Part shown: positions 1 through 64,000 of the stretch, piece by piece | How the letters are laid out: every line of letters starts with the position of its first letter | How positions within the stretch are numbered: the stretch's first letter is position 1 | Source of the DNA: an uncultured Gammaproteobacteria bacterium | Lineage (GTDB): Bacteria > Pseudomonadota > Gammaproteobacteria > Steroidobacterales > SZUA-146 | Length of the DNA: 64,000 nt | Direction: 5' to 3' | Assembly (NCBI GenBank): GCA_963922815.1 | Contig: CAWUKD010000002.1 | Location: 2,128 to 66,127, forward strand | Notes under the pieces: model-generated | The model's database searches: none | What the model saw: only the letters and a program-made list of their open reading frames with translations | Told to the model about the DNA's origin: nothing | Position numbers and translations under genes: made by a program

Positions 1-714
1 GAGGCCTATGCGTCTGAAGGCATTGATGTGACGCACATGGGTTCGCACGTGGAGCCCACCGGTACGGCCCTGATTTTCGTCGACCAGCACGGTGAAAACT
101 GTATTGGCGTGGCCCCGGGGGCTAACGCCCGCTGCAATGAGGCTCATATCCATACGGCCAGGCATCCCATTGAAGAAGCCGCCGTTGTGCTAATGCAGCT
201 CGAGATTCCGATGGACTCGGTCCGAGAGGTGCTGAGCATTCACGTTCGAGGCAGAGTGTTGCTCAACGCGGCGCCGATGCTGGACCTGGTGGCTGCCGAC
301 CTGGCCGGCCTGGATACGCTGATTGTGAACGAAACGGAGCTCGAACAGATTGTCGACTGCTGCGTAGCCAAGGATATTGAGACGCTACCTCTGGATGCCG
401 GTGGCGCTTGTCTCGAGCTTCACGCGCTCGGGGTTACCAATGTGGTGGTCACCCTGGGTAGCGAAGGGGTGTTTCTCAGCAAAGAGGGCAATCAGGCGTC
501 GATCGCAGGCTTCAGCGTAGACGCGGTGGACACCACCGGCGCTGGCGATACGTTCTGCGGTGCTCTGGCGGCGAGGCTGGCTATGTCAGAGCCGCTTGAG
601 AACGCCGTGAGCTACGCGCAGGCTGCAGCCGCGCTGACCTGTACGCAGCTGGGAGCGCAGGGCGCTATCCCGGACGAGTCGACGGTGTTTTCCTTTATGC
701 GTCAACACGGCTAG
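1..714 (+). CDS. rbsK: ribokinase (pfkB family), 5' end cut by window edge
   Basis: Frame 1 is open from base 1. It carries the pfkB C-terminal signature DTTGAGDTFCGALAARL and a ribokinase-like LIVNETELEQI / VVVTLGSEG layout. Confidence 0.8.
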   Translation, partial: EAYASEGIDVTHMGSHVEPTGTALIFVDQHGENCIGVAPGANARCNEAHIHTARHPIEEAAVVLMQLEIPMDSVREVLSIHVRGRVLLNAAPMLDLVAADLAGLDTLIVNETELEQIVDCCVAKDIETLPLDAGGACLELHALGVTNVVVTLGSEGVFLSKEGNQASIAGFSVDAVDTTGAGDTFCGALAARLAMSEPLENAVSYAQAAAALTCTQLGAQGAIPDESTVFSFMRQHG

Positions 715-735
715 GCCGTGCCGGGCCAGCTTGCG

Positions 736-1356
736 TTAGCGATATCCGTCGCCCTGAAGCTGGCGGTATTCTTCAAGCTCTTGTTCCGCAATGTATAAAT
801 CGCGGGACAGCTGCACCAGTTCAATCCGGTGTGCCTCTGAGTTGCGGGTTTTCTCCCGAATTTCGTTAATCAGTCGCTGACGGTTGCTCGCGTCACCCGG
901 ATCGTCTACGAGTTCGCGCTCCAGATCCCTGATCTCGTCTTCATCGTCATCAAGATCGCGTTCAATGCCGTTTATGCGTGACTGCAAATCGCTGACGGCC
1001 TTTTTGAACCGGTACATGACCCGACCTTCGTCCACGGCCTCGACAAAGTACGGTTCAAGATCAGCCGGGCAAACGCCTTTGTAAGAGTAGCCGTTGCTGC
1101 CAAGTGTGTACCCTTTGGCTGGCACACAAAACTGGCGCAGTCCATCAGCGCGGCCCGTTTCATACGCGTCCAGGTCCGGCGTAACGCCTGCTTTGGCACA
1201 GGCCTTGCGGTGGTCTCCCAGGCGACCGGGGCTGCCTTTCAGTCCGTCTTCGTATCCTACGGTACGCCAGTCGGCCGTGCGGCATTCATCGGCGCTCATC
1301 GAGGCACAGCCACCCAGCAGGGTAACAGCGAAAATAGTCAGTATTAATCGGTACAT
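736..1356 (-). CDS. DUF2799-like lipoprotein with acidic coiled-coil C-terminus
   Basis: I moved the start to ATG 1354-1356, which gives the lipobox MYRLILTIFAVTLLGGC. The protein has repeated C..DW..GY.DG..G / Y..G...G..FC patterns and a C-terminal heptad-like acidic region. The ORF-track N-terminal extension has no signal logic. Confidence 0.6.
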   Translation of the reverse strand: MYRLILTIFAVTLLGGCASMSADECRTADWRTVGYEDGLKGSPGRLGDHRKACAKAGVTPDLDAYETGRADGLRQFCVPAKGYTLGSNGYSYKGVCPADLEPYFVEAVDEGRVMYRFKKAVSDLQSRINGIERDLDDDEDEIRDLERELVDDPGDASNRQRLINEIREKTRNSEAHRIELVQLSRDLYIAEQELEEYRQLQGDGYR

Positions 1357-1679
1357 AGAAGCCTCACAGTGATGTTGGGCAGAGTCGTCCTGACGGCTCT
1401 TGATGCAACTGTCGCACACCTTGCCCATACCTGCGCTGAACGCCGGAAGGGTTTTAGTCGGTAATCCGACCGGGTGGCCGTCGAAAACTCTTACAGTAAC
1501 CATTATGTTCCAGCGATTCTGCCCGTAGTTCACAGTTTTGCAAGCCGCTCACTGGCCGCCAATGGCTCCTATTGTGTGATGCGGTTCACAGTTCTGGATG
1601 CCAGTGTCCCCGTTATGTCCCAAGACGGGTCTCACGGGGCGTTCTGGCCCGGGAATTGCTAATAGATACCTGACAGCCA

Positions 1680-1907
1680 CCGAATCAGCGGTTTAAAGAG
1701 GCCAGATCATGGAACGGTATGACGACAGCGGAAGTTGGCAGGACGTGTACGGAACCAGGACAACCAAAAAAAGAAGTGGCGGCATAACCTGAGAGAATAA
1801 CTCCGATCCCCATGGAGTGGAGTTGAAGAAGCAAATAAGAGCGGAATAACGGCCAGGCTTCTTCAAGTAACTTGCCCTTCATCGTTTACGGTGAAGGGCT
1901 TTTTTTT
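1680..1907 (+). ncRNA. candidate CsrA/RsmA-titrating sRNA (CsrB/RsmY/RsmZ-like); 5' end not determinable
   Basis: There are 8 GGA triplets within 1711-1845, mostly in A/C-N-GGA context, in an ORF-poor gap. The stretch ends in a strong intrinsic terminator at 1874-1907. Confidence 0.4.
1874..1907 (+). terminator. rho-independent terminator
   Basis: GCCCTTCA (1874-1881) pairs with TGAAGGGC (1892-1899) and is followed by T8 (1900-1907). Confidence 0.75.
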
Positions 1908-1943
1908 ATCAAGCAGATTCTCCAAACCTGAGCTAATGTAGTG

Positions 1944-2030
1944 AATCTGCAACAGGTTGGCTCGGCCGTTGGGCTATTTTATGCCGTTTCAAATTCTGTG
2001 TTTTTTGCCCAATGTCAGAAATCTGCAACA
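1944..2030. promoter_or_regulatory. 11-bp direct repeat AATCTGCAACA (1944-1954 and 2020-2030) upstream of the TonB-dependent receptor
   Basis: The 11-mer occurs exactly twice, 76 bp apart. A third related ACCTGCAAA lies at about 2042. All lie 300-390 bp upstream of the receptor start. Confidence 0.3.
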
Positions 2031-2331
2031 TTGGGTTTGTAACCTGCAAAGCTAAGTTTTAGAGTACGCATTACAGACGTTTTACACCGCCGGAAACTTT
2101 GGGGCTCCGGACTCTTAATGACCAATCCTTCATTGGGGAATTTACATGTTTCATCAGGCTCTTAGCGCGGCTCGTCAGGTCGTGTCCGGGCTTGGGTCTG
2201 TTTCGTGGTTACACCCCGGCAATGTCGTTTACCGAGGCTGAATCTGCGCTTATTGAAGCAGGACACCTGAAACCATAGTTTTTTTTGGGCATACGCTTTT
2301 CAACTGATAATCATTTCTACGAGGGTCACTT

Positions 2332-5300
2332 ATGATTAATCATCTTTCTGCCGGTACCAGCACGCAATCACTGCGTCTGGGAATACCGGTTTTCCTACAG
2401 CGTGTTGTGATGGCGGTTTTTGCCACCATGCTGATCGCATTACCCGTCGCGTCACAGGCGCAACAAACCAGTTCTGCGGTACGCGGTACAGTGACCAGCG
2501 AAAGCGGTGCACCGATCGCCAATTCGACCGTAACGATTCGAAACGAGCAGTCCGGCTTGACGCGGACCGCTACGACCGACGCCAACGGTGAGTTTAATTT
2601 CCGCAATTTGCCGGTTGGCTACAACTACAGCGTTACCGCATCGAGCAGTGGCTACGGCAGTGAGCGCTATGAAGACATCAGCCTGAATCTTGGTAAGACC
2701 GCAAGCGTGAACTTTGCACTTGCTGCCGGTTCTGCCGTGGCAGAAGAGGTCATGGTCGTGGCGACGCGTTCAGAGCTGTCACAGATTGCGGTTGGCCCGA
2801 GCTCCACGTTTGGACTGGAAGAGCTTGAGCTGTCGCCAGCTATTAACCGAAACATTACTGACGTTATTCGTGCTGATGCTCGAATCTACGTTGACGAATC
2901 ACGTGGCGACATCAACGCGGTTCAGTGCGGCGGCAAGAACCCGCGATTCAACAGCCTCACGGTAGACGGTGTTCGTCTGAACGATTCGTTTGGACTCAAT
3001 GCAAACGGCTATCCGACCGAGCGCATGCCGTTCTCATACGACGCCATCAAGCAGGTAGCTGTTGAACTCGCACCGTTTGATGTTGAATATGGTGGTTTTT
3101 CCGCGTGTAACATCAACGCAGTCACCAAATCAGGTGGCAACGAGTTTTTCGGATCGACCTTTATCGATTACACCAGCGACAGCCTGCGCGGTGACAGCCT
3201 GGAAGGCGAAGACATTACCAGCGGCAGCTATACCGAAACCCGTTACGGCCTGAGCGTTGGTGGTCCGATTATCCAGGACAAGCTGTTTTTCTTTGCCGCT
3301 TACGAAAAGCTTGAAGGCGCGAACCTGTTCGACCGCGGGCCTATCGGTTCTGGTGCGGTCAACGAAGTACAGGTTACCCAGGCGGAGCTTGACGAGATCG
3401 TGTCTATTGCCAATACGCTTTATCAGTACGATCCGGGTGGCATTCCGGACAGTCTGGATCACACCGACGACAAACTCCTGATCAAGCTGGACTGGAATAT
3501 CAGCGAACAACAGCGTCTCGCTTTCACCTACAACTTTAACGATGGTGAGAATTTCTCGACTTCTGACGGCGACCTGGATGAATTCGAGTTCACCAATCAC
3601 CTCTATGAGCGCGGTGCCGAGCTGAACTCCTATGCGGCTACACTCTACTCCGACTGGACGCCTGATTTTTCAACCGAGCTTCGCATTGCGACGCTGGAAC
3701 TCGACAACCGACAGCTTTCTGTCGGCGGAACCGATTTCGGTGAAATCCGGGTTGAACTGGATGACGTGGACGTCTATCTCGGCGGCGACGACAGTCGGCA
3801 GTCGAACAAGCTTAAATACGATGTTGATACAATTGCTCTGAAAGGCAAATATCTTCTCGGTAATCACGACATCACGTTTGGTGTCGAGCGAGAGGCATTT
3901 GACGTTTTCAACCTGTTCGTTCAGCACTCTGAAACAGAAATTCGTTTCGATGGTATTGACAACTTCCGCAATGGTTTTGCCGACGCGATTTACTACAACA
4001 ACGCGCCGTCCAATAACGTCAATGATGCAGCGGCTGACTGGGGCTACGACCTCAACACGCTGTATATCCAGGACGAAATTCAGATTAACGATCGTCTGAG
4101 TGTGGTTGCTGGCCTGCGCTACGACTTCTACTCAACGGACTCTGCACCTGCAGAAAACGCTGAGTTTGTTGCGGATTACGGTTTCTCCAACTCCAACACT
4201 GTGGATGGCGAAGGTCTGCTGCAGCCACGATTTGGCTTCACGTTTGACTGGTCTGATACAACGACCCTTCGCGGTGGTGTTGGCCTGTACTCCGGTGGTA
4301 ACCCTAACGTCTGGTTGTCCAACAACTACTCAGCCAATAACGTGCTGCAGTTTGGCCAGCGTGGCCGCTCATTTGGTTACACAGATGGCACCCGTTCGCT
4401 GTTTGATGCCGATGTTGTTTACCTCGGCCTCGAAGACGGTGTTCCAAACGGCCCTGGATACGGCATTCCTTCCGAACTGTTTAACGCAGTAGCGGGCGGA
4501 GTGGGCGACAACTTCGAAATCAACTATCTTGATCCCGATTTCGAACTGCCTTCTGAGTGGAAAGTTGCACTGGGTGTTACCCACATTTTCCCGAACGACT
4601 ACGTATTTAATGCGGACGTGCTGTACACGGACGGGCAGGATACGGCGATTGTGCTTCACGGCGATCTTGAACAGACGGGTACAAACCCGGACGGCTACCC
4701 GATCTACGACAGCGTGCGCGCACCCAGTTTCGTGCTGACCAACAGTAATGTTGGCGACCAGTCACTGAACTTTTCCATGAGCGTGGCTAAATCGTTTGAC
4801 AACGGGTTCGACTTTACCGCGGGCTATTCGTACAGCGATTCTGAAGACATTAACCCGATGACCAGTTCAGTAGCCTTTTCAAACTACCAGAATCGTGCGT
4901 TCTTCGATCCACAGGAAGATGTTCGTTCGACTTCGAACTACAACATCAAGCATCGCCTGACGTTTACGTCTAACTACCGCAGAACGCTGTTTGGCAAATA
5001 TGACACCACACTGTCGTTCTATGGTGCTGCCAACTCTGGCCGACCATTCAGTATTGCGTACAACGGAACAATCGATCCTTATGGCTTCACGCCGTTCCTC
5101 GATTTCCGCGACAACGTTTTGTTGCCAGGTGCCACGCGTAACAGCGAAGAGGGATCCTGGTGGCGCAAGCTGGACATGCGTGTGAACGTGGACTTCCCTG
5201 GGTTTGGCGAAGGTCATAGTGCGTCTGCCTTTATGGTTATCGACAACCTGACCAATCTGCTCAACGACGAGTGGGGCGTACTGAATCAGCACAATTTCCC

Positions 5301-5388
5301 ACGTACCGTTGTTGAAGGTACCGAGGAAAGCCGTATTGGTGACGCATCTCGCTACGAAATCCGATTCGGATTTAAATACGCCTTCTAA
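2332..5388 (+). CDS. TonB-dependent receptor, Oar-like, with N-terminal carboxypeptidase-regulatory-like domain
   Basis: 1018 aa with a signal peptide ending ALPVASQA. The N-terminus reads VRGTVTSESGAPIANSTVTIRNEQSGLTRTATTDANGEFNFRNLPVGYNY. The length fits a beta-barrel and the protein ends in an aromatic residue (RFGFKYAF). GAGGG lies 8 nt upstream of the ATG. Confidence 0.9.
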   Translation: MINHLSAGTSTQSLRLGIPVFLQRVVMAVFATMLIALPVASQAQQTSSAVRGTVTSESGAPIANSTVTIRNEQSGLTRTATTDANGEFNFRNLPVGYNYSVTASSSGYGSERYEDISLNLGKTASVNFALAAGSAVAEEVMVVATRSELSQIAVGPSSTFGLEELELSPAINRNITDVIRADARIYVDESRGDINAVQCGGKNPRFNSLTVDGVRLNDSFGLNANGYPTERMPFSYDAIKQVAVELAPFDVEYGGFSACNINAVTKSGGNEFFGSTFIDYTSDSLRGDSLEGEDITSGSYTETRYGLSVGGPIIQDKLFFFAAYEKLEGANLFDRGPIGSGAVNEVQVTQAELDEIVSIANTLYQYDPGGIPDSLDHTDDKLLIKLDWNISEQQRLAFTYNFNDGENFSTSDGDLDEFEFTNHLYERGAELNSYAATLYSDWTPDFSTELRIATLELDNRQLSVGGTDFGEIRVELDDVDVYLGGDDSRQSNKLKYDVDTIALKGKYLLGNHDITFGVEREAFDVFNLFVQHSETEIRFDGIDNFRNGFADAIYYNNAPSNNVNDAAADWGYDLNTLYIQDEIQINDRLSVVAGLRYDFYSTDSAPAENAEFVADYGFSNSNTVDGEGLLQPRFGFTFDWSDTTTLRGGVGLYSGGNPNVWLSNNYSANNVLQFGQRGRSFGYTDGTRSLFDADVVYLGLEDGVPNGPGYGIPSELFNAVAGGVGDNFEINYLDPDFELPSEWKVALGVTHIFPNDYVFNADVLYTDGQDTAIVLHGDLEQTGTNPDGYPIYDSVRAPSFVLTNSNVGDQSLNFSMSVAKSFDNGFDFTAGYSYSDSEDINPMTSSVAFSNYQNRAFFDPQEDVRSTSNYNIKHRLTFTSNYRRTLFGKYDTTLSFYGAANSGRPFSIAYNGTIDPYGFTPFLDFRDNVLLPGATRNSEEGSWWRKLDMRVNVDFPGFGEGHSASAFMVIDNLTNLLNDEWGVLNQHNFPRTVVEGTEESRIGDASRYEIRFGFKYAF

Positions 5389-5441
5389 TAGGGCTTGAAC
5401 GTGTACGGTCTGTCCTGCAGGGCAGGCCAGGCGCAATAAAA

Positions 5442-5472
5442 ACACCCGCATAATGTGCGGGTGTTTTTTTTT
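5442..5472 (+). terminator. rho-independent terminator
   Basis: ACACCCGCA-TAAT-(G)TGCGGGTGT hairpin followed by a T-run. Confidence 0.8.
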
Positions 5473-5789
5473 GTTCTTACTAAATACGCAGATCGCCGCA
5501 TCCGTTTACAGGGAGCACGATGACAAAAACAGCAACCGATCATTAACATGAAGCGCGAGTTGATGTTGAGCTGGCCCAGCCTCGAGGGGGTAAGGCCAGT
5601 TAGTTGCTTAATTGATGGGTTTTTCAACCTTGTAGCATCTATAGCCAAGTGCTCAAGTGATTTTGGAATTGCTGCTCATTCCGAAAGCGATTACACAAAG
5701 GCTCAGTGTCTTAACGAGCGCATGTGCCGGACTAGGTTCCAGAGGGATAGATCAACCCGCAACGTCAACATTGGATAAAATTGGTTTAC

Positions 5790-6218
5790 CTAAATTCCAT
5801 TTTCCGCCAAAACGAGCTGGGTTTTAACGCTTGAAACGCCCTCTAGTCCTGATATTTCGTCTCGTAACTCAGCCAGTCTGTTCGTATCTGGGCAAGCGGC
5901 ATGCACTAATAAATCAATCTCACCTGAAAGGCACTGTGATCCGACGACGTCTCGTAGTTTGATGATTCTTTTTGCTATGAGAGGGTTAGGATCTCCGTTA
6001 ACAATGCTGACAAAGAAAACGGCTTTGGTTGATTTTGCGAGCTCATCGAGAATAACGGTATAGCCCTTTATGACACCTCTGCTCTCAAGACGATGGATAC
6101 GATCATGGGTTGCACTTCGGGAAAGGCCAATATCTCTTGCCAAAGAAACCAGGCTAGCCCGAGCGTTCTTGCGAAGTGAAGCAATAAGCAGCTGATCTTT
6201 ACTATCTAGTTGATTCAT
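5790..6218 (-). CDS. Lrp/AsnC family transcriptional regulator
   Basis: 142 aa. N-terminal HTH (LDSKDQLLIASLRKNARASLVSLARDIGLSRSATHDRIHRLESRGVIKGY) plus a RAM-like C-terminal half. Confidence 0.85.
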   Translation of the reverse strand: MNQLDSKDQLLIASLRKNARASLVSLARDIGLSRSATHDRIHRLESRGVIKGYTVILDELAKSTKAVFFVSIVNGDPNPLIAKRIIKLRDVVGSQCLSGEIDLLVHAACPDTNRLAELRDEISGLEGVSSVKTQLVLAENGI

Positions 6219-6363
6219 TTTATTGATTTATATTAATCGCTGATTCAGGTCTTGGCTAAAGCACGCGTTTGTCCTGTGAAACCGACATTTCGTTCGTTCA
6301 ATCCGGATCTACTGCTATGTACAGTGGACGAACGTTCTTAAGTCAGGGTAAACGTATTTAGCT

Positions 6364-6993
6364 ATGCTTTCAATTGATGTTCTATTCTTGTTTTCAGTAA
6401 CAACGTTCTTTGTTGTTTTAGCTCCAGGCCCTGCTGCTTTGGCCGTAGCAGTCGAGGCCGCATCAAATGGCTTTAAGCGATCGCTATTGGTTACATTGGG
6501 GGTTGCAATTGCTAATGTCGTTTTATTCATATTGTCTGCGGCAGGCGTAAGTGCGGCTATAGTTGCCTCTCAATTATTATTCTTAATCGTTAAATGGATA
6601 GGCATAGTTTATCTTTTATATTTAGGATTTGGTGCCCTGTTCAGCGCTACAAGCGCCTTAACGATACAGCCTGGAAACAGGGTGACAGGGAATCTGTCAC
6701 GAGTATTCTTTAGAGGGTTCATGATAGAGCTGTCTAACCCAAAAGCACTTTTATATTTTACTGCTTTGCTACCACAGTTTGTCGACGCTAATTCTCCGAT
6801 TGTTCCGCAAATCGTCATTTTTATTACGATTACAATGATATTCGATTTTGTTTGTTATAGCTTGTATGGATACGTTGGATGGCGGTCGATTAATGCAGGA
6901 ATAAGCGAACGAGTTGTAAAAATTGTAAACAAGTCTGCTGGCATGACATTAATTGTGGTCGCAATATTAGTGATTAGCTTAAAGCCTGCCTAG
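6364..6993 (+). CDS. LysE/RhtB family amino-acid efflux translocator
   Basis: 209 aa, about 6 hydrophobic helices, N-terminal FFVVLAPGPAALAV motif typical of the LysE family. It is divergent from the Lrp regulator. Confidence 0.85.
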   Translation: MLSIDVLFLFSVTTFFVVLAPGPAALAVAVEAASNGFKRSLLVTLGVAIANVVLFILSAAGVSAAIVASQLLFLIVKWIGIVYLLYLGFGALFSATSALTIQPGNRVTGNLSRVFFRGFMIELSNPKALLYFTALLPQFVDANSPIVPQIVIFITITMIFDFVCYSLYGYVGWRSINAGISERVVKIVNKSAGMTLIVVAILVISLKPA

Positions 6994-7085
6994 AATTCTA
7001 GTATTCATTTCATAGATTAATCTTAATCTTAATCAGTAATCACAATGACTTTCCCCAATTCCTATGGTCACGCGATACTCAGGCT

Positions 7086-7352
7086 CTATCTGAGCTGACT
7101 GTCTTTGCTGCCCCTGCGGTTAATGCCGCTTTGCCGGGCGGCATCGGCATCTTCCTGTTCCTGGCAGGTGACACACAGCCTGACGCCGGGTACCGCGGCA
7201 CGGCGGGCCTCCGGTATCGGAGCTTCACATTCTTCACAATGAGACCGGCCGGGTCCGCGCGCAATACGGTCGCGGGCTTTTTTGACGGCGTCTTCTACGC
7301 TTGCGTCGATTTGTTCCTGAACGGCACCGTCGCGTGCCCATCCACCAGCCAT
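7086..7352 (-). CDS. TraR/DksA family C4 zinc-finger protein
   Basis: 88 aa with CEECEAPIPEARRAAVPGVRLCVTCQ (CxxC-N17-CxxC). Confidence 0.8.
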   Translation of the reverse strand: MAGGWARDGAVQEQIDASVEDAVKKARDRIARGPGRSHCEECEAPIPEARRAAVPGVRLCVTCQEQEDADAARQSGINRRGSKDSQLR

Positions 7353-7787
7353 TGCTACATCCTTTTAGGTAAGTGCACTAAACCTTATCACAGGGTTTCA
7401 GGGCTGAAACCGGCTGGGAGCTTCAATGCGACCATCAACCCGGGGTGCTGGCCATGGTTTTTTATAGATTATTGCCGGAGTATTCCGGGCTTTGTCGTGC
7501 TTACTGCCTCTTACAGGGCCCCGGGGGCCGTATCTTTGTCAGCGTCCAGTCGGCGATATGGTTCGCCTGGCGCGCGGTCATTAAGGTCGGCAGACTGATG
7601 GGCGTCGGATCTCCGACAAGCTGAAACGTCAAAGGTTTTCCAATTCGCGCGGTGGTTGTCGAACCGCTTTCGAATGGTGTCTCGCGGATCGCTTCAAGAG
7701 AATAAAAAAAAGGGCGCAATCCGGACGACCACCAATCGTCAAAACTACGCCCACGATAGAATGCGGGGGGGAACCCACAGTGCCTAA

Positions 7788-9545
7788 TTACATCTTCATA
7801 AATTCTTCTTTCACGGCCTGAGCAAGAATGTCCGGGGGAAGCAGCCCTTGCGCCAGGATAAAGTCGTGAAACGCCTGGGCGTCAAACCTGTCGCCCATCG
7901 CTATCTCTGTTTGAGTGCGCAGAGCCTGAAGGTTCAAATATCCGTAATAGTAAGCTGTGGCCTGACCGGGTATTCGGTAGGTGTAGCGTTCTATTTCGTT
8001 CTGTGCCCAGCCTTCACCCAATACGACATCGTCCGTCAGGATTCGTTTCGCTTCTTCCGGCGTTATTTTGCCCAGATTCAGCATCGGGTCCAGAAACATG
8101 CGCGCGGCACGAGCCAGTCGGTACTGCAGCGATATCATCTGTGCATCCAGCGGCATGAACGGTTTCGCAATGGCTTCGGCGTAAAGCGCCCAGCCTTCGA
8201 CGTTCGCACTATTAAAGGCAAACACGGCTCGCGTAATGGAAACGCCCCCCTCAATCATGCTCGAAAACTGCAGTTCATGCCCCGGTCGTGATTCGTGCGC
8301 CGTCAGGGTCCACGCGCCGGCTTTGTAGGTGTCGTCCGACTCTGGCCAGGTGCCGTCGTCGTTTTGCACCAGCAGTGGCAGTACGAACTGGGGATACTCG
8401 CCGGTGTTGCCAATCAGTCGCGGCACATCGAGGTGGGCCGCAGGCTGGGCAGCGGTTTCTGCGGCGCTACCGATGCGGATGATGGACGGTCGCTCTGGCA
8501 GGCTGACCAGACGTTCTGCCCTGATAATGTCTTCGAGCTTGCCCAGTACTTCCTGGTAGTAGGGCAGCAGCGCCTCACCAGTGATGCGGTCTTCTTTCAG
8601 GCGACGGATGACCTCGCGATAGTCGTCGGTTTCGAACCCTTTCTGCGCGGCAACCAGTGGAGCCAGAGCCACCATTTCATTGCGAATATCCATGTACCCG
8701 GCCGTTGCCTGTTTGATCAGGTCTTCGGGATCAGCGTCCACGCCCCAGTTCTTGAGCGCGTCCCGGTACATGACGTCGGGAAGGCGGTAATCTTCACGCG
8801 CACGTGGAAGGATTTCGGCTCTGACCCAGTCGTTGTAGTCGCTAAGCTGTTCCGCGAGCTTGCCGTAGGCGTCTTCCCAGCCCTCGAGCTCGGTGCCTGC
8901 CAGCAGGTCCTTAATGCCGGAAATAAAGGTTGCGCTGCGCTGGAGGTCCTGCTCGACTTCGCCTTTGTACGGGCCTACGAGACCTTTTACCTTAAAGCGT
9001 TCCCTGGTTCGCGCCTTGGCGAGTTCAACAATTGGCGTATAGCCTCGTTCGACGCCGGCATACTTGTTCAGGCGTACCAGGGCTGCCGGGTAGCGCTCTT
9101 TGGGAATCTGCGGGTCGATAAGACCACGAATGCCACTAAATACGGTTTGCGACACGTTGAAATAGGGCAGCATGTTTTCGCGGTCCAGCTCGGAAGACAG
9201 AATGTTATCGTCCAGCGCCTTGATCAGAATTTGCAGATCCTGACGAACCGTCGGGTGCTCTTCTTTCTTCAGACGCGCCTTGAGTTCTTTGTTGGCTTTC
9301 TGGATGTCCGCCATTGAGCGCTCGTAAATACGTTTATCGAGATCGCTGATTTCTTCATCCAGTCCGTCCACACCAAGACTGCCGGCACCTTCCGGACTGT
9401 ATTTGGACATGACCTTCAAAACGACCTGAGCGTGATCGTTACTGTCTTCTACCCAGCTGCTGTCCGCTGCGCCTGATTGAAGTGCCATCAGGCACACAGA
9501 GAGCGCCAGCAGTAGGGTGCGGGCGGATTTTGGAAACGGGAACAT
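7788..9545 (-). CDS. DUF885 family secreted protein (metallopeptidase-like fold)
   Basis: 585 aa with a signal peptide (LLLALSVCLMALQSGAA) and an HESRPGHELQ motif characteristic of DUF885. Confidence 0.75.
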   Translation of the reverse strand: MFPFPKSARTLLLALSVCLMALQSGAADSSWVEDSNDHAQVVLKVMSKYSPEGAGSLGVDGLDEEISDLDKRIYERSMADIQKANKELKARLKKEEHPTVRQDLQILIKALDDNILSSELDRENMLPYFNVSQTVFSGIRGLIDPQIPKERYPAALVRLNKYAGVERGYTPIVELAKARTRERFKVKGLVGPYKGEVEQDLQRSATFISGIKDLLAGTELEGWEDAYGKLAEQLSDYNDWVRAEILPRAREDYRLPDVMYRDALKNWGVDADPEDLIKQATAGYMDIRNEMVALAPLVAAQKGFETDDYREVIRRLKEDRITGEALLPYYQEVLGKLEDIIRAERLVSLPERPSIIRIGSAAETAAQPAAHLDVPRLIGNTGEYPQFVLPLLVQNDDGTWPESDDTYKAGAWTLTAHESRPGHELQFSSMIEGGVSITRAVFAFNSANVEGWALYAEAIAKPFMPLDAQMISLQYRLARAARMFLDPMLNLGKITPEEAKRILTDDVVLGEGWAQNEIERYTYRIPGQATAYYYGYLNLQALRTQTEIAMGDRFDAQAFHDFILAQGLLPPDILAQAVKEEFMKM

Positions 9546-9717
9546 ATGGGTACCTCTGTTGTGGTGTGATGAGGGCGGTCTTGCCGCGGCTGTCTTTATA
9601 GACGCGTCGGCGGTCGAAAGGGTTGCGACTGTTATGAAGTGTGCTTACCTATTGTTTTTATTGAAAAAAAGGCTTCTGCCTGGAGCATCGACCGCAGAGA
9701 TGGCTTGGCTTGACACA

Positions 9718-9733
9718 TTGACAACGTTGTCAA
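9718..9733. promoter_or_regulatory. perfect 16-bp palindrome TTGACAACGTTGTCAA, LacI-family operator-like
   Basis: Perfect dyad with a central CG, the layout of LacI/GalR-type operators. It sits in the divergent DUF885 / GH16 intergenic region. Confidence 0.5.
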
Positions 9734-10283
9734 TTTGATTCACGATGGGCGTTGCGTGTTAGATAGCGGCCGGTACCCGAGAGGGAGTCGGTGCCACGCA
9801 GCTGATGCAGAGGTCGACGGGAACGCGGCATTTGCCCACAGGCTTGAGACAATAAGCCGTCCTTCGTGTGAAGGAAATAAAACGGGTAAACGTCGGTGTA
9901 GCGACCATTGGATAGGCAGAAGCATCAGCAAGATGGATAATTCGGAGTTTTTATGTCGAAACGCGGCTTGTAGCCCGTTTAGACACGGTACGATCTGGTC
10001 GAAGCGAACAATAAGAAATGGCAAACCAGGCCGTAGCGCAAACAATGCGCTGCTGTTCTGAACAGGGTAACCCTTGAATGTCCTTCCGATCGTTCACCTT
10101 TTTCAAGGCCGTGGTCGATGCTTTTGAGTTAACCGGTGGCACATGTCGCGACACGTCGGGGCTGATTGTGGGGATTAGCAGCGACAGATCAACGCTGACA
10201 ACCGATTGGAAATATCTCGCCGGAGCTTCTCTAACACGCTCTTTTTCACGTTCGTACTACGCTGGCACAAATAACATTGGAAC

Positions 10284-12026
10284 ATGATGAATAAAACTAA
10301 CAGGTATTCGCTCCCATTTGCCGGTGCGACACTCAGAACGATCGCACTGGCCGGCATGGTTTTTGTTTGCGCCGGGGCGCAGGCGAACTGTTCGGTCAAT
10401 CCGGATTGTCCTTTGGTGTGGGCTGACGAGTTTGATGGCAATCAGCTTGATCAGAGTAAATGGAGTTACCAGATCGGAAACGGCCAGCTATACGGTTTAC
10501 CTGGCTGGGGTAATAATGAACTCCAGTACTACACAGACTCGAACGACACAGTAGCTAACGGCGTACTCACGATCACAGCCAAAAACGACGGCGCGGGTGG
10601 CTATCCCTATACCTCTACGCGAATTCGTTCGCTGAACAAGGGTGATTTCACTTACGGGCGTTTTGAGATGCGCGCCAAGCTGCCGACGGGGCAGGGCATG
10701 TGGCCGGCGTTCTGGATGTTGCCCACGGACAGTTCAATTTACGGTACCTGGGCTGCCAGCGGCGAAATCGACATCATGGAACAAACGGGCGATGATCCCG
10801 ACCACATTTTTGGAACCCTCCACTACGGTGGATCGTTTCCGCAGAACACCTTTTCCGGCAGTGGAACCAATTTGCCGACGGGTTCCGCCAACGCCGAATT
10901 TCATACGTATGCCATTGAATGGCAGCTCGATGAAATCCGCTGGTACATTGACGACGAACTCTACGCGGTTCAAAGCGCCTGGTTTTCCCAGTCTGGTCCT
11001 TACCCGGCTCCATTTGACGTAGATTTTCATATGCTGCTCAATCTTGCGGTCGGCGGAAATCTGCCGGGAAATCCTGATGGTTCTACCGTATTCCCGATGG
11101 ACTACGTCATTGATTATGTTCGCGTTTACCAATTGGAACCTGACGTGCCACCGGCCGCGTCTGTGCTGTTTGATGATCTTGATCACGGTGCCCCCGGCGA
11201 CAACGGCTGGTTCAGCTTTAACGGCCAGGTGGGCGGCGGAGGCATTAGCGCCGTTTCCGGAAACGTTCCGCCTGTAGTGGGTGGCAGCTCGGCGCTTGAA
11301 GTGGGCTTTGGAACCGGAGGCGCATCAGGCTTTGCCGGAGGCATCGGTCGTACGGCCCCGACAGACCTGCTGGGCATGTCGCAGTTCAATTTCTGGATTA
11401 ACCCGGCTGCCAATCAGAATTATCGCATTGAGATAAATTTGCAGGACGATGACAACGGCGACAATATCACGTCAAACCCACCGGATGGCCAGGACGATGA
11501 GTATCAGTTTAACTGCGACATCAGTCCTGCCGGACCCTGTGCTGTGGCAGGCGGTGGCTGGCAGCAAATTACGATTCCGTTCTCCAGCTTTTTTGATGAC
11601 AGCAGCTATCACTGGGGTGGCAACGGCGTGTTCGACCCGTATGCGGGTGGAAACGGCCCGCTGACCGACATCGTCATGACCTTCATTTCTAACGGCACAG
11701 GCATTAATTTTGTCACCGACGAGTGGGTGTTTTCTTCGGGGCCGGATAGTGACGGCGACGGGGCTTTTGATGCCGAGGATAATTGCACGGTTTTGAGTAA
11801 TCCCGAGCAAATTGATACGGACGGCGACGGCTTTGGAAACGCCTGTGACGCTGATCTGAATAACGACGGCATTGTAAACTTTATCGACCTGTCCGTATTT
11901 AGCGGCCTGTTCCTTGGTCCAGATACCGTTGCCGACTTTAACGGTGACGGCTCCGTTAATTTTCTGGATTTGATTATCATGCAAAACCAGTTCTTTCTTC
12001 CACCGGGACCGGCTGCAGGACAATAA
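10284..12026 (+). CDS. secreted GH16 beta-glucanase (laminarinase-like) with CBM-like middle domain and TSP3/dockerin-like C-terminal module
   Basis: Signal peptide, GH16 catalytic motif GEIDIMEQ (ExDxxE), WPAFWMLP. The C-terminus reads DSDGDGAFDAEDNC...DTDGDGFGNACD plus two D.N.DG.VNF.DL repeats. Confidence 0.9.
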   Translation: MMNKTNRYSLPFAGATLRTIALAGMVFVCAGAQANCSVNPDCPLVWADEFDGNQLDQSKWSYQIGNGQLYGLPGWGNNELQYYTDSNDTVANGVLTITAKNDGAGGYPYTSTRIRSLNKGDFTYGRFEMRAKLPTGQGMWPAFWMLPTDSSIYGTWAASGEIDIMEQTGDDPDHIFGTLHYGGSFPQNTFSGSGTNLPTGSANAEFHTYAIEWQLDEIRWYIDDELYAVQSAWFSQSGPYPAPFDVDFHMLLNLAVGGNLPGNPDGSTVFPMDYVIDYVRVYQLEPDVPPAASVLFDDLDHGAPGDNGWFSFNGQVGGGGISAVSGNVPPVVGGSSALEVGFGTGGASGFAGGIGRTAPTDLLGMSQFNFWINPAANQNYRIEINLQDDDNGDNITSNPPDGQDDEYQFNCDISPAGPCAVAGGGWQQITIPFSSFFDDSSYHWGGNGVFDPYAGGNGPLTDIVMTFISNGTGINFVTDEWVFSSGPDSDGDGAFDAEDNCTVLSNPEQIDTDGDGFGNACDADLNNDGIVNFIDLSVFSGLFLGPDTVADFNGDGSVNFLDLIIMQNQFFLPPGPAAGQ

Positions 12027-12054
12027 ATCAATAACGATTGAGTAACTGGTACGC

Positions 12055-12104
12055 GAACGCTCTGCCTGAGGTCAGCATAACGACTTCAGGACAGAGCGTT
12101 TTTG
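12055..12104 (+). terminator. probable intrinsic terminator (imperfect long hairpin + T5)
   Basis: GAACGCTCTGCCTGAGGTC pairs with GACTTCAGGACAGAGCGTT and is followed by TTTTT. Confidence 0.5.
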
Positions 12105-12190
12105 CGTTGTGATGCAAACAGCCGAACCAATCTCGCATTGAACGGTGAACTGCCGGTTGTGCCGTACGTCAGACGGCGTTCTGTGAAGCC

Positions 12191-12922
12191 CTAGCCGAGA
12201 GACCTGGACCGACGCAAGGTTTTGGCCACCGCACGCCAGACCAGGGGATTGGTTCCAAGACCGATATGTGAGCCCGGAACACGGATGTGCCTGGCTTGCG
12301 GGTTATAGCGGTCAATGGCCGCCCGCCAGCCGACAATTCCGTCGGACCGGCTGTAAATAACGGTGAGGGGTTGCGTGATACCCTTGGTATTGACGCTGTG
12401 GATGTGCTCTTCGAACGCATCAAGATCAAGGTTTTGTTTCCTGGCATAAAGCTGTGCGGTCGAAGTGTATTTGGGGCCGCCTTCAACCGGCGTACCGAAT
12501 GTGATGACTTCACGCACCGTGGCGGGGGACAGCCGGGCGGCTTCCCGGGCGATCACGCCGCCGAGACTCCAGCCGACAAGCGTAATTTTTTCGTCACTTT
12601 GCCGAACGGAATCTATGTGGTCGATCAGGACTTTGGCGTCGCGCTCGGGGCGGCCTCTGTTGCGGCCCTGCGACCACGGCAGGGCGGTATAGCCCAGGTA
12701 GTCGAGGTAGCGCCGCATCGGCCACGTTGAGGTGTCGTCAGCGAGAAATCCCGGTACCAACATGACCTGACGCCCGTCGCCACGTGGCATGCTCAGAAGC
12801 CAGGGTGCCGCAGGGACCAGCGTCAACGTTTCAAACGGGGCTCTTGCTTCCAGGTATTTGCCCAGACGTGCCGGTGGTTTGAGCCGAAACTCGGTCTCGC
12901 GATTTAGATTGGGTGAGGGCAT
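12191..12922 (-). CDS. alpha/beta-fold hydrolase (esterase/lipase-like)
   Basis: 243 aa with the nucleophile elbow GWSLGG (GxSxG) in alpha/beta hydrolase context. Confidence 0.7.
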   Translation of the reverse strand: MPSPNLNRETEFRLKPPARLGKYLEARAPFETLTLVPAAPWLLSMPRGDGRQVMLVPGFLADDTSTWPMRRYLDYLGYTALPWSQGRNRGRPERDAKVLIDHIDSVRQSDEKITLVGWSLGGVIAREAARLSPATVREVITFGTPVEGGPKYTSTAQLYARKQNLDLDAFEEHIHSVNTKGITQPLTVIYSRSDGIVGWRAAIDRYNPQARHIRVPGSHIGLGTNPLVWRAVAKTLRRSRSLG

Positions 12923-13233
12923 GCAGGTCGCCTGAACAGGAGGTTAGTGACGGAGTGTAATCGATTACAGCCTGAAATGGTGCTATGCGGCATAAATTCA
13001 AGGCCATTCTGTGAGTATTCCCGCTCGGAGAGGCTGCCGTACGGGCATTCCGCGCTCGAAACCTGCTCAATCAGGTCGTTGTGGCACAGTTTCCAGATGG
13101 CCGGGTACCCCAGACTGCAGCCGCAAATCTGTCGGCAAGCTACTGAATGAGGCGCCTCCAGGCCGCCGCAATCGCGGCACGTGACAGCGGCACGGCAGAT
13201 TCTGCTACATTCGACATCGTCCGCGAAGGGAGA

Positions 13234-14901
13234 ATGTCGACTATGGCAAGTGGCCTGATTAAAAGCACCGCGTGCGTTCTAACGCTTGTCCTGGCGTCAC
13301 CGGCCGTTGCCCAACTCCCTGATCCGCTTCCGGAGCCGGTTTCAGCCGGTGAACTGGGCGTTCGCATCGTCGACTGGGTTCAGGTCCCGTCCAGCGGCAA
13401 TCCGCCGTTGCCTGCTCGCATTAACCTGGCTCATCATGCCCCCGATTCAAGTGGCCGGCTGTTCGTTAACGATCAGCGCGGTCTGTTGCACGTCATCAGC
13501 AATGATCAAATCAGCCTCTATCTGAATCTGAACGAGACCATTCCCGAGGCGCTTTCAGTGTCGTCCTTTGGCAATGGCTTTCACTCGTTCGCCTTTCATC
13601 CCGGTTTTGCATCGAACGGCATGTTTTATACCGTGCATATGGAAGACCCGTCTACGGGCACGGCCGACCTGTTGCAGCAGGAGAACGAAGACGTTGTTGT
13701 GCATAGCGTGGTTACAGAATGGATAGCCAACGTGCCGTCGGATAACGTGTTTTCAGGTGCTCACAGTGAACTGCTGAGGATTGAGCAGCCCCGTTTTGCA
13801 CACACCATTCAGGAGATTGGCTTCAATCCCAATGCGCTGCCGGTTCACGCCGACTACGGCATGCTGTACATCGGTCAGGGCGACGGGGCGCGGTTTGTGA
13901 CAGATCGGCCGCAATCGCTGGATTCGCCGCACGGGTCGCTGCTTCGGATCGATCCGTCAGGCAATAATTCGCCCAGTGGTCGTTACGGAATACCGGCGGA
14001 CAATCCGTTTGCGTCCGACGGCGATCCACAAACCCTGGGCGAAATATGGGCCTACGGATTCCGCAATCCCCACCGCTTTTCCTGGGATACACAAGGCGAT
14101 CAGAAAATGCTGATTGGAGATATTGGCCAGGCGAATATTGAAGAAATCAATTTGGGTGCCATCGGCGAGAACTATGGCTGGAATGAACGCGAGGGTACCT
14201 TTCTGCTCGATACCAGCGCGATTAACGACGTGTTCGAATTGCCGCCGGATGATGCCGTCAACGACTATCGCTATCCGGTGGCCCAGTATGATCACGACGA
14301 GGGCAGTGCCGTAGTCGGCGGGTTTGTTTATCGTTCGACGGCGATTCCGGAGCTGGCTGGCCAATACCTGTTTGGCGATATTGTAAACGGCAGAATTTTT
14401 TATGTGGACGTTGACTATCTGGTTCAGGGGCGTCAGGCCACAGTTCGTGAATTACAGCTGATTGACGACAATGGCCTGGCTACCAACTTGCTGAGCCTGG
14501 TTAACGATACGCGCGCGGACTTGCGTTTTGGGCTGACCGAAGACCAGGAGATTGTCGTGCTGACCAAAACGGACGGCATGATGCGCAGGCTTGAATCATT
14601 GAGCCCGTCGGACAGCGATGGAGACGGCGTGGCCGATCCGGTAGATAACTGCCAGCTCGTTGCCAATAGTTCGCAGTACGATGCTGACCTTGACGGTTTT
14701 GGCAACGCTTGTGATACGGATACGGACAACAACTGCACCGTAAACTTTATCGATGTCAGCGCGTTCGCAAACAGTTTTCTCGGTACGAGTGCTGTGCATG
14801 ATTTCGACGGCAACGGAGTCGTCAATTTTCTGGATTTGATTGTTTTGTCGAACAGTTTCCTCGGCGTACCCGGGCCCAGTGCGATTGGCGACTGCCCTTA
14901 G
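13234..14901 (+). CDS. secreted PQQ-dependent sugar (glucose/sorbosone-type) dehydrogenase-like beta-propeller with TSP3/dockerin-like C-terminal module
   Basis: I moved the start to ATG 13234 (GAAGGGA upstream), which gives a signal peptide ending LASPAVAQ. Motifs seen: HGSLLRIDP, YGIPADNPF, EIWAYGFRNPHRFSWD, GENYGWNEREG. The tail is homologous to that of the GH16 protein. Confidence 0.75.
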   Translation: MSTMASGLIKSTACVLTLVLASPAVAQLPDPLPEPVSAGELGVRIVDWVQVPSSGNPPLPARINLAHHAPDSSGRLFVNDQRGLLHVISNDQISLYLNLNETIPEALSVSSFGNGFHSFAFHPGFASNGMFYTVHMEDPSTGTADLLQQENEDVVVHSVVTEWIANVPSDNVFSGAHSELLRIEQPRFAHTIQEIGFNPNALPVHADYGMLYIGQGDGARFVTDRPQSLDSPHGSLLRIDPSGNNSPSGRYGIPADNPFASDGDPQTLGEIWAYGFRNPHRFSWDTQGDQKMLIGDIGQANIEEINLGAIGENYGWNEREGTFLLDTSAINDVFELPPDDAVNDYRYPVAQYDHDEGSAVVGGFVYRSTAIPELAGQYLFGDIVNGRIFYVDVDYLVQGRQATVRELQLIDDNGLATNLLSLVNDTRADLRFGLTEDQEIVVLTKTDGMMRRLESLSPSDSDGDGVADPVDNCQLVANSSQYDADLDGFGNACDTDTDNNCTVNFIDVSAFANSFLGTSAVHDFDGNGVVNFLDLIVLSNSFLGVPGPSAIGDCP

Positions 14902-14986
14902 TGTGTGATCGGGCAGGCCGAAAAACGCTTTGTTAACAAGCGCCTGGCAGTAACGCACCAGCGTGAGGCGGGCGCGGATAAAAAAA

Positions 14987-15015
14987 GGCCCGTGGATATA
15001 TCGTATCCACGGGCC
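14987..15015. terminator. bidirectional hairpin terminator between convergent genes
   Basis: GGCCCGTGGATA-TATCG-TATCCACGGGCC is a perfect 12-bp stem, with an A-run upstream. Confidence 0.7.
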
Positions 15016-15037
15016 GCAGAGTGTGATGACGGACCAA

Positions 15038-15856
15038 TTAGTCGTTGTGGTTAAATATATGTACGTCGCGCTGTGGAAACGGAATGTTGACCCCGGCGTT
15101 ATCAAGCGCTTTTTTGACCACTTCGTTAAGGTCGTGTGATGCTGGCGCATACTTGCTGGAATGAACCCACGGGCGCACGGCAAGGTTTACCGAACTGTCC
15201 CCAAGCTCGGCAACCGTAACGGCCGGCGCAGGATCTTTGACCACGTACTGATTGTCGCGAATGGCGGCTAGAATCACTTCCCGGGCTTTGTCGATGTCAT
15301 CGGCATACCCTATGCCGACCACCAGCTCCATTCGACGAAGCTCTGACTCGGTGTAGTTAATGATCTGATCACTCATGATCTGGCCATTGGGAATAATGAT
15401 CTTGGTTTTGTCCGGGGTGCGCAGCACAGTGGTGAAGATTTCGACTTCCTCAACAAATCCTTCGGTACCTGCCACGCTAACCAGGTCGCCCAGCTTGTAG
15501 GGGCGGAAAATGATCATCAACACGCCAGCGGCAAAGTTGGAAAGCGATCCTTGCAGCGCCAAACCAATTGCGAGGCCGGCGGCACCGATAACAGCAACAA
15601 GCGACGCGGTTTGAATACCAAGAGCGCCAATGGTTGCAATGATGACAAACGTCAGCAGCACTGCGTAGATCATGTTACGCACGAATTTACGCAGCATGTC
15701 GTCCATGCCGCCCCGTTTCATGACGCGATCGGCAACGTTTCGCAGGATTTTCGCAATCATTCGACCAATGATGAATATGGCCAGGGCTTTCAGCGCCAGG
15801 AGTCCATATTCAATGCCAAATGCCTGAATTTTGGGTAACCATTCTTCAAAGTTCAT
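15038..15856 (-). CDS. mscS: small-conductance mechanosensitive channel (MscS family)
   Basis: Start at ATG 15854-15856 (MNFEEWLPKIQ...). Three TM helices and the MscS core ASLVAVIGAAGLAIGLALQGSLSNFAAGVLMIIFRPYKLGDLV. Confidence 0.85.
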   Translation of the reverse strand: MNFEEWLPKIQAFGIEYGLLALKALAIFIIGRMIAKILRNVADRVMKRGGMDDMLRKFVRNMIYAVLLTFVIIATIGALGIQTASLVAVIGAAGLAIGLALQGSLSNFAAGVLMIIFRPYKLGDLVSVAGTEGFVEEVEIFTTVLRTPDKTKIIIPNGQIMSDQIINYTESELRRMELVVGIGYADDIDKAREVILAAIRDNQYVVKDPAPAVTVAELGDSSVNLAVRPWVHSSKYAPASHDLNEVVKKALDNAGVNIPFPQRDVHIFNHND

Positions 15857-16037
15857 AACGTGTCCCTTGTGGAGTTGATCGTTGGCCGACCCGGCCGCGG
15901 CGGAGCCTAGGATATAACGAAATTGTCGGCTAACGCACCTGTGCAACAAACGTTTACCAATCTTCGGCGCTTGCAGGGAGCACAATTTCGCCGCATTCTG
16001 TGATTATCGATCAGTGAATTCCTGAAGCGTGCTGATA

Positions 16038-16520
16038 ATGACCGAGAACGTACAAATTTCGCGCGGTGCTTACGCCGTCCCCGACACCGAGCTCAAAGAC
16101 AAGGCTCGCATCGGGGTCGACGCCGGGTTGGGCCGACGCTTCTTTAATCTGCTGTTCGATACGCTGGCGATACTGGTGATTTCAGAATTCCTGCTGCCAA
16201 TTGTATGGTTGTTTTTGGTCGATGGTCGTGAGCTGGCGGCTGTAGATATGTTTTATATGGAACTGACCCCTGACTTCCTGCCCTTCGTGCTGATTATCTA
16301 CTACGTGCTGTTTGAGTGGCTGACAGGCCGTACGCCCGGCAAGGTGGTCACCAGCACTTATGTGGTCAACCAGGATGGTCATTCACCAGGTTTTTGGCCG
16401 ACGGTGGCCAGAAGTTGTGTTCGACTCGTTCCGTTCGAGCTCGTGTCAATCTATTTCAGCGCGAACCGCCGCAGCTGGCACGATCTGGTGTCGCGAACCC
16501 AGGTGGTCGTGCGCATTTAG
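16038..16520 (+). CDS. RDD family membrane protein
   Basis: RDD-type layout: RRFFNLLFDTL..., TM helices, and C-terminal SWHDLVSRTQVV. ATG 16038 is preferred over GTG 16029. Confidence 0.7.
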   Translation: MTENVQISRGAYAVPDTELKDKARIGVDAGLGRRFFNLLFDTLAILVISEFLLPIVWLFLVDGRELAAVDMFYMELTPDFLPFVLIIYYVLFEWLTGRTPGKVVTSTYVVNQDGHSPGFWPTVARSCVRLVPFELVSIYFSANRRSWHDLVSRTQVVVRI

Positions 16521-16993
16521 GATCGACACTCAAGAGGTACCATGCTGCGCAGCGCCGTGGATGCGTTTGTGCCCATGCGAGTCATGCCGGGTGGAGCCTG
16601 ACGATACCCGCAGCTCCAGTCGATCGGGCTTCGCGGACTTCCGGTCACCATCAGTGGCTGCAGCGAGAGTGTTTTGGCGTCGACAACTTTATTAACGTGG
16701 TGTCCAAAGGTGATATTAATGACGCCGTTGTCGATCGCGACAGCGGCGACATAATTGCCCAGAATCTTGTCGGCCGGTGGAATTCCGAGAGCTTCATTGT
16801 TCACCGGAAACCGGCCATTCAGACGATAGTAGTCAACGACATCCTGCTGGTAGGGGGCTGCGAGTGCTATTCCTTCCTGTATCTGTTTGGCTACGATGCG
16901 ATTCATGAAGTTGGGCATGGCGTAGCTGCTGACAATTCCCATGATGGCTATGACAATCATCATTTCGAGTAGTGTAAAACCTCTGGCGAACAT
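16517..16993 (-). CDS. type IV pilin (prepilin N-terminal cleavage/methylation domain)
   Basis: MFARG|FTLLEMMIVIAIMGIVSSYA has G-1/F+1/E+5. A C-terminal Cys pair (WSCGY...PLEC) fits a disulfide loop. Confidence 0.85.
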   Translation of the reverse strand: MFARGFTLLEMMIVIAIMGIVSSYAMPNFMNRIVAKQIQEGIALAAPYQQDVVDYYRLNGRFPVNNEALGIPPADKILGNYVAAVAIDNGVINITFGHHVNKVVDAKTLSLQPLMVTGSPRSPIDWSCGYRQAPPGMTRMGTNASTALRSMVPLECRS

Positions 16994-17036
16994 GGCGTTT
17001 CCTTGATGTGCAGTTTGGTGGCGTAGAAGGAATGAA

Positions 17037-17981
17037 TCAGATGGCGCCCATTCGGAAAATCGGACGATAGTAATCGGTAATCATCAGGAACAGAACAATT
17101 GCCGTAACGGCGGTGACTATCTTGTTCCATAGAGACGACGCGTGATCAATCGCGCTGTCCACGCGACGCCTGGACTCTTCCAACTGATAGGAGAACTCGT
17201 TCTCAACCGTATCCAGCTTCATCGCCAGCTTTAGAGCGTTATCTTGCGACGGGTTGTCCACGGAGACCGCGTGGCGGGAAAGATCGGCACTCTTCGCAGG
17301 ACTTAACCCGCTGCGCACGAACAGCTGCTGCAGACCTGTAGAAAGGAACTGTTTGAGCGCCGAATTGATGGCGGACACGCCCGGCAAAAAGTGCACGGGC
17401 GCTGCGAAGTCTTTGCCAGAGCCCAGGGCATAGCTGCTTTTCAACGAAAGCCCGTACATTAGAACAGACAGGCCGGACAAAATTAAAAAAATCAGGGGAT
17501 AGCCGAACAGGCCGAGGTGGTACAAAGGTGACAGCTCCACCGGCATAGCGGTCGTGAGCATCGAGTTTATACTCACCATTTGCGGATACACGTGAAAGAC
17601 ATAAACGCAGCTGACGATCAGGCCAACCAGGCAGAGCACTATCATGTACGAGTAGCGAGTGACCAGACTTTGGCGAATTTCGGCCCCGATGTCCCGGAGC
17701 TGATCGCCCAGAACCAGTGCCGCCATTAACAGTGCAGGGCGTTGTTCGGGTTCAATGTCCGACTGATCCAGAACCCGGCTTAATCCGCCCAGTTGATTCG
17801 CGATAAACGGTTCGGCTGCAACACCATGCCGGGTTGCCGCGAGTCGTGTCAGCAGTGACCGGTAGCTGTCGTCGCATTCGTTTTGCAGCTGAGTCAGCGC
17901 CTCGGCATGGCTGTCGCCGCGCTGGCGGAGCCAGTTGTATTGGCGTGCAAGGTGTCTGAGTCGGGCCTCGTCCTGTTGCAT
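17037..17981 (-). CDS. membrane protein, very divergent GspF/PilC (T2SS-F) platform-like
   Basis: 314 aa. Topology is soluble N-domain, 2 TM helices, about 100-aa loop, then a C-terminal TM helix ending YYRPIFRMGAI (compare PilC ...LPIF...). The gene is real by length and context; the family assignment is by eye only. Confidence 0.5.
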   Translation of the reverse strand: MQQDEARLRHLARQYNWLRQRGDSHAEALTQLQNECDDSYRSLLTRLAATRHGVAAEPFIANQLGGLSRVLDQSDIEPEQRPALLMAALVLGDQLRDIGAEIRQSLVTRYSYMIVLCLVGLIVSCVYVFHVYPQMVSINSMLTTAMPVELSPLYHLGLFGYPLIFLILSGLSVLMYGLSLKSSYALGSGKDFAAPVHFLPGVSAINSALKQFLSTGLQQLFVRSGLSPAKSADLSRHAVSVDNPSQDNALKLAMKLDTVENEFSYQLEESRRRVDSAIDHASSLWNKIVTAVTAIVLFLMITDYYRPIFRMGAI

Positions 17982-17998
17982 GAGTATCCATTGGTCAG

Positions 17999-18012
17999 CG
18001 AAAACGTTGTCG
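17999..18012. promoter_or_regulatory. weak LacI-type operator-like dyad CGAAAACGTTGTCG
   Basis: Matches 11/14 to the core TGACAACGTTGTCA and lies 18 nt upstream of the GspF-like start codon. A match of this quality could occur by chance. Confidence 0.25.
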
Positions 18013-18222
18013 GGTCGACTGGCACTATCATCATCAGGCCATCATACGTTCGCTCGGTGACCCGGCGCAATGTCCATCAAGGCCCGAAACGCGCGTCAGA
18101 TCACCGCCCGTAACGACGCTCAGGCGGTACTCAGGAATCAGCCTGAACGTTGCGTCGTGCGATTGCGGTGGCTCAAATGACGTGTCGAATACCACGTGCC
18201 GGACGCGCGATTTTCGGGGTGG

Positions 18223-19863
18223 TTATCCGCCGGTAAACGTCGCCCAGATCACGCCAACCACTACCAGAACCAGAGTGCTTAAAACCATGTCCGTTCGGCG
18301 CCAGCCAGCATCACTGGCCGACGCTGCCTTCTTCTGATCAACCGTGGCAAACGTGAGGTCTTTGAGTTTTTCGTCGTCAGGTGCCTGGGTCATCAGGCTT
18401 ACCAGCACCAGTGCCAACACGCAGATGATGAACAGGATAATCGCAAAGTGCAGGAAATTAATATTAACGACATCCAGCAATGCACCTGACAGGGACGCTT
18501 TATTCATTTCCAGAAGCAGCCGTCCGATGCCAAGCAGGAAGCCGATCACCAGTGCGGCAATAGCGCCGGTTGAATTAACGCGTTTCCAGAGTACGCCAAT
18601 CAGGAATACGGCCGCGATGGGTGGGGAAATATAGGCCTGCACGCTCTGGATGTACTTGAACAGCTCACCGGACAACAAGTCCATGAATGGAATCCAGAGG
18701 AGCCCGAAACCGACCAGTACGGCCGTGGCTATCCGGCCCACCGTGACCAGCGTGCGCTCCGAGGCGTCGGGCTGAATACGCTTGTAGATGTCCATGGTGA
18801 AAAGCGTGGAACAGGAGTTGAACACGGACGACAGTGAACTCATCAATGCGGCGAGAAGACCCGCCGCTACAAGACCGCGTAAACCGGCCGGAAGCAGGGT
18901 ATTCACAAGCTGAGGCAGCGCTTCGTCCGGGTGATCGAGCGGCATTGATCCTGATTTGAACATGACATAGGCGATTACGCCCGGCAGTACGAACAGGAAC
19001 AAAGGGAGCTGCTTGAGAAACGCGGCGAATATGGTGCCGCGTCGGGCGTGGTCCTGATTGTGGGCCGCCAGCACGCGCTGGACGATAAACTGGTCCGTAC
19101 ACCAGTACCATACGCCGAGAATCGGTGCACCAAACAGAATGCCGGTCCATGGAAAATCCGGGTGCGACATGGGTTTCCAAAGATCGAAATACTCAGCTCC
19201 CGCGCTGGCCTGGAGTCCCTGCCAGCCGCCCACATGATTTAAACCGATAACGGTGACAGCAATTGCTCCGCCGAGTAACACGAACATCTGCACCATATCG
19301 GTGTAAAGGACGGCTCGAAGGCCGCCCCAGATGGTGTAAATACCGGTGGCAATGACAACGATCAGGGCACCTGTCCAGAAATCGATGCCCATCAGCACTT
19401 TGAACACAATGCCACCCGCGGCAATGGTGACGGAAATTTTGGTCAGCACATAGCCGACGATTGAAATGATGGCGACGTACAGGCGAGGACCCGAGGAGTA
19501 CCGCCGTTCCAGAAATTCGGGCATGGTGAACACGCCGCTTGCCAGGTAGAACGGTACGAAAAGCCAGCCGAGCAGCAGCAGAATAAGCCCGGCCAGAATT
19601 TCAAACTGGGCCACGGCTACACCGCCCGAAGCCCCGGAACCGGCCAGCCCGATCAGGTGTTCTGATCCGATGTTGGAGGCAAACAGGGAGGCGCCAACGA
19701 TGAACCAGCCCGTGTTCTTGCCGGCCAGAAAGAATCCTTCGGTGTCGCTTCCGCCGGTACGCTGCATTCCGGAATAGAAGGCAACCCCGAAAATAATCAC
19801 GAAGTACACACCAACAACCACCCAATCGAGTGTGTCAAAAAGTCCCATTCCGGTAATCCCCAT
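18223..19863 (-). CDS. sodium:solute symporter (SGLT/vSGLT-like Na+/glucose-galactose type)
   Basis: About 14 TM helices, with FFLAGKNTGWFIVGASLFASNIGSEHLIGLAGSGA near the N-terminus. ATG 19861-19863 is preferred over the TTG of the ORF track. Confidence 0.85.
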   Translation of the reverse strand: MGITGMGLFDTLDWVVVGVYFVIIFGVAFYSGMQRTGGSDTEGFFLAGKNTGWFIVGASLFASNIGSEHLIGLAGSGASGGVAVAQFEILAGLILLLLGWLFVPFYLASGVFTMPEFLERRYSSGPRLYVAIISIVGYVLTKISVTIAAGGIVFKVLMGIDFWTGALIVVIATGIYTIWGGLRAVLYTDMVQMFVLLGGAIAVTVIGLNHVGGWQGLQASAGAEYFDLWKPMSHPDFPWTGILFGAPILGVWYWCTDQFIVQRVLAAHNQDHARRGTIFAAFLKQLPLFLFVLPGVIAYVMFKSGSMPLDHPDEALPQLVNTLLPAGLRGLVAAGLLAALMSSLSSVFNSCSTLFTMDIYKRIQPDASERTLVTVGRIATAVLVGFGLLWIPFMDLLSGELFKYIQSVQAYISPPIAAVFLIGVLWKRVNSTGAIAALVIGFLLGIGRLLLEMNKASLSGALLDVVNINFLHFAIILFIICVLALVLVSLMTQAPDDEKLKDLTFATVDQKKAASASDAGWRRTDMVLSTLVLVVVGVIWATFTGG

Positions 19864-19900
19864 TTGCACCAATATGTTGCTCTTTACAGTAGGCGGCGAC

Positions 19901-19914
19901 TGATAACGCTGTCA
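19901..19914. promoter_or_regulatory. LacI-type operator-like dyad TGATAACGCTGTCA
   Basis: Matches 12/14 to TGACAACGTTGTCA, 38 nt upstream of the symporter start. Confidence 0.4.
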
Positions 19915-20057
19915 ACAAGAGGTGGGTCGTTCGACAGTTTGGTGGTTGCAGTGGCCTGCTTTTTTCTATTTAACAGCCTGATTAATGCCCGATAAATTAG
20001 CCAAATAGGTAGTGTGGGTGAGTGATTTTTCAACAGTTGTCTATAAATCGACCAAAT

Positions 20058-20071
20058 TGACAACGATGTCA
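20058..20071. promoter_or_regulatory. LacI-type operator-like dyad TGACAACGATGTCA
   Basis: Matches 13/14 to the perfect palindrome at 9719-9732. It lies in the symporter/glk divergent region. Confidence 0.5.
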
Positions 20072-20211
20072 GTTCTGGCTATAACTCAGGAGCAGTCCGG
20101 CCGAATAAAATGGTGCGACGCAAGATAAATGCCTCGCGCTGTCTTGCATGCCCGATTGCCTGAGACACAGGTAACTGACCGGCCCGATAAAATAAGAATG
20201 GATAAGAATTG

Positions 20212-21294
20212 ATGAGTAACCGCTTCGAACAAGGCAACGGTAAACTGACCGGTAGTACCCGGACCGGTGGTGATCTCGAGCGCTCCGATCTCAATGGTTC
20301 GGATATGTCCGGAGTGCCAGACTACTCGCGTTTCGTAGCCGACATTGGCGGTACTCACGCACGGTTTGCTCTGGTCGATAACTCCGGGTCACGGCAGCGT
20401 TCTTTGGTTGATGTCAAAGTGTTTAACTGTGCTGATTTCGATGGTCCGGCTGAAACCCTGATTGCGTATCAGGAATACCTTGGCCACAGCTTGCCTGATC
20501 GCGCGTGCATTGCCGCCGCCGGTCCCGTCAACGCCGGAGAAGTCTATTTCACTAATCTGGACTGGCGCATGTCCGCCAAAGAGCTGCGAAAAGAGCTGGA
20601 CATCAAACAGGTAGAAATCGTTAATGATTTCACGGCGGTGGCTCATGCGGTTTCGAAGCTGTCCGACAAGGACATCCGAATCGTTCATCAAGGCACCAGG
20701 CAACGGGAAGGCAGACAGGTTGTGGTTGGGGCCGGAACCGGGCTTGGGGTGGCTGCGCTGTCAAATATTGATGGACAAGTTAGCGTAATCGACAGCGAAG
20801 GCGGGCATACGCGTTTTGCTCCGGCTGATGACGAAGAGCGTGAGCTGCTTAAATACCTGAGTCGCACTCAGGATTTCGTTTCGGTGGAAAAACTGCTGGC
20901 GGGCCCTGGAATCAGATCCATTCACAGCGCGCTGTGCCAGATCAATGGCACAACAGCGAAGGACCTGACGGCGGAAGAAATTACGTCCCATGCCCGCAGT
21001 GGAGCGCACCCGGACTGTGTGCGCACGGTGCAGGTTTACACCCGGATACTTGCGTCGTTTTGCACCAACCTCGCACTAACCTTCAATGCCCGCGGTGGCA
21101 TTTATCTGGTGGGAGAGATCTTCCGGTCGATTGAGCCGTTTCTGACGGACCCGGATTTCGAGCGTCGCTTCATTGATGCCGGCGCCATGGTACAGATGGT
21201 GAATGATACGGCGGTTTCACTGGTACTTGTGGAAGACCCCGGTTTATACGGGGCTGCGTTTTGCAGCATTAATGAGTCGGGCCAGGCTGCCTGA
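20212..21294 (+). CDS. glk: glucokinase
   Basis: FVADIGGTHARFALVD ATP-binding N-terminus and Glk-like length. The start is uncertain: ATG 20305 (MSGVPDYSRFVADIGGT) gives a more canonical N-terminus. Confidence 0.85.
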   Translation: MSNRFEQGNGKLTGSTRTGGDLERSDLNGSDMSGVPDYSRFVADIGGTHARFALVDNSGSRQRSLVDVKVFNCADFDGPAETLIAYQEYLGHSLPDRACIAAAGPVNAGEVYFTNLDWRMSAKELRKELDIKQVEIVNDFTAVAHAVSKLSDKDIRIVHQGTRQREGRQVVVGAGTGLGVAALSNIDGQVSVIDSEGGHTRFAPADDEERELLKYLSRTQDFVSVEKLLAGPGIRSIHSALCQINGTTAKDLTAEEITSHARSGAHPDCVRTVQVYTRILASFCTNLALTFNARGGIYLVGEIFRSIEPFLTDPDFERRFIDAGAMVQMVNDTAVSLVLVEDPGLYGAAFCSINESGQAA

Positions 21295-21333
21295 ACATCG
21301 GCTCAAACCAGTATCTGACTGCGCTTAAGGCAG

Positions 21334-22350
21334 TCACTCACGGGCCCGCCCCGTTGATTCCCGCAATACCAAAGATGAGTCAATAGACGCAGATTGCACA
21401 GCGGCCGGCTGGCTGTGCAACTGATCCAGTAACAGAGAGGCAGCCCGCTCTCCCATGCGTTTTACCGGTTGTTTGACAGTGGTCAGCGAGGGCCAGACCT
21501 GGCTGGCCATGGGGATGTCGTCAAATCCTGCCACCGACAGATCCTGCGGCATGGAAAGCTTCATTTCGTGAGCAACCCGCAGTACGCCCGTCGCCATGTC
21601 GTCGTTACTGGCAATAATGGCCGTAGGACGGTGGCTGTGCAGCAGCAGTTTCCGCGCACACTCTTCGCCGGATTCAAAACTGTTGTTACCCTGCATGACC
21701 AGCTCATTGTCCATGTCGATACCGCTTGATTTCAGGCCGTCCTGATAACCCTGAAAGCGATTCGCCACGGCCTTGTGATCAGGATGGCCGACGATAAAAC
21801 CTATGCGGGTATGCCCCAGCGATGCGAGATAGCGGGTTAGGTCTGCGACGGCATCGCGATCATTGGTTGTCACCATGGCGCTTCCGGTATCCGGTTCCAC
21901 GGCGCCGATACGTACATTGGGCGTTTTGAGCTCCTTGAGTCGTGCAAGGAGATCATGATCGTCGGAAAGTGGCGGAGTCAGGATCAGACCGTCTGCATTG
22001 GCATGACGCACGAGCGCTTCGATTTCGTCCGAAATTCCCGGGTCGCGGTAACTGCACGGATGTATCAGCAGGTCGTAGCCACGTCGTCGCGTCTCGTCAA
22101 TCACACCTTGCTGCACTCGCGCCACGTAGCTTGGGCTTGGGTTGTCGTACAGCAGTCCAATCAGGTAAGAGCGGCGGCCTTTCAGGCTTCGCGCCGAGGC
22201 GTTTGGTCGGTAGTTCAGTTCCTTAATGGCTTTTTGAACAACGGCGCGAGTATTGTCACGGACGTTGGGTTCATCGTTGATGACGCGAGACACCGTCTTG
22301 ATCGACACGCCGGCGCGTTTGGCAACGTCATGAATACTTTTTTTAGTCAC
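21334..22350 (-). CDS. LacI family transcriptional regulator
   Basis: GTG start at 22350 preceded by GGAG with a 7-nt spacer. HTH KSIHDVAKRAGVSIKTVSRVINDEPNVRDNTR and a periplasmic-binding-protein-like core. Confidence 0.85.
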   Translation of the reverse strand: MTKKSIHDVAKRAGVSIKTVSRVINDEPNVRDNTRAVVQKAIKELNYRPNASARSLKGRRSYLIGLLYDNPSPSYVARVQQGVIDETRRRGYDLLIHPCSYRDPGISDEIEALVRHANADGLILTPPLSDDHDLLARLKELKTPNVRIGAVEPDTGSAMVTTNDRDAVADLTRYLASLGHTRIGFIVGHPDHKAVANRFQGYQDGLKSSGIDMDNELVMQGNNSFESGEECARKLLLHSHRPTAIIASNDDMATGVLRVAHEMKLSMPQDLSVAGFDDIPMASQVWPSLTTVKQPVKRMGERAASLLLDQLHSQPAAVQSASIDSSLVLRESTGRARE

Positions 22351-22521
22351 CGTGGTACTCCAAAAGCAGGTCCTCCGACCAATCCCGCTGGGATTCCGGC
22401 TCGGACAGACCCCGTGCATAGATGAGAGAACTGACGTAACAGTGTACTGGCTGATGAACGGAGGCGAAAGTTTCGTCGGGTAGAGCTCGTGCCGGTTCAG
22501 GCCTAATTCGCCAAAACCCGC

Positions 22522-24387
22522 CTAGAAAATCAGATTGAGCACGATCAGAGAGACCACAATAAATAAAATGGTCATGGCGCTGCCGGCGCGAATAAAATCG
22601 GCGACCCGGTAATCTCCAGGCCCCATGACGAGGGCATTTACCTGGTGGGTTGGAATCAGAAACGAATTCGACGTCGAAATGGCCACCGTGAGCGCGAACA
22701 TGGCCGGATCTGCGCCTGTGGCCACGGCGATATTGATCGCGATAGGCACCAGAATAACGGTTGCCCCGATGTTGGATATAACCAGGGTAAACGCGGCGGC
22801 GATAACGGCGAGCATGAGTTGCAGTACCCAGGTCGGTACGCCATCGAATACGTGCAGCGTGTGAAGGGCGATATAGTTGGCCGCACCGGAAGATTCCACG
22901 GCGTGGCCAAGGGGTAACAGCCCAGCCAGAAGGAAGACGGTTTTCCAGCTCACCGCGCTATACGCTTCGTCCATGGTCAGCACGCCGGTGACAATCATGC
23001 CGACTGCGCCGGTAAGAAGTGCGATGGGCAGCAGAATGTTGGTGAACAGCACCATGCTCAGGGCCAGAGCGAAAAATCCGACAGCCAGTAGTAACTTGAA
23101 CGGTTTACGCTCTTCTCTTGGGTAGTCCGAAGTAACAATAACCATATCGCGATCGGATTCCAGACGAGCAAGATTGTCCCAGCGTGTATGACACAGCAGG
23201 GTGTCGCCGGCCTGGAACGGAATGTCCTGCAGCTTGTGCGTGATGCTCGTATCGCCTCGATAGATGGATAGCAAACTCAGGCCATACGACATGCGCATGC
23301 GCGTTTCCCTGACACTCTTGCCAATCAGCGTGGAGTCTGGCGGCACGATAATTTCCGCGATACCGGCGATCGAGCGCGCCAGCAGGTGACGAAACTCAAC
23401 CAGTTTGGGTCGAAGACGCAGCCCGTTTGCCACAATGAAGTGTTTGAGTTCGTCGTGCTGGGCAATGACGGCCAGCGTGGCAGGTGCTGCGATCGGTGCT
23501 TCGATCGGGGGAGCAACGAGTACCTTGCCTGCGTAGCGAGAGGCTACAATTCGAACCTCAAACTCGCGCTGGACGCTTTTTATATCATGACCGACCAGAG
23601 GGCTATCAATCGGTACCTCAACTTCGCGTACCGCGGCGTCGACGCCATGCATCCGCCGCAAATAGCGAATTGTACCGGCGCCACGGGTGACAACTTTACG
23701 TTCGCCCCGAGGCAAAACGTAGCGACCAAATAGAATGAAATAGGCCAGCCCGGCCGCGACCAGCGCAATACCCACAGGCGCGACAGAAAACAGCCCGAAG
23801 TGCTCCATTTGGTCGGCTTCCGAGAGTGACGCATTGGCGGCGTCGAGCAGGTCATTGAGCATGATGAGAGGACTGGACGCAATCATCGTCATGGTGCCGC
23901 CGAGAATGGCGCAAAACCCCATGGGCATCACCAGTCGTGACATTGGCAGGCCCGTTCGCGAGGAGATTCGGGCCACTACCGGCAGGAACAGCGCGGTGGC
24001 GCCTACGTTTTGCATAAATGCCGAAATAAACGCTACGGTGCTGGAGATCAGCATGACAATTTTTGATTCGGTCTGACTGCCGATTCTCATGATGACCCAG
24101 GCAACGCGTTCCATCACGCCGGTCTTGTCGAGACCGCCGCCCAGTATCATCACGGCGATAATGGAGACCACCGCGTTACTGGACAGGCCGGAAAACAGAA
24201 CGGAGGGGTCGAGCAGGCCGTCAAAGCCCGGTATATAAACGACCAGACCCAGCAGGGTCATAACCAGCAAGGCGGTTACGTCTACACGAAGATATTCTTT
24301 ACTGAAAAGCACGACTGCCAGCACCACAAGCCCCAGAACGAGCATGATTTCAGTAGTGAGCGAGGGCAGTGCATCCATGTTGTGCAC
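22522..24387 (-). CDS. SLC13/DASS family anion permease with two central TrkA-C domains
   Basis: 621 aa. Two hydrophobic transporter halves flank a soluble region of about 200 aa that has a duplicated TrkA-C-like pattern. Confidence 0.85.
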   Translation of the reverse strand: MHNMDALPSLTTEIMLVLGLVVLAVVLFSKEYLRVDVTALLVMTLLGLVVYIPGFDGLLDPSVLFSGLSSNAVVSIIAVMILGGGLDKTGVMERVAWVIMRIGSQTESKIVMLISSTVAFISAFMQNVGATALFLPVVARISSRTGLPMSRLVMPMGFCAILGGTMTMIASSPLIMLNDLLDAANASLSEADQMEHFGLFSVAPVGIALVAAGLAYFILFGRYVLPRGERKVVTRGAGTIRYLRRMHGVDAAVREVEVPIDSPLVGHDIKSVQREFEVRIVASRYAGKVLVAPPIEAPIAAPATLAVIAQHDELKHFIVANGLRLRPKLVEFRHLLARSIAGIAEIIVPPDSTLIGKSVRETRMRMSYGLSLLSIYRGDTSITHKLQDIPFQAGDTLLCHTRWDNLARLESDRDMVIVTSDYPREERKPFKLLLAVGFFALALSMVLFTNILLPIALLTGAVGMIVTGVLTMDEAYSAVSWKTVFLLAGLLPLGHAVESSGAANYIALHTLHVFDGVPTWVLQLMLAVIAAAFTLVISNIGATVILVPIAINIAVATGADPAMFALTVAISTSNSFLIPTHQVNALVMGPGDYRVADFIRAGSAMTILFIVVSLIVLNLIF

Positions 24388-24676
24388 AGAATACCATGTA
24401 TCCGCGTGATCCGATTATACGAATTGTGTACGGCGCACTGATCGATTCGCCAAACTACTGGCACGCTGCATCATCCGATCCAATATTCGCAGCCTGCCTG
24501 CGACCGATCCGTGACCGGAGAGAACAATGAATTCGACCAAGCGCGACTTACTGATGAGCCGCTGGACAGGCTGGGGCCGGCAATGTGACGCGTTAAGCGC
24601 CTGCGGGTAGCCTAACTCAAACCGCGCCGACCGGTGGGATGGGCCCCGAGGCCGGTTTGGTCGAGAGCTCCGGGAA

Positions 24677-25006
24677 CTATGTTTTCTTGCTGTTGCGGCA
24701 GGCTGCTTCCCAGGCCAGCGTGGCCCAGCGTTTCATTTCGTCCGGGTCTTCGAGGGTTTCGGGAGGCGCTTCGTAGTAACTCATTTTTACCAGCTTGCCG
24801 GCTTTGTTGTACATGAACGGCTGTGAACCCGCCGCTTTGAACAAGGATAAGGTATCGCTATCGATCTTCAGGTAAAGCGTGTCGTCGGCTACCAGTCCGA
24901 TCATGAGTCCGTCGTGATAGATGCCGTAACCACCAAACATGCGTTTGCTGTTGACGCTGCCAAACTCGGCGAATTGTTCCTGCAGGAAATCCACAAATTC
25001 AGACAT
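24677..25006 (-). CDS. TfoX/Sxy N-terminal-domain protein (short form)
   Basis: 109 aa with KRMFGGYGIYHDGLMIGLVADDTLYLK, typical of TfoX_N. No TfoX C-terminal domain is present. Confidence 0.8.
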   Translation of the reverse strand: MSEFVDFLQEQFAEFGSVNSKRMFGGYGIYHDGLMIGLVADDTLYLKIDSDTLSLFKAAGSQPFMYNKAGKLVKMSYYEAPPETLEDPDEMKRWATLAWEAACRNSKKT

Positions 25007-25060
25007 TAGTCATTCCCGTGATGTGATTTCAGGTGACTCGCGAACGTCATTTCGCAAGTG

Positions 25061-25498
25061 CTATTTGGGGCTTGTCGAATTCTCGCTCTCACGACAGTCA
25101 ATCCACTCGGTATCGCCGTCGACGTAGAGTTCTTTTTTCCAGATGGGAACCCGAGCCTTCACTTCGTCGATAATGTACCGGCACGCCCTGAACGCTGCAT
25201 CGCGATGATCGCTGCCGGCGCCGACCCAGACGGCGATGCCGCCGATGGCCAGGGGGCCAATACGATGCTGGCAACGCGCGGTGCGCACGTCAAAGCGCTC
25301 AAGCGCTTCGTTGATGATGGCATTTCCTTCGCGCACGGCGAGTGCTTCGTAGGCTTCATAGTGCAGTCCCCGCACGGATCGCCCTTCGTTGTGATCCCGA
25401 ACCCAGCCCTCAAAGGATACAAATCCGCCCGAGGCATCGTGGGCATGCTCGGAGCGCAGTGCGTCAGTATCAATATCGCTGTCGGTCAATTCGAACAC
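25061..25498 (-). CDS. moaE: molybdopterin synthase catalytic subunit
   Basis: 145 aa with GGFVSFEGWVRDHNEGRSV..HYEAY..A and PIWKKE motifs. Confidence 0.9.
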   Translation of the reverse strand: MFELTDSDIDTDALRSEHAHDASGGFVSFEGWVRDHNEGRSVRGLHYEAYEALAVREGNAIINEALERFDVRTARCQHRIGPLAIGGIAVWVGAGSDHRDAAFRACRYIIDEVKARVPIWKKELYVDGDTEWIDCRESENSTSPK

Positions 25499-25505
25499 GA
25501 GTTGT

Positions 25506-25748
25506 TTAGCCCCCGGACACAGGCGGAATAAAGACCAGACGATCGCCGTCGCTTAACGCGTGACTCCAGGGTGCAAACTCATCGTTTACGGCAAGCTTCA
25601 GGTCGTCAACGGTTTGAGTGAAGCCGTGTTGATTGACGAGCAGTGCATAAATTTCCGTGGCGTCTGTCAAATCTGTACTCAGCGACTGTGAGTTGATACC
25701 CGCCTGTTCACGCAGCGCGGCGAAGTATTCAATATGAAGCGTAATCAT
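25506..25748 (-). CDS. moaD: molybdopterin synthase sulfur-carrier subunit
   Basis: 80 aa, ubiquitin-like, C-terminal ...PPVSGG. It overlaps moaC by 4 nt. Confidence 0.85.
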
Positions 25749-26221
25749 GCTTGGCCAACGTCGGATTTTCCGCCGGTTTTCCTAACCAGGTGCGTTTCGC
25801 GGATGACAATATCGTGAGACAGCGCCTTGCACATGTCGTAAAGCGTCAGCGCCGCTACCGATGCACCGGTCATGGCTTCCATTTCCACGCCAGTCCTGTG
25901 CACGACTTTGCAGGTTGCGGTGACCACCAGCGCGTTTGAGTCTTCGTCTTCAGTGATGTCAATGTGGATGCTGTCCAGTGGCAGTGGATGGCAAAACGGG
26001 ATGAGTTCATGCGTACGTTTTGCTGCCATGACGCCGGCGATAATGGCGGTGTCGATGATCGGTCCTTTCTTGCTTCGCAGTCCCTGCGAGTGCAGCGCGG
26101 CAAACACTTCCGGCGGAAACACAACCTGCGACTCGGCGGTGGCGCTTCGTGCGGTGGCCGTTTTTTCGGACACATCGACCATCGTGGGTTTGTTGTGCTT
26201 GTCTACGTGCGAGATAGCCAC
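25745..26221 (-). CDS. moaC: cyclic pyranopterin monophosphate synthase
   Basis: 158 aa with [19 protein letters not shown] and [24 protein letters not shown]. Confidence 0.9.
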
Positions 26222-26350
26222 GGCGAAGATCCTGTGTGTCGCGAGATGACCGTAAAGTGTAACGCGAGGCAGGCCTGAAACAAACCTGAATTCCAGCCTG
26301 GTGTGATAGAATCGGGACTCTGCTCTGAATAAACGGGGCGTCCGCAGCCA

Positions 26351-27373
26351 GTGTCAAACATGTCCCAGGTAAACTCCAGCACTTCTCCGGAATTACGTGA
26401 TGCGTTTGGACGCCAGGTCACCTATTTGCGCATGTCCGTCACGGACCGGTGCGATTTTCGATGTCGCTATTGCATGGATGAGAATCCGACGTTCCTCCCC
26501 CGAAAGAACGTGCTGAGCCTCGAAGAACTGGCGCTGGTTGGCAAGGCGATGATCGGCCTCGGCGTGAACAAGATTAGACTGACCGGGGGTGAGCCGCTGG
26601 TCCGCCGCGACGTATTGTGGCTGGTGCAGCAGCTGGGTCTGGAATCCGGTCTCGAAGACTTTGCCATGACTACCAATGGATCGCAGCTGGCAAAATACGC
26701 GGTCGACCTGGCAAAGGCGGGGCTGAAGCGATTGAATGTCAGCGTCGATACCCTGGATGCACTTACCTTTCGTGACCTGACACGAATCGGTGACCTGGAT
26801 CAGGTGCTCGACGGAATCAGGCATGCACAAGAGGCCGGGTTTCGTCGTATAAAACTTAACAGCGTAGTCATGCGTGGTTTTAACGACGGCCAGATTCTCC
26901 CGCTTCTGGATTACGTTCTGGAACGGAACATGGATATCAGTTTCATCGAAGAAATGCCGCTGGGTGTGGTGACCGACCACAGTCGCAAAGACGCTTTCTT
27001 TTCCAGTCAGGAAGTTCGCGACGTGATTGACGCCCGGTATCATCTGGTGCGTTCCTCTGACACGACCGGTGGCCCGTCGCGCTACTGGACGATTGACGGT
27101 TATCAGAGTCGCATCGGGTTTATCAGCCCCCATAGTGAAAACTTCTGCTCAACCTGCAACCGGGTTCGACTAACGGCCGAGGGCAAATTGTTGCTGTGCC
27201 TCGGACACGAAAATGCGCTTGATCTGAGGGCCGTGACCCGGGCGCACCCGGGCAGCGTTGAAGCGATTCAGTCGGCAGTCCTCGACGGCATCCGGCACAA
27301 GCCCGAACGGCACGAATTCAGTCACGAACCCGAAGTCAAAGTGCTTCGATATATGCACCACACTGGCGGATAG
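26351..27373 (+). CDS. moaA: GTP 3',8-cyclase (radical SAM)
   Basis: [17 protein letters not shown] cluster and C-terminal [15 protein letters not shown]. The start may be ATG 26360 rather than GTG 26351. Confidence 0.9.
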
Positions 27374-27381
27374 CCCGTGCA

Positions 27382-27951
27382 ATGATAGCTGCGGTGCGCG
27401 ATCAGGTGACCGGCGTGGTTCTGGCAGGAGGGCAATCTCTTCGCATGGGTGGTCGTAACAAGGCGCTCGTGGAGTTTCACGGCAAGCGTTTGTATCAATA
27501 TGCCGTTGGCAACCTCGAAGCGTGCTCCAGCCGGATCTGTATCAATGCCAATCGGGACGAGGACGTGTTTCTCGAAGCCGGATTTGATGTTGTTGGGGAC
27601 GGATATTTTGCGGGCCACGGTCCTGTCGCCGGCCTACGTGCAGCGCTAAAATTTGCCTCGACGCCCTACGTGGCGATCGCGTCATGTGATCAGATGGAAC
27701 TGCCCGATGAGGTCTACCGGACGCTCTGTGCTGAAGTGACCCAGACGTCGGCGGTTTACGCGGTTAGCGGCAGCGACCTGATTCCTACCTGTGCGGTCTT
27801 GCCCGTAACATTTGAAGTGGCCGCGACTGCGGCACTGACTTCCGGACAGCGCGCTTTGACCCGATTCATGGATGAGATTGGGCGACAGGTTCGGTTTGAT
27901 CACGTGACGTTTTCCAATCTGAATTACCGGCACCAGGTTAAACCGGAATGA
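27382..27951 (+). CDS. mobA: molybdenum cofactor guanylyltransferase
   Basis: GVVLAGGQSLRMGGRNKAL N-terminal nucleotide-binding motif; 189 aa. Confidence 0.85.
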   Translation: MIAAVRDQVTGVVLAGGQSLRMGGRNKALVEFHGKRLYQYAVGNLEACSSRICINANRDEDVFLEAGFDVVGDGYFAGHGPVAGLRAALKFASTPYVAIASCDQMELPDEVYRTLCAEVTQTSAVYAVSGSDLIPTCAVLPVTFEVAATAALTSGQRALTRFMDEIGRQVRFDHVTFSNLNYRHQVKPE

Positions 27952-28709
27952 ACGCGGTAATCGTTCCGGCGTTTTTCGCGACGGCATTGCTGTATGCCAT
28001 GGTGGGATTCGGCGGCGGGTCGACCTATGCGGCCATTCTTTCACTCACCGATCTTGACTATACGCTGCTGCCGATTCTGGTTCTGGTGTGCAATCTTGTG
28101 GTGGTCAGCGGGGGCGTCTACCAGTATTGGCGTGCGCAGCTGATTGACTGGAAATTCGTGCTGCCGCTGGTGCTTGTGTCAGTGCCGTGCGCATTGATTG
28201 GCGGTGCCATGATCGTTTCCAGGCGTTACTTTCTGCTCACGCTCGGAGCGGCGCTGCTGGTGTCCGGTGTTCTGTTGATCTGGCGGCGCAACGAAGTGGC
28301 GGCGGATGACGGAATAACCCGAAACTGGCTGATCGCGGCGCCTGTACTGGGTGGTAGTCTGGGGTTGCTGGCCGGTCTGATTGGTATTGGTGGCGGTATT
28401 TTTCTGGCTCCGATCATGCATCATCTAAAGCTCGCGAGCCCCAAAAGGATTGCGGCTACGGCCAGCTTCTTTATCTTGGTAAACTCGCTGGCGGGACTGG
28501 CCGGACAATTGAGCAAGCATTCGATCGACAGTCTGGCCCTGGAACGGTTTGGCGCGTTTGTCTGGCTGCCGCTGGCGGTGCTCGTTGCCGGTCAAATCGG
28601 TAGCCGCGTGAGCGTACGGTTGCTGTCCGGACGATGGATAAAGGTATTAACCGGCGTGCTGGTGGTTTTTGTCGGGCTTCGCCTGCTGTGGCAAAACGGC
28701 CTGGGCTAA
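27948..28709 (+). CDS. TauE/SafE family anion exporter-like membrane protein
   Basis: 253 aa, about 8 TM helices, duplicated GxGGG motifs (MVGFGGGSTY, IGIGGGIFLAPIM). Its ATG overlaps the mobA stop (ATGA). Confidence 0.8.
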   Translation: MNAVIVPAFFATALLYAMVGFGGGSTYAAILSLTDLDYTLLPILVLVCNLVVVSGGVYQYWRAQLIDWKFVLPLVLVSVPCALIGGAMIVSRRYFLLTLGAALLVSGVLLIWRRNEVAADDGITRNWLIAAPVLGGSLGLLAGLIGIGGGIFLAPIMHHLKLASPKRIAATASFFILVNSLAGLAGQLSKHSIDSLALERFGAFVWLPLAVLVAGQIGSRVSVRLLSGRWIKVLTGVLVVFVGLRLLWQNGLG

Positions 28710-28723
28710 CTAATGAGGATCTG

Positions 28724-29233
28724 ATGAATCAACAATTCCTGACTATTGCAGTACTCACCGTTTCGGATACCCGAACGCTGGAAAACGATACTTCCGGTGA
28801 TTATCTGGAGCGCGCCTTGCAGGATGCGGGTCATCAGCTGGCGCACCGATTGCTGGTTAAAGATGACATTTACGACATTCGGGCAGTCGTCTCCGAATGG
28901 ATTGCGTCCCGCGACATTCAGGTTGTATTGATCACGGGAGGTACCGGTTTTTCCGGGCGCGATTCAACGCCTGAAGCGGTCATACCTCTACTCGACAAAC
29001 AGGTGGAGGGCTTCGGTGAAGTCTTTCGCCAGATTTCGCACACAGAAATTGGAAGTTCCACGATCCAGTCCCGCGCACTGGCGGGTCTTGCCAACCAAAC
29101 GCTGGTCGCATGCATGCCGGGTTCAACCGGGGCCTGCCGCACGGCATGGGCGAATCTGCTCAAAGAACAGCTCGACAGTACCCATAAGCCCTGCAATTTC
29201 GTGGGCATATTGCTGGCGGGGAACGGGTCCTGA
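28724..29233 (+). CDS. moaB: molybdenum cofactor biosynthesis protein B
   Basis: Start at ATG 28724 with GAGGA upstream. AVLTVSDTR....D.SG and VVLITGGTGFSGRDSTPEA motifs. Confidence 0.85.
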   Translation: MNQQFLTIAVLTVSDTRTLENDTSGDYLERALQDAGHQLAHRLLVKDDIYDIRAVVSEWIASRDIQVVLITGGTGFSGRDSTPEAVIPLLDKQVEGFGEVFRQISHTEIGSSTIQSRALAGLANQTLVACMPGSTGACRTAWANLLKEQLDSTHKPCNFVGILLAGNGS

Positions 29234-29236
29234 TGC

Positions 29237-30457
29237 ATGAATGACCGCGTCTCGTTGAGTCTCGAAGACGCCTGGTCGCGTCTTGAGGCCGCGGTGCCTG
29301 CTGCACGACCTCGCATTGAGCGTGTGCCGGTTACGGAGGCTAACGGACGAGTATTGGCCGAGCTGGTCACTGCTCGCGCTGATTCACCGCCTGCGGATAA
29401 CTCGGCGATGGACGGCTTCGCACTGAACTCGAAAGACGTCCGCACCGGTCAGTCACTCAACGTATCCCAGCGCATTGCCGCTGGAACGGCGCCACACGCG
29501 CTTGAGCCCGGCACGGCCGCCCGAATCTTTACCGGAGCCGTTATACCTGACGGCGCCGATAGCGTAGTTATTCAGGAGAACTGCGACTTCAGCGATACTC
29601 AGGTGACGATTCGCGAGGGTTTGCGCGCCGGAGCCAACATTCGGCGCCGCGCAGGTGATATTTCGCAGGGTGACGTGGTCGTGGATGCACACACCAGGCT
29701 GCGACCGCAGGAAATGGGCCTGATTCTGTCCGCCGGCGTAGCCGAAGTTGCCGTCTATGCGCCTTTACGCGTTGGCGTCATCGCAACCGGTGACGAGCTG
29801 ATCGACGTGACTTCTCTTGAAGGCCCGGATTCAGGCGCGCCGGCGACCGGGAAAATTTTCGAGTCCAATTCACCCATGATTGCGGCACGACTGCAGGACC
29901 TCGGGTGTGTCGCTAGCCGCTACAGGGCGCGGGATACCAAAGTGGACACGATCAGCGTGCTGTCACGCGCGATCGATGAAAACGATATGGTGCTGACGAT
30001 AGGCGGCGTATCGGTAGGCGAAGAGGACCATGTGCAGGTCGCGCTCAATCACATAGGTCGCACTGAATTCTGGAAAATAAACATTAAGCCGGGCAAGCCG
30101 TTCTTGTTTGGAACCGCATCGGGCAAGCCGGTCATGGGTCTGCCCGGTAATCCCGTGTCGTCATTCGTCACCTTCCATCTGTTCTGTACGCCCTTTTTGC
30201 AGCAGCTTCAGGGTGGTCGGTTTACGCGACCCGTGCGACTGCCGGCCGTCGCCGGCTTTAGCAGTGACCGCGTCAGTGATCGTGTTGATCATCTGCGCGG
30301 GCGCATTGTCTCCTACAGTCCTGAACTGGTGGTTGAACCGGTCGGCACCCAGTCGTCTTCCATTCAGGGGGCCCTGTGCGCGGCCGATGTGCTGATCGTG
30401 ATACCGGTCAACACACCGGTGGCGGTCGGTCAGCCCCTCACCGTCATGCTGCTGTAA
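29237..30457 (+). CDS. moeA: molybdopterin molybdenumtransferase
   Basis: 406 aa with SPPADNSAMDGFA, IFTGAVIPDGADSVV and GGVSVGEEDH motifs. Confidence 0.9.
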   Translation: MNDRVSLSLEDAWSRLEAAVPAARPRIERVPVTEANGRVLAELVTARADSPPADNSAMDGFALNSKDVRTGQSLNVSQRIAAGTAPHALEPGTAARIFTGAVIPDGADSVVIQENCDFSDTQVTIREGLRAGANIRRRAGDISQGDVVVDAHTRLRPQEMGLILSAGVAEVAVYAPLRVGVIATGDELIDVTSLEGPDSGAPATGKIFESNSPMIAARLQDLGCVASRYRARDTKVDTISVLSRAIDENDMVLTIGGVSVGEEDHVQVALNHIGRTEFWKINIKPGKPFLFGTASGKPVMGLPGNPVSSFVTFHLFCTPFLQQLQGGRFTRPVRLPAVAGFSSDRVSDRVDHLRGRIVSYSPELVVEPVGTQSSSIQGALCAADVLIVIPVNTPVAVGQPLTVMLL

Positions 30458-30505
30458 GCTCGTTTGTCCGGGAGATGGCCGGCTCATCACCCGGAAGAAT
30501 CGACC

Positions 30506-31051
30506 CTATTTAAAGTTGACGCCTGACGTCTCCGCTACAAGAGCTGGTCGGTAGTTGATGACCTTGGTGCCTGCAATCAGGTCGTGCAGGCAGCGTTTGT
30601 CGTCCCGGAAAATAAACAGCGCATTCACCAGGCCGGCGAGTTGGCCAATGCCGGGTACCTGGCTGACCAGCCACAAGGGTACGTAACGCTGTCCTATGAG
30701 CTTGCCAAGCGGCAGGAGTTGCTCGCTGTCCACCGATACGATTTGCGTACCCATCAGCAGTTTGCCGACGGACTGCCCCTTCTTTTTAAGCAGGTGAGCG
30801 TTGATGGCCAGAAACACGACAATCCCCAGAACGGCCAGCAAAATAACTTCGGCAAAAGACTGGGTTCCGCTGGCTGCCCGGTCGATGTAGCCGGTCATGA
30901 AGATCAGCGGCAGCGTAACCAGACCGATAAGCAAGCCGTCTATCAGCGCGCCAAAAAACCGCTTCCACCGTGAGGCGAGTTCTCCAGGAGCATGATCACT
31001 CGATGTAATATCAGCATTGGGTGGTGTGTACGGATTTTCGGTAGTCATCAA
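30506..31051 (-). CDS. RDD family membrane protein
   Basis: RWKRFFGALIDGLLIG, TM helices, and C-terminal RCLHDLIAGTKVI. Confidence 0.7.
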   Translation of the reverse strand: MMTTENPYTPPNADITSSDHAPGELASRWKRFFGALIDGLLIGLVTLPLIFMTGYIDRAASGTQSFAEVILLAVLGIVVFLAINAHLLKKKGQSVGKLLMGTQIVSVDSEQLLPLGKLIGQRYVPLWLVSQVPGIGQLAGLVNALFIFRDDKRCLHDLIAGTKVINYRPALVAETSGVNFK

Positions 31052-31209
31052 ACCTCTCCCGGGGCGTTGGTAAAATGTTGGCAGGCAATTATGACGGCGC
31101 CGCCCGCAGCGTTCGGGTCAGCGCGCCGGTTGTGTATGTTTTCGAACTCTGGCAGCCGCAGTAGCGGCATACCAGGCGAATGCCGTGCCCGAGCAACGTC
31201 GTTCAAGGG

Positions 31210-32538
31210 TTACCCCGTGGCGAACGTATGATCCGGGTTTTCAAGCATTTCCTTAATGGCCTGAATAAAGGCCGCGGCATCGTATCCGTCGACAAACCGG
31301 TGATCGAACGACGCAGATAAATTCATCATGCGACGAATGTGGATGCCACCGTTGACCACCATAGGTCGGTCCACGGCCCTGTTTACCCCGATGATCGATA
31401 CCTGTGGTTGATTGATAACCGGCGTCGATGCGATGCCGCCGAGTTTGCCGAGGCTCGTCACGGTAATGGTTGAGCCGGTTAACTGTGCTTTTGAGGCGGT
31501 GCCGTCGCGGGCGGCTTCGGCCGCCATGCCAATGGCCTGGGCCAGTTCAGGTAGCGACATGGCTTCGGCGTGGTGCACCACCGGTACTTTCAGGCCGTCC
31601 GGCGTCTGGGTGGCCACTCCGGCGTGCACCGGTTCATGCTGCACAATTACGTTGCGCTCTTTGTCGTACAGCGCGTTGCATTGGGGAAAGCGCGCCAGCG
31701 CTTTGGCGATGCACTGAACGAGCAAAGGCAGGTACGAAAACTTCAGATTGTACTGCGCGTACTGCTGATTAAGCGTTTGTCGAAATCGCTCCAGTTCGGT
31801 GATATCGATTTCTTCGATGTATGAAAAGTGCGGAATTTCAGATTTGCTGGCGCTCATTCGCTGGGCAATGACCCGGCGCATGCCAATAACCTTGATTTCC
31901 TTGGCTCCAACGCGTTTGCGCGGCGCGATGGGAGCAGGGCCACGTTTGAGCTTGGCCAGATGGGCGTCGAAATCGCTTCGGAGTATGCGTCCGCGGGGGC
32001 CGCTGCTGCTTACGGTGGCAAGATCAATGCGGTGCTCTCTGGCCAGTCTTCGTATGACCGGTGACGTCAATACCTTTGCCGAGGTAATGCTCTCCGGAAT
32101 GCCGGCAGGCGCAGGGGCCGGCGGCGCATCGTTGGTGTGGTTGACAGCGGGAAGAGGTGGCGGTGCCGGAGCAACCGGTATTGGCGCAGCGGGTGCCGCT
32201 TTCTGCGGGGCTGCCGGTCGATCTGCCGGAGCGGCGGGTTTGGCCGATTCCGTGGCGGGGGCGGGCGTCGATTTTCCGGTTGATCCGGACGCCGTGCCCG
32301 ACGTGTCGAATACGACCAGCGGGGCGCCAACGGCGATGATGTCGCCGAGTTCGCCGCCTAACCGCACGATGGTTCCGGTGACAGGTGCGGGTACTTCAAC
32401 GGCCGCTTTGTCCGTGAGCATGTCGGCTACGGGCTGGTCTTCCTTGACGAAGTCTCCGACTTTAACGTGCCATTCGGATACTTCGGCCTCAACGGTTCCT
32501 TCTCCGAGGTCGGGTAGCGTAAAAATGTGTTCGCTCAT
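31210..32538 (-). CDS. bkdB: branched-chain 2-oxoacid dehydrogenase E2 (dihydrolipoyl transacylase)
   Basis: Lipoyl domain (DMLTDKAAVEVPAP), a Pro/Ala linker, a subunit-binding domain (SPVIRRLAREHRIDL) and the catalytic DHRFVDG motif. Confidence 0.9.
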   Translation of the reverse strand: MSEHIFTLPDLGEGTVEAEVSEWHVKVGDFVKEDQPVADMLTDKAAVEVPAPVTGTIVRLGGELGDIIAVGAPLVVFDTSGTASGSTGKSTPAPATESAKPAAPADRPAAPQKAAPAAPIPVAPAPPPLPAVNHTNDAPPAPAPAGIPESITSAKVLTSPVIRRLAREHRIDLATVSSSGPRGRILRSDFDAHLAKLKRGPAPIAPRKRVGAKEIKVIGMRRVIAQRMSASKSEIPHFSYIEEIDITELERFRQTLNQQYAQYNLKFSYLPLLVQCIAKALARFPQCNALYDKERNVIVQHEPVHAGVATQTPDGLKVPVVHHAEAMSLPELAQAIGMAAEAARDGTASKAQLTGSTITVTSLGKLGGIASTPVINQPQVSIIGVNRAVDRPMVVNGGIHIRRMMNLSASFDHRFVDGYDAAAFIQAIKEMLENPDHTFATG

Positions 32539-33554
32539 GCCGATTCCTTCATGACTTTTTTAATGGCCGCCATGATGCGATGCGGGCCAGGAAAATACTC
32601 CCACTCGAACGCATGCGGGTAAGGCGTGTCCCAGCCGGTAACTCGCTGGATAGGGGCCGACAGGTTCCAGAAGCAGCGCTCCTGAATTTGTGCGGAAAGC
32701 TCGGCGCCGAATCCGCTGAAGCGCGTGGCCTCATGAACGATCAGGCAGCGGCCGGTTTTCTGTACCGACTCAACGATGGTTTCGATGTCCAGCGGTAACA
32801 TGCTGCGCAGGTCGATAATCTCTGCATCAAGATCGTTGTCACGTACGACGGCTTCACACACATGGACCATGGTGCCGTAGGTGATAATGGACAGGTCGCT
32901 ACCGGGGCGTACAACATCCGCTTTGCCAATCGGGACCGTGTAGTAGCCTTCGTCGACCTCACCTTTCGGATGGTTCGCCCACGTGCTCGCAGGCTGTTTG
33001 GGATCGCCGAAGAAAGGACCGTTGTAAACCCGTTTGGGTTCGAAAAACACGACCGGGTCGTCGTCTTCAATGCTCGCGATGAGCAGACCCTTGGCGTCAT
33101 ACGGGTTGGAAGGCATAACCACTTTAATGCCGCACACGTGGGTGAAGATGCCTTCCGGACTTTGTGAGTGGGTCTGACCCCCCCGGATGCCCCCACCGCA
33201 CGGTGAGCGCAGCGTCACAGGCGAATAAAAATCTCCCGCGCTACGGTAGCGCAGCCGCGCAAGCTCGCTGACAATCTGGTCAAAGGCGGGGTAAATGTAG
33301 TCGGCAAACTGGATTTCAGCGACCGGACGGAGCCCGTTCACGCCCATGCCTATGGCCGTGGCGACAATGCCGGCTTCGGAAATTGGCGTATCAAATACGC
33401 GCTGTTCTCCGTAGCTTTTCTGCAGTCCTGCCGTGCAGTTGAATACGCCGCCGAAATAACCGACGTCCTGTCCCATCACGACAACGGACGAGTTGCGTTC
33501 CATCATGACGTCCATGGCGGAATTAATCGCCTGGACCATGTTCATCTTTGCCAT
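32535..33554 (-). CDS. bkdA2: branched-chain 2-oxoacid dehydrogenase E1 beta
   Basis: 339 aa, transketolase-like pyrimidine-binding and C-terminal domains. It overlaps bkdB by 4 nt. Confidence 0.9.
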   Translation of the reverse strand: MAKMNMVQAINSAMDVMMERNSSVVVMGQDVGYFGGVFNCTAGLQKSYGEQRVFDTPISEAGIVATAIGMGVNGLRPVAEIQFADYIYPAFDQIVSELARLRYRSAGDFYSPVTLRSPCGGGIRGGQTHSQSPEGIFTHVCGIKVVMPSNPYDAKGLLIASIEDDDPVVFFEPKRVYNGPFFGDPKQPASTWANHPKGEVDEGYYTVPIGKADVVRPGSDLSIITYGTMVHVCEAVVRDNDLDAEIIDLRSMLPLDIETIVESVQKTGRCLIVHEATRFSGFGAELSAQIQERCFWNLSAPIQRVTGWDTPYPHAFEWEYFPGPHRIMAAIKKVMKESA

Positions 33555-33566
33555 CTGTATTGCCTT

Positions 33567-34808
33567 TTATTGGTTCTGTAGCTGACGTTTCAGTTTTTCG
33601 CGCTGCGCCACCAGATGATCGGGAATGTCTTTGTATACGTCGTCAAACATGGAATCGACGGCAAAGCTGCTGCCTTCTTCTGTCGTGCCATACGACAGGG
33701 CTTCCTGCCAGCTTGCGGCCATGGATGCATCGAGTTCGGCGATCGTGGAATCATGTTCTTCCTGCGTCCAGGCGCCGAGCCCGATCAAATGATTCTTAAG
33801 TCGTTCGACGGGGTCGCCCAGCGGAAAGTGTTCGTGTTCGTTTTTGGCTCTGTAACGACTCGGATCGTCGCTGGTTGAGTGCGCCGACGCCCGGTAAGTC
33901 ACGTGCTCGATAAGTGTCGGTCCGCCGCCGCTTCGCGCACGTTCCGCGGCCCACTCCGTGGCGGCGTAGACGGCGAGAAAGTCGTTGCCGTCGACCCGAA
34001 TGCCGGGCATGCCGTAGCCGGGGCCGCGGGCTGCAAACGGGCTGTCCTGACCGCCCGCGATACCCTGGAACGTGGAGATGGCCCACTGGTTGTTGACTAC
34101 GTTGATGATGCACGGCGCCTGATAGACGTTCGCGAAGGTCAGGGCATTGTGATAATCGGATTCAGCGGTGCTGCCTTCTCCGGTCCAGGTGACCGCAATA
34201 TGATCTTCGCCTTTAATCGCCGACGCCATGGCCCAGCCTACGGCCTGTGGCACCTGAGTGGTCAGATTACCGGAGATGGAAAAGATATTTTTTTCTTTCC
34301 AGTGATACATGATGGGCAACTGTCGGCCGCGGCACATGTCGCGGGCGTTGGACAGGCACTGGCACATCAGGTCGAGCACCGGACGTTCACGGGCGAAGTA
34401 GAGCCCCTGGTTGCGGTAGGTCGGAAACAGCATATCGCCGGTGCGCAGCGCCATGCCCTGTGCGACCGATACGGCTTCCTCGCCGCGTGACTGCACGTAG
34501 AAGGAAATTTTACCCTGTCGCTGGGCTTTGAGCATGCGATCGTCAAAGGCGCGCACGCTAAGCATCAGGTAAAGCCCGCGCCTGAGCTGTTCGATGGACA
34601 GTTCAGGGTTCCAGCTACCCTGGGCGACGCCATTTTCATCCAGCACACGGACGAGCTGTTTGGACATTTCCGTCGTGTCACCGGCTGCTACATCGAGCGC
34701 CGGCTTGTCGACGGCGCCGGCATTTGACAGTGTGAGATAGCTAAAATCAGGCTGCTCACCTGGTCGCGCTGGCGCTCCTGGAACACGCATTCGGGGTTTT
34801 TGAGACAC
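33567..34808 (-). CDS. bkdA1: branched-chain 2-oxoacid dehydrogenase E1 alpha
   Basis: 413 aa. The N-terminus RVPGAPARPGEQPDFSYLTLSNAG resembles Pseudomonas BkdA1. The TPP motif is GEGSTAESDYHNALTFA. Confidence 0.9.
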   Translation of the reverse strand: MSQKPRMRVPGAPARPGEQPDFSYLTLSNAGAVDKPALDVAAGDTTEMSKQLVRVLDENGVAQGSWNPELSIEQLRRGLYLMLSVRAFDDRMLKAQRQGKISFYVQSRGEEAVSVAQGMALRTGDMLFPTYRNQGLYFARERPVLDLMCQCLSNARDMCRGRQLPIMYHWKEKNIFSISGNLTTQVPQAVGWAMASAIKGEDHIAVTWTGEGSTAESDYHNALTFANVYQAPCIINVVNNQWAISTFQGIAGGQDSPFAARGPGYGMPGIRVDGNDFLAVYAATEWAAERARSGGGPTLIEHVTYRASAHSTSDDPSRYRAKNEHEHFPLGDPVERLKNHLIGLGAWTQEEHDSTIAELDASMAASWQEALSYGTTEEGSSFAVDSMFDDVYKDIPDHLVAQREKLKRQLQNQ

Positions 34809-35027
34809 GCGGTTACTCCTGCAGACAACTTAGTGTGCGAATACGTGGCGGCATTATGTGCGGCGCATGCAACTGCTCGCACGAGAAAGCGAGCACAGCG
34901 AACGTAATCGAAGACCGGACCGGTTGCGGTCCGAGCGAATCATTATAAATGAAACCAATTGGTCGTGCCGATTCTATTTGCGCTGGTTGGGTGGCTGATT
35001 CGGTCCGAAAATGATGCGGCGCAAAAA

Positions 35028-36356
35028 CTAACGCCTTGAAACCAGTGAGTAAACCCCGAACCCGAACAGAATTAACACCCCGCCCCAAATGGCTTCCATC
35101 GGTCGGTTCATGGCGATATGGACGATGGTCCACCCGGTCAGAGCCAGGAAAATCAGCGGTGTAGCGGGATAGGCCCACGCCGAGAACGGGCGGGGCTCGT
35201 CGGCTCGCCGTGACCGCAGCGCAAACAGGGCGATCACGGTCACAAAGGTGTTGAGCGCGAGCGTGAAGCCGCTAAATACCAGAATGGACTCGAAGGTCGC
35301 GGTCACGATCAGCAGCAGCGCAATCAGTGCCTGAACATAGATAGCGATATACGGAATGCCGTCTGAATTTGTCCTCGACAGCAGCGCGAACGGTTTGAAA
35401 TCTTCGCCGATCATCTGCAGAACGCGCGGGGCGGCCAGAATCATCGCGCTGGCTGTAGAAATCAGCAGCAGCGACAGCAGTGCGCTGGCAATACGGGCCA
35501 CGTTCTCACCAAACGCATAGTCAGCCGCGACATAAACTATCTCGAGTTTCCCGACCATGGCCTCCTGAGGCGCAATGGACAGGAAGGTGTAGTTCACCAG
35601 CAGGTAGATGAGTGTCACCACCACGGTCCCCGCCGCCAGAATACGAGGCAGCGATTTCTGCGGGTTTTCGAGCTCGCCCGAAAAGTACGTGGCGGCGTTC
35701 CACCCGGAGTATGCGTAGCTGACGTAAATCAAAGAAACAGCAAACGCGCTGCTCACCATGACGTTCGGATCATGAATGGTGGGTGCAAACGTGGTGGATT
35801 GCACGGGAGTTGCAAAATACAGCGCGGCCAGGCAGCCGCCTACCAGCATGGCCAGCTTCAGCAGCGTAAAGACCCATTGGGTGTTGCCGCTACGCTGCCG
35901 TGAGCTTGAGTGCAACAGCGCCAGGGCAGTAACCAGCAGGCACGCCGAAAATGTGGCCGGTATTTCGGGCACGACGAGATTGAGATACTTGCCAAAGGTG
36001 ATAGCCACCAAAGCCGTCGGCGCCGCGAAACCAATCGTGGCCGACACCCAGCCGGATACGAAGCCCAGAGACGGATGAATGGCAGCTGAGAGAAAATTAT
36101 ATTCGCCGCCAGATCGAGGTAGCCGCGCGCCAAGTTCTGCGTAGCACAGGGCGCCGCAAAAGGCGGTAAGCCCGCCGAGTGCCCAAAGCATCAGCAGAGC
36201 GAACCCCGAAGTGATGCCGGCAAGCTGAAATCCCAGCGAGGTGAATACGCCGGTGCCGATCATGTTGGCGATGATCACCGCGGTGGCAACGCGGGGCGTG
36301 AAATAGCGGTGTTGCCGGTCTGAGCTGATCGATTGGGGTTCGTTAGACGGCTTCAT
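35028..36356 (-). CDS. APC superfamily amino-acid permease
   Basis: About 12 TM helices with an N-terminal IIANMIGTGVFTSLG motif. ATG 36354-36356 is preferred over the upstream TTG. Confidence 0.8.
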   Translation of the reverse strand: MKPSNEPQSISSDRQHRYFTPRVATAVIIANMIGTGVFTSLGFQLAGITSGFALLMLWALGGLTAFCGALCYAELGARLPRSGGEYNFLSAAIHPSLGFVSGWVSATIGFAAPTALVAITFGKYLNLVVPEIPATFSACLLVTALALLHSSSRQRSGNTQWVFTLLKLAMLVGGCLAALYFATPVQSTTFAPTIHDPNVMVSSAFAVSLIYVSYAYSGWNAATYFSGELENPQKSLPRILAAGTVVVTLIYLLVNYTFLSIAPQEAMVGKLEIVYVAADYAFGENVARIASALLSLLLISTASAMILAAPRVLQMIGEDFKPFALLSRTNSDGIPYIAIYVQALIALLLIVTATFESILVFSGFTLALNTFVTVIALFALRSRRADEPRPFSAWAYPATPLIFLALTGWTIVHIAMNRPMEAIWGGVLILFGFGVYSLVSRR

Positions 36357-36432
36357 CGTCACGGTTATATCACGCGATGTTGATAGTTTGGTAAACTTAT
36401 CAATCAACTCTTATTTTAAGGCAGTGCACACT

Positions 36433-36912
36433 ATGGCGATTAGCAAAGGCGAAAAAATTCCAGCAGTTACTTTGAAACATATGACGGACGAGGGACCGGC
36501 TGATATTTCGACCGCCGAGGTGTTTGGTGGCAAGAAAGTCGTTCTGTTCGCCGTACCAGGCGCATTTACCCCAGGCTGTTCGATGACGCATCTTCCCGGG
36601 TTTGTCGAAGCTGCCGCCGACATCAAGGCCAAAGGCGTAGACACCGTCGCCTGCATCTCTGTCAATGACGCCTTTGTTATGGGCGCCTGGGGTCAGGCGC
36701 AAAACGCCGACGACATATTGATGCTCGCAGACCCCGACGGGGACTTTGCAGACGCTGTGGGTTTATCGGTAGATCTGAGCCAGTTTGGCCTCGGCAAGCG
36801 CTCGTCGCGATATGCGATGATCGTTGAAGATGGTGTGGTCAGTAGTACACACATCGAACCTGAAGGCGGTATCACCGTTTCTTCGGCGGCTTCCGTGATG
36901 GAGCACTTGTAG
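36433..36912 (+). CDS. peroxiredoxin, Prx5 subfamily
   Basis: Start at ATG 36433. VLFAVPGAFTPGCS peroxidatic Cys motif; 159 aa. Confidence 0.85.
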   Translation: MAISKGEKIPAVTLKHMTDEGPADISTAEVFGGKKVVLFAVPGAFTPGCSMTHLPGFVEAAADIKAKGVDTVACISVNDAFVMGAWGQAQNADDILMLADPDGDFADAVGLSVDLSQFGLGKRSSRYAMIVEDGVVSSTHIEPEGGITVSSAASVMEHL

Positions 36913-36956
36913 TCACCACAGGCCGTTCAGGCCGCAGAGTAGCTGCTTTATCAGGA

Positions 36957-36986
36957 AAACCCGCTCGGCATGAGCGGGTTTTTTTG
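36957..36986 (+). terminator. rho-independent terminator
   Basis: AAAACCCGCTC-GGCAT-GAGCGGGTTTT hairpin with a T-run. Confidence 0.8.
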
Positions 36987-37117
36987 TGGGGATGACAGGT
37001 ATGCCCGACTAACAAAGGGCGCGCCGCTCTCGCGATCACGCCCTTCTGCGGGTAGTCACTCAGGATGGTATGCGGGTACAACCGGAGTGAGGTTACTCAA
37101 TCAGGCCCGAAGCGAGA

Positions 37118-37822
37118 CTATTTGGACGTTGTTACGCGCTCAATTTTCACGCGTGCAACCGGGTTGCGCCAGTCGTAGTCGGATGCTTTCAGATCCGCTT
37201 CTCCGTGAATCCCCGGGCTGACGCGAACGTAGCCTTCGCCACCCGCGTCAGGTGACGGTCCTTCGCCTCCGCACTGAGGGCCGGGAATGTTTGCGCACAG
37301 TTCATCATTCGGCTCACTGCCCGCGTCGTACCCGATCGCGGTAAAGTTCAGTGTTTGCCAGCGAAAACGCGGTGCGCGAACCGTGTTCAGTCCCACGAAA
37401 GAATCGTTGGTGGGCAAGAGCATTGCCGCCACGCTGATGTGATCAAACTCGAATGCGGTGTCCAGTCGAACCGTTACGCTTTGTCCGGGGCCCAGCAGGC
37501 CTTCGGTCGACTCCACGTCTCCCACCAGCTCGGGCAATGTACCGAGAAGTTCAGCGAAAGGTCCTGTAGCGCCGCCTTCTGCAAGAAGGGCCAGTTCGTC
37601 GCTGGCCGGCGTGCCGGTTTCAAACAGGCTGATGTCCTTTTTATGTGCCACGACAAGCAAGGGTGTAAAGGTGGTTGCGCTTATGTTGGTGACAGTGACT
37701 TCATAGCTTCGGTCGCTGCCGCTATTCCAGCGGTCGGCCGAAGCGCTAAGGGGTGACAGGGCCAGCGCCGTAAGGGCGACTGCGCCGAATTTCAAAAGAC
37801 CTGATCTGGCAAAAGTGTTCAT
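37118..37822 (-). CDS. secreted spondin_N domain protein
   Basis: Signal peptide. YEVTVTNISATTFTPLLVVAH, MLLPTNDSFVGL and GYDAGSEPNDE are typical of bacterial spondin_N proteins (recognised by eye). Confidence 0.65.
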   Translation of the reverse strand: MNTFARSGLLKFGAVALTALALSPLSASADRWNSGSDRSYEVTVTNISATTFTPLLVVAHKKDISLFETGTPASDELALLAEGGATGPFAELLGTLPELVGDVESTEGLLGPGQSVTVRLDTAFEFDHISVAAMLLPTNDSFVGLNTVRAPRFRWQTLNFTAIGYDAGSEPNDELCANIPGPQCGGEGPSPDAGGEGYVRVSPGIHGEADLKASDYDWRNPVARVKIERVTTSK

Positions 37823-38059
37823 GGGTACTCCCTGATAGTGTGTTTGAATGTCAACACACAGTCTGGCGCCATCAAATCACCCTGTAGTCACAAGAATTTA
37901 ACAAATTGATAAACGCGGGCGTGGTGACGTGTCTGGGGTTCCCGATGCCGTGCACAGAAAGGAGCAGAACGGGCTGGGCGTCCGTCATTGGTAAACGCCC
38001 CATCTGGCTACGCGTATTGTCCTGGCGTAATCCCTGTGCGCATTTTCCGGGTGCGATGC

Positions 38060-39526
38060 TCAGGCGCAGTTCAAAGAAAACGAGAACGCGGAGCCCTGCC
38101 CGAGCCGGCTGGCTACTTCGATTTTGCTGTTGTGCAGGTCGAGTATCTTCTTGACTATGGCAAGCCCGAGACCTGTGCCCCGGTGCCGGTTGGGGTCGTT
38201 ATTCTTCGACACGAACGAGCGCTCAAAAATGCGCGGCAGGTCTTCAGAGCTGATTCCTGCGCCGCTGTCGAACACTGTCGTGACGATCTGGTCTTTGTGT
38301 TTTTTCAGGCAGACGCGAACCACGCCATTCGTGTCGGTGTGTTTGAGCGCGTTGTCAATCAGGTTTTCCAGTACGCGCTCGAGCATGCCGATATCAGCGG
38401 ATACCAGTGCGGTCGTTTTTTCGATGTCTACCTCAAGAGTGATGCCGCGTTTGGCGGCATCGAGTTTGAATTTGTGCACAATATCGTGCACCAGTTCAGC
38501 CATTGAAAAAGGCTCGCGCTTCAGCGTCAGAATTCCTGCGTCAAGGTTGGAAAGTTCAAACAGTTCTTTCACCAGTTTGCCCAGATGGCGCCCGTGCCGC
38601 CCGGCTGTTTCCAGGTATTCGCGACGCTGTTCCTCACCGAGCTCGTCGTATTTGAGATACAGCGTGTCGATGTAACCCTGCATGGAGGATAGAGGCGTGC
38701 GCAAATCGTGCGAGACGTTTTGCATCAGTTCGCGCCGGCGTCTGTCGGTTTGGCGAAGCTCGTGCATCTGACTGACAATTTTTTGCGACATGCGGTTAAA
38801 CGTTCCTGCGAGCGTGTCGATTTCATCTCCGCCTTTCTCGCGGTACCGGGCACTGACCACTTCGCTGAAACCATTGTCACGAAACGCATTGAAGCTGCCT
38901 ACAAGCCGATGCAGGCGACGCGTGAGCACGTAGAAAATCAGCAGTCCGGCCAGCAGTGCGAACGCCATCAGTGCCACAACCGCAACCACGCCGTTCTTGA
39001 TAATGAGACTGTTGCGCAGACCGCGTACGGCGGCCATGTGAGATTCGCCGCCCAGTACTGCGTACAGATATCCTGTGGTGCTGCCACTGTCGTTGGTGAC
39101 TGGCGCGGCCGAAAAAACTTTGGTGGCGCCCGGATTTCGCGGATCGTCACCGTATATGGGTAGCCGATCCGGATGGGCGATAAAGTCGGTGATCGGGCCG
39201 AGACTGATCGGTTGGTCTGCCACCGCGCCCTCGGGAAGGGCGTGGCCAACCACGCGTCCGGTCGGATCGAGCAGATAGACTTCTATCGACGGGTTGATCA
39301 CCATCACCATATTGGCAATGTCTTTCAGGGCATCTTCGTTGATCCGGTCGCCTTCCATCAGATTCTGCGTGGCAACAACATAGTCCGCGATGGTCTTGTT
39401 GAGCCTTTGTGTGGCTTCCTGCTGATAGCGTTCGGTGGTCCACCACGTAATGCCCACGGTGGCCAGACCGATGCAGACGAGGATGCCGAGCAGTGCCGCG
39501 ACGGACCTTAAAAACAGTGAATTCAT
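38060..39526 (-). CDS. sensor histidine kinase (2 TM, periplasmic sensor, HAMP, HisKA, HATPase_c)
   Basis: H-box SHDLRTPLSSMQGY, N-box NLIDNALKHT, G-boxes DSGAGI / GTGLGLAI. Confidence 0.85.
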   Translation of the reverse strand: MNSLFLRSVAALLGILVCIGLATVGITWWTTERYQQEATQRLNKTIADYVVATQNLMEGDRINEDALKDIANMVMVINPSIEVYLLDPTGRVVGHALPEGAVADQPISLGPITDFIAHPDRLPIYGDDPRNPGATKVFSAAPVTNDSGSTTGYLYAVLGGESHMAAVRGLRNSLIIKNGVVAVVALMAFALLAGLLIFYVLTRRLHRLVGSFNAFRDNGFSEVVSARYREKGGDEIDTLAGTFNRMSQKIVSQMHELRQTDRRRRELMQNVSHDLRTPLSSMQGYIDTLYLKYDELGEEQRREYLETAGRHGRHLGKLVKELFELSNLDAGILTLKREPFSMAELVHDIVHKFKLDAAKRGITLEVDIEKTTALVSADIGMLERVLENLIDNALKHTDTNGVVRVCLKKHKDQIVTTVFDSGAGISSEDLPRIFERSFVSKNNDPNRHRGTGLGLAIVKKILDLHNSKIEVASRLGQGSAFSFSLNCA

Positions 39527-40236
39527 ACAGAGGCAGGTTGCTGTCCAAAGCGATAGCCCACACCCCAGACGGTGGTCAGCATCGCCGGTGAAGAAGGGTC
39601 GGGCTCTATCTTTCCTCGCAGACGATTGATGTGGGTGTTTACCGTGTGCTCATAGCCGTCGTGGCCATACCCCCAGACCTGATCCAGCAGCTGGGATCGT
39701 GTAAACACAACCCCCGGATGGCTGGCAAAGTGGGCCAGAAGGTCAAATTCCTTGGCGGTAAGCGTGACCGAACCGCCGCCGATCATGACGTCCCGGGAGC
39801 GCAAATCTATGATCAGGTCACCAGCGCAAATCTGTTTGTTTTGCTGTGCACCATTGTCCTGCCGACCCATTTCACTGCGTCGGAAAATAGCTTTGGCCCG
39901 CGCCACCATTTCGCGCACGCTGAACGGCTTGGTCAGGTAATCATCGGCACCCAGCTCAAGACCAAGTACGCGATCTATCTCGGAGGTTTTGGCTGTGATC
40001 ATGATAATCGGGACCGTGCTACCCGATTCCCGGAGTGCTCTGCATATGTGCAGGCCGTCGTTGCCGGGCAGCTGGATGTCCAGAAGGACCAGGTCCCATG
40101 ACTGCGACAGCGCCAGATCAAGTCCCTTGCGACCGTCGTGGGCCACGGTGACTTCCTCGCAGACATCCTGGAGGTGCAGTTTGATGAGCGCGGCGATATC
40201 GGTTTCGTCTTCAATAACTAGGGCATTTCTGGCCAT
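39523..40236 (-). CDS. OmpR/PhoB family response regulator
   Basis: Start at ATG 40234-40236 (MARNALVIEDE). Receiver Asp (LVLLDIQLP) and winged helix TVWGVGYRF. It overlaps the kinase gene by 4 nt. Confidence 0.9.
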   Translation of the reverse strand: MARNALVIEDETDIAALIKLHLQDVCEEVTVAHDGRKGLDLALSQSWDLVLLDIQLPGNDGLHICRALRESGSTVPIIMITAKTSEIDRVLGLELGADDYLTKPFSVREMVARAKAIFRRSEMGRQDNGAQQNKQICAGDLIIDLRSRDVMIGGGSVTLTAKEFDLLAHFASHPGVVFTRSQLLDQVWGYGHDGYEHTVNTHINRLRGKIEPDPSSPAMLTTVWGVGYRFGQQPASV

Positions 40237-40731
40237 ATGACTTCTCACATCCATTTAGAAAGCGTAGCCGTAAAAACTTACGCTGAGATCACAAAACGAT
40301 TCTTAATCCATAACGACCCAGCCAGAGCGGTGAATATTTCGTTTTATTTACCGTTGTGCCGGAGGCGAGCGGCCGGGCAGGTGCCGGTCGAGGGATTCGA
40401 CGCACAGATCCACCTGAACGGCCGCGGCGTGGGAGCGTTGACACGTTGATCCGTGCGGTAGTGATGCAGCGCCACAAATATCACCGGTGCCGTTAGAGTG
40501 CTGCAGATATGGCATCAATCGAAGCCGAGCGCCCGAGAATCATGTGCTCCGCCGTCTTGATGTGCGCATCAATTGAAAAAAATCGACGCAAAACAAGCGG
40601 CAACATTGCACTTGGGGCTTTGCAACTGCACAATACAGAGCATCATATTAGGGGGTTCTGTGCCGCTTGCTGAACGCATGCAATGCCGGTCGTTCCCTGT
40701 GCATTTTCATTGTGTAGGTGGGTAGGTCCGT

Positions 40732-43080
40732 ATGTCTAATCCAAGAAATTCGTCATTTCCGTTAATTGCAGCTGCTGTTGCGACAGCGCTGGGTACTGCC
40801 TGGACGCTTCCGGCACTGGGCCAGGCGGCCCTGGAAGAAGTGGTTGTGACCGCACGAAAACGGGAAGAGAGTCTGCAGGATGTCCCGATTTCCATTAACG
40901 CGGTGGGCGGCGCGAAGCTCGAAGAGGCTGGCATCGATAAACTCGAAGATTTGCAGGCCCTGGTCCCAAACTTTCAGCTGACAGAAACCGGCATCAGTAC
41001 TCAGATGTACGTGCGCGGTATCGGTACGAGCAACAACCAGGGGTTTGAGCAGTCGGTGGGTACGTACATCGACGGCGTGTACTACGGACGACAGCAGCTT
41101 ATCCGGGCGCCGATGTTTGATCTGGCCCGGGTTGAGGTGCTGCGCGGACCCCAGAGTATTCTGTTCGGCAAGAACTCGATTGCCGGCGCCCTGAACATGA
41201 CGACAGCCAAGCCAACTGACGAGCGTACGGCCAAAGTCGGCCTCACCGTCAATCCCGATTTTGGGGGCTATGAGGGGCGGTTCATTTATTCGCAGGGACT
41301 GACCGACAAGCTGGCCGGTCGCCTGTCGGTGCGTTACGCCGAAGAAGACGGCTATGTGCGCAATACCCAGAAGAACGAGGATGAAGTCAGTCGGGAAGAA
41401 GCGACGGTGCGCGCCCAGTTGCGCTATACGCCCAGCGATACCCAGGAATGGAATCTGAAAGCCGAGTGGAATCAGTTTGATCAGACCGGTCGCCAGATCG
41501 AGGTGATTCAGGATGATGCCTCGGCGGCCAGCGGAGGCGCCACGTTTGCCCAGATTCTGGGCGCATTGGGTTCGCCGTTTGGAATTACCGAGACCGACCT
41601 CGACTATGAGCGGCAGGCTGACTCGTTCGAAAAGAGTGACAATGAGCTGCTGAACTTCACATTGATCGGCAGTTTTGATCTTGACAGCGGTAGCACATTT
41701 ACAACGACTACCGGCTATGTCGAATACACGTTTGATGAGATTTGTGACTGCGACTTCGTAGGCGCGCCGGTTTTTGACCTGCCCATGAGTGAAGGATACG
41801 AGCAAATCAGCCAGGAATTTCGCTGGTCGTCACCGGGTGGTGAGCTGGTTGACTGGCAGACCGGCTTTTTCTTCCAGAAAAGCGACGTAGTGTTCGAGGA
41901 TATGCTGCGAGTAATGACCGACAGCATTCTGCCGCAGGTTTCGTCGCTGCTGGCGCCCACGGTGAATCAGGGTGCAGCCCGAGTCTATGAATCCGAATCG
42001 GAGCTGTACGCGTACTTTGCCGAGGGGACGCTGAATCTGTCTGACCGCTTCCGCGTAACCTTTGGTGGTCGATATACGAAGGAGCACAAGTCTGGCTCCA
42101 GAATTGCCCAGGTGTACGACCTTATGCCCAACACGCTTGAGCGGCTTGGACTTTCGACCAGCGTAGCGGCTCCACTGGTGTTTTTTGGCGCCTTTGGATT
42201 TGACAATGAGCAGTTCAACGGACACAACCTGCGTGGATCACGTTCAGAAGATTCGTTCACGCCTTCGCTCAACATGCAGTATGACCTGAACGATGACTGG
42301 ATGGCCTACATCACTGCCAGTACTGGTTACAAATCCGGTGGTTATGATGCCAGAGGTAACAACATCAACTCGTTTGAGTTTGAAGAAGAAGAAGCCGTTT
42401 CCGTCGAAGTGGGTGCGAAAGGTAAATTCGCTGACGGCCGGGTAGAGGCGAACATTTCTTTGTACAACACCAGCTATGACGATCTGCAGGTGTCCCAATT
42501 TGATGGCCAGATCGGTTTCAACGTTGGTAATGCCGGTGAAGTACGGGCCAGAGGCCTGGAACTGGACGGACGCTGGGCGATCGCGGAGAACTGGACGTCG
42601 ACGTTCTCTGTTGCGTATCTCGATCACGAGTACACCGATTTTCCGAACGGCAACTGCTATAACTTCCAGGTTCCTGACGGAGTGGTGGTAGACGGCATCC
42701 CGCTGTGCGACTACACGGGGCTTTCCGGTCAGTATACGCCTGAGATAACCGGCGCGTTATCGCTAGACTACTATCGTCCTCTGAACGGCAACTTTGATTT
42801 GCGTATGACTGGAGACATGTCGTACTCAGGCGAGCAAAACGTTCACGTTAACCTTGATCCACAGTATGTTATTGATGCCTATGCCAAGTGGAATCTTCGA
42901 ATCGCTCTGGAGAGTGACAACTGGACCCTGGCGCTGTCGGGACTTAACCTGACGGACGAGAAGGTGCTCACTTACGTGGGTAACAATCCGCTGTCAGGCA
43001 GTACCTTCAATACCAACACCTTCTATGGTTTTATTGCGCCTCCGCGCACGTTTACCTTGTCAGCAACCTACGAGTTCTAA
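40732..43080 (+). CDS. TonB-dependent receptor
   Basis: 782 aa. Signal peptide, plug start EEVVVTARKREESLQDVPISI, and C-terminal ...SATYEF. Confidence 0.9.
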   Translation: MSNPRNSSFPLIAAAVATALGTAWTLPALGQAALEEVVVTARKREESLQDVPISINAVGGAKLEEAGIDKLEDLQALVPNFQLTETGISTQMYVRGIGTSNNQGFEQSVGTYIDGVYYGRQQLIRAPMFDLARVEVLRGPQSILFGKNSIAGALNMTTAKPTDERTAKVGLTVNPDFGGYEGRFIYSQGLTDKLAGRLSVRYAEEDGYVRNTQKNEDEVSREEATVRAQLRYTPSDTQEWNLKAEWNQFDQTGRQIEVIQDDASAASGGATFAQILGALGSPFGITETDLDYERQADSFEKSDNELLNFTLIGSFDLDSGSTFTTTTGYVEYTFDEICDCDFVGAPVFDLPMSEGYEQISQEFRWSSPGGELVDWQTGFFFQKSDVVFEDMLRVMTDSILPQVSSLLAPTVNQGAARVYESESELYAYFAEGTLNLSDRFRVTFGGRYTKEHKSGSRIAQVYDLMPNTLERLGLSTSVAAPLVFFGAFGFDNEQFNGHNLRGSRSEDSFTPSLNMQYDLNDDWMAYITASTGYKSGGYDARGNNINSFEFEEEEAVSVEVGAKGKFADGRVEANISLYNTSYDDLQVSQFDGQIGFNVGNAGEVRARGLELDGRWAIAENWTSTFSVAYLDHEYTDFPNGNCYNFQVPDGVVVDGIPLCDYTGLSGQYTPEITGALSLDYYRPLNGNFDLRMTGDMSYSGEQNVHVNLDPQYVIDAYAKWNLRIALESDNWTLALSGLNLTDEKVLTYVGNNPLSGSTFNTNTFYGFIAPPRTFTLSATYEF

Positions 43081-43106
43081 ATACCCGTCATCACACTGCT
43101 GCAAGT

Positions 43107-43134
43107 AAGGGCCTGCTTTGCAGGCCCTTTTTTG
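43107..43134 (+). terminator. rho-independent terminator
   Basis: AAGGGCCTG-CTTTG-CAGGCCCTT hairpin with a T-run. Confidence 0.75.
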
Positions 43135-43213
43135 TGGTGCCACATGGGTATTTGCCAAGGGTTGTGATACAACTAATGACTTTCTCTTAAACGCTGAATT
43201 CTTAGAGGTGCTT

Positions 43214-44848
43214 ATGCTGGCTGGCAAGATGATGGACGAGCCTTTGGTAATAACGTCGTTTTTGCGCTATGCAGAAAAAATATATGCAGACGTGGAAGTT
43301 GTTTCGGTCACTCAGGATATTCCGAGGCATCGCACCAGCTACGGTGAATGTTTCGGGCGTTCACGCCGGCTCGCCAATGCGTTGACCCGTCTGGGCGTAA
43401 AAAACGGCGACCGGATTGGCACGATGGCCTGGAACGACCACCGTCACTTTGAGGCCTACTACGCGATTCCCTGCATGGGAGCGGTATGTCACACGATCAA
43501 CCCGCGGCTCTTTGCCGAGCAGTTGTTGCACATAGTCAACCATGCAGAAGATGAATGGATTCTGACGGATCCGTTGTTTGTACCCTTGTTCGAGAAGCTG
43601 CACAGCCAGTTTAATTCGGTGAAAGGCTATATCGTTTTGACCGACGAAGCCCATATGCCCGAGACCTCGCTCGAGAATGTCCACTGTTACGAAGCCTTGC
43701 TAAGCGGCGAATCGGATGACTTCAGATGGCCCGAAGTCGACGAGCGCTCGGCCAGTTCACTGTGCTACACCTCTGGCACGACGGGTAACCCAAAAGGCGT
43801 GTTGTACTCGCACCGCTCCAATTTTCTTCACACCATGTCTTCGCTGCAGCCCAATGTCTTCGACATGGGTGTTGCAGATAGTGTTTTACCCGTTGTTCCC
43901 ATGTTCCACGCCAACGCCTGGGGCGTGCCCTATGCGTCGCCGATTGTGGGGGCCAAACTGATCCTGCCGGGACCCAAGCTGGCCGACGGTGCTACGCTCT
44001 ACGACCTGATGGAAACGGAAAACGTCACGCTGGCGCTGGGCGTGCCGACCGTATGGCTCGCGCTGCTCGAGTATCTGGATCAAAACAAGCTGACGCTGAC
44101 CAAACTCCAGCGCACGATTGTTGGCGGTGCGGCATGTCCAACGTCGATCATGGATCAGTTCCGGGACAAGCACGATGTGTTTGTTCACCACGCGTGGGGT
44201 ATGACAGAAACCAGTCCTCTGGGGTCGTTTACACCCGATTTGAGGGTGTGTCCCGACGTGTCGCCCGACGAAATTGATACTCTGCGGGCCAAGCAGGGGC
44301 GCCCGCCGTTTGGGATCAGCATGAAGATCGTCAACCCGGAGGGCGAGGAGCTGCCCTGGAACGGGACCGACTTCGGTACGCTCAAAGTAAGAGGGCCGTA
44401 TGTTTGCGAGGGCTATTTCAAACTGGATCACAGCGAGGCACATGATGAAGACGGCTGGTTCGATACCGGCGACGTCGCCACCATTGATTCGCGAGGATTT
44501 ATGGAAATTACCGATCGCGTCAAAGATGTGATCAAGTCAGGCGGTGAGTGGATCAGCTCACTTGAGCTCGAGGAAATCGCCATGCAGTGCGAAGGTGTGG
44601 CTGAGGCGGCCGCCGTCGGCATCAATCATCCCAAATGGACCGAGCGACCGCTGCTGGTGGTGGTCAGGAAAGCGGGAGCGCATCTCGATGCAGATACCCT
44701 GAAGCGCTGGTTCGACGGAAAAATGGCCGCCTGGTGGATGCCCGACGATATTGTTTTCGTTGACGAATTGCCGCATACGGCAACCGGCAAGCTCAATAAG
44801 CTGGCCATCAGGCAGACCTTTGCAGAGCACTATGCGGATGCAACTTAA
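43214..44848 (+). CDS. fatty-acid--CoA ligase (AMP-binding family)
   Basis: Start at ATG 43214 with AGAGGTG upstream. AMP-binding motif [20 protein letters not shown]; GWFDTGD; C-terminal TATGKLNK. Confidence 0.85.
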
Positions 44849-45216
44849 GCTCCTGATATAGAATAGAAAAACAAGTGATGCGGCGTTTGTGGTGCAGTGA
44901 GGCATCGGGACGGCTCACGAGCATTTTCAACATAGTCTGCGGCCGCTCAGCAACATGGGGCAGGGTGACAGAGAGGGGTGTTGCCGGCCGCGGCATCGGA
45001 ATATGTCAAAATGATCGCGCACAGGCGGCCAGCAGTGCTAGACTGGTCGCAGATCATTTGGCGGGCAAAAATAAAAAACACGCCCGAACTATCGATTTAT
45101 TGAGTACGCGCTTCAAAGATTCACGTTAAGTGAGCAGGAACGTGTTCTCGGGTTCGAAAGAGTCCATTGCGATATACCTGATAATTATAGATTGCGCCCA
45201 TTGGGGGGATAAGAAA

Positions 45217-45801
45217 ATGACAAGAATTCTCAAAGCGATTGCACTCGCTTCCATGTTTACGTTCGCTGCGTTTGCTGCCGCTGATTCGGTCACTTACACC
45301 GGCAACACGGAAACCAGTGCTGATGGTTCATGGATGCATCCCGATGCGGATTTCGCCATGCTCGATGCGGACACCACCCTGTATTCAGTTCAGGCATTCA
45401 CCGTTTCTGAAGACGGCATGTACGACATCAGTTCTGCTCAGGGCATGAACGATGCCGGTACTCAGTTTGACGGCATGATTTTCGTTTACGCCAACGCCTT
45501 CGACCCGTCAAATGGTCTATTAAACGGAATTGCGGCTGATGACGATGGCCCGTCTGGTGCAGGTAGCTCGGAAATTCTGGACCTGAGCCTCACGGCTGGT
45601 ACCACGTACTACCTGGTAACCACCGGGTTTACTTCTGAAGACACCGTGTTTGGTGCTGCTTCTGGTCCATTCAGCAATACCATTTCCGGTGACGGTGACA
45701 TTGATCTTGCTGCGCCAGTACCACTGCCTGCAGCCGTATGGCTGATGATCAGCGGTCTGGCCGGACTTGGCCTGATTCGACGACGACCCGCTGCCAGCTA
45801 G
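45217..45801 (+). CDS. secreted protein with VPLPA-CTERM (PEP-CTERM-like) sorting signal
   Basis: Start at ATG 45217 gives the signal peptide MTRILKAIALASMFTFAAFAAA. The C-terminus is VPLPAAVWLMISGLAGLGLIRRR (motif + TM + basic cluster). Confidence 0.7.
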   Translation: MTRILKAIALASMFTFAAFAAADSVTYTGNTETSADGSWMHPDADFAMLDADTTLYSVQAFTVSEDGMYDISSAQGMNDAGTQFDGMIFVYANAFDPSNGLLNGIAADDDGPSGAGSSEILDLSLTAGTTYYLVTTGFTSEDTVFGAASGPFSNTISGDGDIDLAAPVPLPAAVWLMISGLAGLGLIRRRPAAS

Positions 45802-45842
45802 ATCGGCAGTCGCACGAGCAGCGCTCGTGCCACAGTTATGAC

Positions 45843-45870
45843 AAAACCCCGCCGCGTGCGGGGTTTTTTT
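45843..45870 (+). terminator. rho-independent terminator
   Basis: AAAACCCCGC-CGCGT-GCGGGGTTTTTTT. Confidence 0.8.
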
Positions 45871-46334
45871 ATTGCGCTTACATCGTACGAAAGGTGTGAA
45901 TCACAGGGTTTCAATAGGGCCGTCCAGGGACGCTGAGCAGACTCTAGTCGCTCTGTCCGGGCAGGACTGGCCGTCCGATGGCGACTGCCAGTATCATCGC
46001 GAATAACCCCATACCAAGACGGCTTTCCACACGGTCAGGGTCTAACATCGTGCGCTGATTGTGGGCGGCGATTCACCGGTAGTTGACGGCATCCTGTATA
46101 GTCTCGTCGACGTGCCAGGTGCGTGCCCGATCGGCATGTAACGCCCGGCACGCGAAGTGACTGGAATAGGTAACCTCTCGGATCAGTGAACGATTGAATG
46201 ACCACTAAAGTTAATCAAACGTCCTTTCAGCGGAATCTCAATAGCGGGATGGACGGGTATTGCGCCAATTCGGCTGCGCGGCGAACGCGCGCGAGAATAT
46301 GCGTTGATGGGCGAGCGTGCTACGGAGCGTTGAG

Positions 46335-47336
46335 GTGACGGAACTCTACTACGCGGCCGCGTGCCAGACGGATTTCAAAGCGCCGGCAGATCGTGAGGGA
46401 ATCGCTGCCAACACGAAACGGATGTGCGCCATGCTCGAGCAGACGATCGCCGGGTATGAGCCTTTTTTTGACGTTCGTCTGTTTGTGTTTCCCGAATTTG
46501 CGCACGCCGTACCGCTCTATCAAACGACGTCGGAATTGAAAAAACGGCTTGCCGTAACATTGCCTAATGAACATACCGAACAGTATGAAAAGCTGGCCAG
46601 AAAACACGGCTGTTACATTCAGACCGGCACTTTTCTGGAGGTTGATGAGAATTACCCGGGCGCTTTGTTTAATACAACGCTGCTGATTGGCCCCGATGGT
46701 ATTCTGAGCCGGTACCGTAAAGTAAATACCTGGATACCCTGGGAGGTCCATACCTCGCCGGCGGATCTGGGAAACTATACGGAAGAGCTGTTCCCGGTGG
46801 TGGATACGGAGCTTGGAAAGCTCGGTGTTGCCATTTGCTACGACTGGCTGTTTCCGGAAACCATTCGCCAGCTGGGTTTCAACGGTGCCGAAGTTATTTT
46901 GCGGGTGTCTGCCTACATGAACCCCTGGGGTACGGCGGAACCGATGAACTGGTGGGGATTGATCAATCAGACCCGGGCGATAGAAAATACAGCGTACGTT
47001 GTGGCCTCCAATCAGGGCGCCGAGTTTGCCAACTACCCGCCGTTTTGCTGGCCAGGCGGTAGTATGGTGGTGGACTACGATGGTCGCGTACTGGCCCAGG
47101 CAGATGCGGGGCCGGGTGAGCGAGTGGTAGTTGCTCCTATCAATATCGGGCAGCTGCGACACGAGCGCGAACGACGAACCGGGCATGATATGCGTAGCCA
47201 CCTGCGCACCTCTGCCCACTCATATTTGAAACATGATTATCTCGCACCGGCGGGCGACCAGGCGATTACTATCGAGTCGCTAAACGCCCGGATTGGTGAA
47301 GGTAAAGAAACCGTTAAGAAACGCCAAAAGGATTAG
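46335..47336 (+). CDS. carbon-nitrogen hydrolase family protein (aliphatic amidase/formamidase-like)
   Basis: Glu-Lys-Cys triad contexts VFPEF, YRKVNTWIPWE and VAICYDWLFPE. GTG 46335 is preceded by GGAG with a 7-nt spacer (the ORF track starts at GTG 46317). Confidence 0.8.
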   Translation: MTELYYAAACQTDFKAPADREGIAANTKRMCAMLEQTIAGYEPFFDVRLFVFPEFAHAVPLYQTTSELKKRLAVTLPNEHTEQYEKLARKHGCYIQTGTFLEVDENYPGALFNTTLLIGPDGILSRYRKVNTWIPWEVHTSPADLGNYTEELFPVVDTELGKLGVAICYDWLFPETIRQLGFNGAEVILRVSAYMNPWGTAEPMNWWGLINQTRAIENTAYVVASNQGAEFANYPPFCWPGGSMVVDYDGRVLAQADAGPGERVVVAPINIGQLRHERERRTGHDMRSHLRTSAHSYLKHDYLAPAGDQAITIESLNARIGEGKETVKKRQKD

Positions 47337-47342
47337 ACACCC

Positions 47343-50300
47343 ATGCCCAATACTCATCTGCCTGAACAGCTAAGTCGGGTTGGTTCCCGGCTTCGCCGCG
47401 TCGCCACTATATGGCTGGCTGCTGTTTTTGTTATCGGGTGCGGCGATGCCGATGTAACGACAGGCGGTCAGGAGTCCCTGCAGCTCACGGCTAAAGATAT
47501 TGAAATCAATAATCGCGGCGTAGCGTTGATGGGCTACTTTGATTACGCGAGTGCGCGCGAGGCGTTTCGCGAGGCCGTTGATCGACAGCCGCGCTGGGCT
47601 GACGTTAAAGTTAACCTCGCCATTGCCACTTTGAATCGACAAATGGAAGGTGATGAGGTTCTCGCCCGAGGCTACCTCGAAGAGGTGTTGAGCGAAAACC
47701 CGGACAACCTTCGCGCCAGTTTCGTGTCGGGCCTGTTAGCCGAACGCGCCGGTGAAGCCGAACTGGCCAAACAGCGCTATCAACGGGTGCTGGATGAAGA
47801 TCCCAACGATGCGTATGCGGCTTACTATCTGGCGGTTCTTACTCAAACCGATGACCCGGACGCGGCGCGTGAGCTTTTTGCGCGCGCGATTCGCATAGAT
47901 CCTTACCTGCGAAGTGCCTATTACGGCGCTTTCCTGCTCCATGTGCGATCGGGTAATCGTGAGGAGGGCCTCGAAATGCAGGCTATCTACGAACGGCTGG
48001 CCGATAATCCCAGGGCTCGACTCGCAGAAACCAAATATACGCGTATGGGCAGCAAAGCCGATGCTCTGGCGGTGGGTCTGGACAGCATTCAGGACGTCGC
48101 GATCCCCCAGGGGCCGCTGTTTATGGAACCGCAGACCATTGCGACCTTTGCGGTGCCGGGAGACCGCTCCCTGACCACGGTTGATCTGGGGGATGATGGT
48201 CTGCAGGATATTTTTGTGGCAAACTTGGAAGGCCCTGCACAGGTTATTCAGGCAGGCGAGGAAGAGTATAGACAGCTTGAAAACCATCCGCTGAGCGAGC
48301 TGGGACCGATGATTGCGGTTGCCTGGTCTGATATCGACAATGATGGAAAAGTGGATCTGGCTGCGTGCGGGCCCGATTCGGTTACTGTTCATTTCAAAAC
48401 GGGCGTAGACAGCTGGGCGTTAAAGCGGCCATTGCAGTCGCTAACCGGCAACAAGAAATGCAGTGATCTTCAGCTTCTGGATGCTGACCACGATGGAGAC
48501 CTGGATCTTTTTGTCGCGTTCCAGTCGGGCGGTCATGATGTGCTGAGTAATAACGGAGATCGCTCCTTTCGCAGTTTGCGTGAAGAGCGCGATCTCGCGC
48601 TTAGCGACAGATCGGGGCGTAACCTTGTGGCCGCTGATCTCGATAGCGATCGCGACACGGACCTGCTGGTGGTAACTGCGGGTGGTGTCGACATTCTGTT
48701 TAACGACCGGCTGTGGGATTACACGCCTGCCGGCGACGTCGATGCCGCTCAGGTGCCGGGAACCCTGTTGGACACCGATCTTCTGGCGCTGACCGCGGCC
48801 GACGCCAATGCCGACGGCCGCATTGAGCTTTACGGGATAGGAGTCACAGGGCAGCTGCTGCAATGGACGCGCGATGGCGCGGAGTCCTGGACGAGTCGCG
48901 TGTTGTCGACTGTGTCCGCGAATGCGGGTTCATCCGTTGAGATGGATGTCAGTGATTTTAACGGAGACGGCACGCTGGATATGCTGCTCGTCGATGACGA
49001 CGGTTTGCGTGTGCTCAGTCTGGGTGCCGACAGCGTGACGACGCTGTTTGAATTTGAAGGCGATATTTCCAATGCGATGCATCTGGTTGCCGATGCGGAC
49101 AAAGGGCCATCAATCGTGGCACTCGTGGATACGCCGGCAGGGCAGCATTTACTGAGATTTCCGCCGGGGCCCGGCCGCGGCAAATTTGCGGCGCTGACGT
49201 TTGAAGGTCAGGAAGAAAAAGCCGATTCGATGCGGTCGAACCGATCCGGCGTTGGTACTCGCGTCGCCATACGTCGTGGCTCGCAGTGGACCATCAAAGA
49301 TAATTTTGACCGTCATACCGGTCGCGGACAGAGTTCCCAGCCCATCGCTGTGGGCCTCGGCTCTGACGAAGTCGTGGACTATATTGCGATCGACTGGTCC
49401 GACGGTGTGTTTCAGACTGAGCTGAACCTGGAGGCGGGCCGGCAGCACAACGTCACCGAGACCCAAAGGCAATTGTCCAGTTGTCCGGTTCTGTTTGCCT
49501 GGAACGGCGAGGAATGGACATTTCTGAGCGATGTACTTGGCGTGGGTGGTATCGGGTTTCTGCACGACCCGGCGGCACAGGGGGCTTCCCGTTATGGCGA
49601 ACCTCGACCATGGGAATACTTTGCGATTCCCGAAGAGCTGCTTCAGCCCATCGATGGTGCGCTCAAACTCAAAGTAACCGAGCCTATGGAAGAGCTGGCT
49701 TTGCTCGACAATGCGCAGCTTGTTGCATACGACCTGGCTCCGGGCTGGAACATGGTGCTGGATGAGCGCATGTCGACAGGACAGCCTGTTGCCACAGGCC
49801 AGCCCCGCTACTATCGGAACGAATTCAAGGCCGCGCAGGTGGTTCGCGGGGACGGCGCGGACCTGACCGCTGCAGTTGCCCAAACGGATTTTGTCGCAGC
49901 GGACCTTGGCAATGCGCACCCAAGGTTTTTGGGTATGCTCGAAACGCCACACAGCGTGGTCATGAAATTTGATGAGCCACTGAATTCGAAACGTGGACCG
50001 TTATTGCTGAAAGCATCGGGATGGGTCGAGTATCCGTACTCGCAAACCGTTTTTGCGGCCTGGCAGTCCGGGGCGTTGTACACGCCGCCGTCGTTGGAGG
50101 CGGGCGATGATGCCGGCAACTGGACGATGCTCCACAAGAACTTCGGTTATCCGGCCGGCATGCCGCGTGAGATGTCGGTTCCGCTGGGCGTGTTGCCGCC
50201 GAATACGACACAGCTTCGCCTGAGCGGAAATCTGGAAATTTACTGGGACGCGTTGAGCCTGGTCGAGATTGAAGAACCTCCCGAAGCCGATGTGGTTCGC

Positions 50301-50711
50301 CAGTTTCTGCATCTGCGCGAAGCCGAGCTCATGCAAAGCGGTTTTCCCAAGCGCATTCAGCAGCCGCAGCGGCGCCCCGACTATGATTTCAGTCAGCGTA
50401 TTCCGTTTTGGGACACGAGATATCCGGAAGGGTATTACACTGTGCTGGGTGACGTTAAACCGCTGCTCGACGAAACCGATGGCGCGTTTGTGGTCATTGG
50501 GCCCGGCGAGGATGCCGAGCTGGCGTTCGACACGCCCGGAAAATTGAACAATGGATGGACGCGTCGATACGTGTTTTTCGTTTCGGGCTATGCCAAGGAC
50601 ATGGATATGTACACCCAGGACTCTGGAACCGTGGGTCCACTGCCTGAATTCCCATCGGCAAATCGCGCCTTACATAACACCTACAACACGCGGTTCCGCG
50701 ACGGGTACTAG
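47343..50711 (+). CDS. large lipoprotein: TPR repeats + FG-GAP/VCBS beta-propeller repeats + UnbV/ASPIC domain + ~420-aa uncharacterised C-terminal domain
   Basis: Lipobox AVFVIGC. TPR-like helices span aa ~50-235. There are six DxDxDG-type repeats (DIDNDGKVD, DADHDGDLD, DLDSDRDTD, DANADGRIE, DFNGDGTLD...). The UnbV-like segment reads SNRSGVGTRVAIRRG...IAVGLG...IDWSDG. Confidence 0.8.
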   Translation: MPNTHLPEQLSRVGSRLRRVATIWLAAVFVIGCGDADVTTGGQESLQLTAKDIEINNRGVALMGYFDYASAREAFREAVDRQPRWADVKVNLAIATLNRQMEGDEVLARGYLEEVLSENPDNLRASFVSGLLAERAGEAELAKQRYQRVLDEDPNDAYAAYYLAVLTQTDDPDAARELFARAIRIDPYLRSAYYGAFLLHVRSGNREEGLEMQAIYERLADNPRARLAETKYTRMGSKADALAVGLDSIQDVAIPQGPLFMEPQTIATFAVPGDRSLTTVDLGDDGLQDIFVANLEGPAQVIQAGEEEYRQLENHPLSELGPMIAVAWSDIDNDGKVDLAACGPDSVTVHFKTGVDSWALKRPLQSLTGNKKCSDLQLLDADHDGDLDLFVAFQSGGHDVLSNNGDRSFRSLREERDLALSDRSGRNLVAADLDSDRDTDLLVVTAGGVDILFNDRLWDYTPAGDVDAAQVPGTLLDTDLLALTAADANADGRIELYGIGVTGQLLQWTRDGAESWTSRVLSTVSANAGSSVEMDVSDFNGDGTLDMLLVDDDGLRVLSLGADSVTTLFEFEGDISNAMHLVADADKGPSIVALVDTPAGQHLLRFPPGPGRGKFAALTFEGQEEKADSMRSNRSGVGTRVAIRRGSQWTIKDNFDRHTGRGQSSQPIAVGLGSDEVVDYIAIDWSDGVFQTELNLEAGRQHNVTETQRQLSSCPVLFAWNGEEWTFLSDVLGVGGIGFLHDPAAQGASRYGEPRPWEYFAIPEELLQPIDGALKLKVTEPMEELALLDNAQLVAYDLAPGWNMVLDERMSTGQPVATGQPRYYRNEFKAAQVVRGDGADLTAAVAQTDFVAADLGNAHPRFLGMLETPHSVVMKFDEPLNSKRGPLLLKASGWVEYPYSQTVFAAWQSGALYTPPSLEAGDDAGNWTMLHKNFGYPAGMPREMSVPLGVLPPNTTQLRLSGNLEIYWDALSLVEIEEPPEADVVRQFLHLREAELMQSGFPKRIQQPQRRPDYDFSQRIPFWDTRYPEGYYTVLGDVKPLLDETDGAFVVIGPGEDAELAFDTPGKLNNGWTRRYVFFVSGYAKDMDMYTQDSGTVGPLPEFPSANRALHNTYNTRFRDGY

Positions 50712-50892
50712 CGGAACGAAATAGCAATCATTCCGCTACGCGGCTAGCTGTGAACGACGGTGTAGCTTATGATCGGGCTTCCGGTGCCGTTCTATGTGCA
50801 GATAAATATTCAGAGGGCTGCGGGTGAACGACGACACGGTCGAGCATACGGCCTGTTACTAGTGCCAGGAAGATAACTTAAGCGAACCCCGT

Positions 50893-53748
50893 ATGACGCG
50901 TAGAAAAAAATATGTACCCGCGGTTGGACCGCGACTCAAGAAACTGCTGATTTTCGTTTTTGTTTTGTTTGCCCTGCTGTCGGCCAATGCGGTCTATCTG
51001 ATTGCGACCTCTATTCTGGAGTGGTCTACCGGCGAGACTTACCAGAACTTCTTCTACCAGTACATGTTTCTCGCCCATCTGATACTTGGGTTTATCATTA
51101 TCGTGCCGGTGATCGTGTACGGTGCGATACACATCAAGAATGCCCGCAACAGGCCCAACCGTCGCGCGGTAAAAGTGGGGTATGCACTGTTCGTCGTGTC
51201 CCTGCTGCTGCTGGTTACCGGGTTGACGTTGACACAGGGCGTGCCGTTTATCGAGATCAGGCATGCCGGCGCGCGAAGCAGCGCTTACTGGCTGCATACC
51301 CTGAGTCCGCTGTTTATTGGCTGGCTCTTCGTGCTGCATCGGCTGGCCGGACGCCGCATTAACTGGCGAGCCGGATTATGGGTTGGCGGCGTGGCGGCGG
51401 CGTTAACGGCCGTCGCGCTGGTCTGGCAAATGCAGGACCCGCGCCAATGGAACGTGGAGGGTCCGGAGTCGGGCGAAGAATATTTCTTCCCATCACTGGC
51501 GCGAACGGCAAGCGGCCAGTTCATACCCGAAGAAGCCCTGATGATGGATGGCTATTGCGAACAGTGTCACGCTGACACTCATGCAAGCTGGAAAGACAGC
51601 ATGCATCATCTCAGTTCATTCAATAACCCGGCGTACCTGCATTCGGTGCGAGGAACCCGCGCCATGTCGATGGCCAGAGACGGTGATGTTCAGGCGGCCC
51701 GGTTTTGCGCCGGATGCCATGACCCCGTGCCCTTTTTCAGCGGCGCTTTCGATGACCCCAACTTTGATGATGTGAATCACCCGACCGCACATGCCGGTAT
51801 CACTTGCACCAGCTGTCACGCTATTACCAATCTAAACAGCGTGCGCGGTAACGCCGACTACACGATTGAAGAGCCGCTACACTATCCGTTCGCCTACAGC
51901 GACAAGCCCACGCTTCAGGCGATCAATCGTCTGCTGGTAAAGGCGAAGCCCGAGTTTCACAAGAAGACGTTTCTCAAGCCGCTGCACAAGAGTACGGAGT
52001 TTTGTGGTACGTGCCACAAAGTACATTTGCCCGAGGAACTCAATAAGTACAAATGGCTTCGAGGTCAAAACCACTACGACGCGTTCCTCCTGAGCGGAGT
52101 GTCCGGGCACGGTGTGACCAGTTTCTATTATCCGCCCAAGGCCGAGTCGAACTGCAACGGCTGCCACATGGAACTGGAAGCCTCCGATGACTTTGGTGCC
52201 GCCGAATTTGACGATTCCGGTGAGCTAAAGGTGCATAACCACCAGTTTCCGAGCGCTAACACCGCTATCCCGCATGTGCTTGGGTTTGGAGATCGAGCCA
52301 ACGGTGCCCATCGGGATATTCTTGAAGGTTCGCTGCGTGTAGATTTGTTCGGCCTCAAAGAAGAAGGGCGCATTGACGGAAAACTGCACGCGCCTTTGGA
52401 AGACAGCAGTGAAGTGCTGCAGGCCGGCAAGACCTATTTGCTTGAAACCGTGTTGCGTACAATGACTTTGGGGCACACGTTTACTCAGGGTACGGCAGAC
52501 TCGAATCAGGTGTGGGTGGAAGTAACCCTGTCAGCCGACGGCGAAGTCATCGGCGCCAGCGGCAAGCTGGATCCTGAATCGGGCGAAGTGGATCCGTGGG
52601 CGCACTTCGTCAATGCCTACGTTCTTGACAAGAATGGCGCACGCATTGACAGACGCAACGCCGAAGACATTTTTACCGCGCTGTACAATCACCAGATACC
52701 GCCGGGCGCGGCCGATGTCGTACATTATCGCTTCCGTGTTCCACCCACAGCCCGTAACGTAACGATTGAGGCGCGCCTGCACTATCGCAAGTTTGACACG
52801 TTGTTTTATCGTTTGTTTGCTGATGATCCAGCGCTTTATAACGACCTGCCGATTATCACCATTGCTTCTGATCGTGTAACGCTCAGCGTGCAGCCGTCAG
52901 ATTCCGGGGCCGTCGAAGCCCCTGGCGATCGTGCGGCTACCCCGGTGACGGCCTTGCGCTTCAGTCAGAATCCGTCACCGATGAATCCCGAGCTTAAAGT
53001 GGATCGGGAGGGGCGTAAGCCGATTCCTGAATGGCAACGCTGGAACGACTACGGCATTGGTTTGCTACGCAAGCAGGGTGCCGGTGAGTTGCGACAGGCG
53101 GAGGCCGCGTTCAGGCAGGTGGTTGACCTTGGTCGGGCGGATGGTTCGATGAATCTGGCCAGAGTTTACCTGCGTGAAGGAAGGCTGGATGATGCCGCCT
53201 TGTCGCTTGAACAGGCGTCGGCGCATGCCACGCCGTCGCCGCCCTGGTCAATTGATTATTTTACCGGACGGGTCAACAAGCAAAATGGCTATCTCGAAGA
53301 AGCCGCGGCCAACTTCGAAAACGTTATCAATACGAACTATCAAAACGCACGCGAGCGCGGCTTTGATTTTAGTAAGGACTATCGCGTATTGAATGACCTT
53401 GCCGATACCTATGTTGAGCTGTCCCGACTGGAGCGTGGCGATGCCGGTTCCGGATTGCTGAATAAGGCGCGGGACACCTATGCCCGCGCGTTGTCCATTG
53501 ATCCTGAAAATGCGACGGCTCATTACGGGCTTTCTCAGGTGTATGCGCTGCTGGGCGATGAAGACAAAGCGAACGTACATCGTAGTGAACACGCCAAGTA
53601 CAAACCGGACGACAACGCTCGCGATTTTGCGATCAGTACCGCGCGGCGGAACGATCCGGCGGCTAACCATGCCGCGGACGCGATTGTGATTAACGACTTG
53701 CAGTGGCGCCCGGTCACCACCAATGCAAAGTCAGGGGTTTCCCATTAG
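50893..53748 (+). CDS. membrane-anchored pentaheme c-type cytochrome fused to C-terminal TPR domain
   Basis: Five hydrophobic helices (aa ~16-178). Five CXXCH motifs: CEQCH, CAGCH, CTSCH, CGTCH, CNGCH (nt 51556-52167). TPR-like repeats span aa ~700-930. Confidence 0.8.
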   Translation: MTRRKKYVPAVGPRLKKLLIFVFVLFALLSANAVYLIATSILEWSTGETYQNFFYQYMFLAHLILGFIIIVPVIVYGAIHIKNARNRPNRRAVKVGYALFVVSLLLLVTGLTLTQGVPFIEIRHAGARSSAYWLHTLSPLFIGWLFVLHRLAGRRINWRAGLWVGGVAAALTAVALVWQMQDPRQWNVEGPESGEEYFFPSLARTASGQFIPEEALMMDGYCEQCHADTHASWKDSMHHLSSFNNPAYLHSVRGTRAMSMARDGDVQAARFCAGCHDPVPFFSGAFDDPNFDDVNHPTAHAGITCTSCHAITNLNSVRGNADYTIEEPLHYPFAYSDKPTLQAINRLLVKAKPEFHKKTFLKPLHKSTEFCGTCHKVHLPEELNKYKWLRGQNHYDAFLLSGVSGHGVTSFYYPPKAESNCNGCHMELEASDDFGAAEFDDSGELKVHNHQFPSANTAIPHVLGFGDRANGAHRDILEGSLRVDLFGLKEEGRIDGKLHAPLEDSSEVLQAGKTYLLETVLRTMTLGHTFTQGTADSNQVWVEVTLSADGEVIGASGKLDPESGEVDPWAHFVNAYVLDKNGARIDRRNAEDIFTALYNHQIPPGAADVVHYRFRVPPTARNVTIEARLHYRKFDTLFYRLFADDPALYNDLPIITIASDRVTLSVQPSDSGAVEAPGDRAATPVTALRFSQNPSPMNPELKVDREGRKPIPEWQRWNDYGIGLLRKQGAGELRQAEAAFRQVVDLGRADGSMNLARVYLREGRLDDAALSLEQASAHATPSPPWSIDYFTGRVNKQNGYLEEAAANFENVINTNYQNARERGFDFSKDYRVLNDLADTYVELSRLERGDAGSGLLNKARDTYARALSIDPENATAHYGLSQVYALLGDEDKANVHRSEHAKYKPDDNARDFAISTARRNDPAANHAADAIVINDLQWRPVTTNAKSGVSH

Positions 53749-53785
53749 ACTACGATTCCGGTTTTTCTGACGCAGGCATCCGAGC

Positions 53786-55600
53786 ATGACAACAACACCG
53801 CCCGACGAGTTTTCTGACGTTCAGGATGACGCCATTATTGGTGTCTATCTGCGACGTTCTTTGTGGGTTTTCGCTGCGATTGCCCTGATCGGTGCCAGTT
53901 TCTGGTGGTGGCAGCAGCGTGAGGTGTCCGAGGGACCCGTCGTTCAGGGCAATGAAACGGGGCCGGCGGTGGTAACCACAGCCGAACCTGAGGCGCCGGC
54001 CATTCGCTTCGTCAATGTCGCGAGTGCGTCGGGAATCGAATTTGTTCATACGAACGGTGCGTATGGATTGAAGCTGTTGCCCGAGACCATGGGTGGTGGC
54101 GTGGCGTTGTTCGACTATAACAACGACGGATTGATTGATGTATTCCTGGTCAATTCGTCAGACTGGCCGTGGGAGTCAAGCGGCCAGGCGGCGACGCACG
54201 CGCTGTATAAAAATAATGGTGATTGGCAGTTCGAAAACGTTACAGAGGCTGCGGGTCTGGCGCTTACCGACTATGGAATGGGTGTTGCCGTTGGCGATTT
54301 TGACAGTGATGGTTTCGAAGATCTCTATGTGACGACGGTTGGACCCAATCGACTGCTTCGTAACCAGAATGGCGAGCGCTTTGTGGAAGTAGATCTTGGA
54401 ACACAAGGCGGTGCGACCGAGTGGAGTACCAGCGCCGCTTTCTTCGATATGGACGGCGACGGTGACCTGGATCTGTTTTCGGCGAACTATGTCGAATGGT
54501 CTCGGGACATCGATCTCGAAGTAGACTATCAGTTGACGGGCATCGGCAGAGCCTACGGACCACCGACCAACTATCGAGGCACGCAGTCCCGTCTCTGGCG
54601 CAATGATGGAGAGCGCTTTACGGATATCAGCGAAAACATTCACGTCACCAATTCCGCCACCGGCCAGCCGGTTGGCAAGGCGCTCGCTGTTCGACCTGAA
54701 GATCTAAACGGCGATGGCGCCATTGACCTGATTGTGGCTAACGATACGGTGCAAAACTTTGTGTTTCTTAATCAGGGTAATGGCTCGTTCATCGAGCAGG
54801 GCGCGCTGATGGGAATGGCATTTGATAACAGTGGTAACGCGACCGGTGCGATGGGCGTTGACTCGGCGTTTTATAAAAACGACGGTGATGTAGCGGTTGT
54901 CATTGGTAACTTCGCCAACGAAATGACATCGTTTTATGTGTCTCGCGGTAGCGATGTGTTTACCGACGAGAGCATTGTCTCTGGCATAGGACCGGACAGC
55001 AGGCGGGCTTTGAGCTTTGGGCTTCAGTTTTTTGATGCCGACCTCGATGGTCGACCCGACCTGATCACGGCTAACGGTCATGTTGAAGATGACATCAACA
55101 CCGTTCAGCCCAGCCAGCAGCACGCCCAGCCTGCGCAGCTTTTCTGGAACTGCGGTGAGGCCTGTCGTCGAACCTTCGTGCGTATTCCTGACGCCAGTCT
55201 GGGTGATTTAGCCACGCCCATTATTGGCAGGGGTGCCGCGGCTGCTGATCTCGACAACGACGGTGATCCGGACGTTGTATTAACCCAGATCGGGGCCGCG
55301 CCGCTGGTTCTGCGCAATGATGGTGGCGACCAGTCTGACGCGAACTGGCTCAGAGTTACGCTGCGCCAGACGGGTAAGAATCCGCGAGCGATTGGAGCAA
55401 AAGTCTCCGTTGCGGCGGGTGGGCAGACGCAGCGGCAAATGATCATGCCGGCTCGCAGCTATTTGTCGCAGATTCCGGCTGATGCCTTATTTGGCCTCGG
55501 AGCCGCGACAGAAGCCGCCGTCGAAATTGTTTGGCCTGATGGAGAAGTCAGTATTTACAATGGCTTAGAGATTAACCAGGTGCATGAATTGACGCGTTGA
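53786..55600 (+). CDS. CRTAC1-like protein (N-terminal anchor, FG-GAP/VCBS repeats, UnbV/ASPIC domain)
   Basis: TM anchor LWVFAAIALIGASFWWW. Repeats FDYNNDGLIDVF, GDFDSDGFEDLY, FDMDGDGDLDLF, DLNGDGAIDLI, DLDNDGDPDVV. The C-terminal UnbV-like segment reads RAIGAKVSVAAGG...LFGLG...IVWPDG. Confidence 0.8.
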   Translation: MTTTPPDEFSDVQDDAIIGVYLRRSLWVFAAIALIGASFWWWQQREVSEGPVVQGNETGPAVVTTAEPEAPAIRFVNVASASGIEFVHTNGAYGLKLLPETMGGGVALFDYNNDGLIDVFLVNSSDWPWESSGQAATHALYKNNGDWQFENVTEAAGLALTDYGMGVAVGDFDSDGFEDLYVTTVGPNRLLRNQNGERFVEVDLGTQGGATEWSTSAAFFDMDGDGDLDLFSANYVEWSRDIDLEVDYQLTGIGRAYGPPTNYRGTQSRLWRNDGERFTDISENIHVTNSATGQPVGKALAVRPEDLNGDGAIDLIVANDTVQNFVFLNQGNGSFIEQGALMGMAFDNSGNATGAMGVDSAFYKNDGDVAVVIGNFANEMTSFYVSRGSDVFTDESIVSGIGPDSRRALSFGLQFFDADLDGRPDLITANGHVEDDINTVQPSQQHAQPAQLFWNCGEACRRTFVRIPDASLGDLATPIIGRGAAAADLDNDGDPDVVLTQIGAAPLVLRNDGGDQSDANWLRVTLRQTGKNPRAIGAKVSVAAGGQTQRQMIMPARSYLSQIPADALFGLGAATEAAVEIVWPDGEVSIYNGLEINQVHELTR

Positions 55601-55614
55601 TCCTCATGAAAGAA

Positions 55615-55634
55615 TACTGTATAAATATACAGTA
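55615..55634. promoter_or_regulatory. LexA (SOS) box TACTGTATAAATATACAGTA
   Basis: Matches CTGT-N8-ACAG and 19/20 of the gammaproteobacterial consensus TACTGTATATATATACAGTA. Its last base is the A of the radical-SAM ATG. Confidence 0.8.
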
Positions 55635-56782
55635 TGAAACAAGAGCCAACCATTCAGGATCTTTTTGACGGGGCGAACAGCCGGGTGACAGCGCCCAATG
55701 CGCGTTTGCAGCGCTCTGTGCGCAGCGGTCGGGGAGTAGCCGCCTCGCCCAAACCAAGATTCGCCAGGTTCAGCAGTGAGGCAGTAAGCGATGACTGGTT
55801 CATGGAGCCGGATGACTTACCGCCGACGAAGATCCCCACCCGGGTACACGACGAGATTGTTCGCAGTATTATCAGTCGTAATCAGTCCCCCGACGTTCCG
55901 TTTGATCAGTCGATAAATCCGTATCGCGGATGTGAGCATGGCTGTGTGTATTGCTACGCAAGGCCCAGTCACAGCTTCGTCGATCTATCACCCGGACTGG
56001 ACTTTGAAACCCGCCTGTTTGCAAAGACCAATGCTGCGGCCACGCTGGAGCGCGAACTGATGGCTCCGGGTTACCAGTGTTCGCCAATTAATCTGGGCGC
56101 GAACACGGATCCTTACCAGCCGCTTGAGAAAGAACGCAAGATTACCCGGGAAGTACTTGAAGTACTGGACCGCCTGGATCATCCGGTGACCATAATTACG
56201 AAGGGGTCACTGATTCTGCGGGATCTGGATATTCTTGAACGCATGGCGCACCGTAATCTGGTGTCGGTCGCGGTCAGCATTACGACGCTCGACGACTCAC
56301 TGAAGCGAACTCTTGAGCCGCGGACGGCGTCGCCTTCTGCGCGACTAAGAGTTGTTAAGGAACTCAGTAAGCGAGGGATTCCCGTTACGTTGTTGCTGGC
56401 TCCTGTGATACCGGCGCTCAACGATCATGAAATCGAATCGATTGTGAGAGCCGCTGCAAACGCAGGGGCGACCAGTGCGCGCTATATTTTCTTGCGCCTT
56501 CCATATGAAGTAAAAGAACTGTTTGCAGACTGGTTGATTGATCACTATCCCCTGAAGGCCCGGCACGTGCTCAATCTGGTCAGCGATTCGCGCAATGGAA
56601 AAGCCAATGACTCGGACTTTTCACAGCGTATGACCGGTACCGGTCCGTACGCCAGAATGATTCAAACGCGCTTCGACAAGGTGGTTAAAAAATGCGGGCT
56701 CGATGTGACAGAGCGCCCTCAGCTCGATACGAGCCAGTTTGCGCGCAATCATCCATCCCGGTCGCAGCTGAGCCTGCTCTAG
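55634..56782 (+). CDS. radical SAM protein, PA0069 / SplB-like family
   Basis: NPYRGCEHGCVYCYARPSH (CxxxCxxC), 382 aa, with the LexA box at its start. Confidence 0.85.
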   Translation: MKQEPTIQDLFDGANSRVTAPNARLQRSVRSGRGVAASPKPRFARFSSEAVSDDWFMEPDDLPPTKIPTRVHDEIVRSIISRNQSPDVPFDQSINPYRGCEHGCVYCYARPSHSFVDLSPGLDFETRLFAKTNAAATLERELMAPGYQCSPINLGANTDPYQPLEKERKITREVLEVLDRLDHPVTIITKGSLILRDLDILERMAHRNLVSVAVSITTLDDSLKRTLEPRTASPSARLRVVKELSKRGIPVTLLLAPVIPALNDHEIESIVRAAANAGATSARYIFLRLPYEVKELFADWLIDHYPLKARHVLNLVSDSRNGKANDSDFSQRMTGTGPYARMIQTRFDKVVKKCGLDVTERPQLDTSQFARNHPSRSQLSLL

Positions 56783-56899
56783 GGTAGACGATTGCCGACA
56801 GTGTTGCAGGATTCATCTGCTGCCGCGACGATCAGATATTGTCCGGGCTCAATAATCCAGGTTGGATAATTCTCTGTCGGTCAGAAGGATCGCCCGCGT

Positions 56900-58378
56900 C
56901 TAGACCTGATACCGAACTTTCGCCACGGCGCTATTCCAGCGTTTGATTTTTTCCTGTCGTTTGCCGTCGGCCATGGATGGCACGAATTCTCTGTCCAGTT
57001 TCCACAGTGTCGTGATGTCCTGCAGTGATCCGATGATTCCCGCGCCCAGTCCGGCGACGACGGCTGCACCTAGCACCGTGGTTTCAATGTTCTCCGGCCT
57101 TTGAACGGGCAGCTCCAGAATGTCGGAGAGCAGCTGCATAACCCAGCTATTGGCGCACATGCCGCCGTCGACCCGAAGGCTGCTGATCGTGGCTCCGTCG
57201 GCGCGCATCGCGCTGAGCAGATCCAGTGACTGGTAGCACACGGACTCAAGAGCTGCGGTTACGATATGCTCGAATCCGGTGTTACGCGTCAAACCGAAAA
57301 TGGCGCCCCTGGCGTCAGCGTCCCAGTGTGGCGCTCCCAGGCCTGTAAACGCCGGCACCATAACAACGCTGCCCTGATCGTCGAGTGATTCAGCAATCGC
57401 TTCGCTGTCGGCCGCCTGATCGAGAACCTGGAGTTTATCGCGCAGCCACTGAACTACGGCGCCGGCGATGAAAACGGAACCTTCGAGCGCGTACGTAGTG
57501 GTGCCGTCCAGTCGATACGCAATCGTGGTCAGCAGCTGATGCTCCGATTTCAGTGCCCTTTGTCCTGTGTTTAACATGACGAAATTGCCGGTGCCGTAGG
57601 TGCTCTTGATCATGCCCGGTTCGAAGCAGGCCTGACCCACTGTTGCTGCGTGCTGATCTCCAAGTACGCCGTGTATGGGTACCGGATGATCAAAAAGTAC
57701 GCTGGCATCACCGAAGTACGCGTCGCAGTCGAGAACATCCGGGAGCATGCTCGCCGGCACACCAAACAGGTCCAGCAGCTGTTGATCCCAGCTCAGCGTA
57801 TGGATGTCGAACAACATGGTGCGTGCGGCATTGGTCACATCAGTTACATGTCGTGAGCGCTCGCTGAGCTTGTAGATGAGGAAGCTGTCCACGGTGCCAA
57901 AAGCCAGATGGCCCTCGTTGCTCAGCTGCCGCGCGCCGTCTACGTGATCCAGAATCCATCGAATTTTCGTGGCGGAAAAGTAGGCGTCAAGCAGGAGCCC
58001 GGTCCGGTCAGAAATCAGTTTTCCGTGGCCCTGCGCATCCAGTTCCTGGCAGAAGCCGGCCGTACGTCGATCCTGCCATACGATAGCGGGGCTGACGGGT
58101 TCTCCGGTTCGTCGATCCCAGACCACGGTTGTCTCGCGCTGATTGGTTATACCAACGGCGGCTACGCTGTCGGCGTTTATTGTCGCCAGCACCTTGCGGC
58201 AGGTCTCATGAACCGACTGCCAGATTTCATTGGCGTCATGTTCCACCCAGCCGTCTTTGGGAAAGTGCTGAGTAAACTCTTGTTGGGCACTCGCTACCGG
58301 TTTTCCTGAAGCGTCAAAAATCACCGCTCGTGAACTGGTCGTGCCCTGATCGATTGAAAGAATTAGCGGTGAGCTCAT
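56900..58378 (-). CDS. glpK: glycerol kinase
   Basis: Start at ATG 58376-58378 (MSSPLILSIDQGTTSSRAVIFD). FGGY kinase motifs run throughout. Confidence 0.9.
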   Translation of the reverse strand: MSSPLILSIDQGTTSSRAVIFDASGKPVASAQQEFTQHFPKDGWVEHDANEIWQSVHETCRKVLATINADSVAAVGITNQRETTVVWDRRTGEPVSPAIVWQDRRTAGFCQELDAQGHGKLISDRTGLLLDAYFSATKIRWILDHVDGARQLSNEGHLAFGTVDSFLIYKLSERSRHVTDVTNAARTMLFDIHTLSWDQQLLDLFGVPASMLPDVLDCDAYFGDASVLFDHPVPIHGVLGDQHAATVGQACFEPGMIKSTYGTGNFVMLNTGQRALKSEHQLLTTIAYRLDGTTTYALEGSVFIAGAVVQWLRDKLQVLDQAADSEAIAESLDDQGSVVMVPAFTGLGAPHWDADARGAIFGLTRNTGFEHIVTAALESVCYQSLDLLSAMRADGATISSLRVDGGMCANSWVMQLLSDILELPVQRPENIETTVLGAAVVAGLGAGIIGSLQDITTLWKLDREFVPSMADGKRQEKIKRWNSAVAKVRYQV

Positions 58379-58899
58379 TGGTCGGTTTCCATGTAGTCCG
58401 GGTAAGCGGTTTGAAAACGCCCGCTGGCGAGCGCCGCTGCGCGGTCGGCGTCGATGTCGGCTTTCGTCGTTGTACAATCGTACGGCTCATCACGCCAGCG
58501 TCGATGAAGCCAGAACGTGTAGTCCCCGGTAAGGCTGCGATACGTTCGCTTGTCATGGTCGTCCGTTAACAGTCTGTATTGATGGGTGTAGCTTTCCCCA
58601 TCGTTGTCGTCACCCTGAGCGCTGACCAGCGTAATGGTCAGCAGGTCGTTCTCCCACGACCATGTGCCTCTGTCGGTCCACTGCGATTCTGTCTTGCTCG
58701 ACAGGCAGGAAAAAAAACGCACGACAATGTCGCCGCTGGCAAGAAACGTACTGTCGGAATGGAAGGTGTTGACGCCGTCGGGTCGTATGCCATACCACGT
58801 GCCCTCGAAGTCGGGTATGACCACGGCGTCCGTGCCGGCGGCTGGCGGGTCGCAGGCCATAGTCAGAACTGACACCAGAATTATCGCAAGTGATCGCAT
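58375..58899 (-). CDS. hypothetical lipoprotein
   Basis: Lipobox VLTMAC. 174 aa, no family recognised. Its stop overlaps the glpK ATG (ATGA). Confidence 0.6.
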   Translation of the reverse strand: MRSLAIILVSVLTMACDPPAAGTDAVVIPDFEGTWYGIRPDGVNTFHSDSTFLASGDIVVRFFSCLSSKTESQWTDRGTWSWENDLLTITLVSAQGDDNDGESYTHQYRLLTDDHDKRTYRSLTGDYTFWLHRRWRDEPYDCTTTKADIDADRAAALASGRFQTAYPDYMETDQ

Positions 58900-59118
58900 G
58901 GATTACAGTGTCGCCAATAATTCTCCAAGATGAAAGTCATTGATTGGGTATTGCCCACTCAGGCAATTGATTCAGCACAGGTTTAAAGCAGTCGGTGTAT
59001 AAGTGGGAATCATCGCTTTGCGGTGCGAACTATCCCGGCAGCGGCAAGTCTGATCAAAAAGTGAGCAGTTCCGGGGCCGCTCGCTGAATCTGGTGATTTC
59101 CATGGGTAGAATGTTCAA

Positions 59119-60900
59119 GTGAATGTGCGTTGGCCAAAACTCTGCCTGTGTTTCTTTGTGTTCTGCCTCGGAGCCTGCTCCGGTTCAGGCCCGGACCTGC
59201 CGATTTATGAAGACGTCACCGAACTCAGCGGGCTTCAGTTTGTGCATCAGAATGGCAGCGATAATACGCTGGCCCTGCCACCCATTCTGGGCAGTGGCGT
59301 TGCGCTTTTTGATGTGGATAACGATGGCGATCTGGATATCTATCTTGTTCAGGGTCGTGGGGGGCTGGGTGGTCCGGACGAAATCTGGATTAATGAGTCA
59401 GAAGGTGACCGGCTGCGCTTTGACCGGGCTCCGGATCAGCCGGCGTTCGCGTCGGATTTTCCTGGCATGGGGGTGGCGGTAGGCGATGCCAATCTGGATG
59501 GACGTCTGGATGTTGCAGTCACCACGCTTGGCGTCAATCGCCTGCTGCTAAACCATGAAGCAGGCTTTGTCGTTTCCGGGGCCGGGGCCGGGGCCTTTGG
59601 AACTGATGAAGCCTGGAGTGCCTCTTTAGTCTGGCTGGACGCCAACGGCGACCAGCGGCCCGATGTTTACATTGCCAATGTTGCCGAATTTGATGCTTCC
59701 ATGGAGTGGCGATCGATCACCAGTCGACCGGACTATTGCGACGCCGGTGCGTATGTCCCGTTACACGATCAGCTGCTGCTTAATATTGAGACACTGGAGT
59801 CCGGTGACGTCGTCTTCGAAGATGTCAGCCTCGACTGGAATCTGGTGGCGAACAAGGCTCCGAGTCTCGGAGTTCGCGCGGGGGACTTTAACAACGATGG
59901 TCTGCCCGACGTTTACGTTGCCTCCCCTGGCGCACCCAATACGCTGTGGCTTAACGAGCGCGGGCGCAGGTTCAGTGACCTGACCCGGTCCTCCGGAGCA
60001 GCTGCAAGTTTCCTGGGCAGGTACCGGGGAAGCTTTGGCGTTGATGCCGCCGATATGGATGGCGACGATGACCTTGATCTGGTTGTGTCGCACAGCCTGG
60101 ATGAGCCGCATCAGGTCTATCTTAACGACGGGCTGGGTAACTTTATCGCCGACGATCTGATTGCAGGCGGGGTTAGCGCATCACAGAGCGGTGCCGGGCT
60201 TGTTGTGCTGGACGCGAACACCGATGGTTTCGATGATGTATTTGTTGCCAACGGAGCGACTCGCCAGCGGCAGGCACAGCTCGACGCCGGAGACCTCTTG
60301 CCGCTGCGGGAGTCGAACACGCTGTTTCTGCAGAGCAAGGAACGCGGGTATCAGCCGGAAGGTGGCACCGCTGCGATTGCGGGCACGATGGCTACAGTAG
60401 ACACGGCAACTCCTCCAGCTCACGGCGAAGCGAATGTGCCGGTGGCCGATGCACCCATAGAATTCGATGTGTGGGAAGAAAACGCCGAGCGCCTTACGCC
60501 GCGACCCCATGCGTCCCGCAGCGTTGCCTCCGGCGATCTCGATAACGATGGCGATCTCGATCTGGTGATCACAAATAATGGCGGGCCGGCACAGATTCTG
60601 CGCAGCACGCGAAACCCCGAAAACTGGATTGGAATTTCTGCTGTGTCCGAAGACACCGGGCTTGCCGTCACTGGTGCGCGGGTAAAACAACTGGACCCGG
60701 AGGCTGCGGGTACCCGCGAAATTCGACGATCGCACGGTTATCTGAGTGCCAGCGATCCACGCCTGATTTTTTATCACTTGCCGGAAGACGCAGAGTTCGT
60801 CACGTATGAGGTGACATGGCCCGGAGCACCGGCGGAGCGCTTCACTGTACCCGTCGAGCCTCGATATCATTCGCTGATTCGCGGGCAAGGCCAGCCATGA
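59119..60900 (+). CDS. CRTAC1-like lipoprotein (FG-GAP/VCBS repeats + UnbV/ASPIC-like C-terminus)
   Basis: GTG start and lipobox FCLGAC. Seven DxDxDG-type repeats (FDVDNDGDLDIY, GDANLDGRLDV, GDFNNDGLPDV, DMDGDDDLDLV, GDLDNDGDLDLV...). Confidence 0.75.
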   Translation: MNVRWPKLCLCFFVFCLGACSGSGPDLPIYEDVTELSGLQFVHQNGSDNTLALPPILGSGVALFDVDNDGDLDIYLVQGRGGLGGPDEIWINESEGDRLRFDRAPDQPAFASDFPGMGVAVGDANLDGRLDVAVTTLGVNRLLLNHEAGFVVSGAGAGAFGTDEAWSASLVWLDANGDQRPDVYIANVAEFDASMEWRSITSRPDYCDAGAYVPLHDQLLLNIETLESGDVVFEDVSLDWNLVANKAPSLGVRAGDFNNDGLPDVYVASPGAPNTLWLNERGRRFSDLTRSSGAAASFLGRYRGSFGVDAADMDGDDDLDLVVSHSLDEPHQVYLNDGLGNFIADDLIAGGVSASQSGAGLVVLDANTDGFDDVFVANGATRQRQAQLDAGDLLPLRESNTLFLQSKERGYQPEGGTAAIAGTMATVDTATPPAHGEANVPVADAPIEFDVWEENAERLTPRPHASRSVASGDLDNDGDLDLVITNNGGPAQILRSTRNPENWIGISAVSEDTGLAVTGARVKQLDPEAAGTREIRRSHGYLSASDPRLIFYHLPEDAEFVTYEVTWPGAPAERFTVPVEPRYHSLIRGQGQP

Positions 60901-62540
60901 AGCGCCTGGTATTGCTTTTGCTGGTCGTATGTCTGGCCGCTTGTCAGGCGCAGGAAAGTGTGGAGCACAGGGTTCGTCATCCCCGGCTTGATCTGCTCGA
61001 AGAGCAAGTCAGGCGCACGCTCGAAAACGCGCTCGGTCGCTGGCGCGACCAATTGGCTACGTCTGATCTGCCGGGAGATGAAGCCAGGGCCTATGCCCAG
61101 CTCGGCCAGGTTTATCTCGCCCATCATTTTGACGAGGCCGCCGCGGATGCTTTGTCCTTTGCGACCCAAAGAGTGCGAAACCCTCACTGGTATTTCTACT
61201 ACGGCACGGCTCTTGACCGCAGCTTCCGGCACGAAGAGGCAGAGCAGGCATTGTCGGCTTCGCTGGCACTGCACGATCACCCTGAAGTGCGGTTCGCCCG
61301 TGCGAAAGTACGCTCCAGGGTCGGCAACATCGCGGGTGCGCTGGACGATTTGAAGGCGTTAAAAGCGATTAGCCGCATGACCGGCGATTCCGGTGATGAC
61401 GACGTCGACTCGGGCGATCAGGAGCAGACCGACGCGGTGCCCTTGCAGGCTGCCTGGTTTGCACTGGAGGCCAGGCTGCTCGCGCATCAGCGGCAGTACC
61501 CAAAGGCCATGGAAAGCCTGATGCGAGCGCTCGAGCTTGAACCGGAGGCGACATCGCTTCACGGACCCATGGCGCAGCTGCAGCTGAGGCTGGGAAGTGC
61601 CGCCAGCGCCGGCAGGCATCGGCGGTTAGCGGGAGACGGGTTGCCCGGTTCCGAGCAGCCGCTCATGGATTCGCTGTCCTCTCTGGCGCGAGGCTCTCGC
61701 TACTACCTTGACCGGGGTCGGGAGCTGATGGCGGCACGTAACTTCGAAGAGGCCGTTGCCGATTTCGCCATCGCCGCCGACATTGCACCCAGCAGCCACG
61801 ATGCTGTGCTTGCTTATGCCCGGGCACTTGAGGTCGTGGGACAGGTTGACCTGGCGGAACAGCAGTATCTCGACGCGCTCAGGCTTAACCCCGAGTCTGA
61901 AGTAGCGCATTATTTTCTGGGGTCATTGTATGAGCGTCGTGAGCAGGATGAGCAGGCTCTGACGCATTATGCGGCGGCGATTGAAGCAGATGCTGATTAT
62001 TTACCGCCCCGGCTTTCGCTGGCCCACGCTCTGTTCGGCATCCGGCGGTTCGAAGAAGCACTCACGCACTACGCGTACTACGCCGACTCCCGCGAGAACG
62101 ACCTCGAAGTTCGGTATTACGCGGGATTGGCTGCACTGGCGATGGGCGATTGCGAGGCGGGGACCGAATGGTTCAGGCAGGCAATTAATGTTAACTCTCA
62201 TAGTCGGGCGGCGCAGGAAGGAGTCGCACGCAGTTTTGCCGTCTGCTCCAGTGATCCTTCGGAACTGAGTCGCGCGCAGGATATCGGTGAGAGGCACGAA
62301 GAAGAGCGCCCGGACGCATCCGCTGCCGAGACTCTTGCCATGGTGTACGCGGCGCTTAACGATTTTGAATCAGCTGCCCGCCTCCAGAATCTTGCCATCA
62401 GACGCAGCAATGACGAGCGGCAAAACGGTCAACGCGATCGTCTGACGCAGTACGAATCGGAGCTGCGCGCACAGGTTGCATGGCTGCCTGATTCGCCGGT
62501 CTTTGATCCGCCGCGACTGTCAATGCGAGTTTACCAGTAA
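60897..62540 (+). CDS. TPR-repeat lipoprotein
   Basis: ATG 60897 overlaps the upstream stop (ATGA). Lipobox VVCLAAC, with TPR-like A/L/Y-rich helical repeats throughout. Confidence 0.75.
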   Translation: MKRLVLLLLVVCLAACQAQESVEHRVRHPRLDLLEEQVRRTLENALGRWRDQLATSDLPGDEARAYAQLGQVYLAHHFDEAAADALSFATQRVRNPHWYFYYGTALDRSFRHEEAEQALSASLALHDHPEVRFARAKVRSRVGNIAGALDDLKALKAISRMTGDSGDDDVDSGDQEQTDAVPLQAAWFALEARLLAHQRQYPKAMESLMRALELEPEATSLHGPMAQLQLRLGSAASAGRHRRLAGDGLPGSEQPLMDSLSSLARGSRYYLDRGRELMAARNFEEAVADFAIAADIAPSSHDAVLAYARALEVVGQVDLAEQQYLDALRLNPESEVAHYFLGSLYERREQDEQALTHYAAAIEADADYLPPRLSLAHALFGIRRFEEALTHYAYYADSRENDLEVRYYAGLAALAMGDCEAGTEWFRQAINVNSHSRAAQEGVARSFAVCSSDPSELSRAQDIGERHEEERPDASAAETLAMVYAALNDFESAARLQNLAIRRSNDERQNGQRDRLTQYESELRAQVAWLPDSPVFDPPRLSMRVYQ

Positions 62541-62685
62541 CTACCCTTCATGTTCGCCGGCTTTCTATTGGCCGGATGTCATCATAATGACTACGGTCAT
62601 TGCGCCCTGTTGCCCCGCAAATTCTTGGTTATGCTAAACTTCTGTCAGCAGCGATGTGACCTGTATAGATGATTTCTGAGGAATC

Positions 62686-64000
62686 ATGGCCGACACAAAA
62701 AGCCTTAAAAGCGCGTTCGATATCGGTCGGGAGGCGTTCCTTGGCGGGGACCTCGAACGGGCGCGTGAGTGCTATCTGGAGGAAATGCAAAGGCGACCAG
62801 AGGATGCCGAGGTTCTCCATGCTCTTGCCGCCGTGGAGCATCGAGCAGGAGAGCTGGATCTTGCGGAGACTTATCTTCTCAAAGCCATAGAGCTCAATCG
62901 TTACGGCGTCGGATTTCAGAACAGCCTTGGTAACCTGCTGGTGGCAAAGAATCGCCTGCGTGAAGCCGAAGCAGCTTACTTTGAAGAGCTGCGCATGCGT
63001 CCTGAATTTTCGCTGTCACACAACCAGCTCGGCAAGCTGATGCTGCGTACCGGAAATCTCACCCGGGCGATCAAACATTTTCAATCGGCGCTGCAGTTTA
63101 CACCGGCCTATGTTGATGCGGCTAACAACCTTGGATTGGCGTTACTGCGCGACGGGCAGCACACTGCGGCTGCCACGGCTCTGGAGCAGGCGCTTGAGCT
63201 CGACGAAAAAAGCGCACGAGCCCATGCAAACCTGGGGCACGTACGATTGCAGCGAGGGGAGTCAACCGAAGCGGCGGCTCGCTTCGAACGGGCGCTGGTG
63301 CTGGATCCCCGGTGCGCGGCTGCGATTCGCGGTATGGGTTTGCTACGGCTCGCACAGGGTAAGGTGCAGGAGGCGATTGCCGCCTTTGGAAAGGTGCTGC
63401 AGATTGACCCTCAGGATCTTGAGGCCCTGAGAGAGCTGGCAAAAGTCTGGGAGCGGCAGGGCCTGTGGGAAGTTGCCGAAAAGTATTTTCGCCGGGCTCA
63501 TAGCCTGGCGCCAAATGACCTTGACGTATTGAATCATCTTGCCAGTCTTCAGATGAATCGCGGTGACTGGCCGGGTGCCATTGAAAGCTTTGAAAAGGCG
63601 CTTCAGATCAAGCCCGGTGATCAAACGAGTCTCGCCGGCTATGGTCGGTTGAAGGCGGCTACCGGTGATACCAAGCTGGCCATGTCCAAACTGTCGGCCG
63701 TGGTACATTCGGGTCGCGCTAAAACCAACCTCCTGATCGCCTATGCAAGACTGCTCGGAGCGTCGGCTCGACGTCGTGATGGCATTACCCTGCTTGAGCA
63801 ACGCTTGCGTACGAAAATTCCCGACAACGAAAAGTGCAAGCTGCATTTTGCACTTGGTTCACTGCTGGATGCGGATAGCTCTTACGATTTGGCCTTCCAC
63901 AATTTTCGCAAAGCCAATCAGCTGAAGGCGGCGAAGTTTGATGGACCTCGATTTTCGGCCGTCTGCGATCGTATCATCGAAGCGTTTAGTTACGAGGCGA
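62686..64000 (+). CDS. TPR-repeat protein, 3' end beyond window (possibly TPR + sulfotransferase type)
   Basis: This ORF is not in the ORF track because it runs off the window. I translated it by hand from ATG 62686 (GAGGA 4 nt upstream) to base 64000 and found no stop. It has at least 8 TPR-like repeats and no signal peptide. Confidence 0.75.
   Translation, partial: MADTKSLKSAFDIGREAFLGGDLERARECYLEEMQRRPEDAEVLHALAAVEHRAGELDLAETYLLKAIELNRYGVGFQNSLGNLLVAKNRLREAEAAYFEELRMRPEFSLSHNQLGKLMLRTGNLTRAIKHFQSALQFTPAYVDAANNLGLALLRDGQHTAAATALEQALELDEKSARAHANLGHVRLQRGESTEAAARFERALVLDPRCAAAIRGMGLLRLAQGKVQEAIAAFGKVLQIDPQDLEALRELAKVWERQGLWEVAEKYFRRAHSLAPNDLDVLNHLASLQMNRGDWPGAIESFEKALQIKPGDQTSLAGYGRLKAATGDTKLAMSKLSAVVHSGRAKTNLLIAYARLLGASARRRDGITLLEQRLRTKIPDNEKCKLHFALGSLLDADSSYDLAFHNFRKANQLKAAKFDGPRFSAVCDRIIEAFSYEA

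Follow-up and report, generated by a model that had tools for sequence, protein, structure and literature searches.

On the + strand of the gap between the DUF2799 gene and the TonB-dependent receptor gene, there is very probably a gene for an independent non-coding RNA that ends at a terminator and is preceded by a regulatory dyad. With moderate confidence, we lean toward reading the locus as an undescribed, clade-restricted sRNA gene of about 237 nt, which would start from a sigma-54-type promoter and act in trans through conserved loops in its 3′ region, and not as the CsrA sponge proposed in a sequence-only reading of the same DNA. In the 64-kb window (the whole stretch of DNA that was analysed), the gap covers 1357–2331 (975 nt), as DUF2799 starts at ATG 1356. 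The earlier estimate of about 800 bp was too small. The elements of the locus, in window coordinates, are the following:

1575–1590, no strand assigned: perfect inverted repeat TGTGATGCGGTTCACA (TGTGA-N6-TCACA), a candidate enhancer or activator site present in all eight loci.
1591–1644, + strand: 54-nt spacer between dyad and box, invariant in length in 8/8 genomes and only 35–56% identical in sequence.
1645–1660, + strand: TGGCCCGGGAATTGCT, a sigma-54-type promoter-like box with −24 (GG) and −12 (TGC) elements, its halves invariant in eight genomes.
About 1671–1907, + strand: predicted transcript of about 237 nt, its 5′ end placed from the −12 element (plus or minus a few nt) and its 3′ end at the terminator U-tract.
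1671–1790, + strand: fast-evolving 5′ half, 38–45% identical to homologues at near-constant length, with five of the eight GGAs and a 27-codon ORF.
1799–1824, + strand: hairpin 1, stem AACUCCGAUCC / GGAGUGGAGUU with a C-rich apical loop, folding independently in each complete homologue.
1824–1865, + strand: hairpin 2, 9-bp stem UGAAGAAGC / GCUUCUUCA around the 24-nt loop AAAUAAGAGCGGAAUAACGGCCAG (1833–1856), a candidate effector site.
1874–1907, + strand: Rho-independent terminator from a terminator scan, with an 11-bp GC-rich stem (1874–1899), a GUUU(A) loop and U8.

Conservation and structure of the RNA

The dyad, the box, the 3′ domain and the terminator are common to eight homologous loci (the window and seven related genomes), a comparison of fairly close relatives only, from which the intermediate relatives P0003 and P0007 were left out. 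The RNA is single-copy at each locus and is absent from 35 more distant DUF2799 loci, and a metagenome pattern scan returned two loci only. The distance from the predicted start to the end of the T-run is 231–241 nt in the eight genomes. Conservation is strongest in the 3′ domain, which is 77–87% identical, against 38–45% for the 5′ half and 65–67% for the flanking coding sequences.

In an alignment fitted to the structure model (covariance-model realignment replaced the MAFFT alignments, which misplace hairpin-1 indels), the three-helix model of two hairpins and the terminator is 95.4% paired, and 11 of its pairs have changes on both sides. Two such pairs are in helix 1 (CUCC/GGAG vs CUCU/AGAG), which is 91.7% paired, and three in helix 2, which is 97.2% paired; the terminator alignment has 12 pairs, five of them changed on both sides. 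None of 500 shuffles reached the level of the model, and slid controls were 41–53% paired with at most three both-side-changed pairs. RNAalifold independently recovers hairpin 2 and the terminator. The loop of hairpin 2 is A-rich and nearly invariant, with the invariant pattern AAnAAGAGCnnAAnAA. The loop of hairpin 1 reads CCAU in the window and CCCAA in the relatives, and CCCA was also called invariant in our analysis.

The whole transcript has an MFE z-score of −2.0. A terminal closing helix recurs in seven of the eight homologues and begins a few nucleotides after the predicted 5′ end. Despite this helix, we do not claim a conserved structure for the 5′ domain, because the folding z-scores of the 5′ half are mixed and not consistently negative (−0.1 in the window). 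Conserved structure with compensatory changes, a terminator of its own and the lack of a conserved ORF together point to an independent structured sRNA gene.

Dyad, promoter-like box and predicted transcription start

The palindrome upstream of the RNA had been described as an imperfect 18-bp GacA-like dyad (1573–1590). It is better read as a perfect 16-bp CRP-type repeat at 1575–1590, which matches the CRP-family consensus core exactly and also fits the pattern TGT-N10-ACA. TGTGA-N6-TCACA is unique in the window even when one mismatch is allowed (0.04 expected). The box sits exactly 70 nt downstream of the dyad in all eight genomes, whereas the distance from the dyad to the DUF2799 ATG ranges between 168 and 260 nt. 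Within it, TGGCCC and TTGCT are invariant and the five bases between them vary, and its spacing fits the sigma-54 consensus. Sigma-54 recognizes GG at −24 and TGC at −12 (PMC3844500), and invariant halves with a variable middle are the pattern that would be expected under such recognition. From the centre of the dyad to the predicted start is about 88 bp, which is inside the usual range of 70–150 bp for upstream activator sites of sigma-54 promoters (PMC3844500).

The promoter is probably of the sigma-54 type, judged from this pattern. The box is sub-canonical, with TGGCCC in place of TGGCAC, and −24 elements of the form TGGCCC are found only among predicted Ralstonia sites (PMC4371752). On a sigma-54 PWM built from 27 Salmonella promoters, the window box scores 11.9 bits and ranks 6 of 127,966 positions, five other window positions outscoring it. 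Across the loci the boxes score 11.9–15.0 bits, below the minimum of 16.3 in the Salmonella training range (16.3–23.6). No rpoN or enhancer-binding protein gene was found in the 64 kb, and a GAFTGA/AAA+ activator motif was likewise absent there. Upstream of the receptor gene, GGGTTTGTAACCTGCA was considered as a second sigma-54-like site and rejected, as L001 has lost the −12 TGC and the site is outside the top PWM matches.

The same sRNA might instead be transcribed from a sigma-70 promoter with a CRP-family activator bound at the dyad in a class II arrangement. The start would then be near 1624, and the box would be a conserved part of the RNA or a further regulatory site. It is also conceivable that the two promoters operate side by side, as at glmY, where sigma-70 and sigma-54 promoters overlap (PMC3045617). 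The exact CRP core of the dyad agrees with this reading, and so does its occurrence elsewhere. The same dyad stands upstream of DUF2799 in five distant loci that have neither the RNA nor the box. Two of the outgroup loci, L004 and L011, show class II geometry, with GATAAT 21–26 nt after the dyad and then a gene start some 65 nt further on. In the five genomes without the box, the dyad resembles a CRP-type site of class II that serves the neighbouring protein gene. By this distribution the dyad is older than the RNA, so its function may be other than that of a sigma-54 enhancer. In the window and in L037, CGTTAT (3/6) occupies the class II position. However, no −10 hexamer is conserved at that position in the RNA-bearing clade (1–4/6 matches), yet the −24/−12 box is invariant, and identity over 1593–1640 is only 35–56%. 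The promoter scan of 1300–2400 found no sigma-70 site; the sequence-only reading had placed no convincing −35/−10. We consider a sigma-70 start unlikely and keep the sigma-54-type start as the preferred one.

Terminator and the downstream receptor gene

The intrinsic terminator at 1874–1907, with its 11-bp stem at 1874–1899 followed by T8, had been recognized correctly in the sequence-only reading. It should work in the + direction only, because the opposite strand has no T-run. At every locus, the gene that immediately follows the RNA element is that of the TonB-dependent receptor, read in the same orientation, an arrangement that would also suit a cis-acting leader. Transcription would then run on into the receptor gene, and the hairpins and terminator would form a regulated attenuator. 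The 240 nt from the terminator to the receptor start are also highly conserved, and weak PyrR-like and rnk-leader-like Rfam matches reflect a hairpin-terminator layout. However, the terminator, with its 11-bp stem and U8, is a strong one, and inspection showed no convincing antiterminator pairing. The receptor gene has its own conserved promoter-like TTGTAA-17-TAGAGT at 2036–2064, and the Rfam matches are far under the gathering score (27 vs 54 bits; 19 vs 50). Regulation as a leader thus seems improbable to us. Rfam searches at the gathering score over the 64 kb and at E≤10 on 1350–2400 gave nothing relevant. The PyrR, rnk-leader and L10-leader matches were set aside as generic hairpin-terminator layouts far below threshold.

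GGA triplets and coding potential

The count of eight GGA triplets within 1711–1845 is correct (at 1711, 1730, 1741, 1751, 1758, 1814, 1819, and 1843), and it was the ground for proposing a Csr/Rsm-type sponge, which would sequester CsrA/RsmA through many GGAs and be driven by a GacA/UvrY-type box. Csr/Rsm sponges carry A(N)GGA motifs at roughly one per 15–20 nt, maintained across homologues. The locus shares with CsrB, CsrC, RsmX, RsmY and RsmZ a non-coding, intergenic and terminator-ended character without a conserved CDS, and its GGA density in the window is locally Csr-like (8 in 135 nt). Seven of the triplets had been placed in an A/C-N-GGA context; the stricter A-N-GGA is found in three of the eight and AGGA in two.

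The reported GGA excess stands against the window-wide rate of one per 72 nt (Poisson P=7.6e-4 for 8 in 135 nt) and disappears once local composition is controlled. The local sequence is purine-rich (A 0.32, G 0.28), and this composition explains the count. Mononucleotide shuffles gave a mean of 5.8 GGA for the 237-nt transcript (P=0.18 for at least eight) and P=0.076 for eight in the 135-nt stretch. Five equally GGA-dense 135-nt stretches occur in the 64 kb, counting the two strands. In the seven related genomes, there are 3–5 GGA per ~237 nt, or one per 47–80 nt, which is at the background of one per 72 nt, and L037, the closest relative, has no GGA in its 5′ half.

The predicted pairing state of the GGAs is mixed. 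Four in the window are predicted to be mostly open (unpaired probability 0.69–0.92) and two are intermediate (0.35–0.40), whereas the two at 1814 and 1819, in the 3′ arm of hairpin 1, are buried in its stem (0.01 each). These stem triplets are the conserved ones. The sole loop GGA of the conserved domain, in the AGCGGAA of the hairpin-2 loop, is retained by most homologues and is replaced by GUA in L039 and AUA in L040. Conservation of the block, proposed earlier as a check, was thus found for the 3′ domain of the RNA, the terminator and the dyad, which are kept in eight genomes, but not for the GGA repeats.

The CsrB, CsrC, RsmX, RsmY and RsmZ models of Rfam had no match at the gathering score (64 kb) or at E≤10 (1350–2400, permissive filters). 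The supposed GacA/UvrY box at 1573 matches TGTAAG-N6-CTTACA at 8/12 positions, a chance level that 88 sites in the window equal or exceed. No CsrA homologue was found within the 64-kb window, and a UvrY-like receiver/LuxR-type match at 39883–40227 (28% identity) is not diagnostic. Known csrB, rsmY and rsmZ promoters are sigma-70-dependent, whereas the conserved promoter-like element of the locus is of the sigma-54 type. With the GGA repeats unconserved, partly in a stem and explained by composition, and with neither an Rfam match nor a GacA box, we drop the sponge identity as very improbable.

A small-protein gene, either the 27-codon ORF at 1709–1792 (+), which in the window has a Shine-Dalgarno-like AGAGG 7 nt upstream, or the 65-codon ORF at 1685–1882 (−), is hardly credible, as neither ORF is conserved in the seven homologues (sense ORFs are either missing there or found at other positions, with other lengths and sequences), the ORF region is only ~40% identical, and the conservation that exists is RNA-type covariation. 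With no gap ORF conserved across homologues, the earlier view that the gap contains no convincing CDS is upheld.

Comparison with known sRNAs

Precedents for sigma-54-driven sRNA genes are GlmY/GlmZ (PMC3045617) and Qrr (PMC13501541). The Rfam models of GlmY, GlmZ, Qrr, CrcZ, and NrsZ gave no match at the gathering score or at E≤10. With GlmY/GlmZ of Enterobacterales (Rfam GlmY_tke1 and GlmZ_SraJ; ~150–200 nt), the locus shares a stand-alone gene, a multi-hairpin body and an intrinsic terminator. GlmY/GlmZ have a sigma-54 −24/−12 promoter with upstream palindromic GlrR sites, TGTCN10GACA (PMC3045617), and GlmY acts by protein decoy (PMC3045617; PMC13501541). The locus, in contrast, has one TGTGA-N6-TCACA dyad where GlmY/GlmZ have three GlrR sites, at a different spacing, and no recognizable conserved IHF site. 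It also lacks an Rfam sequence or structure match to them and lies in another genomic context, in an unrelated uncultured clade.

The Qrr sRNAs of Vibrionaceae are sigma-54- and LuxO-dependent, trans-acting and terminator-ended (PMC13501541). They are ~100 nt long and multi-copy with a conserved 5′ seed, whereas the RNA of the locus is ~237 nt long, single-copy and conserved in its 3′ half. It has no Rfam match to Qrr, and the dyad is not a LuxO site.

CrcZ is sigma-54- and CbrB-dependent, and the CbrB site, TGTTAC-N12-GTAACA, differs from the dyad of the locus. The likeness to CrcZ/CrcY of Pseudomonadaceae is in the loop pattern AAnAAGAGCnnAAnAA and the neighbouring AAGAAG/AAGAAU stretches, which are ARN-like; CrcZ uses A-rich (CA) motifs as a decoy for Hfq (PMC13501541). 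However, CrcZ is ~400 nt long with 5–6 strict AAnAAnAA motifs, whereas the RNA of the locus has none that is strict, the hairpin-2 stem takes up part of its A-rich sequence in base pairs, and the Rfam CrcZ model does not match.

Spot 42 and CyaR have an upstream CRP site of the TGTGA-N6-TCACA type, of which the dyad of the locus is the perfect core. The locus differs from both: neither the Spot_42 nor the CyaR model of Rfam matches, the centre of the site falls near −88 with respect to the conserved box, and the sequence after the site shows no conserved sigma-70 −10.

Proposed mechanism and significance

In the preferred reading, transcription would most likely start ~12 nt downstream of the sigma-54-type −24/−12 box (1645–1660). 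The palindrome at 1575–1590, rigidly coupled to the box through the 54-nt spacer, may be bound by an activator or co-activator that belongs to the CRP family or to the enhancer-binding proteins. The strong intrinsic terminator would end transcription. The functional part would be the 3′ domain, comprising the C-rich-loop hairpin, the A-rich 24-nt-loop hairpin, an A-rich linker, and the terminator with its U8 tail. The 5′ half may serve as a spacer or scaffold whose length is constrained while its sequence evolves rapidly. The RNA would, we infer, act in trans by way of its exposed conserved loops. It might base-pair with mRNAs, aided by an Hfq-like chaperone on the A-rich/ARN-like stretches and the U-tail, or it might titrate an RNA-binding protein.

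The window contains no sequence complementary to the hairpin-2 loop. The initiation region of the receptor gene was rejected as a target, since RNAduplex paired it with the 3′ domain over unrealistic lengths, the pairing partners were inconsistent, and the z-scores ranged from −0.1 to −2.1. Pairing of the hairpin-1 loop with the receptor Shine-Dalgarno sequence (CCCCAA:UUGGGG) was also rejected, as it is 6 nt, too short, and shows no compensatory change.

More tentatively, and as a scenario that we regard as rather doubtful, the RNA could be the founding sRNA of a new family in uncultured Woeseiaceae-related Gammaproteobacteria. An ancient CRP-type palindrome of a divergent sigma-70 promoter pair might have been captured at the 70-nt register as the activating site of a new sigma-54 promoter, so that sigma-54 control and a signal of the CRP family (cAMP or c-di-GMP type) would meet in one RNA. 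The RNA might then regulate nutrient-uptake genes, for example the adjacent TonB-dependent receptor gene, through the invariant A-rich loop.

The Csr/Rsm candidate was a false one that arose from counting GGA triplets in a single genome, and a few relatives sufficed to expose it. The locus provides a well-delimited candidate sRNA family, not in Rfam 15, from abundant uncultured sediment Gammaproteobacteria. Two of its features are open to test, the putative effector loop and the promoter arrangement, in which a CRP-type dyad keeps a fixed 70-nt distance to a −24/−12 box. If confirmed, the locus would be a sigma-54-dependent riboregulator beyond the enterobacterial, Vibrio, and Pseudomonas models, and it would show an old transcription-factor site re-used by a new RNA gene.

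Conservation of the gap

The DUF2799 lipoprotein gene begins at ATG 1356 on the − strand (MYRLILTIFAVTLLGGC…) and the receptor ORF starts at 2332, leaving 1357-2331 without long ORFs, a longer gap than the sequence-only reading had stated. Related loci were fetched from species-representative genomes via the adjacent DUF2799 protein, metagenomes were scanned with a DNA pattern from the conserved part, and further contigs were fetched via protein homologues. The homologous intergenic region was found in seven loci (L037, L038, L001, L036, L002, L039, and L040), whose DUF2799 proteins share 57-83% identity with that of the window. Synteny is kept (2OG-oxygenase, nucleoside hydrolase, PfkB kinase, DUF2799, gap, and CarboxypepD_reg-type TonB-dependent receptor). 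Conservation of the gap is strongly mosaic across the homologues, and flanking coding DNA is 65-67% identical. The sequence-only reading had suggested a check for conservation of the block in relatives; it holds for the dyad, the box, and the 3' half of the RNA, but not for the GGA-rich 5' half.

Segments of the gap and their identity to the window
1573-1592, dyad, 65-90%
1593-1640, spacer, 35-56%
1641-1667, box, 68-93%
1668-1793, 5' half of the RNA (+ strand), 38-45%
1794-1907, 3' half of the RNA (+ strand), 77-87%

Putative promoter region

A perfect TGTGA-N6-TCACA dyad (1575-1590 in the window) is present in all eight genomes, and the box TGGCCC-N5-TTGCT (1645-1660) lies exactly 70 nt downstream, start to start, in each. 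The spacer between them is always 54 nt with an essentially free sequence, unlike the distance from the dyad to the DUF2799 start (168 to 260 nt), indicating that the dyad is functionally coupled to the box. Even when one mismatch is tolerated, the dyad pattern occurs once in the window (expected 0.04). It matches the core consensus of the CRP family and also fits TGT-N10-ACA, the form of NifA-type upstream activator sequences (PMC2820453). Its centre lies ~88 bp before the predicted start (~1671), a distance within the 70-150 bp typical of enhancers (PMC3844500).

The box is built and spaced like a σ54 promoter, which carries GG at −24 and TGC at −12 (PMC3844500). TGGCCC and TTGCT are invariant, and the bases between them vary (GGGAA, GGTAC, GTTAC, GTTAA, AAGAC). 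With a weight matrix trained on 27 Salmonella σ54 promoters, the box scored 11.9 bits (homologues 12.7-15.0), below the training range of 16.3-23.6 bits due to the C in place of A in TGGCAC, and ranked 6th of 127,966 positions. TGGCCC −24 elements were found only among predicted Ralstonia sites (PMC4371752). No σ70 promoter was found in the gap. The five positions outscoring the 1645 site (12.6-13.7 bits) are 14161(−), 10352(+), 45832(−), 19952(+), and 35799(+); the 19952 site is upstream of a + strand ORF starting at 20209.

Five more distant loci of Woeseiaceae type, without box or RNA, also have the perfect dyad upstream of DUF2799, so it is older than the RNA.

Dyad in the more distant loci
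L004, 3798-3813
L006, 3886-3901
L007, 3792-3807
L009, 3878-3893
L011, 3843-3858

In L004, L007, L009, and L011, a divergent membrane-protein gene (~296 aa) begins ~65 nt after the dyad. GATAAT follows the dyad by 21-26 nt in L004 and L011, which is class II CRP geometry. Judged from these motifs, the regulator that binds the dyad may belong to the CRP family and not be an enhancer-binding protein. In a weaker but still viable alternative, the same RNA is transcribed from a CRP/σ70 promoter with a start near 1624. The CRP-type dyad and the class II GATAAT of the two outgroup loci favor this start, and glmY offers a precedent for dual promoters (PMC3045617), but the hexamer at the class II position is degenerate in the RNA-bearing clade (1-4 of 6 matches; CGTTAT in the window).

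Predicted structure of the RNA

Measured from the predicted start through the U-tract, the RNA spans 231-241 nt in each of the eight genomes. The earlier proposal of an sRNA that ends in a terminator and has a regulatory dyad upstream was very probably right, as these parts are conserved across the eight genomes, and the terminator is as described (an 11-bp GC-rich hairpin at 1874-1899, then T8).

Elements of the 3' domain (+ strand)
About 1785-1907, whole domain: hairpin 1, hairpin 2, A-rich linker, terminator
1799-1824, hairpin 1
1824-1865, hairpin 2
1874-1907, terminator

RNAalifold recovered hairpin 2 and the terminator, with compensatory change in 12 pairs, and hairpin 1 folds on its own in every complete homologue. 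Once the sequences had been realigned to a covariance model of the three helices, 95.4% of cells were paired, a value somewhat inflated because the alignment was fitted to the model, and 11 pairs changed on both sides; none of 500 shuffles matched this. When partners were slid by 1-3 columns, pairing fell to 41-53% with at most three both-side changed pairs. The outer stem of hairpin 1 switches from CUCC/GGAG to CUCU/AGAG among homologues, and its C-rich apical loop contains an invariant CCCA. In L038, two N bases and a small deletion interrupt the 3' arm of hairpin 1 (about 560-565), probably an assembly gap, and this homologue thus contributes less to the hairpin-1 pair counts. The 24-nt loop of hairpin 2, AAAUAAGAGCGGAAUAACGGCCAG, contains the invariant pattern AAnAAGAGCnnAAnAA; among the presumably single-stranded stretches of the RNA, this is the most conserved. 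The 5' half evolves fast at constant length. A terminal closing helix is shared by 7 of the 8 homologues; folding z-scores are mixed (window −0.1, others +0.1 to −2.5), and we do not claim that the 5' structure is conserved. The covariance model found one copy per locus and no second copy in the window or in 35 more distant loci.

Alternative functions of the region

Less likely than the CRP/σ70 start, the RNA might act in cis, as leader or attenuator, on the receptor gene, which it precedes. Against this, its terminator is strong and the receptor has its own conserved promoter-like sequence. The intervals 1908-1953 and 2011-2145, between terminator and receptor start, are 76-92% identical across genomes, more than the coding sequence; they probably represent a regulated promoter and leader belonging to the receptor itself.

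Motifs between the terminator and the receptor
1947, 2025, and 2044, CTGCAA
Within 1908-1953 and 2011-2145, repeated AATCTGCAAC
2036-2064, promoter-like TTGTAA-17-TAGAGT
2090-2110, leader hairpin CCGGA-N11-TCCGG

In L037, L001, and L002, the receptor begins at an ATG equivalent to window 2146 (MFHQAFS…), which in the window opens just a 31-codon ORF (2146-2241). Only from ~nt 2401, inside ORF 2332-5388, is the sequence again homologous to the relatives' receptor, so ~225 nt are window-specific, with the ancestral start kept as an upstream ORF. On the other side, conserved blocks between the dyad and DUF2799 (GCACAC…GCTGAACG and CGTCGAAAACTCTTACA, at 1421-1445 and 1479-1495) lie at a varying distance from the dyad and are thus probably promoter or leader of DUF2799; on the − strand, CGTCGAAAACTCTTACA gives TGTAAG, a half-site of the GacA box that lacks its partner.

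The sequence-only reading had proposed a CsrA sponge driven by a GacA box, and here it was wrong. The GGA triplets do lie in the stretch it had described (at 1711, 1730, 1741, 1751, 1758, 1814, 1819, and 1843), and, given a window-wide rate of 1 per 72 nt, finding eight of them within 135 nt is unusual (Poisson P=7.6e-4), a count that only 0.16% of 135-nt windows on this strand reach. However, the transcript is purine-rich (A 0.32, G 0.28); its mononucleotide shuffles give 5.8±1.9 GGA, with at least 8 in 18%, and those of the 135-nt stretch reach the observed count in 7.6%. The enrichment is therefore real as a count but mostly a composition effect. There are five clusters of 8 GGA in the 64 kb; the other dense windows overlap long ORFs by coordinates, and comparable densities thus recur.

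Other 135-nt windows with at least 8 GGA
46683-46876, + strand
50493-50644, + strand
62724-62882, + strand
56918-57128, − strand (at least 8 TCC)

Exposure of the triplets in the partition-function fold was partial: four are mostly unpaired (0.69-0.92) and two intermediate, but 1814, which pairs with UCC 1807-1809 in hairpin 1, and 1819 are buried (0.01). It is the GGA-rich portion of the RNA that is not conserved. Homologous transcripts have 3-5 GGA each, the 5' half of L037, the closest relative, has none, and the hairpin-2 loop GGA (1843) is GUA in L039 and AUA in L040. With its binding motifs missing from the homologues, the sponge is not tenable. No Rfam 15 family reached its gathering score anywhere in the window, and the Csr/Rsm models gave no match on 1350-2400 even at E≤10 with permissive filters. 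Permissive matches to PyrR (27 vs 54 bits) and the rnk leader (19 vs 50) reflect merely the hairpin-terminator layout. The supposed GacA box matches at only 8/12 positions, equalled or bettered at 88 window positions, and the 64 kb contain no gene for CsrA, Hfq, CRP, or a σ54 activator. Four of the five testable defining features of a sponge failed, clearly so for the GGA repeats across homologues, the covariance-model match, and the GacA box. A small-protein gene ranks last among the alternatives, after the CRP/σ70 start, the leader, and the sponge. The 27-codon ORF 1709-1792 (MERYDDSGSWQDVYGTRTTKKRSGGIT; AGAGG 7 nt upstream of ATG) lies inside the variable 5' half and is absent from all seven homologues, which share no conserved sense-strand ORF in the RNA region.

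Proposed function and significance

The best-supported reading of these patterns is an independent trans-acting sRNA gene, with the dyad and the −24/−12 box as the elements that would control its transcription. Its likely effector surfaces are the conserved loops, exposed in the predicted fold. Candidate Hfq-binding modules, by resemblance, are the A-rich, ARN-like loop and linker together with the U8 tail of the terminator. No complement to the hairpin-2 loop was found in the window; duplexes predicted with the leader of the adjacent receptor were inconsistent and gave no target.

By kind, the gap RNA would belong with the σ54-dependent sRNAs GlmY/GlmZ and Qrr (PMC3045617; PMC13501541) and with CrcZ. 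However, it has no covariance-model match to these families and is not a member of them, and its enhancer sequence, size, and conserved parts all differ. A new sRNA family restricted to one clade is plausible. We consider it moderately interesting, chiefly for its rigid dyad-to-box promoter architecture and for the apparent re-use of an older regulatory site by an RNA gene.

Follow-up and report, generated by a model that had tools for sequence, protein, structure and literature searches.

A conserved gene pair for a membrane-bound pentahaem cytochrome and a CRTAC1-like propeller protein, with lineage-specific accessory genes

We found that two genes, one for an inner-membrane cytochrome with five c-type haem motifs (g3) and one for a membrane-anchored propeller protein resembling animal CRTAC1 (g4), are the constant core of a gene system to which g1, g2, g7 and g8 are lineage-specific accessories. 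The genes lie in a window of 64,000 nucleotides from an uncultured gammaproteobacterium. Of 71 informative genome loci, 67 have a g4 orthologue immediately 3' of g3; the set spans Gammaproteobacteria, Planctomycetota, Acidobacteriota, Latescibacterota and one genome labelled Deltaproteobacteria. To our knowledge, bacterial members of the CRTAC1 family have no established function, and the g3-g4 pairing is a first experimental handle on these relatives of the animal protein. The features of the region are as follows.

45843-45867, + strand: terminator-like hairpin of the intrinsic type with a T-run, 3' of the upstream VPLPA-CTERM gene
46317-47336, + strand: g1, CN-hydrolase, longest open reading frame
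47343-50711, + strand: g2, 1122-aa lipoprotein; TPR about aa 45-245, FG-GAP propeller about aa 270-630, UnbV/ASPIC aa 636-701, all-beta region aa 706-1122
49458-50708, + strand: C-terminal domain of g2, modelled as beta-sandwich/jelly-roll modules (AlphaFold and Foldseek)
50893-53748, + strand: g3, 951-aa inner-membrane cytochrome, core component
50929-51432, + strand: membrane domain of g3, five helices; helix 2 has His62 and His80, helix 4 has His135 and His149
51505-52893, + strand: pentahaem domain (aa 205-480) and beta-sandwich (aa 481-667) of g3, cytochrome c552/MccSep type
53029-53676, + strand: TPR tail of g3, periplasmic, matching Pfam TPR families
53786-55600, + strand: g4, membrane-anchored FG-GAP/UnbV (CRTAC1-like) propeller, second core component
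59119-60900, + strand: g7, FG-GAP lipoprotein with a sub-threshold UnbV match, accessory
60897-62540, + strand: g8, TPR lipoprotein, accessory

Layout of the locus and its accessory genes

An earlier note on this DNA had described four co-directional genes separated by gaps of 6, 181 and 37 nt, and this matched exactly, with all four genes on the + strand. Open reading frames, Pfam searches and reading of the sequence also bore out its gene boundaries, domain content and five CXXCH motifs. The longest g1 reading frame starts with GTG, 18 nt 5' of the position 46335 given previously. The hairpin at 45843-45867 (a 10-bp stem with 6 G-C pairs, then TTTATT) was the strongest found in a terminator scan, and nothing comparable was found on the + strand within g1-g4. 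It is likely the 5' boundary of a g1-g4 transcription unit.

The product of g1 belongs to the nitrilase superfamily (Pfam CN_hydrolase PF00795, 130 bits) and is predicted to be cytoplasmic. Reading of the sequence agreed with the earlier description of an intact Glu-Lys-Cys triad context (Glu60, Lys135 and Cys174) and of a protein without a signal peptide. It scored far under all NCBIfam equivalog cut-offs: for formamidase, aliphatic amidase and Nit families it reached only 16-26% of the required score (formamidase, 106 vs 406 bits), and its closest relatives in the PDB reached only E~1e-21. Its orthologues, 59-89% identical, form a tight group of their own that is tied to the g3-g4 gene system. 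An FG-GAP or TPR gene was within 1 kb of g1 in 50 of 80 metagenome loci and clearly absent in only 4, and g3 was present in 20 of the 26 metagenome loci with at least 4.5 kb of sequence downstream from g1. The association is kept whether g1 is co-directional or divergent. Conversely, g1 is present in 14 of 51 g3 loci. The gene is an accessory of the g3-g4 system.

The g2 lipoprotein matches Pfam TPR families, FG-GAP_3 (71.8 bits) and UnbV_ASPIC (26.6 bits). Six FG-GAP repeats had been counted previously; the repeats are present, but Pfam resolves four FG-GAP_3 stretches. A domain of about 420 aa had been described as unknown, and residues 706-1122 indeed have zero Pfam matches. The AlphaFold model of this region is all-beta (pLDDT 86.7, pTM 0.88), and Foldseek returned weak matches only, to APC10/Doc1, discoidin, CBM32 and CBM35, with no enzyme folds among them. 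The C-terminus thus models as CBM-like beta-sandwiches, which would lend slight support to the earlier suggestion that the proteins capture a polymeric substrate. Its invariant motifs include GWVEYPYS and GYPAGMPR. More than 1300 relatives of g2 were found, and the best 120 are nearly all full-length, with 42-76% identity. Of 51 g3 loci, 22 contain a g2-like gene, and in 17 it is the gene immediately 5' of g3.

Two unrelated genes, g5 and g6, lie between g4 and g7 and are outside the g3-g4 system. The radical SAM gene g5 is directly 3' of g4 only in two close relatives (L005 and L013) and is 5 kb away in L006. Downstream from these, a second FG-GAP/UnbV lipoprotein and further TPR proteins had been proposed. 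We found the FG-GAP repeats in g7 and TPRs in g8, and another TPR gene begins at 62689 and extends past the end of the window. However, the UnbV match of g7 (18.2 bits) is below the Pfam threshold (23.4), leaving two rather than three UnbV/ASPIC paralogues above threshold, and we count four TPR-bearing proteins rather than five. Lipoboxes can be read in g2, g7 and g8. In g8 the lipobox (MKRLVLLLLVVCLAAC) is at residue 28 of the longest reading frame; translation probably begins with the ATG at 60897, giving a 4-nt overlap with the g7 stop codon.

Similar accessories are found elsewhere. A g7-like gene is directly 3' of g4 in L053, and g8-like genes follow g4 in that locus and in L008, L025, L026, L027 and L078. 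Wenzhouxiangella sp. EGI_FJ10305 has a g7/g8-like pair after an inserted gene pair, the same layout as here, and the loci of Acidobacteriota and Latescibacterota have arrays of three or four additional propeller genes. The cultured hosts include, besides EGI_FJ10305, Wenzhouxiangella marina and Pseudomarimonas salicorniae, both with g1-g4.

Conservation of the g3-g4 pair

The pairing of g3 and g4 is close. The two genes are an estimated 8 nt apart at the median, and in 24 of 69 loci they overlap by 4 nt; pairwise identities of g3 correlate with those of g4 (r=0.83). Four g3 loci have no g4 (L002, L049, L055 and L069). Among distant g3 relatives (32-36% identity), all three informative loci have an FG-GAP_3/UnbV neighbor, once in inverted order. 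The type of anchor co-varies as well: where the cytochrome is membrane-bound, its partner has a hydrophobic anchor at the N-terminus, and the sole secreted cytochrome has a secreted partner. In addition, g2 and many of its relatives contain TPRs and a CRTAC1-like propeller in one chain; therefore the domain types that are split over g3 and g4 also occur joined.

The earlier note had held that these genes are functionally wired together, and had made co-occurrence beyond this genome a test of that view. The outcome decisively favors it, as dozens of unrelated genomes have the arrangement (67/71 g3 loci; 50/80 g1 loci). The earlier interpretation as a whole holds in part. The association is conserved, but the unit is the two-gene core plus accessories rather than a fixed set of four genes, and g1 and g2 accompany the pair in about one third of g3 loci. 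Neighborhoods of the pair contain no conserved acceptor enzyme, porin or outer-membrane cytochrome.

The cytochrome and the propeller

Orthologues of g3 in 80 genome loci are 56-81% identical to it, and 61 orthologues compared pairwise share at least 54% identity (median 62%). For residues 1-700, a search at E<=1e-30 gave matches in 631 clusters of 50% identity. Pfam recognizes Cytochrome_C554 and TPR. As proposed previously, there are five N-terminal transmembrane helices (residues 13-180 in the AlphaFold model) and five CXXCH sites, read at residues 222, 272, 305, 371 and 421.

Four histidines of the membrane domain (His62, His80, His135 and His149) are invariant across 68 orthologues and are on modelled helices 53-84 and 125-151. 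By the positive-inside rule, one pair should be near each membrane face and the C-terminal domains should be periplasmic. The cytoplasmic-side pair is kept in only 67 of 87 diverse relatives. Based on the four invariant histidines, we infer that this domain carries two bis-His b-type haems. The only family similarities of the domain are sub-threshold (PF01292 and DUF4405), no cytochrome b family matches above threshold, and no solved structure was among the matches of a profile search. It is therefore the histidine pattern that points to b-haem binding. The five-helix domain is uncatalogued.

In the periplasmic part, each of the five CXXCH motifs is conserved in 86-87 of 87 diverse relatives, as are the non-motif residues His238, His356, His450 and His528, and further histidines are near-invariant. 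These would be enough for five bis-His c haems, and if all five are bis-His, g3 would be a pure electron wire. Non-haem loops such as WLRGQNHYD..LSGVSGHG and GHTFTQGTADSN are also extremely conserved. A profile of this part matched cytochrome c552 (PDB 5ZE8, E=2e-13), c554 (6e-6) and MccSep (0.06), with the GHxxPxG loop aligned. In a co-linear alignment, G-H-S-I-P-D-G-Sec325 of MccSep corresponds to G527-H528-T-F-T-Q-G533-T534 of g3. The catalytic residues of MccSep are missing: the aligned loop of g3 has Thr534 where MccSep has Sec325, and Cys239 falls at about Ser404 by position count. Thus, the selenium or sulfur chemistry cannot be the same. We therefore refine the earlier label of an electron-transfer protein. 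Because MccSep, the sole member of the fold group with known activity, is an enzyme, g3 may be catalytic and not simply a wire.

The TPR tail was modelled with pLDDT >90, has a conserved C-terminal motif (KYKPDDNARD...PAANHAA...VIYDL) and is kept in 10 of 10 distant relatives scanned. In g4, the single N-terminal membrane anchor and the Pfam matches (FG-GAP_3, 123 bits, 5 stretches; UnbV_ASPIC, 60.6 bits) agree with the earlier description of an anchored CRTAC1-like protein, and g4 matches the structure of human CRTAC1 (9ETN, E=2e-15). An acidic cytoplasmic tail is conserved in the orthologue group. Most of its invariant positions are the Asp, Asn and Gly residues of calcium loops. No conserved Cys/His cluster is present that would hint at a redox cofactor and so explain a role of g4 in a redox reaction.

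Possible roles and known systems

We suggest that the system is a quinol-linked periplasmic redox complex with propeller and TPR adaptors, a proposal that has perhaps an even chance of being right. The g3 and g4 proteins would form an inner-membrane complex through which a redox reaction in the periplasm is coupled to the quinone pool. Electrons would pass between quinol/quinone and the two putative b-type haems, held by the four histidines of helices 2 and 4, and from there to the five c-type haems of the c552/MccSep-type domain. In this fold a loop of the beta-sandwich reaches one haem. The corresponding g3 loops, LSGVSGHG and GHTFTQGTADSN, are invariant, and therefore a reaction, not mere relay, may occur there. 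The TPR tail of g3 and the calcium-type propeller of g4 would be a fixed partner interface, and the lipoproteins g2, g7 and g8 may be exchangeable adaptors that capture or present substrate through TPR, propeller and CBM-like beta-sandwich modules. In lineages with g1, the cytoplasmic amidase might handle a nitrogen-containing product or precursor; the four-gene cluster has no transporter linking the periplasm to g1.

It is possible, though we think it unlikely, that g3 is a pure conduit that shuttles quinone-pool electrons to a soluble acceptor or to a separate, unlinked enzyme of the periplasm, with g4 and the TPR tail serving to stabilize or localize it. Fusions of membrane cytochrome b and multihaem c domains, such as CbcL of Geobacter, act as quinol oxidoreductases. 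The sufficiency of the histidines for bis-His ligation, the absence of both MccSep catalytic residues and the lack of a known activity for the solved relative c552 also fit a conduit. However, a simple wire leaves unaccounted for both the obligate, co-evolving propeller partner and the extreme conservation of the non-haem loops, and no candidate acceptor enzyme is conserved beside the pair. A different notion is that the propellers are substrates rather than partners, and that the cytochrome oxidizes or modifies them, for instance by a cross-link or a derived cofactor, much as MauG modifies methylamine dehydrogenase. The variable number of CRTAC1-like genes around a single g3 and the lack of a recognizable cofactor site in g4 are consistent with this, and unfolded or C-terminal peptides are common ligands of TPR domains. 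Yet g4 has no conserved Cys, Trp or Tyr cluster hinting at a derived cofactor, the 1:1 adjacency and translational coupling resemble a stoichiometric complex, and CRTAC1-family genes presumably far outnumber g3 genes in such genomes. We therefore consider client maturation of this kind improbable.

A role like that of MtrC/OmcA, in which electrons would leave the cell for minerals or humic material, seems very improbable. The succession of a pentahaem and a beta domain does recall domains I-IV of MtrC, and three relatives exceed the cut-off of 30 for Mtrc-MtrF_II-IV_dom (46.4, 35.1 and 33.9 bits), with g3 itself sub-threshold at 19-23 bits. In contrast, five helices anchor g3 in the inner membrane, its neighborhood has no conserved porin or outer-membrane cytochrome, and one of the host genera, Wenzhouxiangella, was described as universally aerobic. 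Least probable of all, the genes might travel together by common descent or on a mobile island and act independently. Some adjacency does reflect shared ancestry, as that of g5 and g4 in the two close relatives, and most of the genomes are metagenome-assembled. But the g3-g4 adjacency spans five phylum-level groups at just 54-62% identity, survives inverted gene order and is also seen in paralogous and distant pairs, and g1 stays associated in either orientation.

We found no published description of these proteins or of the g3-g4 pair. Among solved structures, the pentahaem c552 of Thermochromatium tepidum (PDB 5ZE8) is the best relative of g3 in its periplasmic part; in c552, too, a beta-sandwich follows five CXXCH haems. 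The match spans haems 1-3, and the beta-sandwich motif is co-linear (VGHxFPxG vs PHAMPTG). In contrast to g3, c552 is a 435-residue chain whose aligned regions have no counterpart of the membrane domain or TPR tail. More weakly related is MccSep/ExtKL of Geobacter sulfurreducens (PDB 9WT8), a multihaem selenoprotein and polysulfide reductase. It shares an alpha-helical pentahaem cap and an Ig-like stem with g3, its active site forms between a haem and a loop of that stem, and this loop aligns residue for residue with the invariant GHTFTQGT of g3; a weak NCBIfam ExtKL match points the same way. However, the match is sub-threshold (E~0.06), and MccSep is a soluble homotetramer. In concept, g3 resembles CymA/NapC/NirT, NrfH and Geobacter ImcH and CbcL, which sit in the inner membrane and carry electrons between quinones and haems of the periplasm. 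In CbcL, too, a dihaem cytochrome b domain is joined to a multihaem c domain. In g3, however, the membrane domain is N-terminal, has five helices and stays under every family threshold. PF03264 (NapC/NirT) had no match in g3 at E<=10, so homology to these quinol-oxidizing cytochromes was undetected, and we know of none of them with a TPR tail or a propeller partner.

Among periplasmic haem-protein genes, the sole note of a CRTAC1-family FG-GAP gene that we found concerns hydrazine-synthase-like clusters of non-anammox bacteria, which include such a gene (PMC12758564). The partners there are homologues of HZS alpha and beta-gamma, and nothing marks g3 as one of these; the authors leave the role of the FG-GAP gene undiscussed. 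PtdA (ptdABCDEFG; bioRxiv 10.1101/2023.11.21.568154) differs in being encoded with a porin, more multihaem proteins and a ferric-reductase-like membrane protein, and not alongside TPR or FG-GAP genes. The g1 protein has the CN_hydrolase fold signature and Glu-Lys-Cys context of the nitrilase-superfamily amidases AmiF, AmiE and Nit1/Nit2, but falls far short of the NCBIfam equivalog cut-offs of these families, as a separate orthologue group. Like CRTAC1/ASPIC-UnbV proteins, g4, g7 and the middle of g2 combine FG-GAP_3 repeats, with Dx[DN]xDG calcium loops, and an UnbV_ASPIC domain (sub-threshold in g7). Animal CRTAC1 is a matrix protein that is secreted, whereas the g4 group is bacterial and anchored in the inner membrane.

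Genes of the cluster and their products

Genes of the cluster and downstream of it (window positions; g1 to g4 from an ORF scan)
46317-47336, + strand: g1, CN-hydrolase, 339 aa
47343-50711, + strand: g2, giant TPR/FG-GAP/UnbV lipoprotein, 1122 aa
50893-53748, + strand: g3, membrane pentahaem cytochrome with TPR, 951 aa
53786-55600, + strand: g4, CRTAC1-like propeller, 604 aa
55634-56782: g5, radical SAM gene, PA0069 family (485 bits, NCBIfam)
56900-58477, - strand: g6, FGGY kinase gene
62689-64000 (visible part): TPR gene that starts at 62689 and runs past the window end

We found that the ORF scan reproduced the intergenic gaps of 6, 181 and 37 nt that the earlier note gave for g1 to g4. Pfam bore out the domains claimed for the four proteins: CN_hydrolase in g1; TPR, FG-GAP_3 and UnbV_ASPIC in g2; Cytochrome_C554 and TPR in g3; and FG-GAP_3 and UnbV_ASPIC in g4. 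The translations have the lipobox expected of g2, the single N-terminal anchor helix expected of g4, and the five CXXCH sites expected of g3 (residues 222, 272, 305, 371 and 421). Some counts changed. Where six FG-GAP repeats had been counted in g2, Pfam separates four FG-GAP_3 stretches, and we count four TPR-bearing proteins rather than five. Two of the three UnbV/ASPIC paralogues that had been proposed are above the Pfam threshold. The third, in the FG-GAP lipoprotein g7, is below it (18.2 bits vs a cut-off of 23.4, E=0.0024), and the FG-GAP repeats of g7 are clear.

A strong terminator-like hairpin lies at 45843-45867, between g1 and the gene upstream, and the terminator scan found no comparable site within g1-g4. 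After g5 and g6 the theme of the cluster resumes with g7 (FG-GAP), g8 (a TPR lipoprotein) and the TPR gene from 62689; lipoboxes are also present in g7 and g8. The longest g8 ORF overlaps g7 by 85 nt (60816-60900). With the ATG at 60897 as its start, g8 has a clean lipoprotein signal, MKRLVLLLLVVCLAAC, and overlaps the g7 stop codon by 4 nt; this overlap suggests that the two genes are translationally coupled. The TPR protein at 62689-64000 may correspond to the ~600-aa TPR proteins that are encoded downstream of the module at five other genomic loci (L005, L006, L025, L026 and L078). By eye, the C-terminal halves of those proteins look sulfotransferase-like.

Several other genes in the window were noted. 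Directly upstream of the g1 region, 45130-45867 holds a gene for a 223-aa protein with a VPLPA-CTERM (PEP-CTERM-type) sorting signal and, after the gene, a textbook intrinsic terminator; signals of this type are normally processed by an exosortase. A GH16 glycoside hydrolase at 10284-12026 has a dockerin-type domain, and a glucose/sorbosone-dehydrogenase-like propeller at 13147-14901 has thrombospondin type 3 repeats. Such calcium-binding appendages are unusual on secreted enzymes, and they fit the calcium-loop theme seen in the FG-GAP proteins.

g1 matched PF00795 at 130.4 bits (cut-off 23.2). The E-K-C triad reported for it is present in the translation as Glu60 (FPEF), Lys135 (YRKVN) and Cys174 (AICYD), all invariant in 21 orthologues. 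We rejected its identification as a formamidase (NF009803, 105.8 vs 406) or as an aliphatic amidase (NF009802, 70.6 vs 427). Far under every curated equivalog cut-off, g1 is a distinct branch of the nitrilase superfamily.

The C-terminal 417 residues of g2 were predicted to form beta-sandwiches (pLDDT 86.7). They had no Pfam match, and the structure search found no enzyme fold. The best specific fold matches, to APC10/Doc1 (probability up to 1.00) and to CBM32 (0.99), are weak (E 1e-3 to 1e-2, query-normalised TM-score 0.17-0.22), and discoidin and CBM35 are also weakly similar.

g4 is a typical CRTAC1-family propeller, with Pfam scores of 123.3 bits for FG-GAP_3 (5 stretches) and 60.6 bits for UnbV_ASPIC and a match to the structure of human CRTAC1 (9ETN) at E=2e-15. 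Its invariant residues are mainly the Asp, Asn and Gly of the calcium loops, and a search of g4 orthologues for conserved Cys/His clusters that could mark a metal site found none. An acidic cytoplasmic tail before the anchor helix, with DDxIIG and then Arg/Lys, is conserved in the three g4 proteins inspected: that of the window (53786-53860, residues 1-25) and those of two other loci (from 17135 in L085 and from 17060 in L086). g3 has conserved basic cytoplasmic segments, and it is conceivable that the acidic tail contacts them on the cytoplasmic side.

Conservation of the g3-g4 pair and its accessory genes

The pair g3-g4 is the constant core of a conserved and nested gene association. Relatives of g3 number in the thousands. 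The best 120 cover 95-100% of g3 at 59% identity or more, and a two-pattern scan with one genome per species confirmed at least 584 relatives. When g3 residues 1-700 were searched against 1.84 billion cluster representatives, 631 clusters (50% identity) matched at E<=1e-30. The best 80 loci, 56-81% identical to g3, are from sediment, soil and ocean lineages of Gammaproteobacteria, Planctomycetota, Acidobacteriota (Thermoanaerobaculia) and Latescibacterota, plus one genome labelled Deltaproteobacteria; the nearest of them (81%) is from an uncultured gammaproteobacterium.

We searched six-frame ORFs of the g3 loci with the window proteins, taking as informative those loci in which 1 kb or more of sequence lay downstream of g3. 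In 67 of the 71 informative loci, the gene that directly follows g3 is a g4 orthologue (E 1e-88 to 1e-283). The estimated distance between the two genes had a median of 8 nt, with a 4-nt overlap in 24 of 69 loci, and pairwise identity among g3 orthologues correlated with that among g4 orthologues (r=0.83, 1830 pairs). This adjacency, kept in several phyla, supports the functional wiring of cluster genes that the earlier note had proposed. De novo clustering of neighbours at g3 loci found nothing universal except g4; response-regulator/kinase pairs, sulfatases and ABC transporters recurred only within particular lineages.

Distant relatives of g3 were similar in this respect. All 10 that were scanned (32-54% identity) retained haem and TPR matches, and an FG-GAP_3/UnbV gene adjoined the g3 relative in 3 of 3 informative contexts (32-36% identity), downstream in two and upstream in one. 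The sole g3 relative that is secreted and not membrane-bound has a secreted partner, and the partners of membrane-bound relatives have a hydrophobic N-terminal anchor.

The locus from the genome labelled Deltaproteobacteria (L074) has two cytochrome-propeller pairs in tandem (2555-7482 and 9905-13821). One is orthologous. The other is divergent, with a 742-aa g3-like ORF (E=2e-59) and then a 901-aa FG-GAP ORF. Thus, the pair appears to duplicate as a unit. In four loci (L009, L010, L021 and L022) genes for an OmpR-type response regulator and a histidine kinase are just downstream of g4, on the opposite strand and converging with it. Such a pair is also near g4 in L020 and L065; these loci belong to several Gammaproteobacteria and Acidobacteriota. 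The window has a similar pair at 38060-40254 (- strand), several kb upstream of the module, and this pair could be its regulator.

The remaining genes are accessories that are rarely found without the g3-g4 core (g1, g2, g7 and g8). Of 51 loci, 22 had a g2-like gene with the C-terminal domain, in 17 of them directly upstream of g3, and 14 had a g1 orthologue. Loci with either gene are mostly from Gammaproteobacteria, and g1 also occurs in Planctomycetota and Acidobacteriota, at times on the opposite strand. A metagenome scan for g1 returned 80 loci (59-89% identity). An FG-GAP/TPR gene was less than 1 kb from g1 in 50 of these, and only 4 clearly had none within 3 kb on either side. g3 was present in 20 of the 26 g1 loci that had at least 4.5 kb of downstream sequence. 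Propeller genes per cytochrome vary in number: in four loci from Acidobacteriota, Latescibacterota and one unclassified source (L023, L035, L036 and L056), three extra FG-GAP genes and a g2-like gene form a co-directional array upstream of g3.

Two genes of the window were rejected as parts of the module. g5 begins 33 nt after g4, and a gene of its type is directly after g4 elsewhere only in two close relatives (L005, 13845-14966; L013, 13892-14845). Its position is probably inherited synteny, outside the system. g6 is on the opposite strand and was directly after g4 in none of the compared loci; Wenzhouxiangella has different inserted genes at that position.

Among cultured bacteria, g1-g2-g3-g4 is found in Wenzhouxiangella marina (complete genome CP012154) and in Pseudomarimonas salicorniae, where most junctions have overlapping start and stop codons. 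In Wenzhouxiangella sp. EGI_FJ10305 there is also a g7/g8-like pair, located beyond an unrelated inserted gene pair as in the window. The available part of a proteome supplement for Wenzhouxiangella AB-CW3 includes one 'nitrilase', with different neighbours. The g2-g3 spacer in the window is 181 nt (50712-50892); g2 and g3 abut or overlap in Wenzhouxiangella and Pseudomarimonas, and locus L001 has an 84-aa ORF between its g2-like gene and g3.

The pentahaem cytochrome g3

Current annotation pipelines call g3 only a 'tetratricopeptide repeat protein', and both g3 and g4 lack a specific NCBIfam model. The AlphaFold model of g3 (pLDDT 80.5, pTM 0.80) has four parts.

Parts of the g3 model (residues)
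13-180: five membrane helices
~200-480: helical haem domain
481-667: beta-sandwich
713-928: TPR

From the basic N-terminus and the basic loops that follow helices 2 and 4, the N-terminus is predicted to be cytoplasmic, and the haem, sandwich and TPR parts periplasmic.

In the membrane domain, His62 and His80 (helix 2) and His135 and His149 (helix 4) are invariant in 68 g3 orthologues, with one pair near each membrane face. This two-pair layout is classical for two bis-His b haems. We infer that the membrane domain of g3 would bind two b haems. g3 itself had no match to PF01292 (cytochrome b561 / FdnI-HydC type); one homologue scored 22.2 vs a cut-off of 30.1, and 3 of 16 diverse members matched at E>=0.08. 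A search of the PDB with a profile of the domain found no solved cytochrome b. We dropped membership of a known family, as Pfam searches with cut segments and with the 16 diverse members gave only sub-threshold hints of cytochrome b561 and DUF4405, and we treat the domain as uncatalogued.

The CXXCH motifs lie in the region that is helical in the model. All five, together with the non-motif His238, His356, His450 and His528, are kept in 86-87 of 87 diverse g3 relatives. A profile of 15 diverse relatives matched the pentahaem cytochrome c552 of Thermochromatium tepidum (5ZE8) at E=2.1e-13 and cytochrome c554 at E=6e-6; its match to MccSep, a multihaem selenoprotein of Geobacter sulfurreducens (9WT8), was sub-threshold (E ~0.06). 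The alignments with c552 and MccSep are co-linear through the beta-sandwich. The three proteins have in common five CXXCH motifs in a helical domain and a C-terminal Ig-like beta-sandwich with a GHxxPxG-type loop. The invariant G527-H528-T-F-T-Q-G533-T534 of g3 aligns with PHAMPTG in c552 and with G318-H319-S-I-P-D-G-Sec325 in MccSep. Based on these alignments, the haem and sandwich unit of g3 (205-667) is a member of the c552 family, more than 'c554-like'.

MccSep is the sole c552-type pentahaem member with known activity. It is a polysulfide reductase, and its active site consists of a His/Cys-ligated haem and the selenocysteine on the GHSIPDG-Sec325 loop. Both catalytic residues are absent from g3: Sec325 is replaced by Thr534, and the haem-ligating Cys239 by approximately Ser404, the latter by position count in the sub-threshold co-linear alignment. 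Thus, g3 shares the scaffold of MccSep and cannot share its chemistry.

A possible redox complex and its relation to known systems

We propose that g3 and g4 would form an inner-membrane complex joining the quinone pool to a periplasmic redox reaction. Electrons would pass through the two b haems and five c haems of g3. The TPR tail of g3 and the propeller of g4 would be the fixed partner interface, and the TPR, propeller and beta-sandwich lipoproteins g2, g7 and g8 would be exchangeable adaptors. g1, in the cytoplasm, would handle a product or precursor that contains nitrogen. Taken whole, we regard this reading as evenly balanced between right and wrong. A complex of g3 and g4 is favored because the two genes are translationally coupled, because the type of anchor co-varies in the two proteins, and because TPR and a CRTAC1-like propeller are fused in one chain in g2 and its relatives. 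That synteny alone accounts for the association, rather than the functional connection that its retention in several phyla supports, is very improbable.

Catalysis by g3 is favored over a relay because MccSep is an enzyme, because its active-site loops have invariant counterparts in g3, and because sequence conservation is unusually high (median 62% across phyla). Against the proposed reading as a whole are the sub-threshold similarity to MccSep, histidines that are sufficient for five bis-His haems, a g4 with no visible cofactor site, and the lack of a transporter linking the periplasm to g1. It is possible, if doubtful, that g3-g4 is an unrecognized, widespread quinol-coupled periplasmic oxidoreductase, in which a c552/MccSep-type unit, mounted on a new dihaem membrane domain, would act on a substrate supplied or kept in place by a CRTAC1-type calcium propeller. 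That g3 is purely an electron conduit, the relay against which catalysis was weighed, is rather unlikely. We think it improbable that the cytochrome matures the propeller proteins.

CRTAC1/ASPIC-UnbV propellers are found from bacteria to humans, and we know of no function assigned to the bacterial members. Our literature search (UnbV/FG-GAP/CRTAC1 with multihaem cytochromes, TPR/VCBS, Wenzhouxiangella) found no description of the module. In print we found CRTAC1-family genes placed among genes for haem proteins only in a passing remark on hydrazine-synthase-like clusters in an anammox paper (PMC12758564), and those clusters are a different system. The gene module is real and conserved and apparently undescribed; its parts are of known kinds, and their arrangement is new. 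It links two large unexplained families, CRTAC1/ASPIC-UnbV and the pentahaem c552 type, tightly and widely, and gives a concrete hypothesis for both, in which the quinone pool would feed a redox complex anchored in the membrane. Cultured organisms have the full g1-g4 operon, so the hypothesis is testable. If g3-g4 is an oxidoreductase, this would be the first biochemical role for the bacterial CRTAC1/ASPIC-UnbV family and would define a new family of membrane cytochrome b folds. Were g3 catalytic, groups labelled marine and soil Gammaproteobacteria, Planctomycetota and Acidobacteriota would have in it a new enzyme of respiration or detoxification.

Another alternative, electron transfer to mineral or humic material, is quite improbable. 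In PF22113 (MtrC/OmcA/MtrF pentahaem) g3 scored 19-23 bits vs a cut-off of 30, and three relatives exceeded the cut-off. MtrC, OmcA and MtrF have two pentahaem domains and an outer-membrane porin partner, whereas g3 has one pentahaem domain and an inner-membrane anchor. There was no conserved porin among the neighbours at g3 loci. An Mtr-type system is disfavored because of this and the predicted localization of g3.

In concept, g3 as a whole would work like the membrane quinol-oxidizing cytochromes CymA/NapC, NrfH, ImcH and CbcL. To our knowledge, none of these has a TPR tail or an obligate propeller partner. Homology to NapC/NirT was undetectable: the g3 haem segment had no match to PF03264 at E<=10, and one homologue matched at E=0.96. 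In NapC, NirT and CymA one N-terminal helix is joined to a tetrahaem domain, whereas g3 has five helices and five haems.

What the first reader, a model, noticed from the sequence alone, without database searches (positions are those of the whole stretch)
50893..53748. Three-part fusion: polytopic membrane domain with conserved-looking His + five c-type heme sites + TPR array
The N-terminus (MTRRKK, positive-inside) is followed by five hydrophobic helices (aa ~16-42, 53-79, 93-113, 131-151, 161-178). An odd number of helices places the rest of the protein in the periplasm, as c-heme attachment requires. His residues lie in or at the helices (H62, H80, H135, H149), which could ligate b-type hemes or contact quinol; this is speculative. 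Five CXXCH motifs follow at aa 222, 272, 305, 371 and 421, then ~270 aa of unknown fold, then a TPR domain (aa ~700-930). A quinol-to-periplasm electron conduit fused to a protein-interaction scaffold would be well suited to dock onto the neighbouring TPR and propeller proteins. I do not know of a characterised example of this architecture.
Basis: partly seen in the sequence, partly recalled or inferred. Interest (0 to 1): 0.7.

Follow-up and report, generated by a model that had tools for sequence, protein, structure and literature searches.

The report
Membrane b/c multiheme protein with propeller partner
This gene encodes a real three-part protein: a membrane domain that probably holds two b-type hemes, a five-heme periplasmic cytochrome, and a TPR docking domain. 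It belongs to a large, uncharacterised family found in many bacterial phyla, and it almost always sits next to a calcium-propeller (CRTAC1-like) gene, so the two genes look like an undescribed electron-transfer module.

Summary
ORF 50893-53748 (951 aa) has five transmembrane helices with the N-terminus in the cytoplasm, five CXXCH motifs that use all ten of its cysteines, and a C-terminal TPR array.

The "unknown fold" is an Ig-like beta-sandwich joined to the heme domain. Together they match the T. tepidum penta-heme cytochrome c552 (5ZE8). This is the same cap-plus-Ig-like layout as the Geobacter polysulfide reductase MccSep.

H80 and H149 are lost together in divergent relatives. That fits two bis-His b-hemes, one on the periplasmic side (H62/H135) and one on the cytoplasmic side (H80/H149). 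A weak profile match to formate dehydrogenase FdnI aligns three of the four His with known heme ligands.

The family is large: at least 592 species genomes and 631 clusters at 50% identity. No characterised member or describing paper was found.

In 67 of 71 informative loci, an FG-GAP/UnbV (CRTAC1-like) gene lies directly downstream. Two distant relatives examined, one lacking the membrane domain, also sit next to such a gene.

Most likely this is a quinone-pool-coupled b/c electron conduit that works with the propeller partner. Its substrate and the direction of electron flow are unknown. I rate it a new variant of known kinds, of moderately high interest.

The parts
50893..53748 (+). Whole ORF, 951 aa: TM domain + pentaheme/Ig-like unit + TPR
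50929..51432 (+). Five-helix membrane domain (TM1 aa 13-46, TM2 53-84, TM3 90-113, TM4 125-151, TM5 158-180), N-in topology
   Evidence: AlphaFold secondary structure; hydropathy; positive-inside counts
51076..51078 (+). H62 codon (TM2, periplasmic side): proposed ligand of the periplasmic-side b-heme, paired with H135
   Evidence: invariant in A1-A4; aligns with FdnI H57
51295..51297 (+). H135 codon (TM4, periplasmic side): proposed second ligand of the periplasmic-side b-heme
   Evidence: invariant in A1-A4; aligns with FdnI H155
51130..51132 (+). H80 codon (cytoplasmic end of TM2): proposed ligand of the cytoplasmic-side b-heme, paired with H149
   Evidence: invariant in the main clade; 67/87 in the diverse set; lost together with H149
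51337..51339 (+). H149 codon (cytoplasmic end of TM4): proposed second ligand of the cytoplasmic-side b-heme
   Evidence: aligns with FdnI H169
51433..51540 (+). Conserved juxtamembrane linker (DPRxWN..GP.SGEqYFFPSLARTxxGxFIP) between TM5 and the heme domain
   Evidence: invariant columns D182, P183, W186, G190, Y197, F198, P200-L202, R204, T205, G208
51541..52212 (+). Pentaheme c-type domain. CXXCH codons at 51556-51570, 51706-51720, 51805-51819, 52003-52017, 52153-52167
   Evidence: all five motifs in 86-87 of 87 diverse relatives; Foldseek hit to 5ZE8
52213..52893 (+). Ig-like beta-sandwich (aa ~441-667) joined to the heme domain. It carries the universally conserved H450 and the G527-H528 motif
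52894..53028 (+). Low-confidence, poorly conserved tether (aa 668-712)
   Evidence: pLDDT below 50
53029..53676 (+). TPR domain (aa 713-928, about six helix pairs)
   Evidence: Pfam TPR families above threshold; model; Foldseek; PDB profile hits
53786..55600 (+). Partner gene: membrane-anchored FG-GAP beta-propeller + UnbV_ASPIC (CRTAC1-like), 37 nt downstream
   Evidence: Pfam; CRTAC1 9etn_A at E 2e-15; orthologue directly downstream in 67/71 loci
47343..50711 (+). Upstream lipoprotein-like TPR + FG-GAP + UnbV_ASPIC protein (1122 aa). Syntenic in the Gammaproteobacteria. More distant versions lie upstream in other phyla
46317..47336 (+). CN_hydrolase gene, first gene of the + strand cluster after the terminator at 45843-45867. 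Conserved only in closer relatives
55634..56782 (+). PA0069-family radical SAM gene, last gene of the cluster. Syntenic only in close relatives (L005, L012, L087)

Best explanation
The gene encodes an inner-membrane b/c-type multiheme electron conduit. It works as a two-gene module with the CRTAC1-like propeller encoded just downstream.

Proposed mechanism:
- The N-terminal five-helix domain binds two b-type hemes stacked across the membrane. H62 and H135 hold the periplasmic-side heme. H80 and H149 hold the cytoplasmic-side heme.
- This domain exchanges electrons with the quinone pool. By analogy with FdnI, the quinone site would lie near the cytoplasmic-side heme.
- Electrons pass between the periplasmic-side b-heme and a c552/MccSep-type unit of five c-hemes capped by an Ig-like domain.
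- A C-terminal TPR domain on a roughly 45-residue flexible tether holds the membrane-anchored Ca-binding FG-GAP/UnbV propeller. The propeller would bind or present the substrate.

Shown here: the domain anatomy, the topology, conservation of the motifs and His residues, the fold match of the periplasmic unit, and the conserved gene pairing.

Inferred: heme b binding, quinone coupling, the TPR-propeller contact, and the direction of electron flow. I lean about 60:40 towards quinol to periplasm, because related pentaheme enzymes are reductases. The substrate is unknown.
For: Anatomy and topology.

Membrane His residues:
- All four are invariant in 30 full-length and 29 TM-domain sequences from Gammaproteobacteria, Planctomycetota, Acidobacteriota, Latescibacterota and Deltaproteobacteria.
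- In 87 diverse relatives (33-61% identity), H62 and H135 are each present in 82, and H80 and H149 each in 67. Sixty-five sequences have all four. About 14 keep H62/H135 but lack both H80 and H149 (Fisher p = 8e-13, not corrected for phylogeny).
- H62 lies 9 residues and H135 lies 10 residues from the periplasmic ends of their helices. H80 and H149 lie at the cytoplasmic ends.
- Conserved Gly residues (G66, G77, G96, G110) lie on helices of the bundle.

Similarity to known b-cytochromes:
- Weak Pfam matches recur in diverse members: Ni_hydr_CYTB in 12 of 40 and DUF4405 in 5 of 40.
- A profile-profile match to FdnI has E 4.8e-4 and probability 32%. It aligns H62, H135 and H149 with FdnI H57, H155 and H169. 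These are heme ligands in 1KQF, as I recall.

Periplasmic unit:
- Pfam Cytochrome_C554 scores 28.5 bits against a cut-off of 20.8.
- Foldseek matches 5ZE8 at E 5.7e-13, TM-score 0.65 over 484 columns.
- Four non-motif His (H238, H356, H450, H528) and M426 are near-universal. That gives five candidate distal ligands for five hemes.

Partner gene:
- It lies directly downstream on the same strand in 67 of 71 loci. Start and stop overlap by 4 bp, or are 7 bp apart, in other phyla.
- A 32%-identical relative and a relative without the TM domain are also adjacent to FG-GAP/UnbV genes.
- Other neighbouring genes vary.
Against: - No heme or quinone binding was measured.
- The membrane domain matches no Pfam or NCBIfam family at curated thresholds. 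It matches no PDB sequence, and Foldseek found no solved TM structure for it.
- hhalign against single FdnI and HyaC sequences gave about 1-2% probability. The profile version gave only 32%.
- I could not measure His-His distances, because model coordinates are not exposed.
- The partner has only one conserved His and no conserved Cys, so it shows no obvious redox centre. What the electrons are used for is unclear.
- Four Acidobacteriota loci lack the downstream partner.
- Relatives without the TM domain show that the membrane domain is dispensable for the core function.
Confidence: 0.6

Rival explanations
1. The protein is itself a membrane-bound multiheme enzyme. One c-heme would have an open or unusual distal site at the interface with the Ig-like domain, as in the polysulfide reductase MccSep. 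It would reduce or oxidise a small periplasmic substrate. The propeller would be only an accessory or scaffold.
For: - The fold is shared with c552. MccSep has the same cap-plus-Ig-like layout.
- In MccSep, hemes 1, 3, 4 and 5 are bis-His, and heme 2 forms the active site together with a loop from the Ig-like domain (bioRxiv 10.1101/2025.11.18.688581).
- Here only four non-motif His are universally conserved for five hemes. One of them (G527-H528) lies in the Ig-like domain within a strongly conserved motif.
Against: - The protein has no Cys or Sec outside the CXXCH motifs, so it lacks the MccSep catalytic residues.
- The near-universal M426 could supply the fifth distal ligand, which would leave no open site.
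- The very tight pairing with the propeller gene argues that the propeller is more than an accessory.
- This reading does not exclude the main explanation.
Confidence: 0.25
2. The five-helix domain is only a membrane anchor or an interaction platform and binds no heme. The conserved His residues would serve another role, such as metal or lipid binding or helix packing. Electrons would reach the c-hemes from separate carriers.
For: - The domain matches no curated family and no solved structure.
- Relatives without the TM domain exist and still keep the propeller partner.
Against: - Four His residues at matched depths on two helices are invariant across phyla and are lost as a pair.
- Conserved Gly residues lie on the helices of the bundle.
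- The register-correct alignment to three FdnI heme ligands is hard to explain for a passive anchor.
Confidence: 0.1
3. The module is not respiratory. The multiheme protein would oxidatively mature or modify the propeller partner or another envelope protein (a MauG-like role), or it would act as a periplasmic redox sensor.
For: - The gene pair is tightly coupled and no other redox gene is conserved nearby.
- The partner lacks an obvious redox centre.
- A TPR domain suits the binding of a protein substrate.
Against: - A two-heme transmembrane domain plus five c-hemes is elaborate for a maturation factor.
- The protein has no output domain that a sensor would need.
- No evidence points specifically to a modification of the partner.
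Confidence: 0.08

Closest known systems
Penta-heme cytochrome c552 of Thermochromatium tepidum (PDB 5ZE8); related PtdA proteins
   Same: Both have five CXXCH hemes in an alpha-helical cap followed by an Ig-like beta-sandwich. Foldseek gives E 5.7e-13 and TM-score 0.65. Sequence matches give E 9e-5 with the profile and 6e-4 with the single sequence.
   Different: c552 is a soluble protein of about 435 aa, and its function is unknown. It has no membrane domain and no TPR. Identity is only 18%.
MccSep / ExtKL polysulfide reductase of Geobacter sulfurreducens
   Same: Both have five c-hemes plus a C-terminal Ig-like domain that reaches the heme pocket. Four hemes are bis-His. NCBIfam ExtKL gives a weak match at E 9e-4.
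   Different: The MccSep active site needs the distal Cys239 and Sec325. The window protein has no Cys or Sec outside CXXCH. MccSep is a soluble tetramer.
CbcL / MtrH / MtoC inner-membrane b/c cytochromes (Geobacter and others)
   Same: The concept is the same. One polypeptide joins a di-heme b-type membrane domain to a periplasmic multiheme c domain, and is proposed to exchange electrons with the quinone pool in either direction (PMC9129911, PMC6295460).
   Different: CbcL has its nine c-hemes at the N-terminus and six HydC/FdnI-like TM helices at the C-terminus, which is the opposite order. It has no Ig-like or TPR domain and no propeller partner. Here the TM domain has five helices and is only marginally FdnI-like.
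FdnI / HydC (HyaC) di-heme cytochrome b subunits (Pfam PF01292)
   Same: The helices run across the membrane from an N-in start. There is one His on TM2 and two His 14 residues apart on TM4. hhalign aligns H62, H135 and H149 with FdnI H57, H155 and H169.
   Different: These are separate four-helix subunits, and their fourth ligand sits on TM1 (H18). Here TM1 has no His and the fourth His (H80) is at the end of TM2. Curated HMM thresholds are not reached.
NapC/NirT/NrfH/CymA and ImcH quinol dehydrogenases
   Same: These are also membrane-anchored multiheme c-type proteins that link the quinone pool to periplasmic redox partners.
   Different: They are anchored by one to three helices and have no b-hemes. 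Pfam and NCBIfam gave no significant match.

Membership tests
c552/MccSep-type pentaheme cytochrome with Ig-like domain | Five CXXCH heme-binding motifs | tested here: met
   aa 222, 272, 305, 371, 421. All five are present in 86-87 of 87 relatives.
c552/MccSep-type pentaheme cytochrome with Ig-like domain | Alpha-helical heme cap followed by an Ig-like beta-sandwich, with fold similarity to 5ZE8 | tested here: met
   Foldseek E 5.7e-13, TM-score 0.65 normalised to the target, 484 columns. The model has mean pLDDT 92.8.
c552/MccSep-type pentaheme cytochrome with Ig-like domain | MccSep catalytic pair: a heme-ligating Cys and a Sec/Cys from the Ig-like domain | tested here: not met
   There is no Cys outside the CXXCH motifs and no in-frame UGA.
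c552/MccSep-type pentaheme cytochrome with Ig-like domain | Covalently bound c-type heme | not testable with these tools
   This needs heme staining or mass spectrometry.
Ni_hydr_CYTB / FdnI / HydC di-heme cytochrome b (PF01292) | HMM match above the curated threshold | tested here: not met
   No hit for the window protein. Sub-threshold hits occur in 2 of 29 and 12 of 40 relatives.
Ni_hydr_CYTB / FdnI / HydC di-heme cytochrome b (PF01292) | Profile-level homology with the heme ligands in register | tested here: inconclusive
   hhalign A4 against the FdnI profile gives probability 32% and E 4.8e-4. H62, H135 and H149 align with H57, H155 and H169. Single-sequence templates gave about 1-2%.
Ni_hydr_CYTB / FdnI / HydC di-heme cytochrome b (PF01292) | Fourth heme ligand on TM1 | tested here: not met
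   TM1 (aa 13-46) has no His. The conserved fourth His is H80 on TM2.
Di-heme transmembrane cytochrome b (functional class) | Four conserved His at two matched membrane depths on two helices | tested here: met
Di-heme transmembrane cytochrome b (functional class) | His pairs placed so that each pair can ligate one heme | not testable with these tools
CbcL/MtrH/MtoC | N-terminal multiheme c domain followed by a C-terminal six-helix HydC/FdnI-like domain | tested here: not met
   The domain order is reversed, the TM domain has five helices, and a TPR domain is added. The CbcL layout is taken from PMC6295460.
NapC/NirT/NrfH | Single N-terminal anchor helix plus a tetraheme domain, with an HMM match | tested here: not met
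   There are five helices and five hemes. The NrfH/NapC-type models gave no significant hits.
TPR repeat domain | TPR HMM matches above threshold and a helical-repeat fold | tested here: met
   TPR_19, TPR_16, TPR_2, TPR_11, TPR_8 and TPR_17 score above their cut-offs. The model shows helix pairs at 713-928. Foldseek hits MamA and consensus TPR proteins.

The most novel reading that the evidence does not exclude
The cytochrome-propeller pair is a previously unrecognised and widespread respiratory or energy-conserving enzyme. The Ca-binding CRTAC1-like beta-propeller would be the substrate-binding or catalytic subunit, wired to the quinone pool through seven hemes. This would give the first biochemical function for the bacterial CRTAC1/ASPIC-UnbV family. 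It would also add a new electron entry or exit point in sediment and soil bacteria of at least five phyla.
Probability: 0.3. Interest if true: 0.8.

Novelty: new variant of a known kind. Interest (0 to 1): 0.62.

Why it matters
The protein is about 56-66% identical between phyla and occurs in at least 592 species-level genomes. All of the best 80 matches are uncultured MAGs from the Gammaproteobacteria, Planctomycetota, Acidobacteriota, Latescibacterota and Deltaproteobacteria. Database records name it only "tetratricopeptide repeat protein" or "multiheme c-type cytochrome".

Such strong conservation and so fixed a gene pairing imply an important function that has not been assigned. If the module is confirmed, three things follow:
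- It would add a new family of quinone-coupled b/c cytochromes.
- It would give a first functional handle on bacterial CRTAC1-like propellers, which are abundant but uncharacterised.
- It would supply a marker gene pair for an unknown redox process in these bacteria.

Tried and rejected
- Foldseek with the full-length model returned only TPR hits. I therefore re-modelled aa 1-700.
- Profile searches of the membrane domain against PDB sequences gave only GPCR-type noise.
- hhalign against single E. coli FdnI and HyaC sequences showed no similarity.
- A homologue search seeded with FdnI returned only close relatives (at least 74% identity). The resulting FdnI profile is shallow and the match reached only 32% probability.
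- Literature searches for UnbV/ASPIC/CRTAC1 together with multiheme or TPR terms found no description of this family.
- The original c552 paper is not held in the library.
- The cluster look-up for the window protein gave no name or organism.
- Promoter and terminator scans were at background level, apart from the hairpin at 45843-45867.
- I rejected three readings: MccSep-type sulfur reductase (no Cys or Sec), CbcL family member (reversed order, different domains), and NapC/NrfH member (no HMM match).
- I do not count the radical SAM and CN_hydrolase neighbours as core parts. They are syntenic only in closer relatives.
Full report
**1. The observation**

ORF 50893..53748 on the + strand encodes 951 aa. 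Five CXXCH motifs lie at aa 222, 272, 305, 371 and 421. They account for all ten cysteines. In 20,000 shuffles of the sequence, none had two or more CXXCH.

A first AlphaFold model of the whole protein, built from 30 close homologues, was mediocre (mean pLDDT 68.9). A second model of aa 1-700, built from 98 diverse relatives, is excellent (mean pLDDT 92.8, pTM 0.88).

Lys+Arg counts are 7, 6 and 4 on the N-terminus and the 2-3 and 4-5 loops. They are 0 and 2 on the 1-2 and 3-4 loops. The topology is therefore N-in and C-out, as c-heme attachment in the periplasm requires.

The TPR domain is confirmed in four ways:
- Pfam matches at aa 729-893, with six TPR families above threshold.
- Helix pairs at aa 713-928 in the model.
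- Profile matches to TPR proteins in the PDB.
- Foldseek matches to MamA and consensus TPR proteins.

**2. The "unknown fold"**

Residues ~440-667 form an Ig-like beta-sandwich. Foldseek of the aa 1-700 model against the PDB gives one outstanding hit. This is 5ZE8, the penta-heme cytochrome c552 of Thermochromatium tepidum (E 5.7e-13, TM-score 0.65 normalised to the target, 484 columns, 18% identity). The remaining hits are weak and unrelated, mostly beta-sandwich proteins.

Sequence searches agree, though weakly. The profile gives E 9e-5, the single sequence gives 6e-4, and Pfam Cytochrome_C554 scores 28.5 bits against a cut-off of 20.8.

The same "five-heme cap plus Ig-like stem" occurs in two other proteins:
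- MccSep/ExtKL, the Geobacter polysulfide reductase. Its hemes 1, 3, 4 and 5 are bis-His. Heme 2, ligated by Cys239 and flanked by Sec325 from the Ig-like domain, is the active site (bioRxiv 10.1101/2025.11.18.688581).
- PtdA, a protein of unknown function (bioRxiv 10.1101/2023.11.21.568154).

In the window's family, four non-motif His are universal (H238, H356, H450, H528; 86-87 of 87) and M426 is near-universal (85 of 87). H450 and H528 lie in the Ig-like part. This gives five candidate distal ligands for five hemes. It fits a pure electron wire with four bis-His hemes and one His/Met heme. It does not exclude a special heme at the interface with the Ig-like domain. The protein has no Cys or Sec outside CXXCH, so it is not an MccSep-type enzyme.

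**3. The membrane domain**

They are also invariant in 29 TM domains taken from genomes of five phyla. H124 is not conserved.

Conservation in more distant relatives (15-61% identity):

| Residue | Present in diverse set (of 87) | Status in A3/A4 |
|---|---|---|
| H62 | 82 | invariant |
| H135 | 82 | invariant |
| H80 | 67 | nearly invariant in A3; mostly kept in A4 |
| H149 | 67 | nearly invariant in A3; mostly kept in A4 |
| G110 | not counted | invariant |
| G66, G96 | not counted | nearly invariant |

Sixty-five of the 87 sequences have all four His. About 14 keep H62 and H135 but lack both H80 and H149, and only about three have one of the two. The Fisher test gives p = 8e-13, but it is not corrected for phylogeny.

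H62 and H135 lie 9 and 10 residues from the periplasmic ends of TM2 and TM4. H80 and H149 lie at the cytoplasmic ends. The spacings of 18 and 14 residues keep each pair on one helix face.

The simplest reading is two bis-His b-hemes. H62/H135 would hold one on the periplasmic side, and H80/H149 would hold one on the cytoplasmic side. From my own knowledge, this is the design of FdnI, NarI and cytochrome b.

Family membership is not established:
- No Pfam or NCBIfam model is matched at threshold.
- No PDB sequence is matched.
- Foldseek found no solved TM structure.

There is nevertheless a recurrent weak signal:
- Ni_hydr_CYTB is hit in 12 of 40 diverse members (best E 0.0016), and DUF4405 in 5 of 40.
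- A few JGI records call homologues "cytochrome b subunit of formate dehydrogenase".
- A profile-profile comparison with FdnI gives E 4.8e-4 and probability 32% over TM1-TM4. It aligns H62, H135 and H149 with FdnI H57, H155 and H169. As I recall from 1KQF, these are three of its four heme ligands.

The fourth FdnI ligand is on TM1. Here TM1 has no His, and H80 takes that role.

**4. Family and context**

The word-indexed search scored 6,639 proteins at E ≤ 1e-3. The best 120 are full length (about 900-980 aa) and 59-100% identical. Where named at all, they are called only "tetratricopeptide repeat protein" or "multiheme c-type cytochrome".

The exhaustive search with aa 1-700 found 631 clusters (at 50% identity) at E ≤ 1e-30 and 2,916 at E ≤ 1e-3. 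Most full-length representatives have about five N-terminal helices and five heme motifs. Some carry CX4CH as the first motif. A few lack the membrane domain.

At least 592 species-representative genomes carry a relative. The best 80 are all MAGs of Gammaproteobacteria, Planctomycetota/Phycisphaerae, Acidobacteriota/Thermoanaerobaculia, Latescibacterota and Deltaproteobacteria, at 56-81% identity.

The gene pairing is the strongest contextual result:
- An orthologue of the downstream gene 53786-55600 (FG-GAP propeller + UnbV_ASPIC, 47-76% identity) lies directly downstream on the same strand in 67 of 71 loci with enough sequence.
- Start and stop overlap by 4 bp, or are 7 bp apart, in other phyla.
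- A 32%-identical relative has such a gene 27 nt upstream.
- A relative without the TM domain has one overlapping by 4 bp downstream.
- One locus carries two paralogous pairs.
- All other neighbours vary between phyla.
- The larger window synteny (CN_hydrolase, 1122-aa TPR-FG-GAP-UnbV protein, target, partner, radical SAM) holds only in related Gammaproteobacteria.

The partner's only PDB relative is human CRTAC1 (E 2e-15). It keeps the DxDxDG calcium motifs and family-specific NFANEM and NGHxE motifs. It has only one conserved His and no conserved Cys, so no obvious redox centre is visible. It also has a conserved N-terminal "DDxIIG...S" motif followed by a single anchor helix.

**5. Mechanism**

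I conclude that the protein is a quinone-pool-coupled b/c electron conduit. Two membrane b-hemes would feed, or be fed by, five periplasmic c-hemes. The conduit is functionally tied to a membrane-anchored CRTAC1-like propeller. The tethered TPR domain plausibly holds that propeller.

- Shown: the anatomy, the topology, the conservation, the fold of the periplasmic unit, and the gene pairing.
- Inferred: b-heme binding, quinone coupling and TPR docking.

The direction of electron flow is unresolved. A two-heme transmembrane path with a quinone site on the cytoplasmic side would resemble FdnI or HydC, where a periplasmic donor reduces quinone and energy is conserved. The homologous pentaheme enzymes, in contrast, are reductases, and CbcL-type fusions are proposed to work in both directions (PMC6295460). 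I lean 60:40 towards quinol to periplasm.

**6. Comparison and novelty**

The closest characterised analogue in concept is CbcL of Geobacter, which joins a di-heme b domain to nine c-hemes. Its order is reversed, with the c-hemes N-terminal and six HydC/FdnI-like helices C-terminal. It has neither an Ig-like domain nor a TPR domain, and no propeller partner (PMC9129911, PMC6295460).

The periplasmic unit belongs structurally with c552, MccSep and PtdA, but it lacks the MccSep catalytic residues.

I found no paper describing this family or its pairing with CRTAC1-like genes. One paper notes CRTAC1-family genes sitting between genes for hydrazine-synthase-like subunits in non-anammox bacteria (PMC12758564). 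That hints that such propellers may be linked to periplasmic redox proteins more than once.

Each part is of a known kind. The combination, the divergent membrane domain and the fixed partner are new. My verdict is a new variant of known kinds, in a large uncharacterised family.

Noticed in passing
window 53786-53920 (N-terminus of the partner protein): The CRTAC1-like partner has a conserved cytoplasmic motif (E/D)DDx(I/V)IGxxxxxS directly before a single anchor helix. The motif is conserved across phyla (D15, I18 and S25 are at least 95% conserved). It may contact the five-helix domain of the cytochrome.
   Followed up: partly
proteins P0182, P0187, P0194, P0204, P0228 and others: Divergent relatives carry CX4CH (for example CGQAGCH or CGKSGCH) in place of CXXCH at the first heme site. 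A simple CXXCH count therefore gives them only four motifs.
   Followed up: partly
L090 6001-9926; proteins P0242, P0245, P0255, P0259, P0268: Some family members lack the five-helix membrane domain (712-755 aa, zero or one N-terminal helix). P0245 is still followed by an FG-GAP/UnbV gene with a 4-bp overlap and is preceded by more FG-GAP/TPR genes.
   Followed up: partly
L072 2750-6546 and 10001-13821: One Deltaproteobacteria contig carries two paralogous cytochrome + FG-GAP pairs. The second cytochrome is 27% identical to the window protein.
   Followed up: no
L002, L048, L054, L067: Four Acidobacteriota/Thermoanaerobaculia loci lack the partner directly downstream. L048 has FG-GAP paralogues upstream. 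L054 and L067 show none within 10 kb.
   Followed up: partly
window 59119-62540: A second FG-GAP gene (59119-60900) overlaps a TPR gene (60816-62540) by about 85 nt. The same pair follows the cytochrome cluster in L007, L024-L026, L052, L076 and L087.
   Followed up: no
window 45130-45867: A PEP-CTERM/VPLPA-CTERM sorting-signal protein (45130-45801) is followed by the only strong terminator-like hairpin in the region (45843-45867). This hairpin marks the start of the + strand cluster 46317-56782.
   Followed up: partly
window 55634-56782: This PA0069-family radical SAM protein scores 484 bits, above its cut-off. It lies directly after the partner gene but is syntenic only in close relatives (L005, L012, L087).
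   Followed up: partly
window 10284-14901: A GH16 glycoside hydrolase has a C-terminal dockerin-type domain (10284-12026). A glucose/sorbosone dehydrogenase-like protein has a thrombospondin type 3 repeat (13147-14901). These are unusual domain combinations for a Gammaproteobacterium.
   Followed up: no
literature: PMC12758564: In non-anammox bacteria, genes for homologues of the hydrazine synthase alpha and beta-gamma subunits flank a CRTAC1-family FG-GAP gene. This is a second case in which such a propeller gene sits among genes for periplasmic redox proteins.
   Followed up: partly
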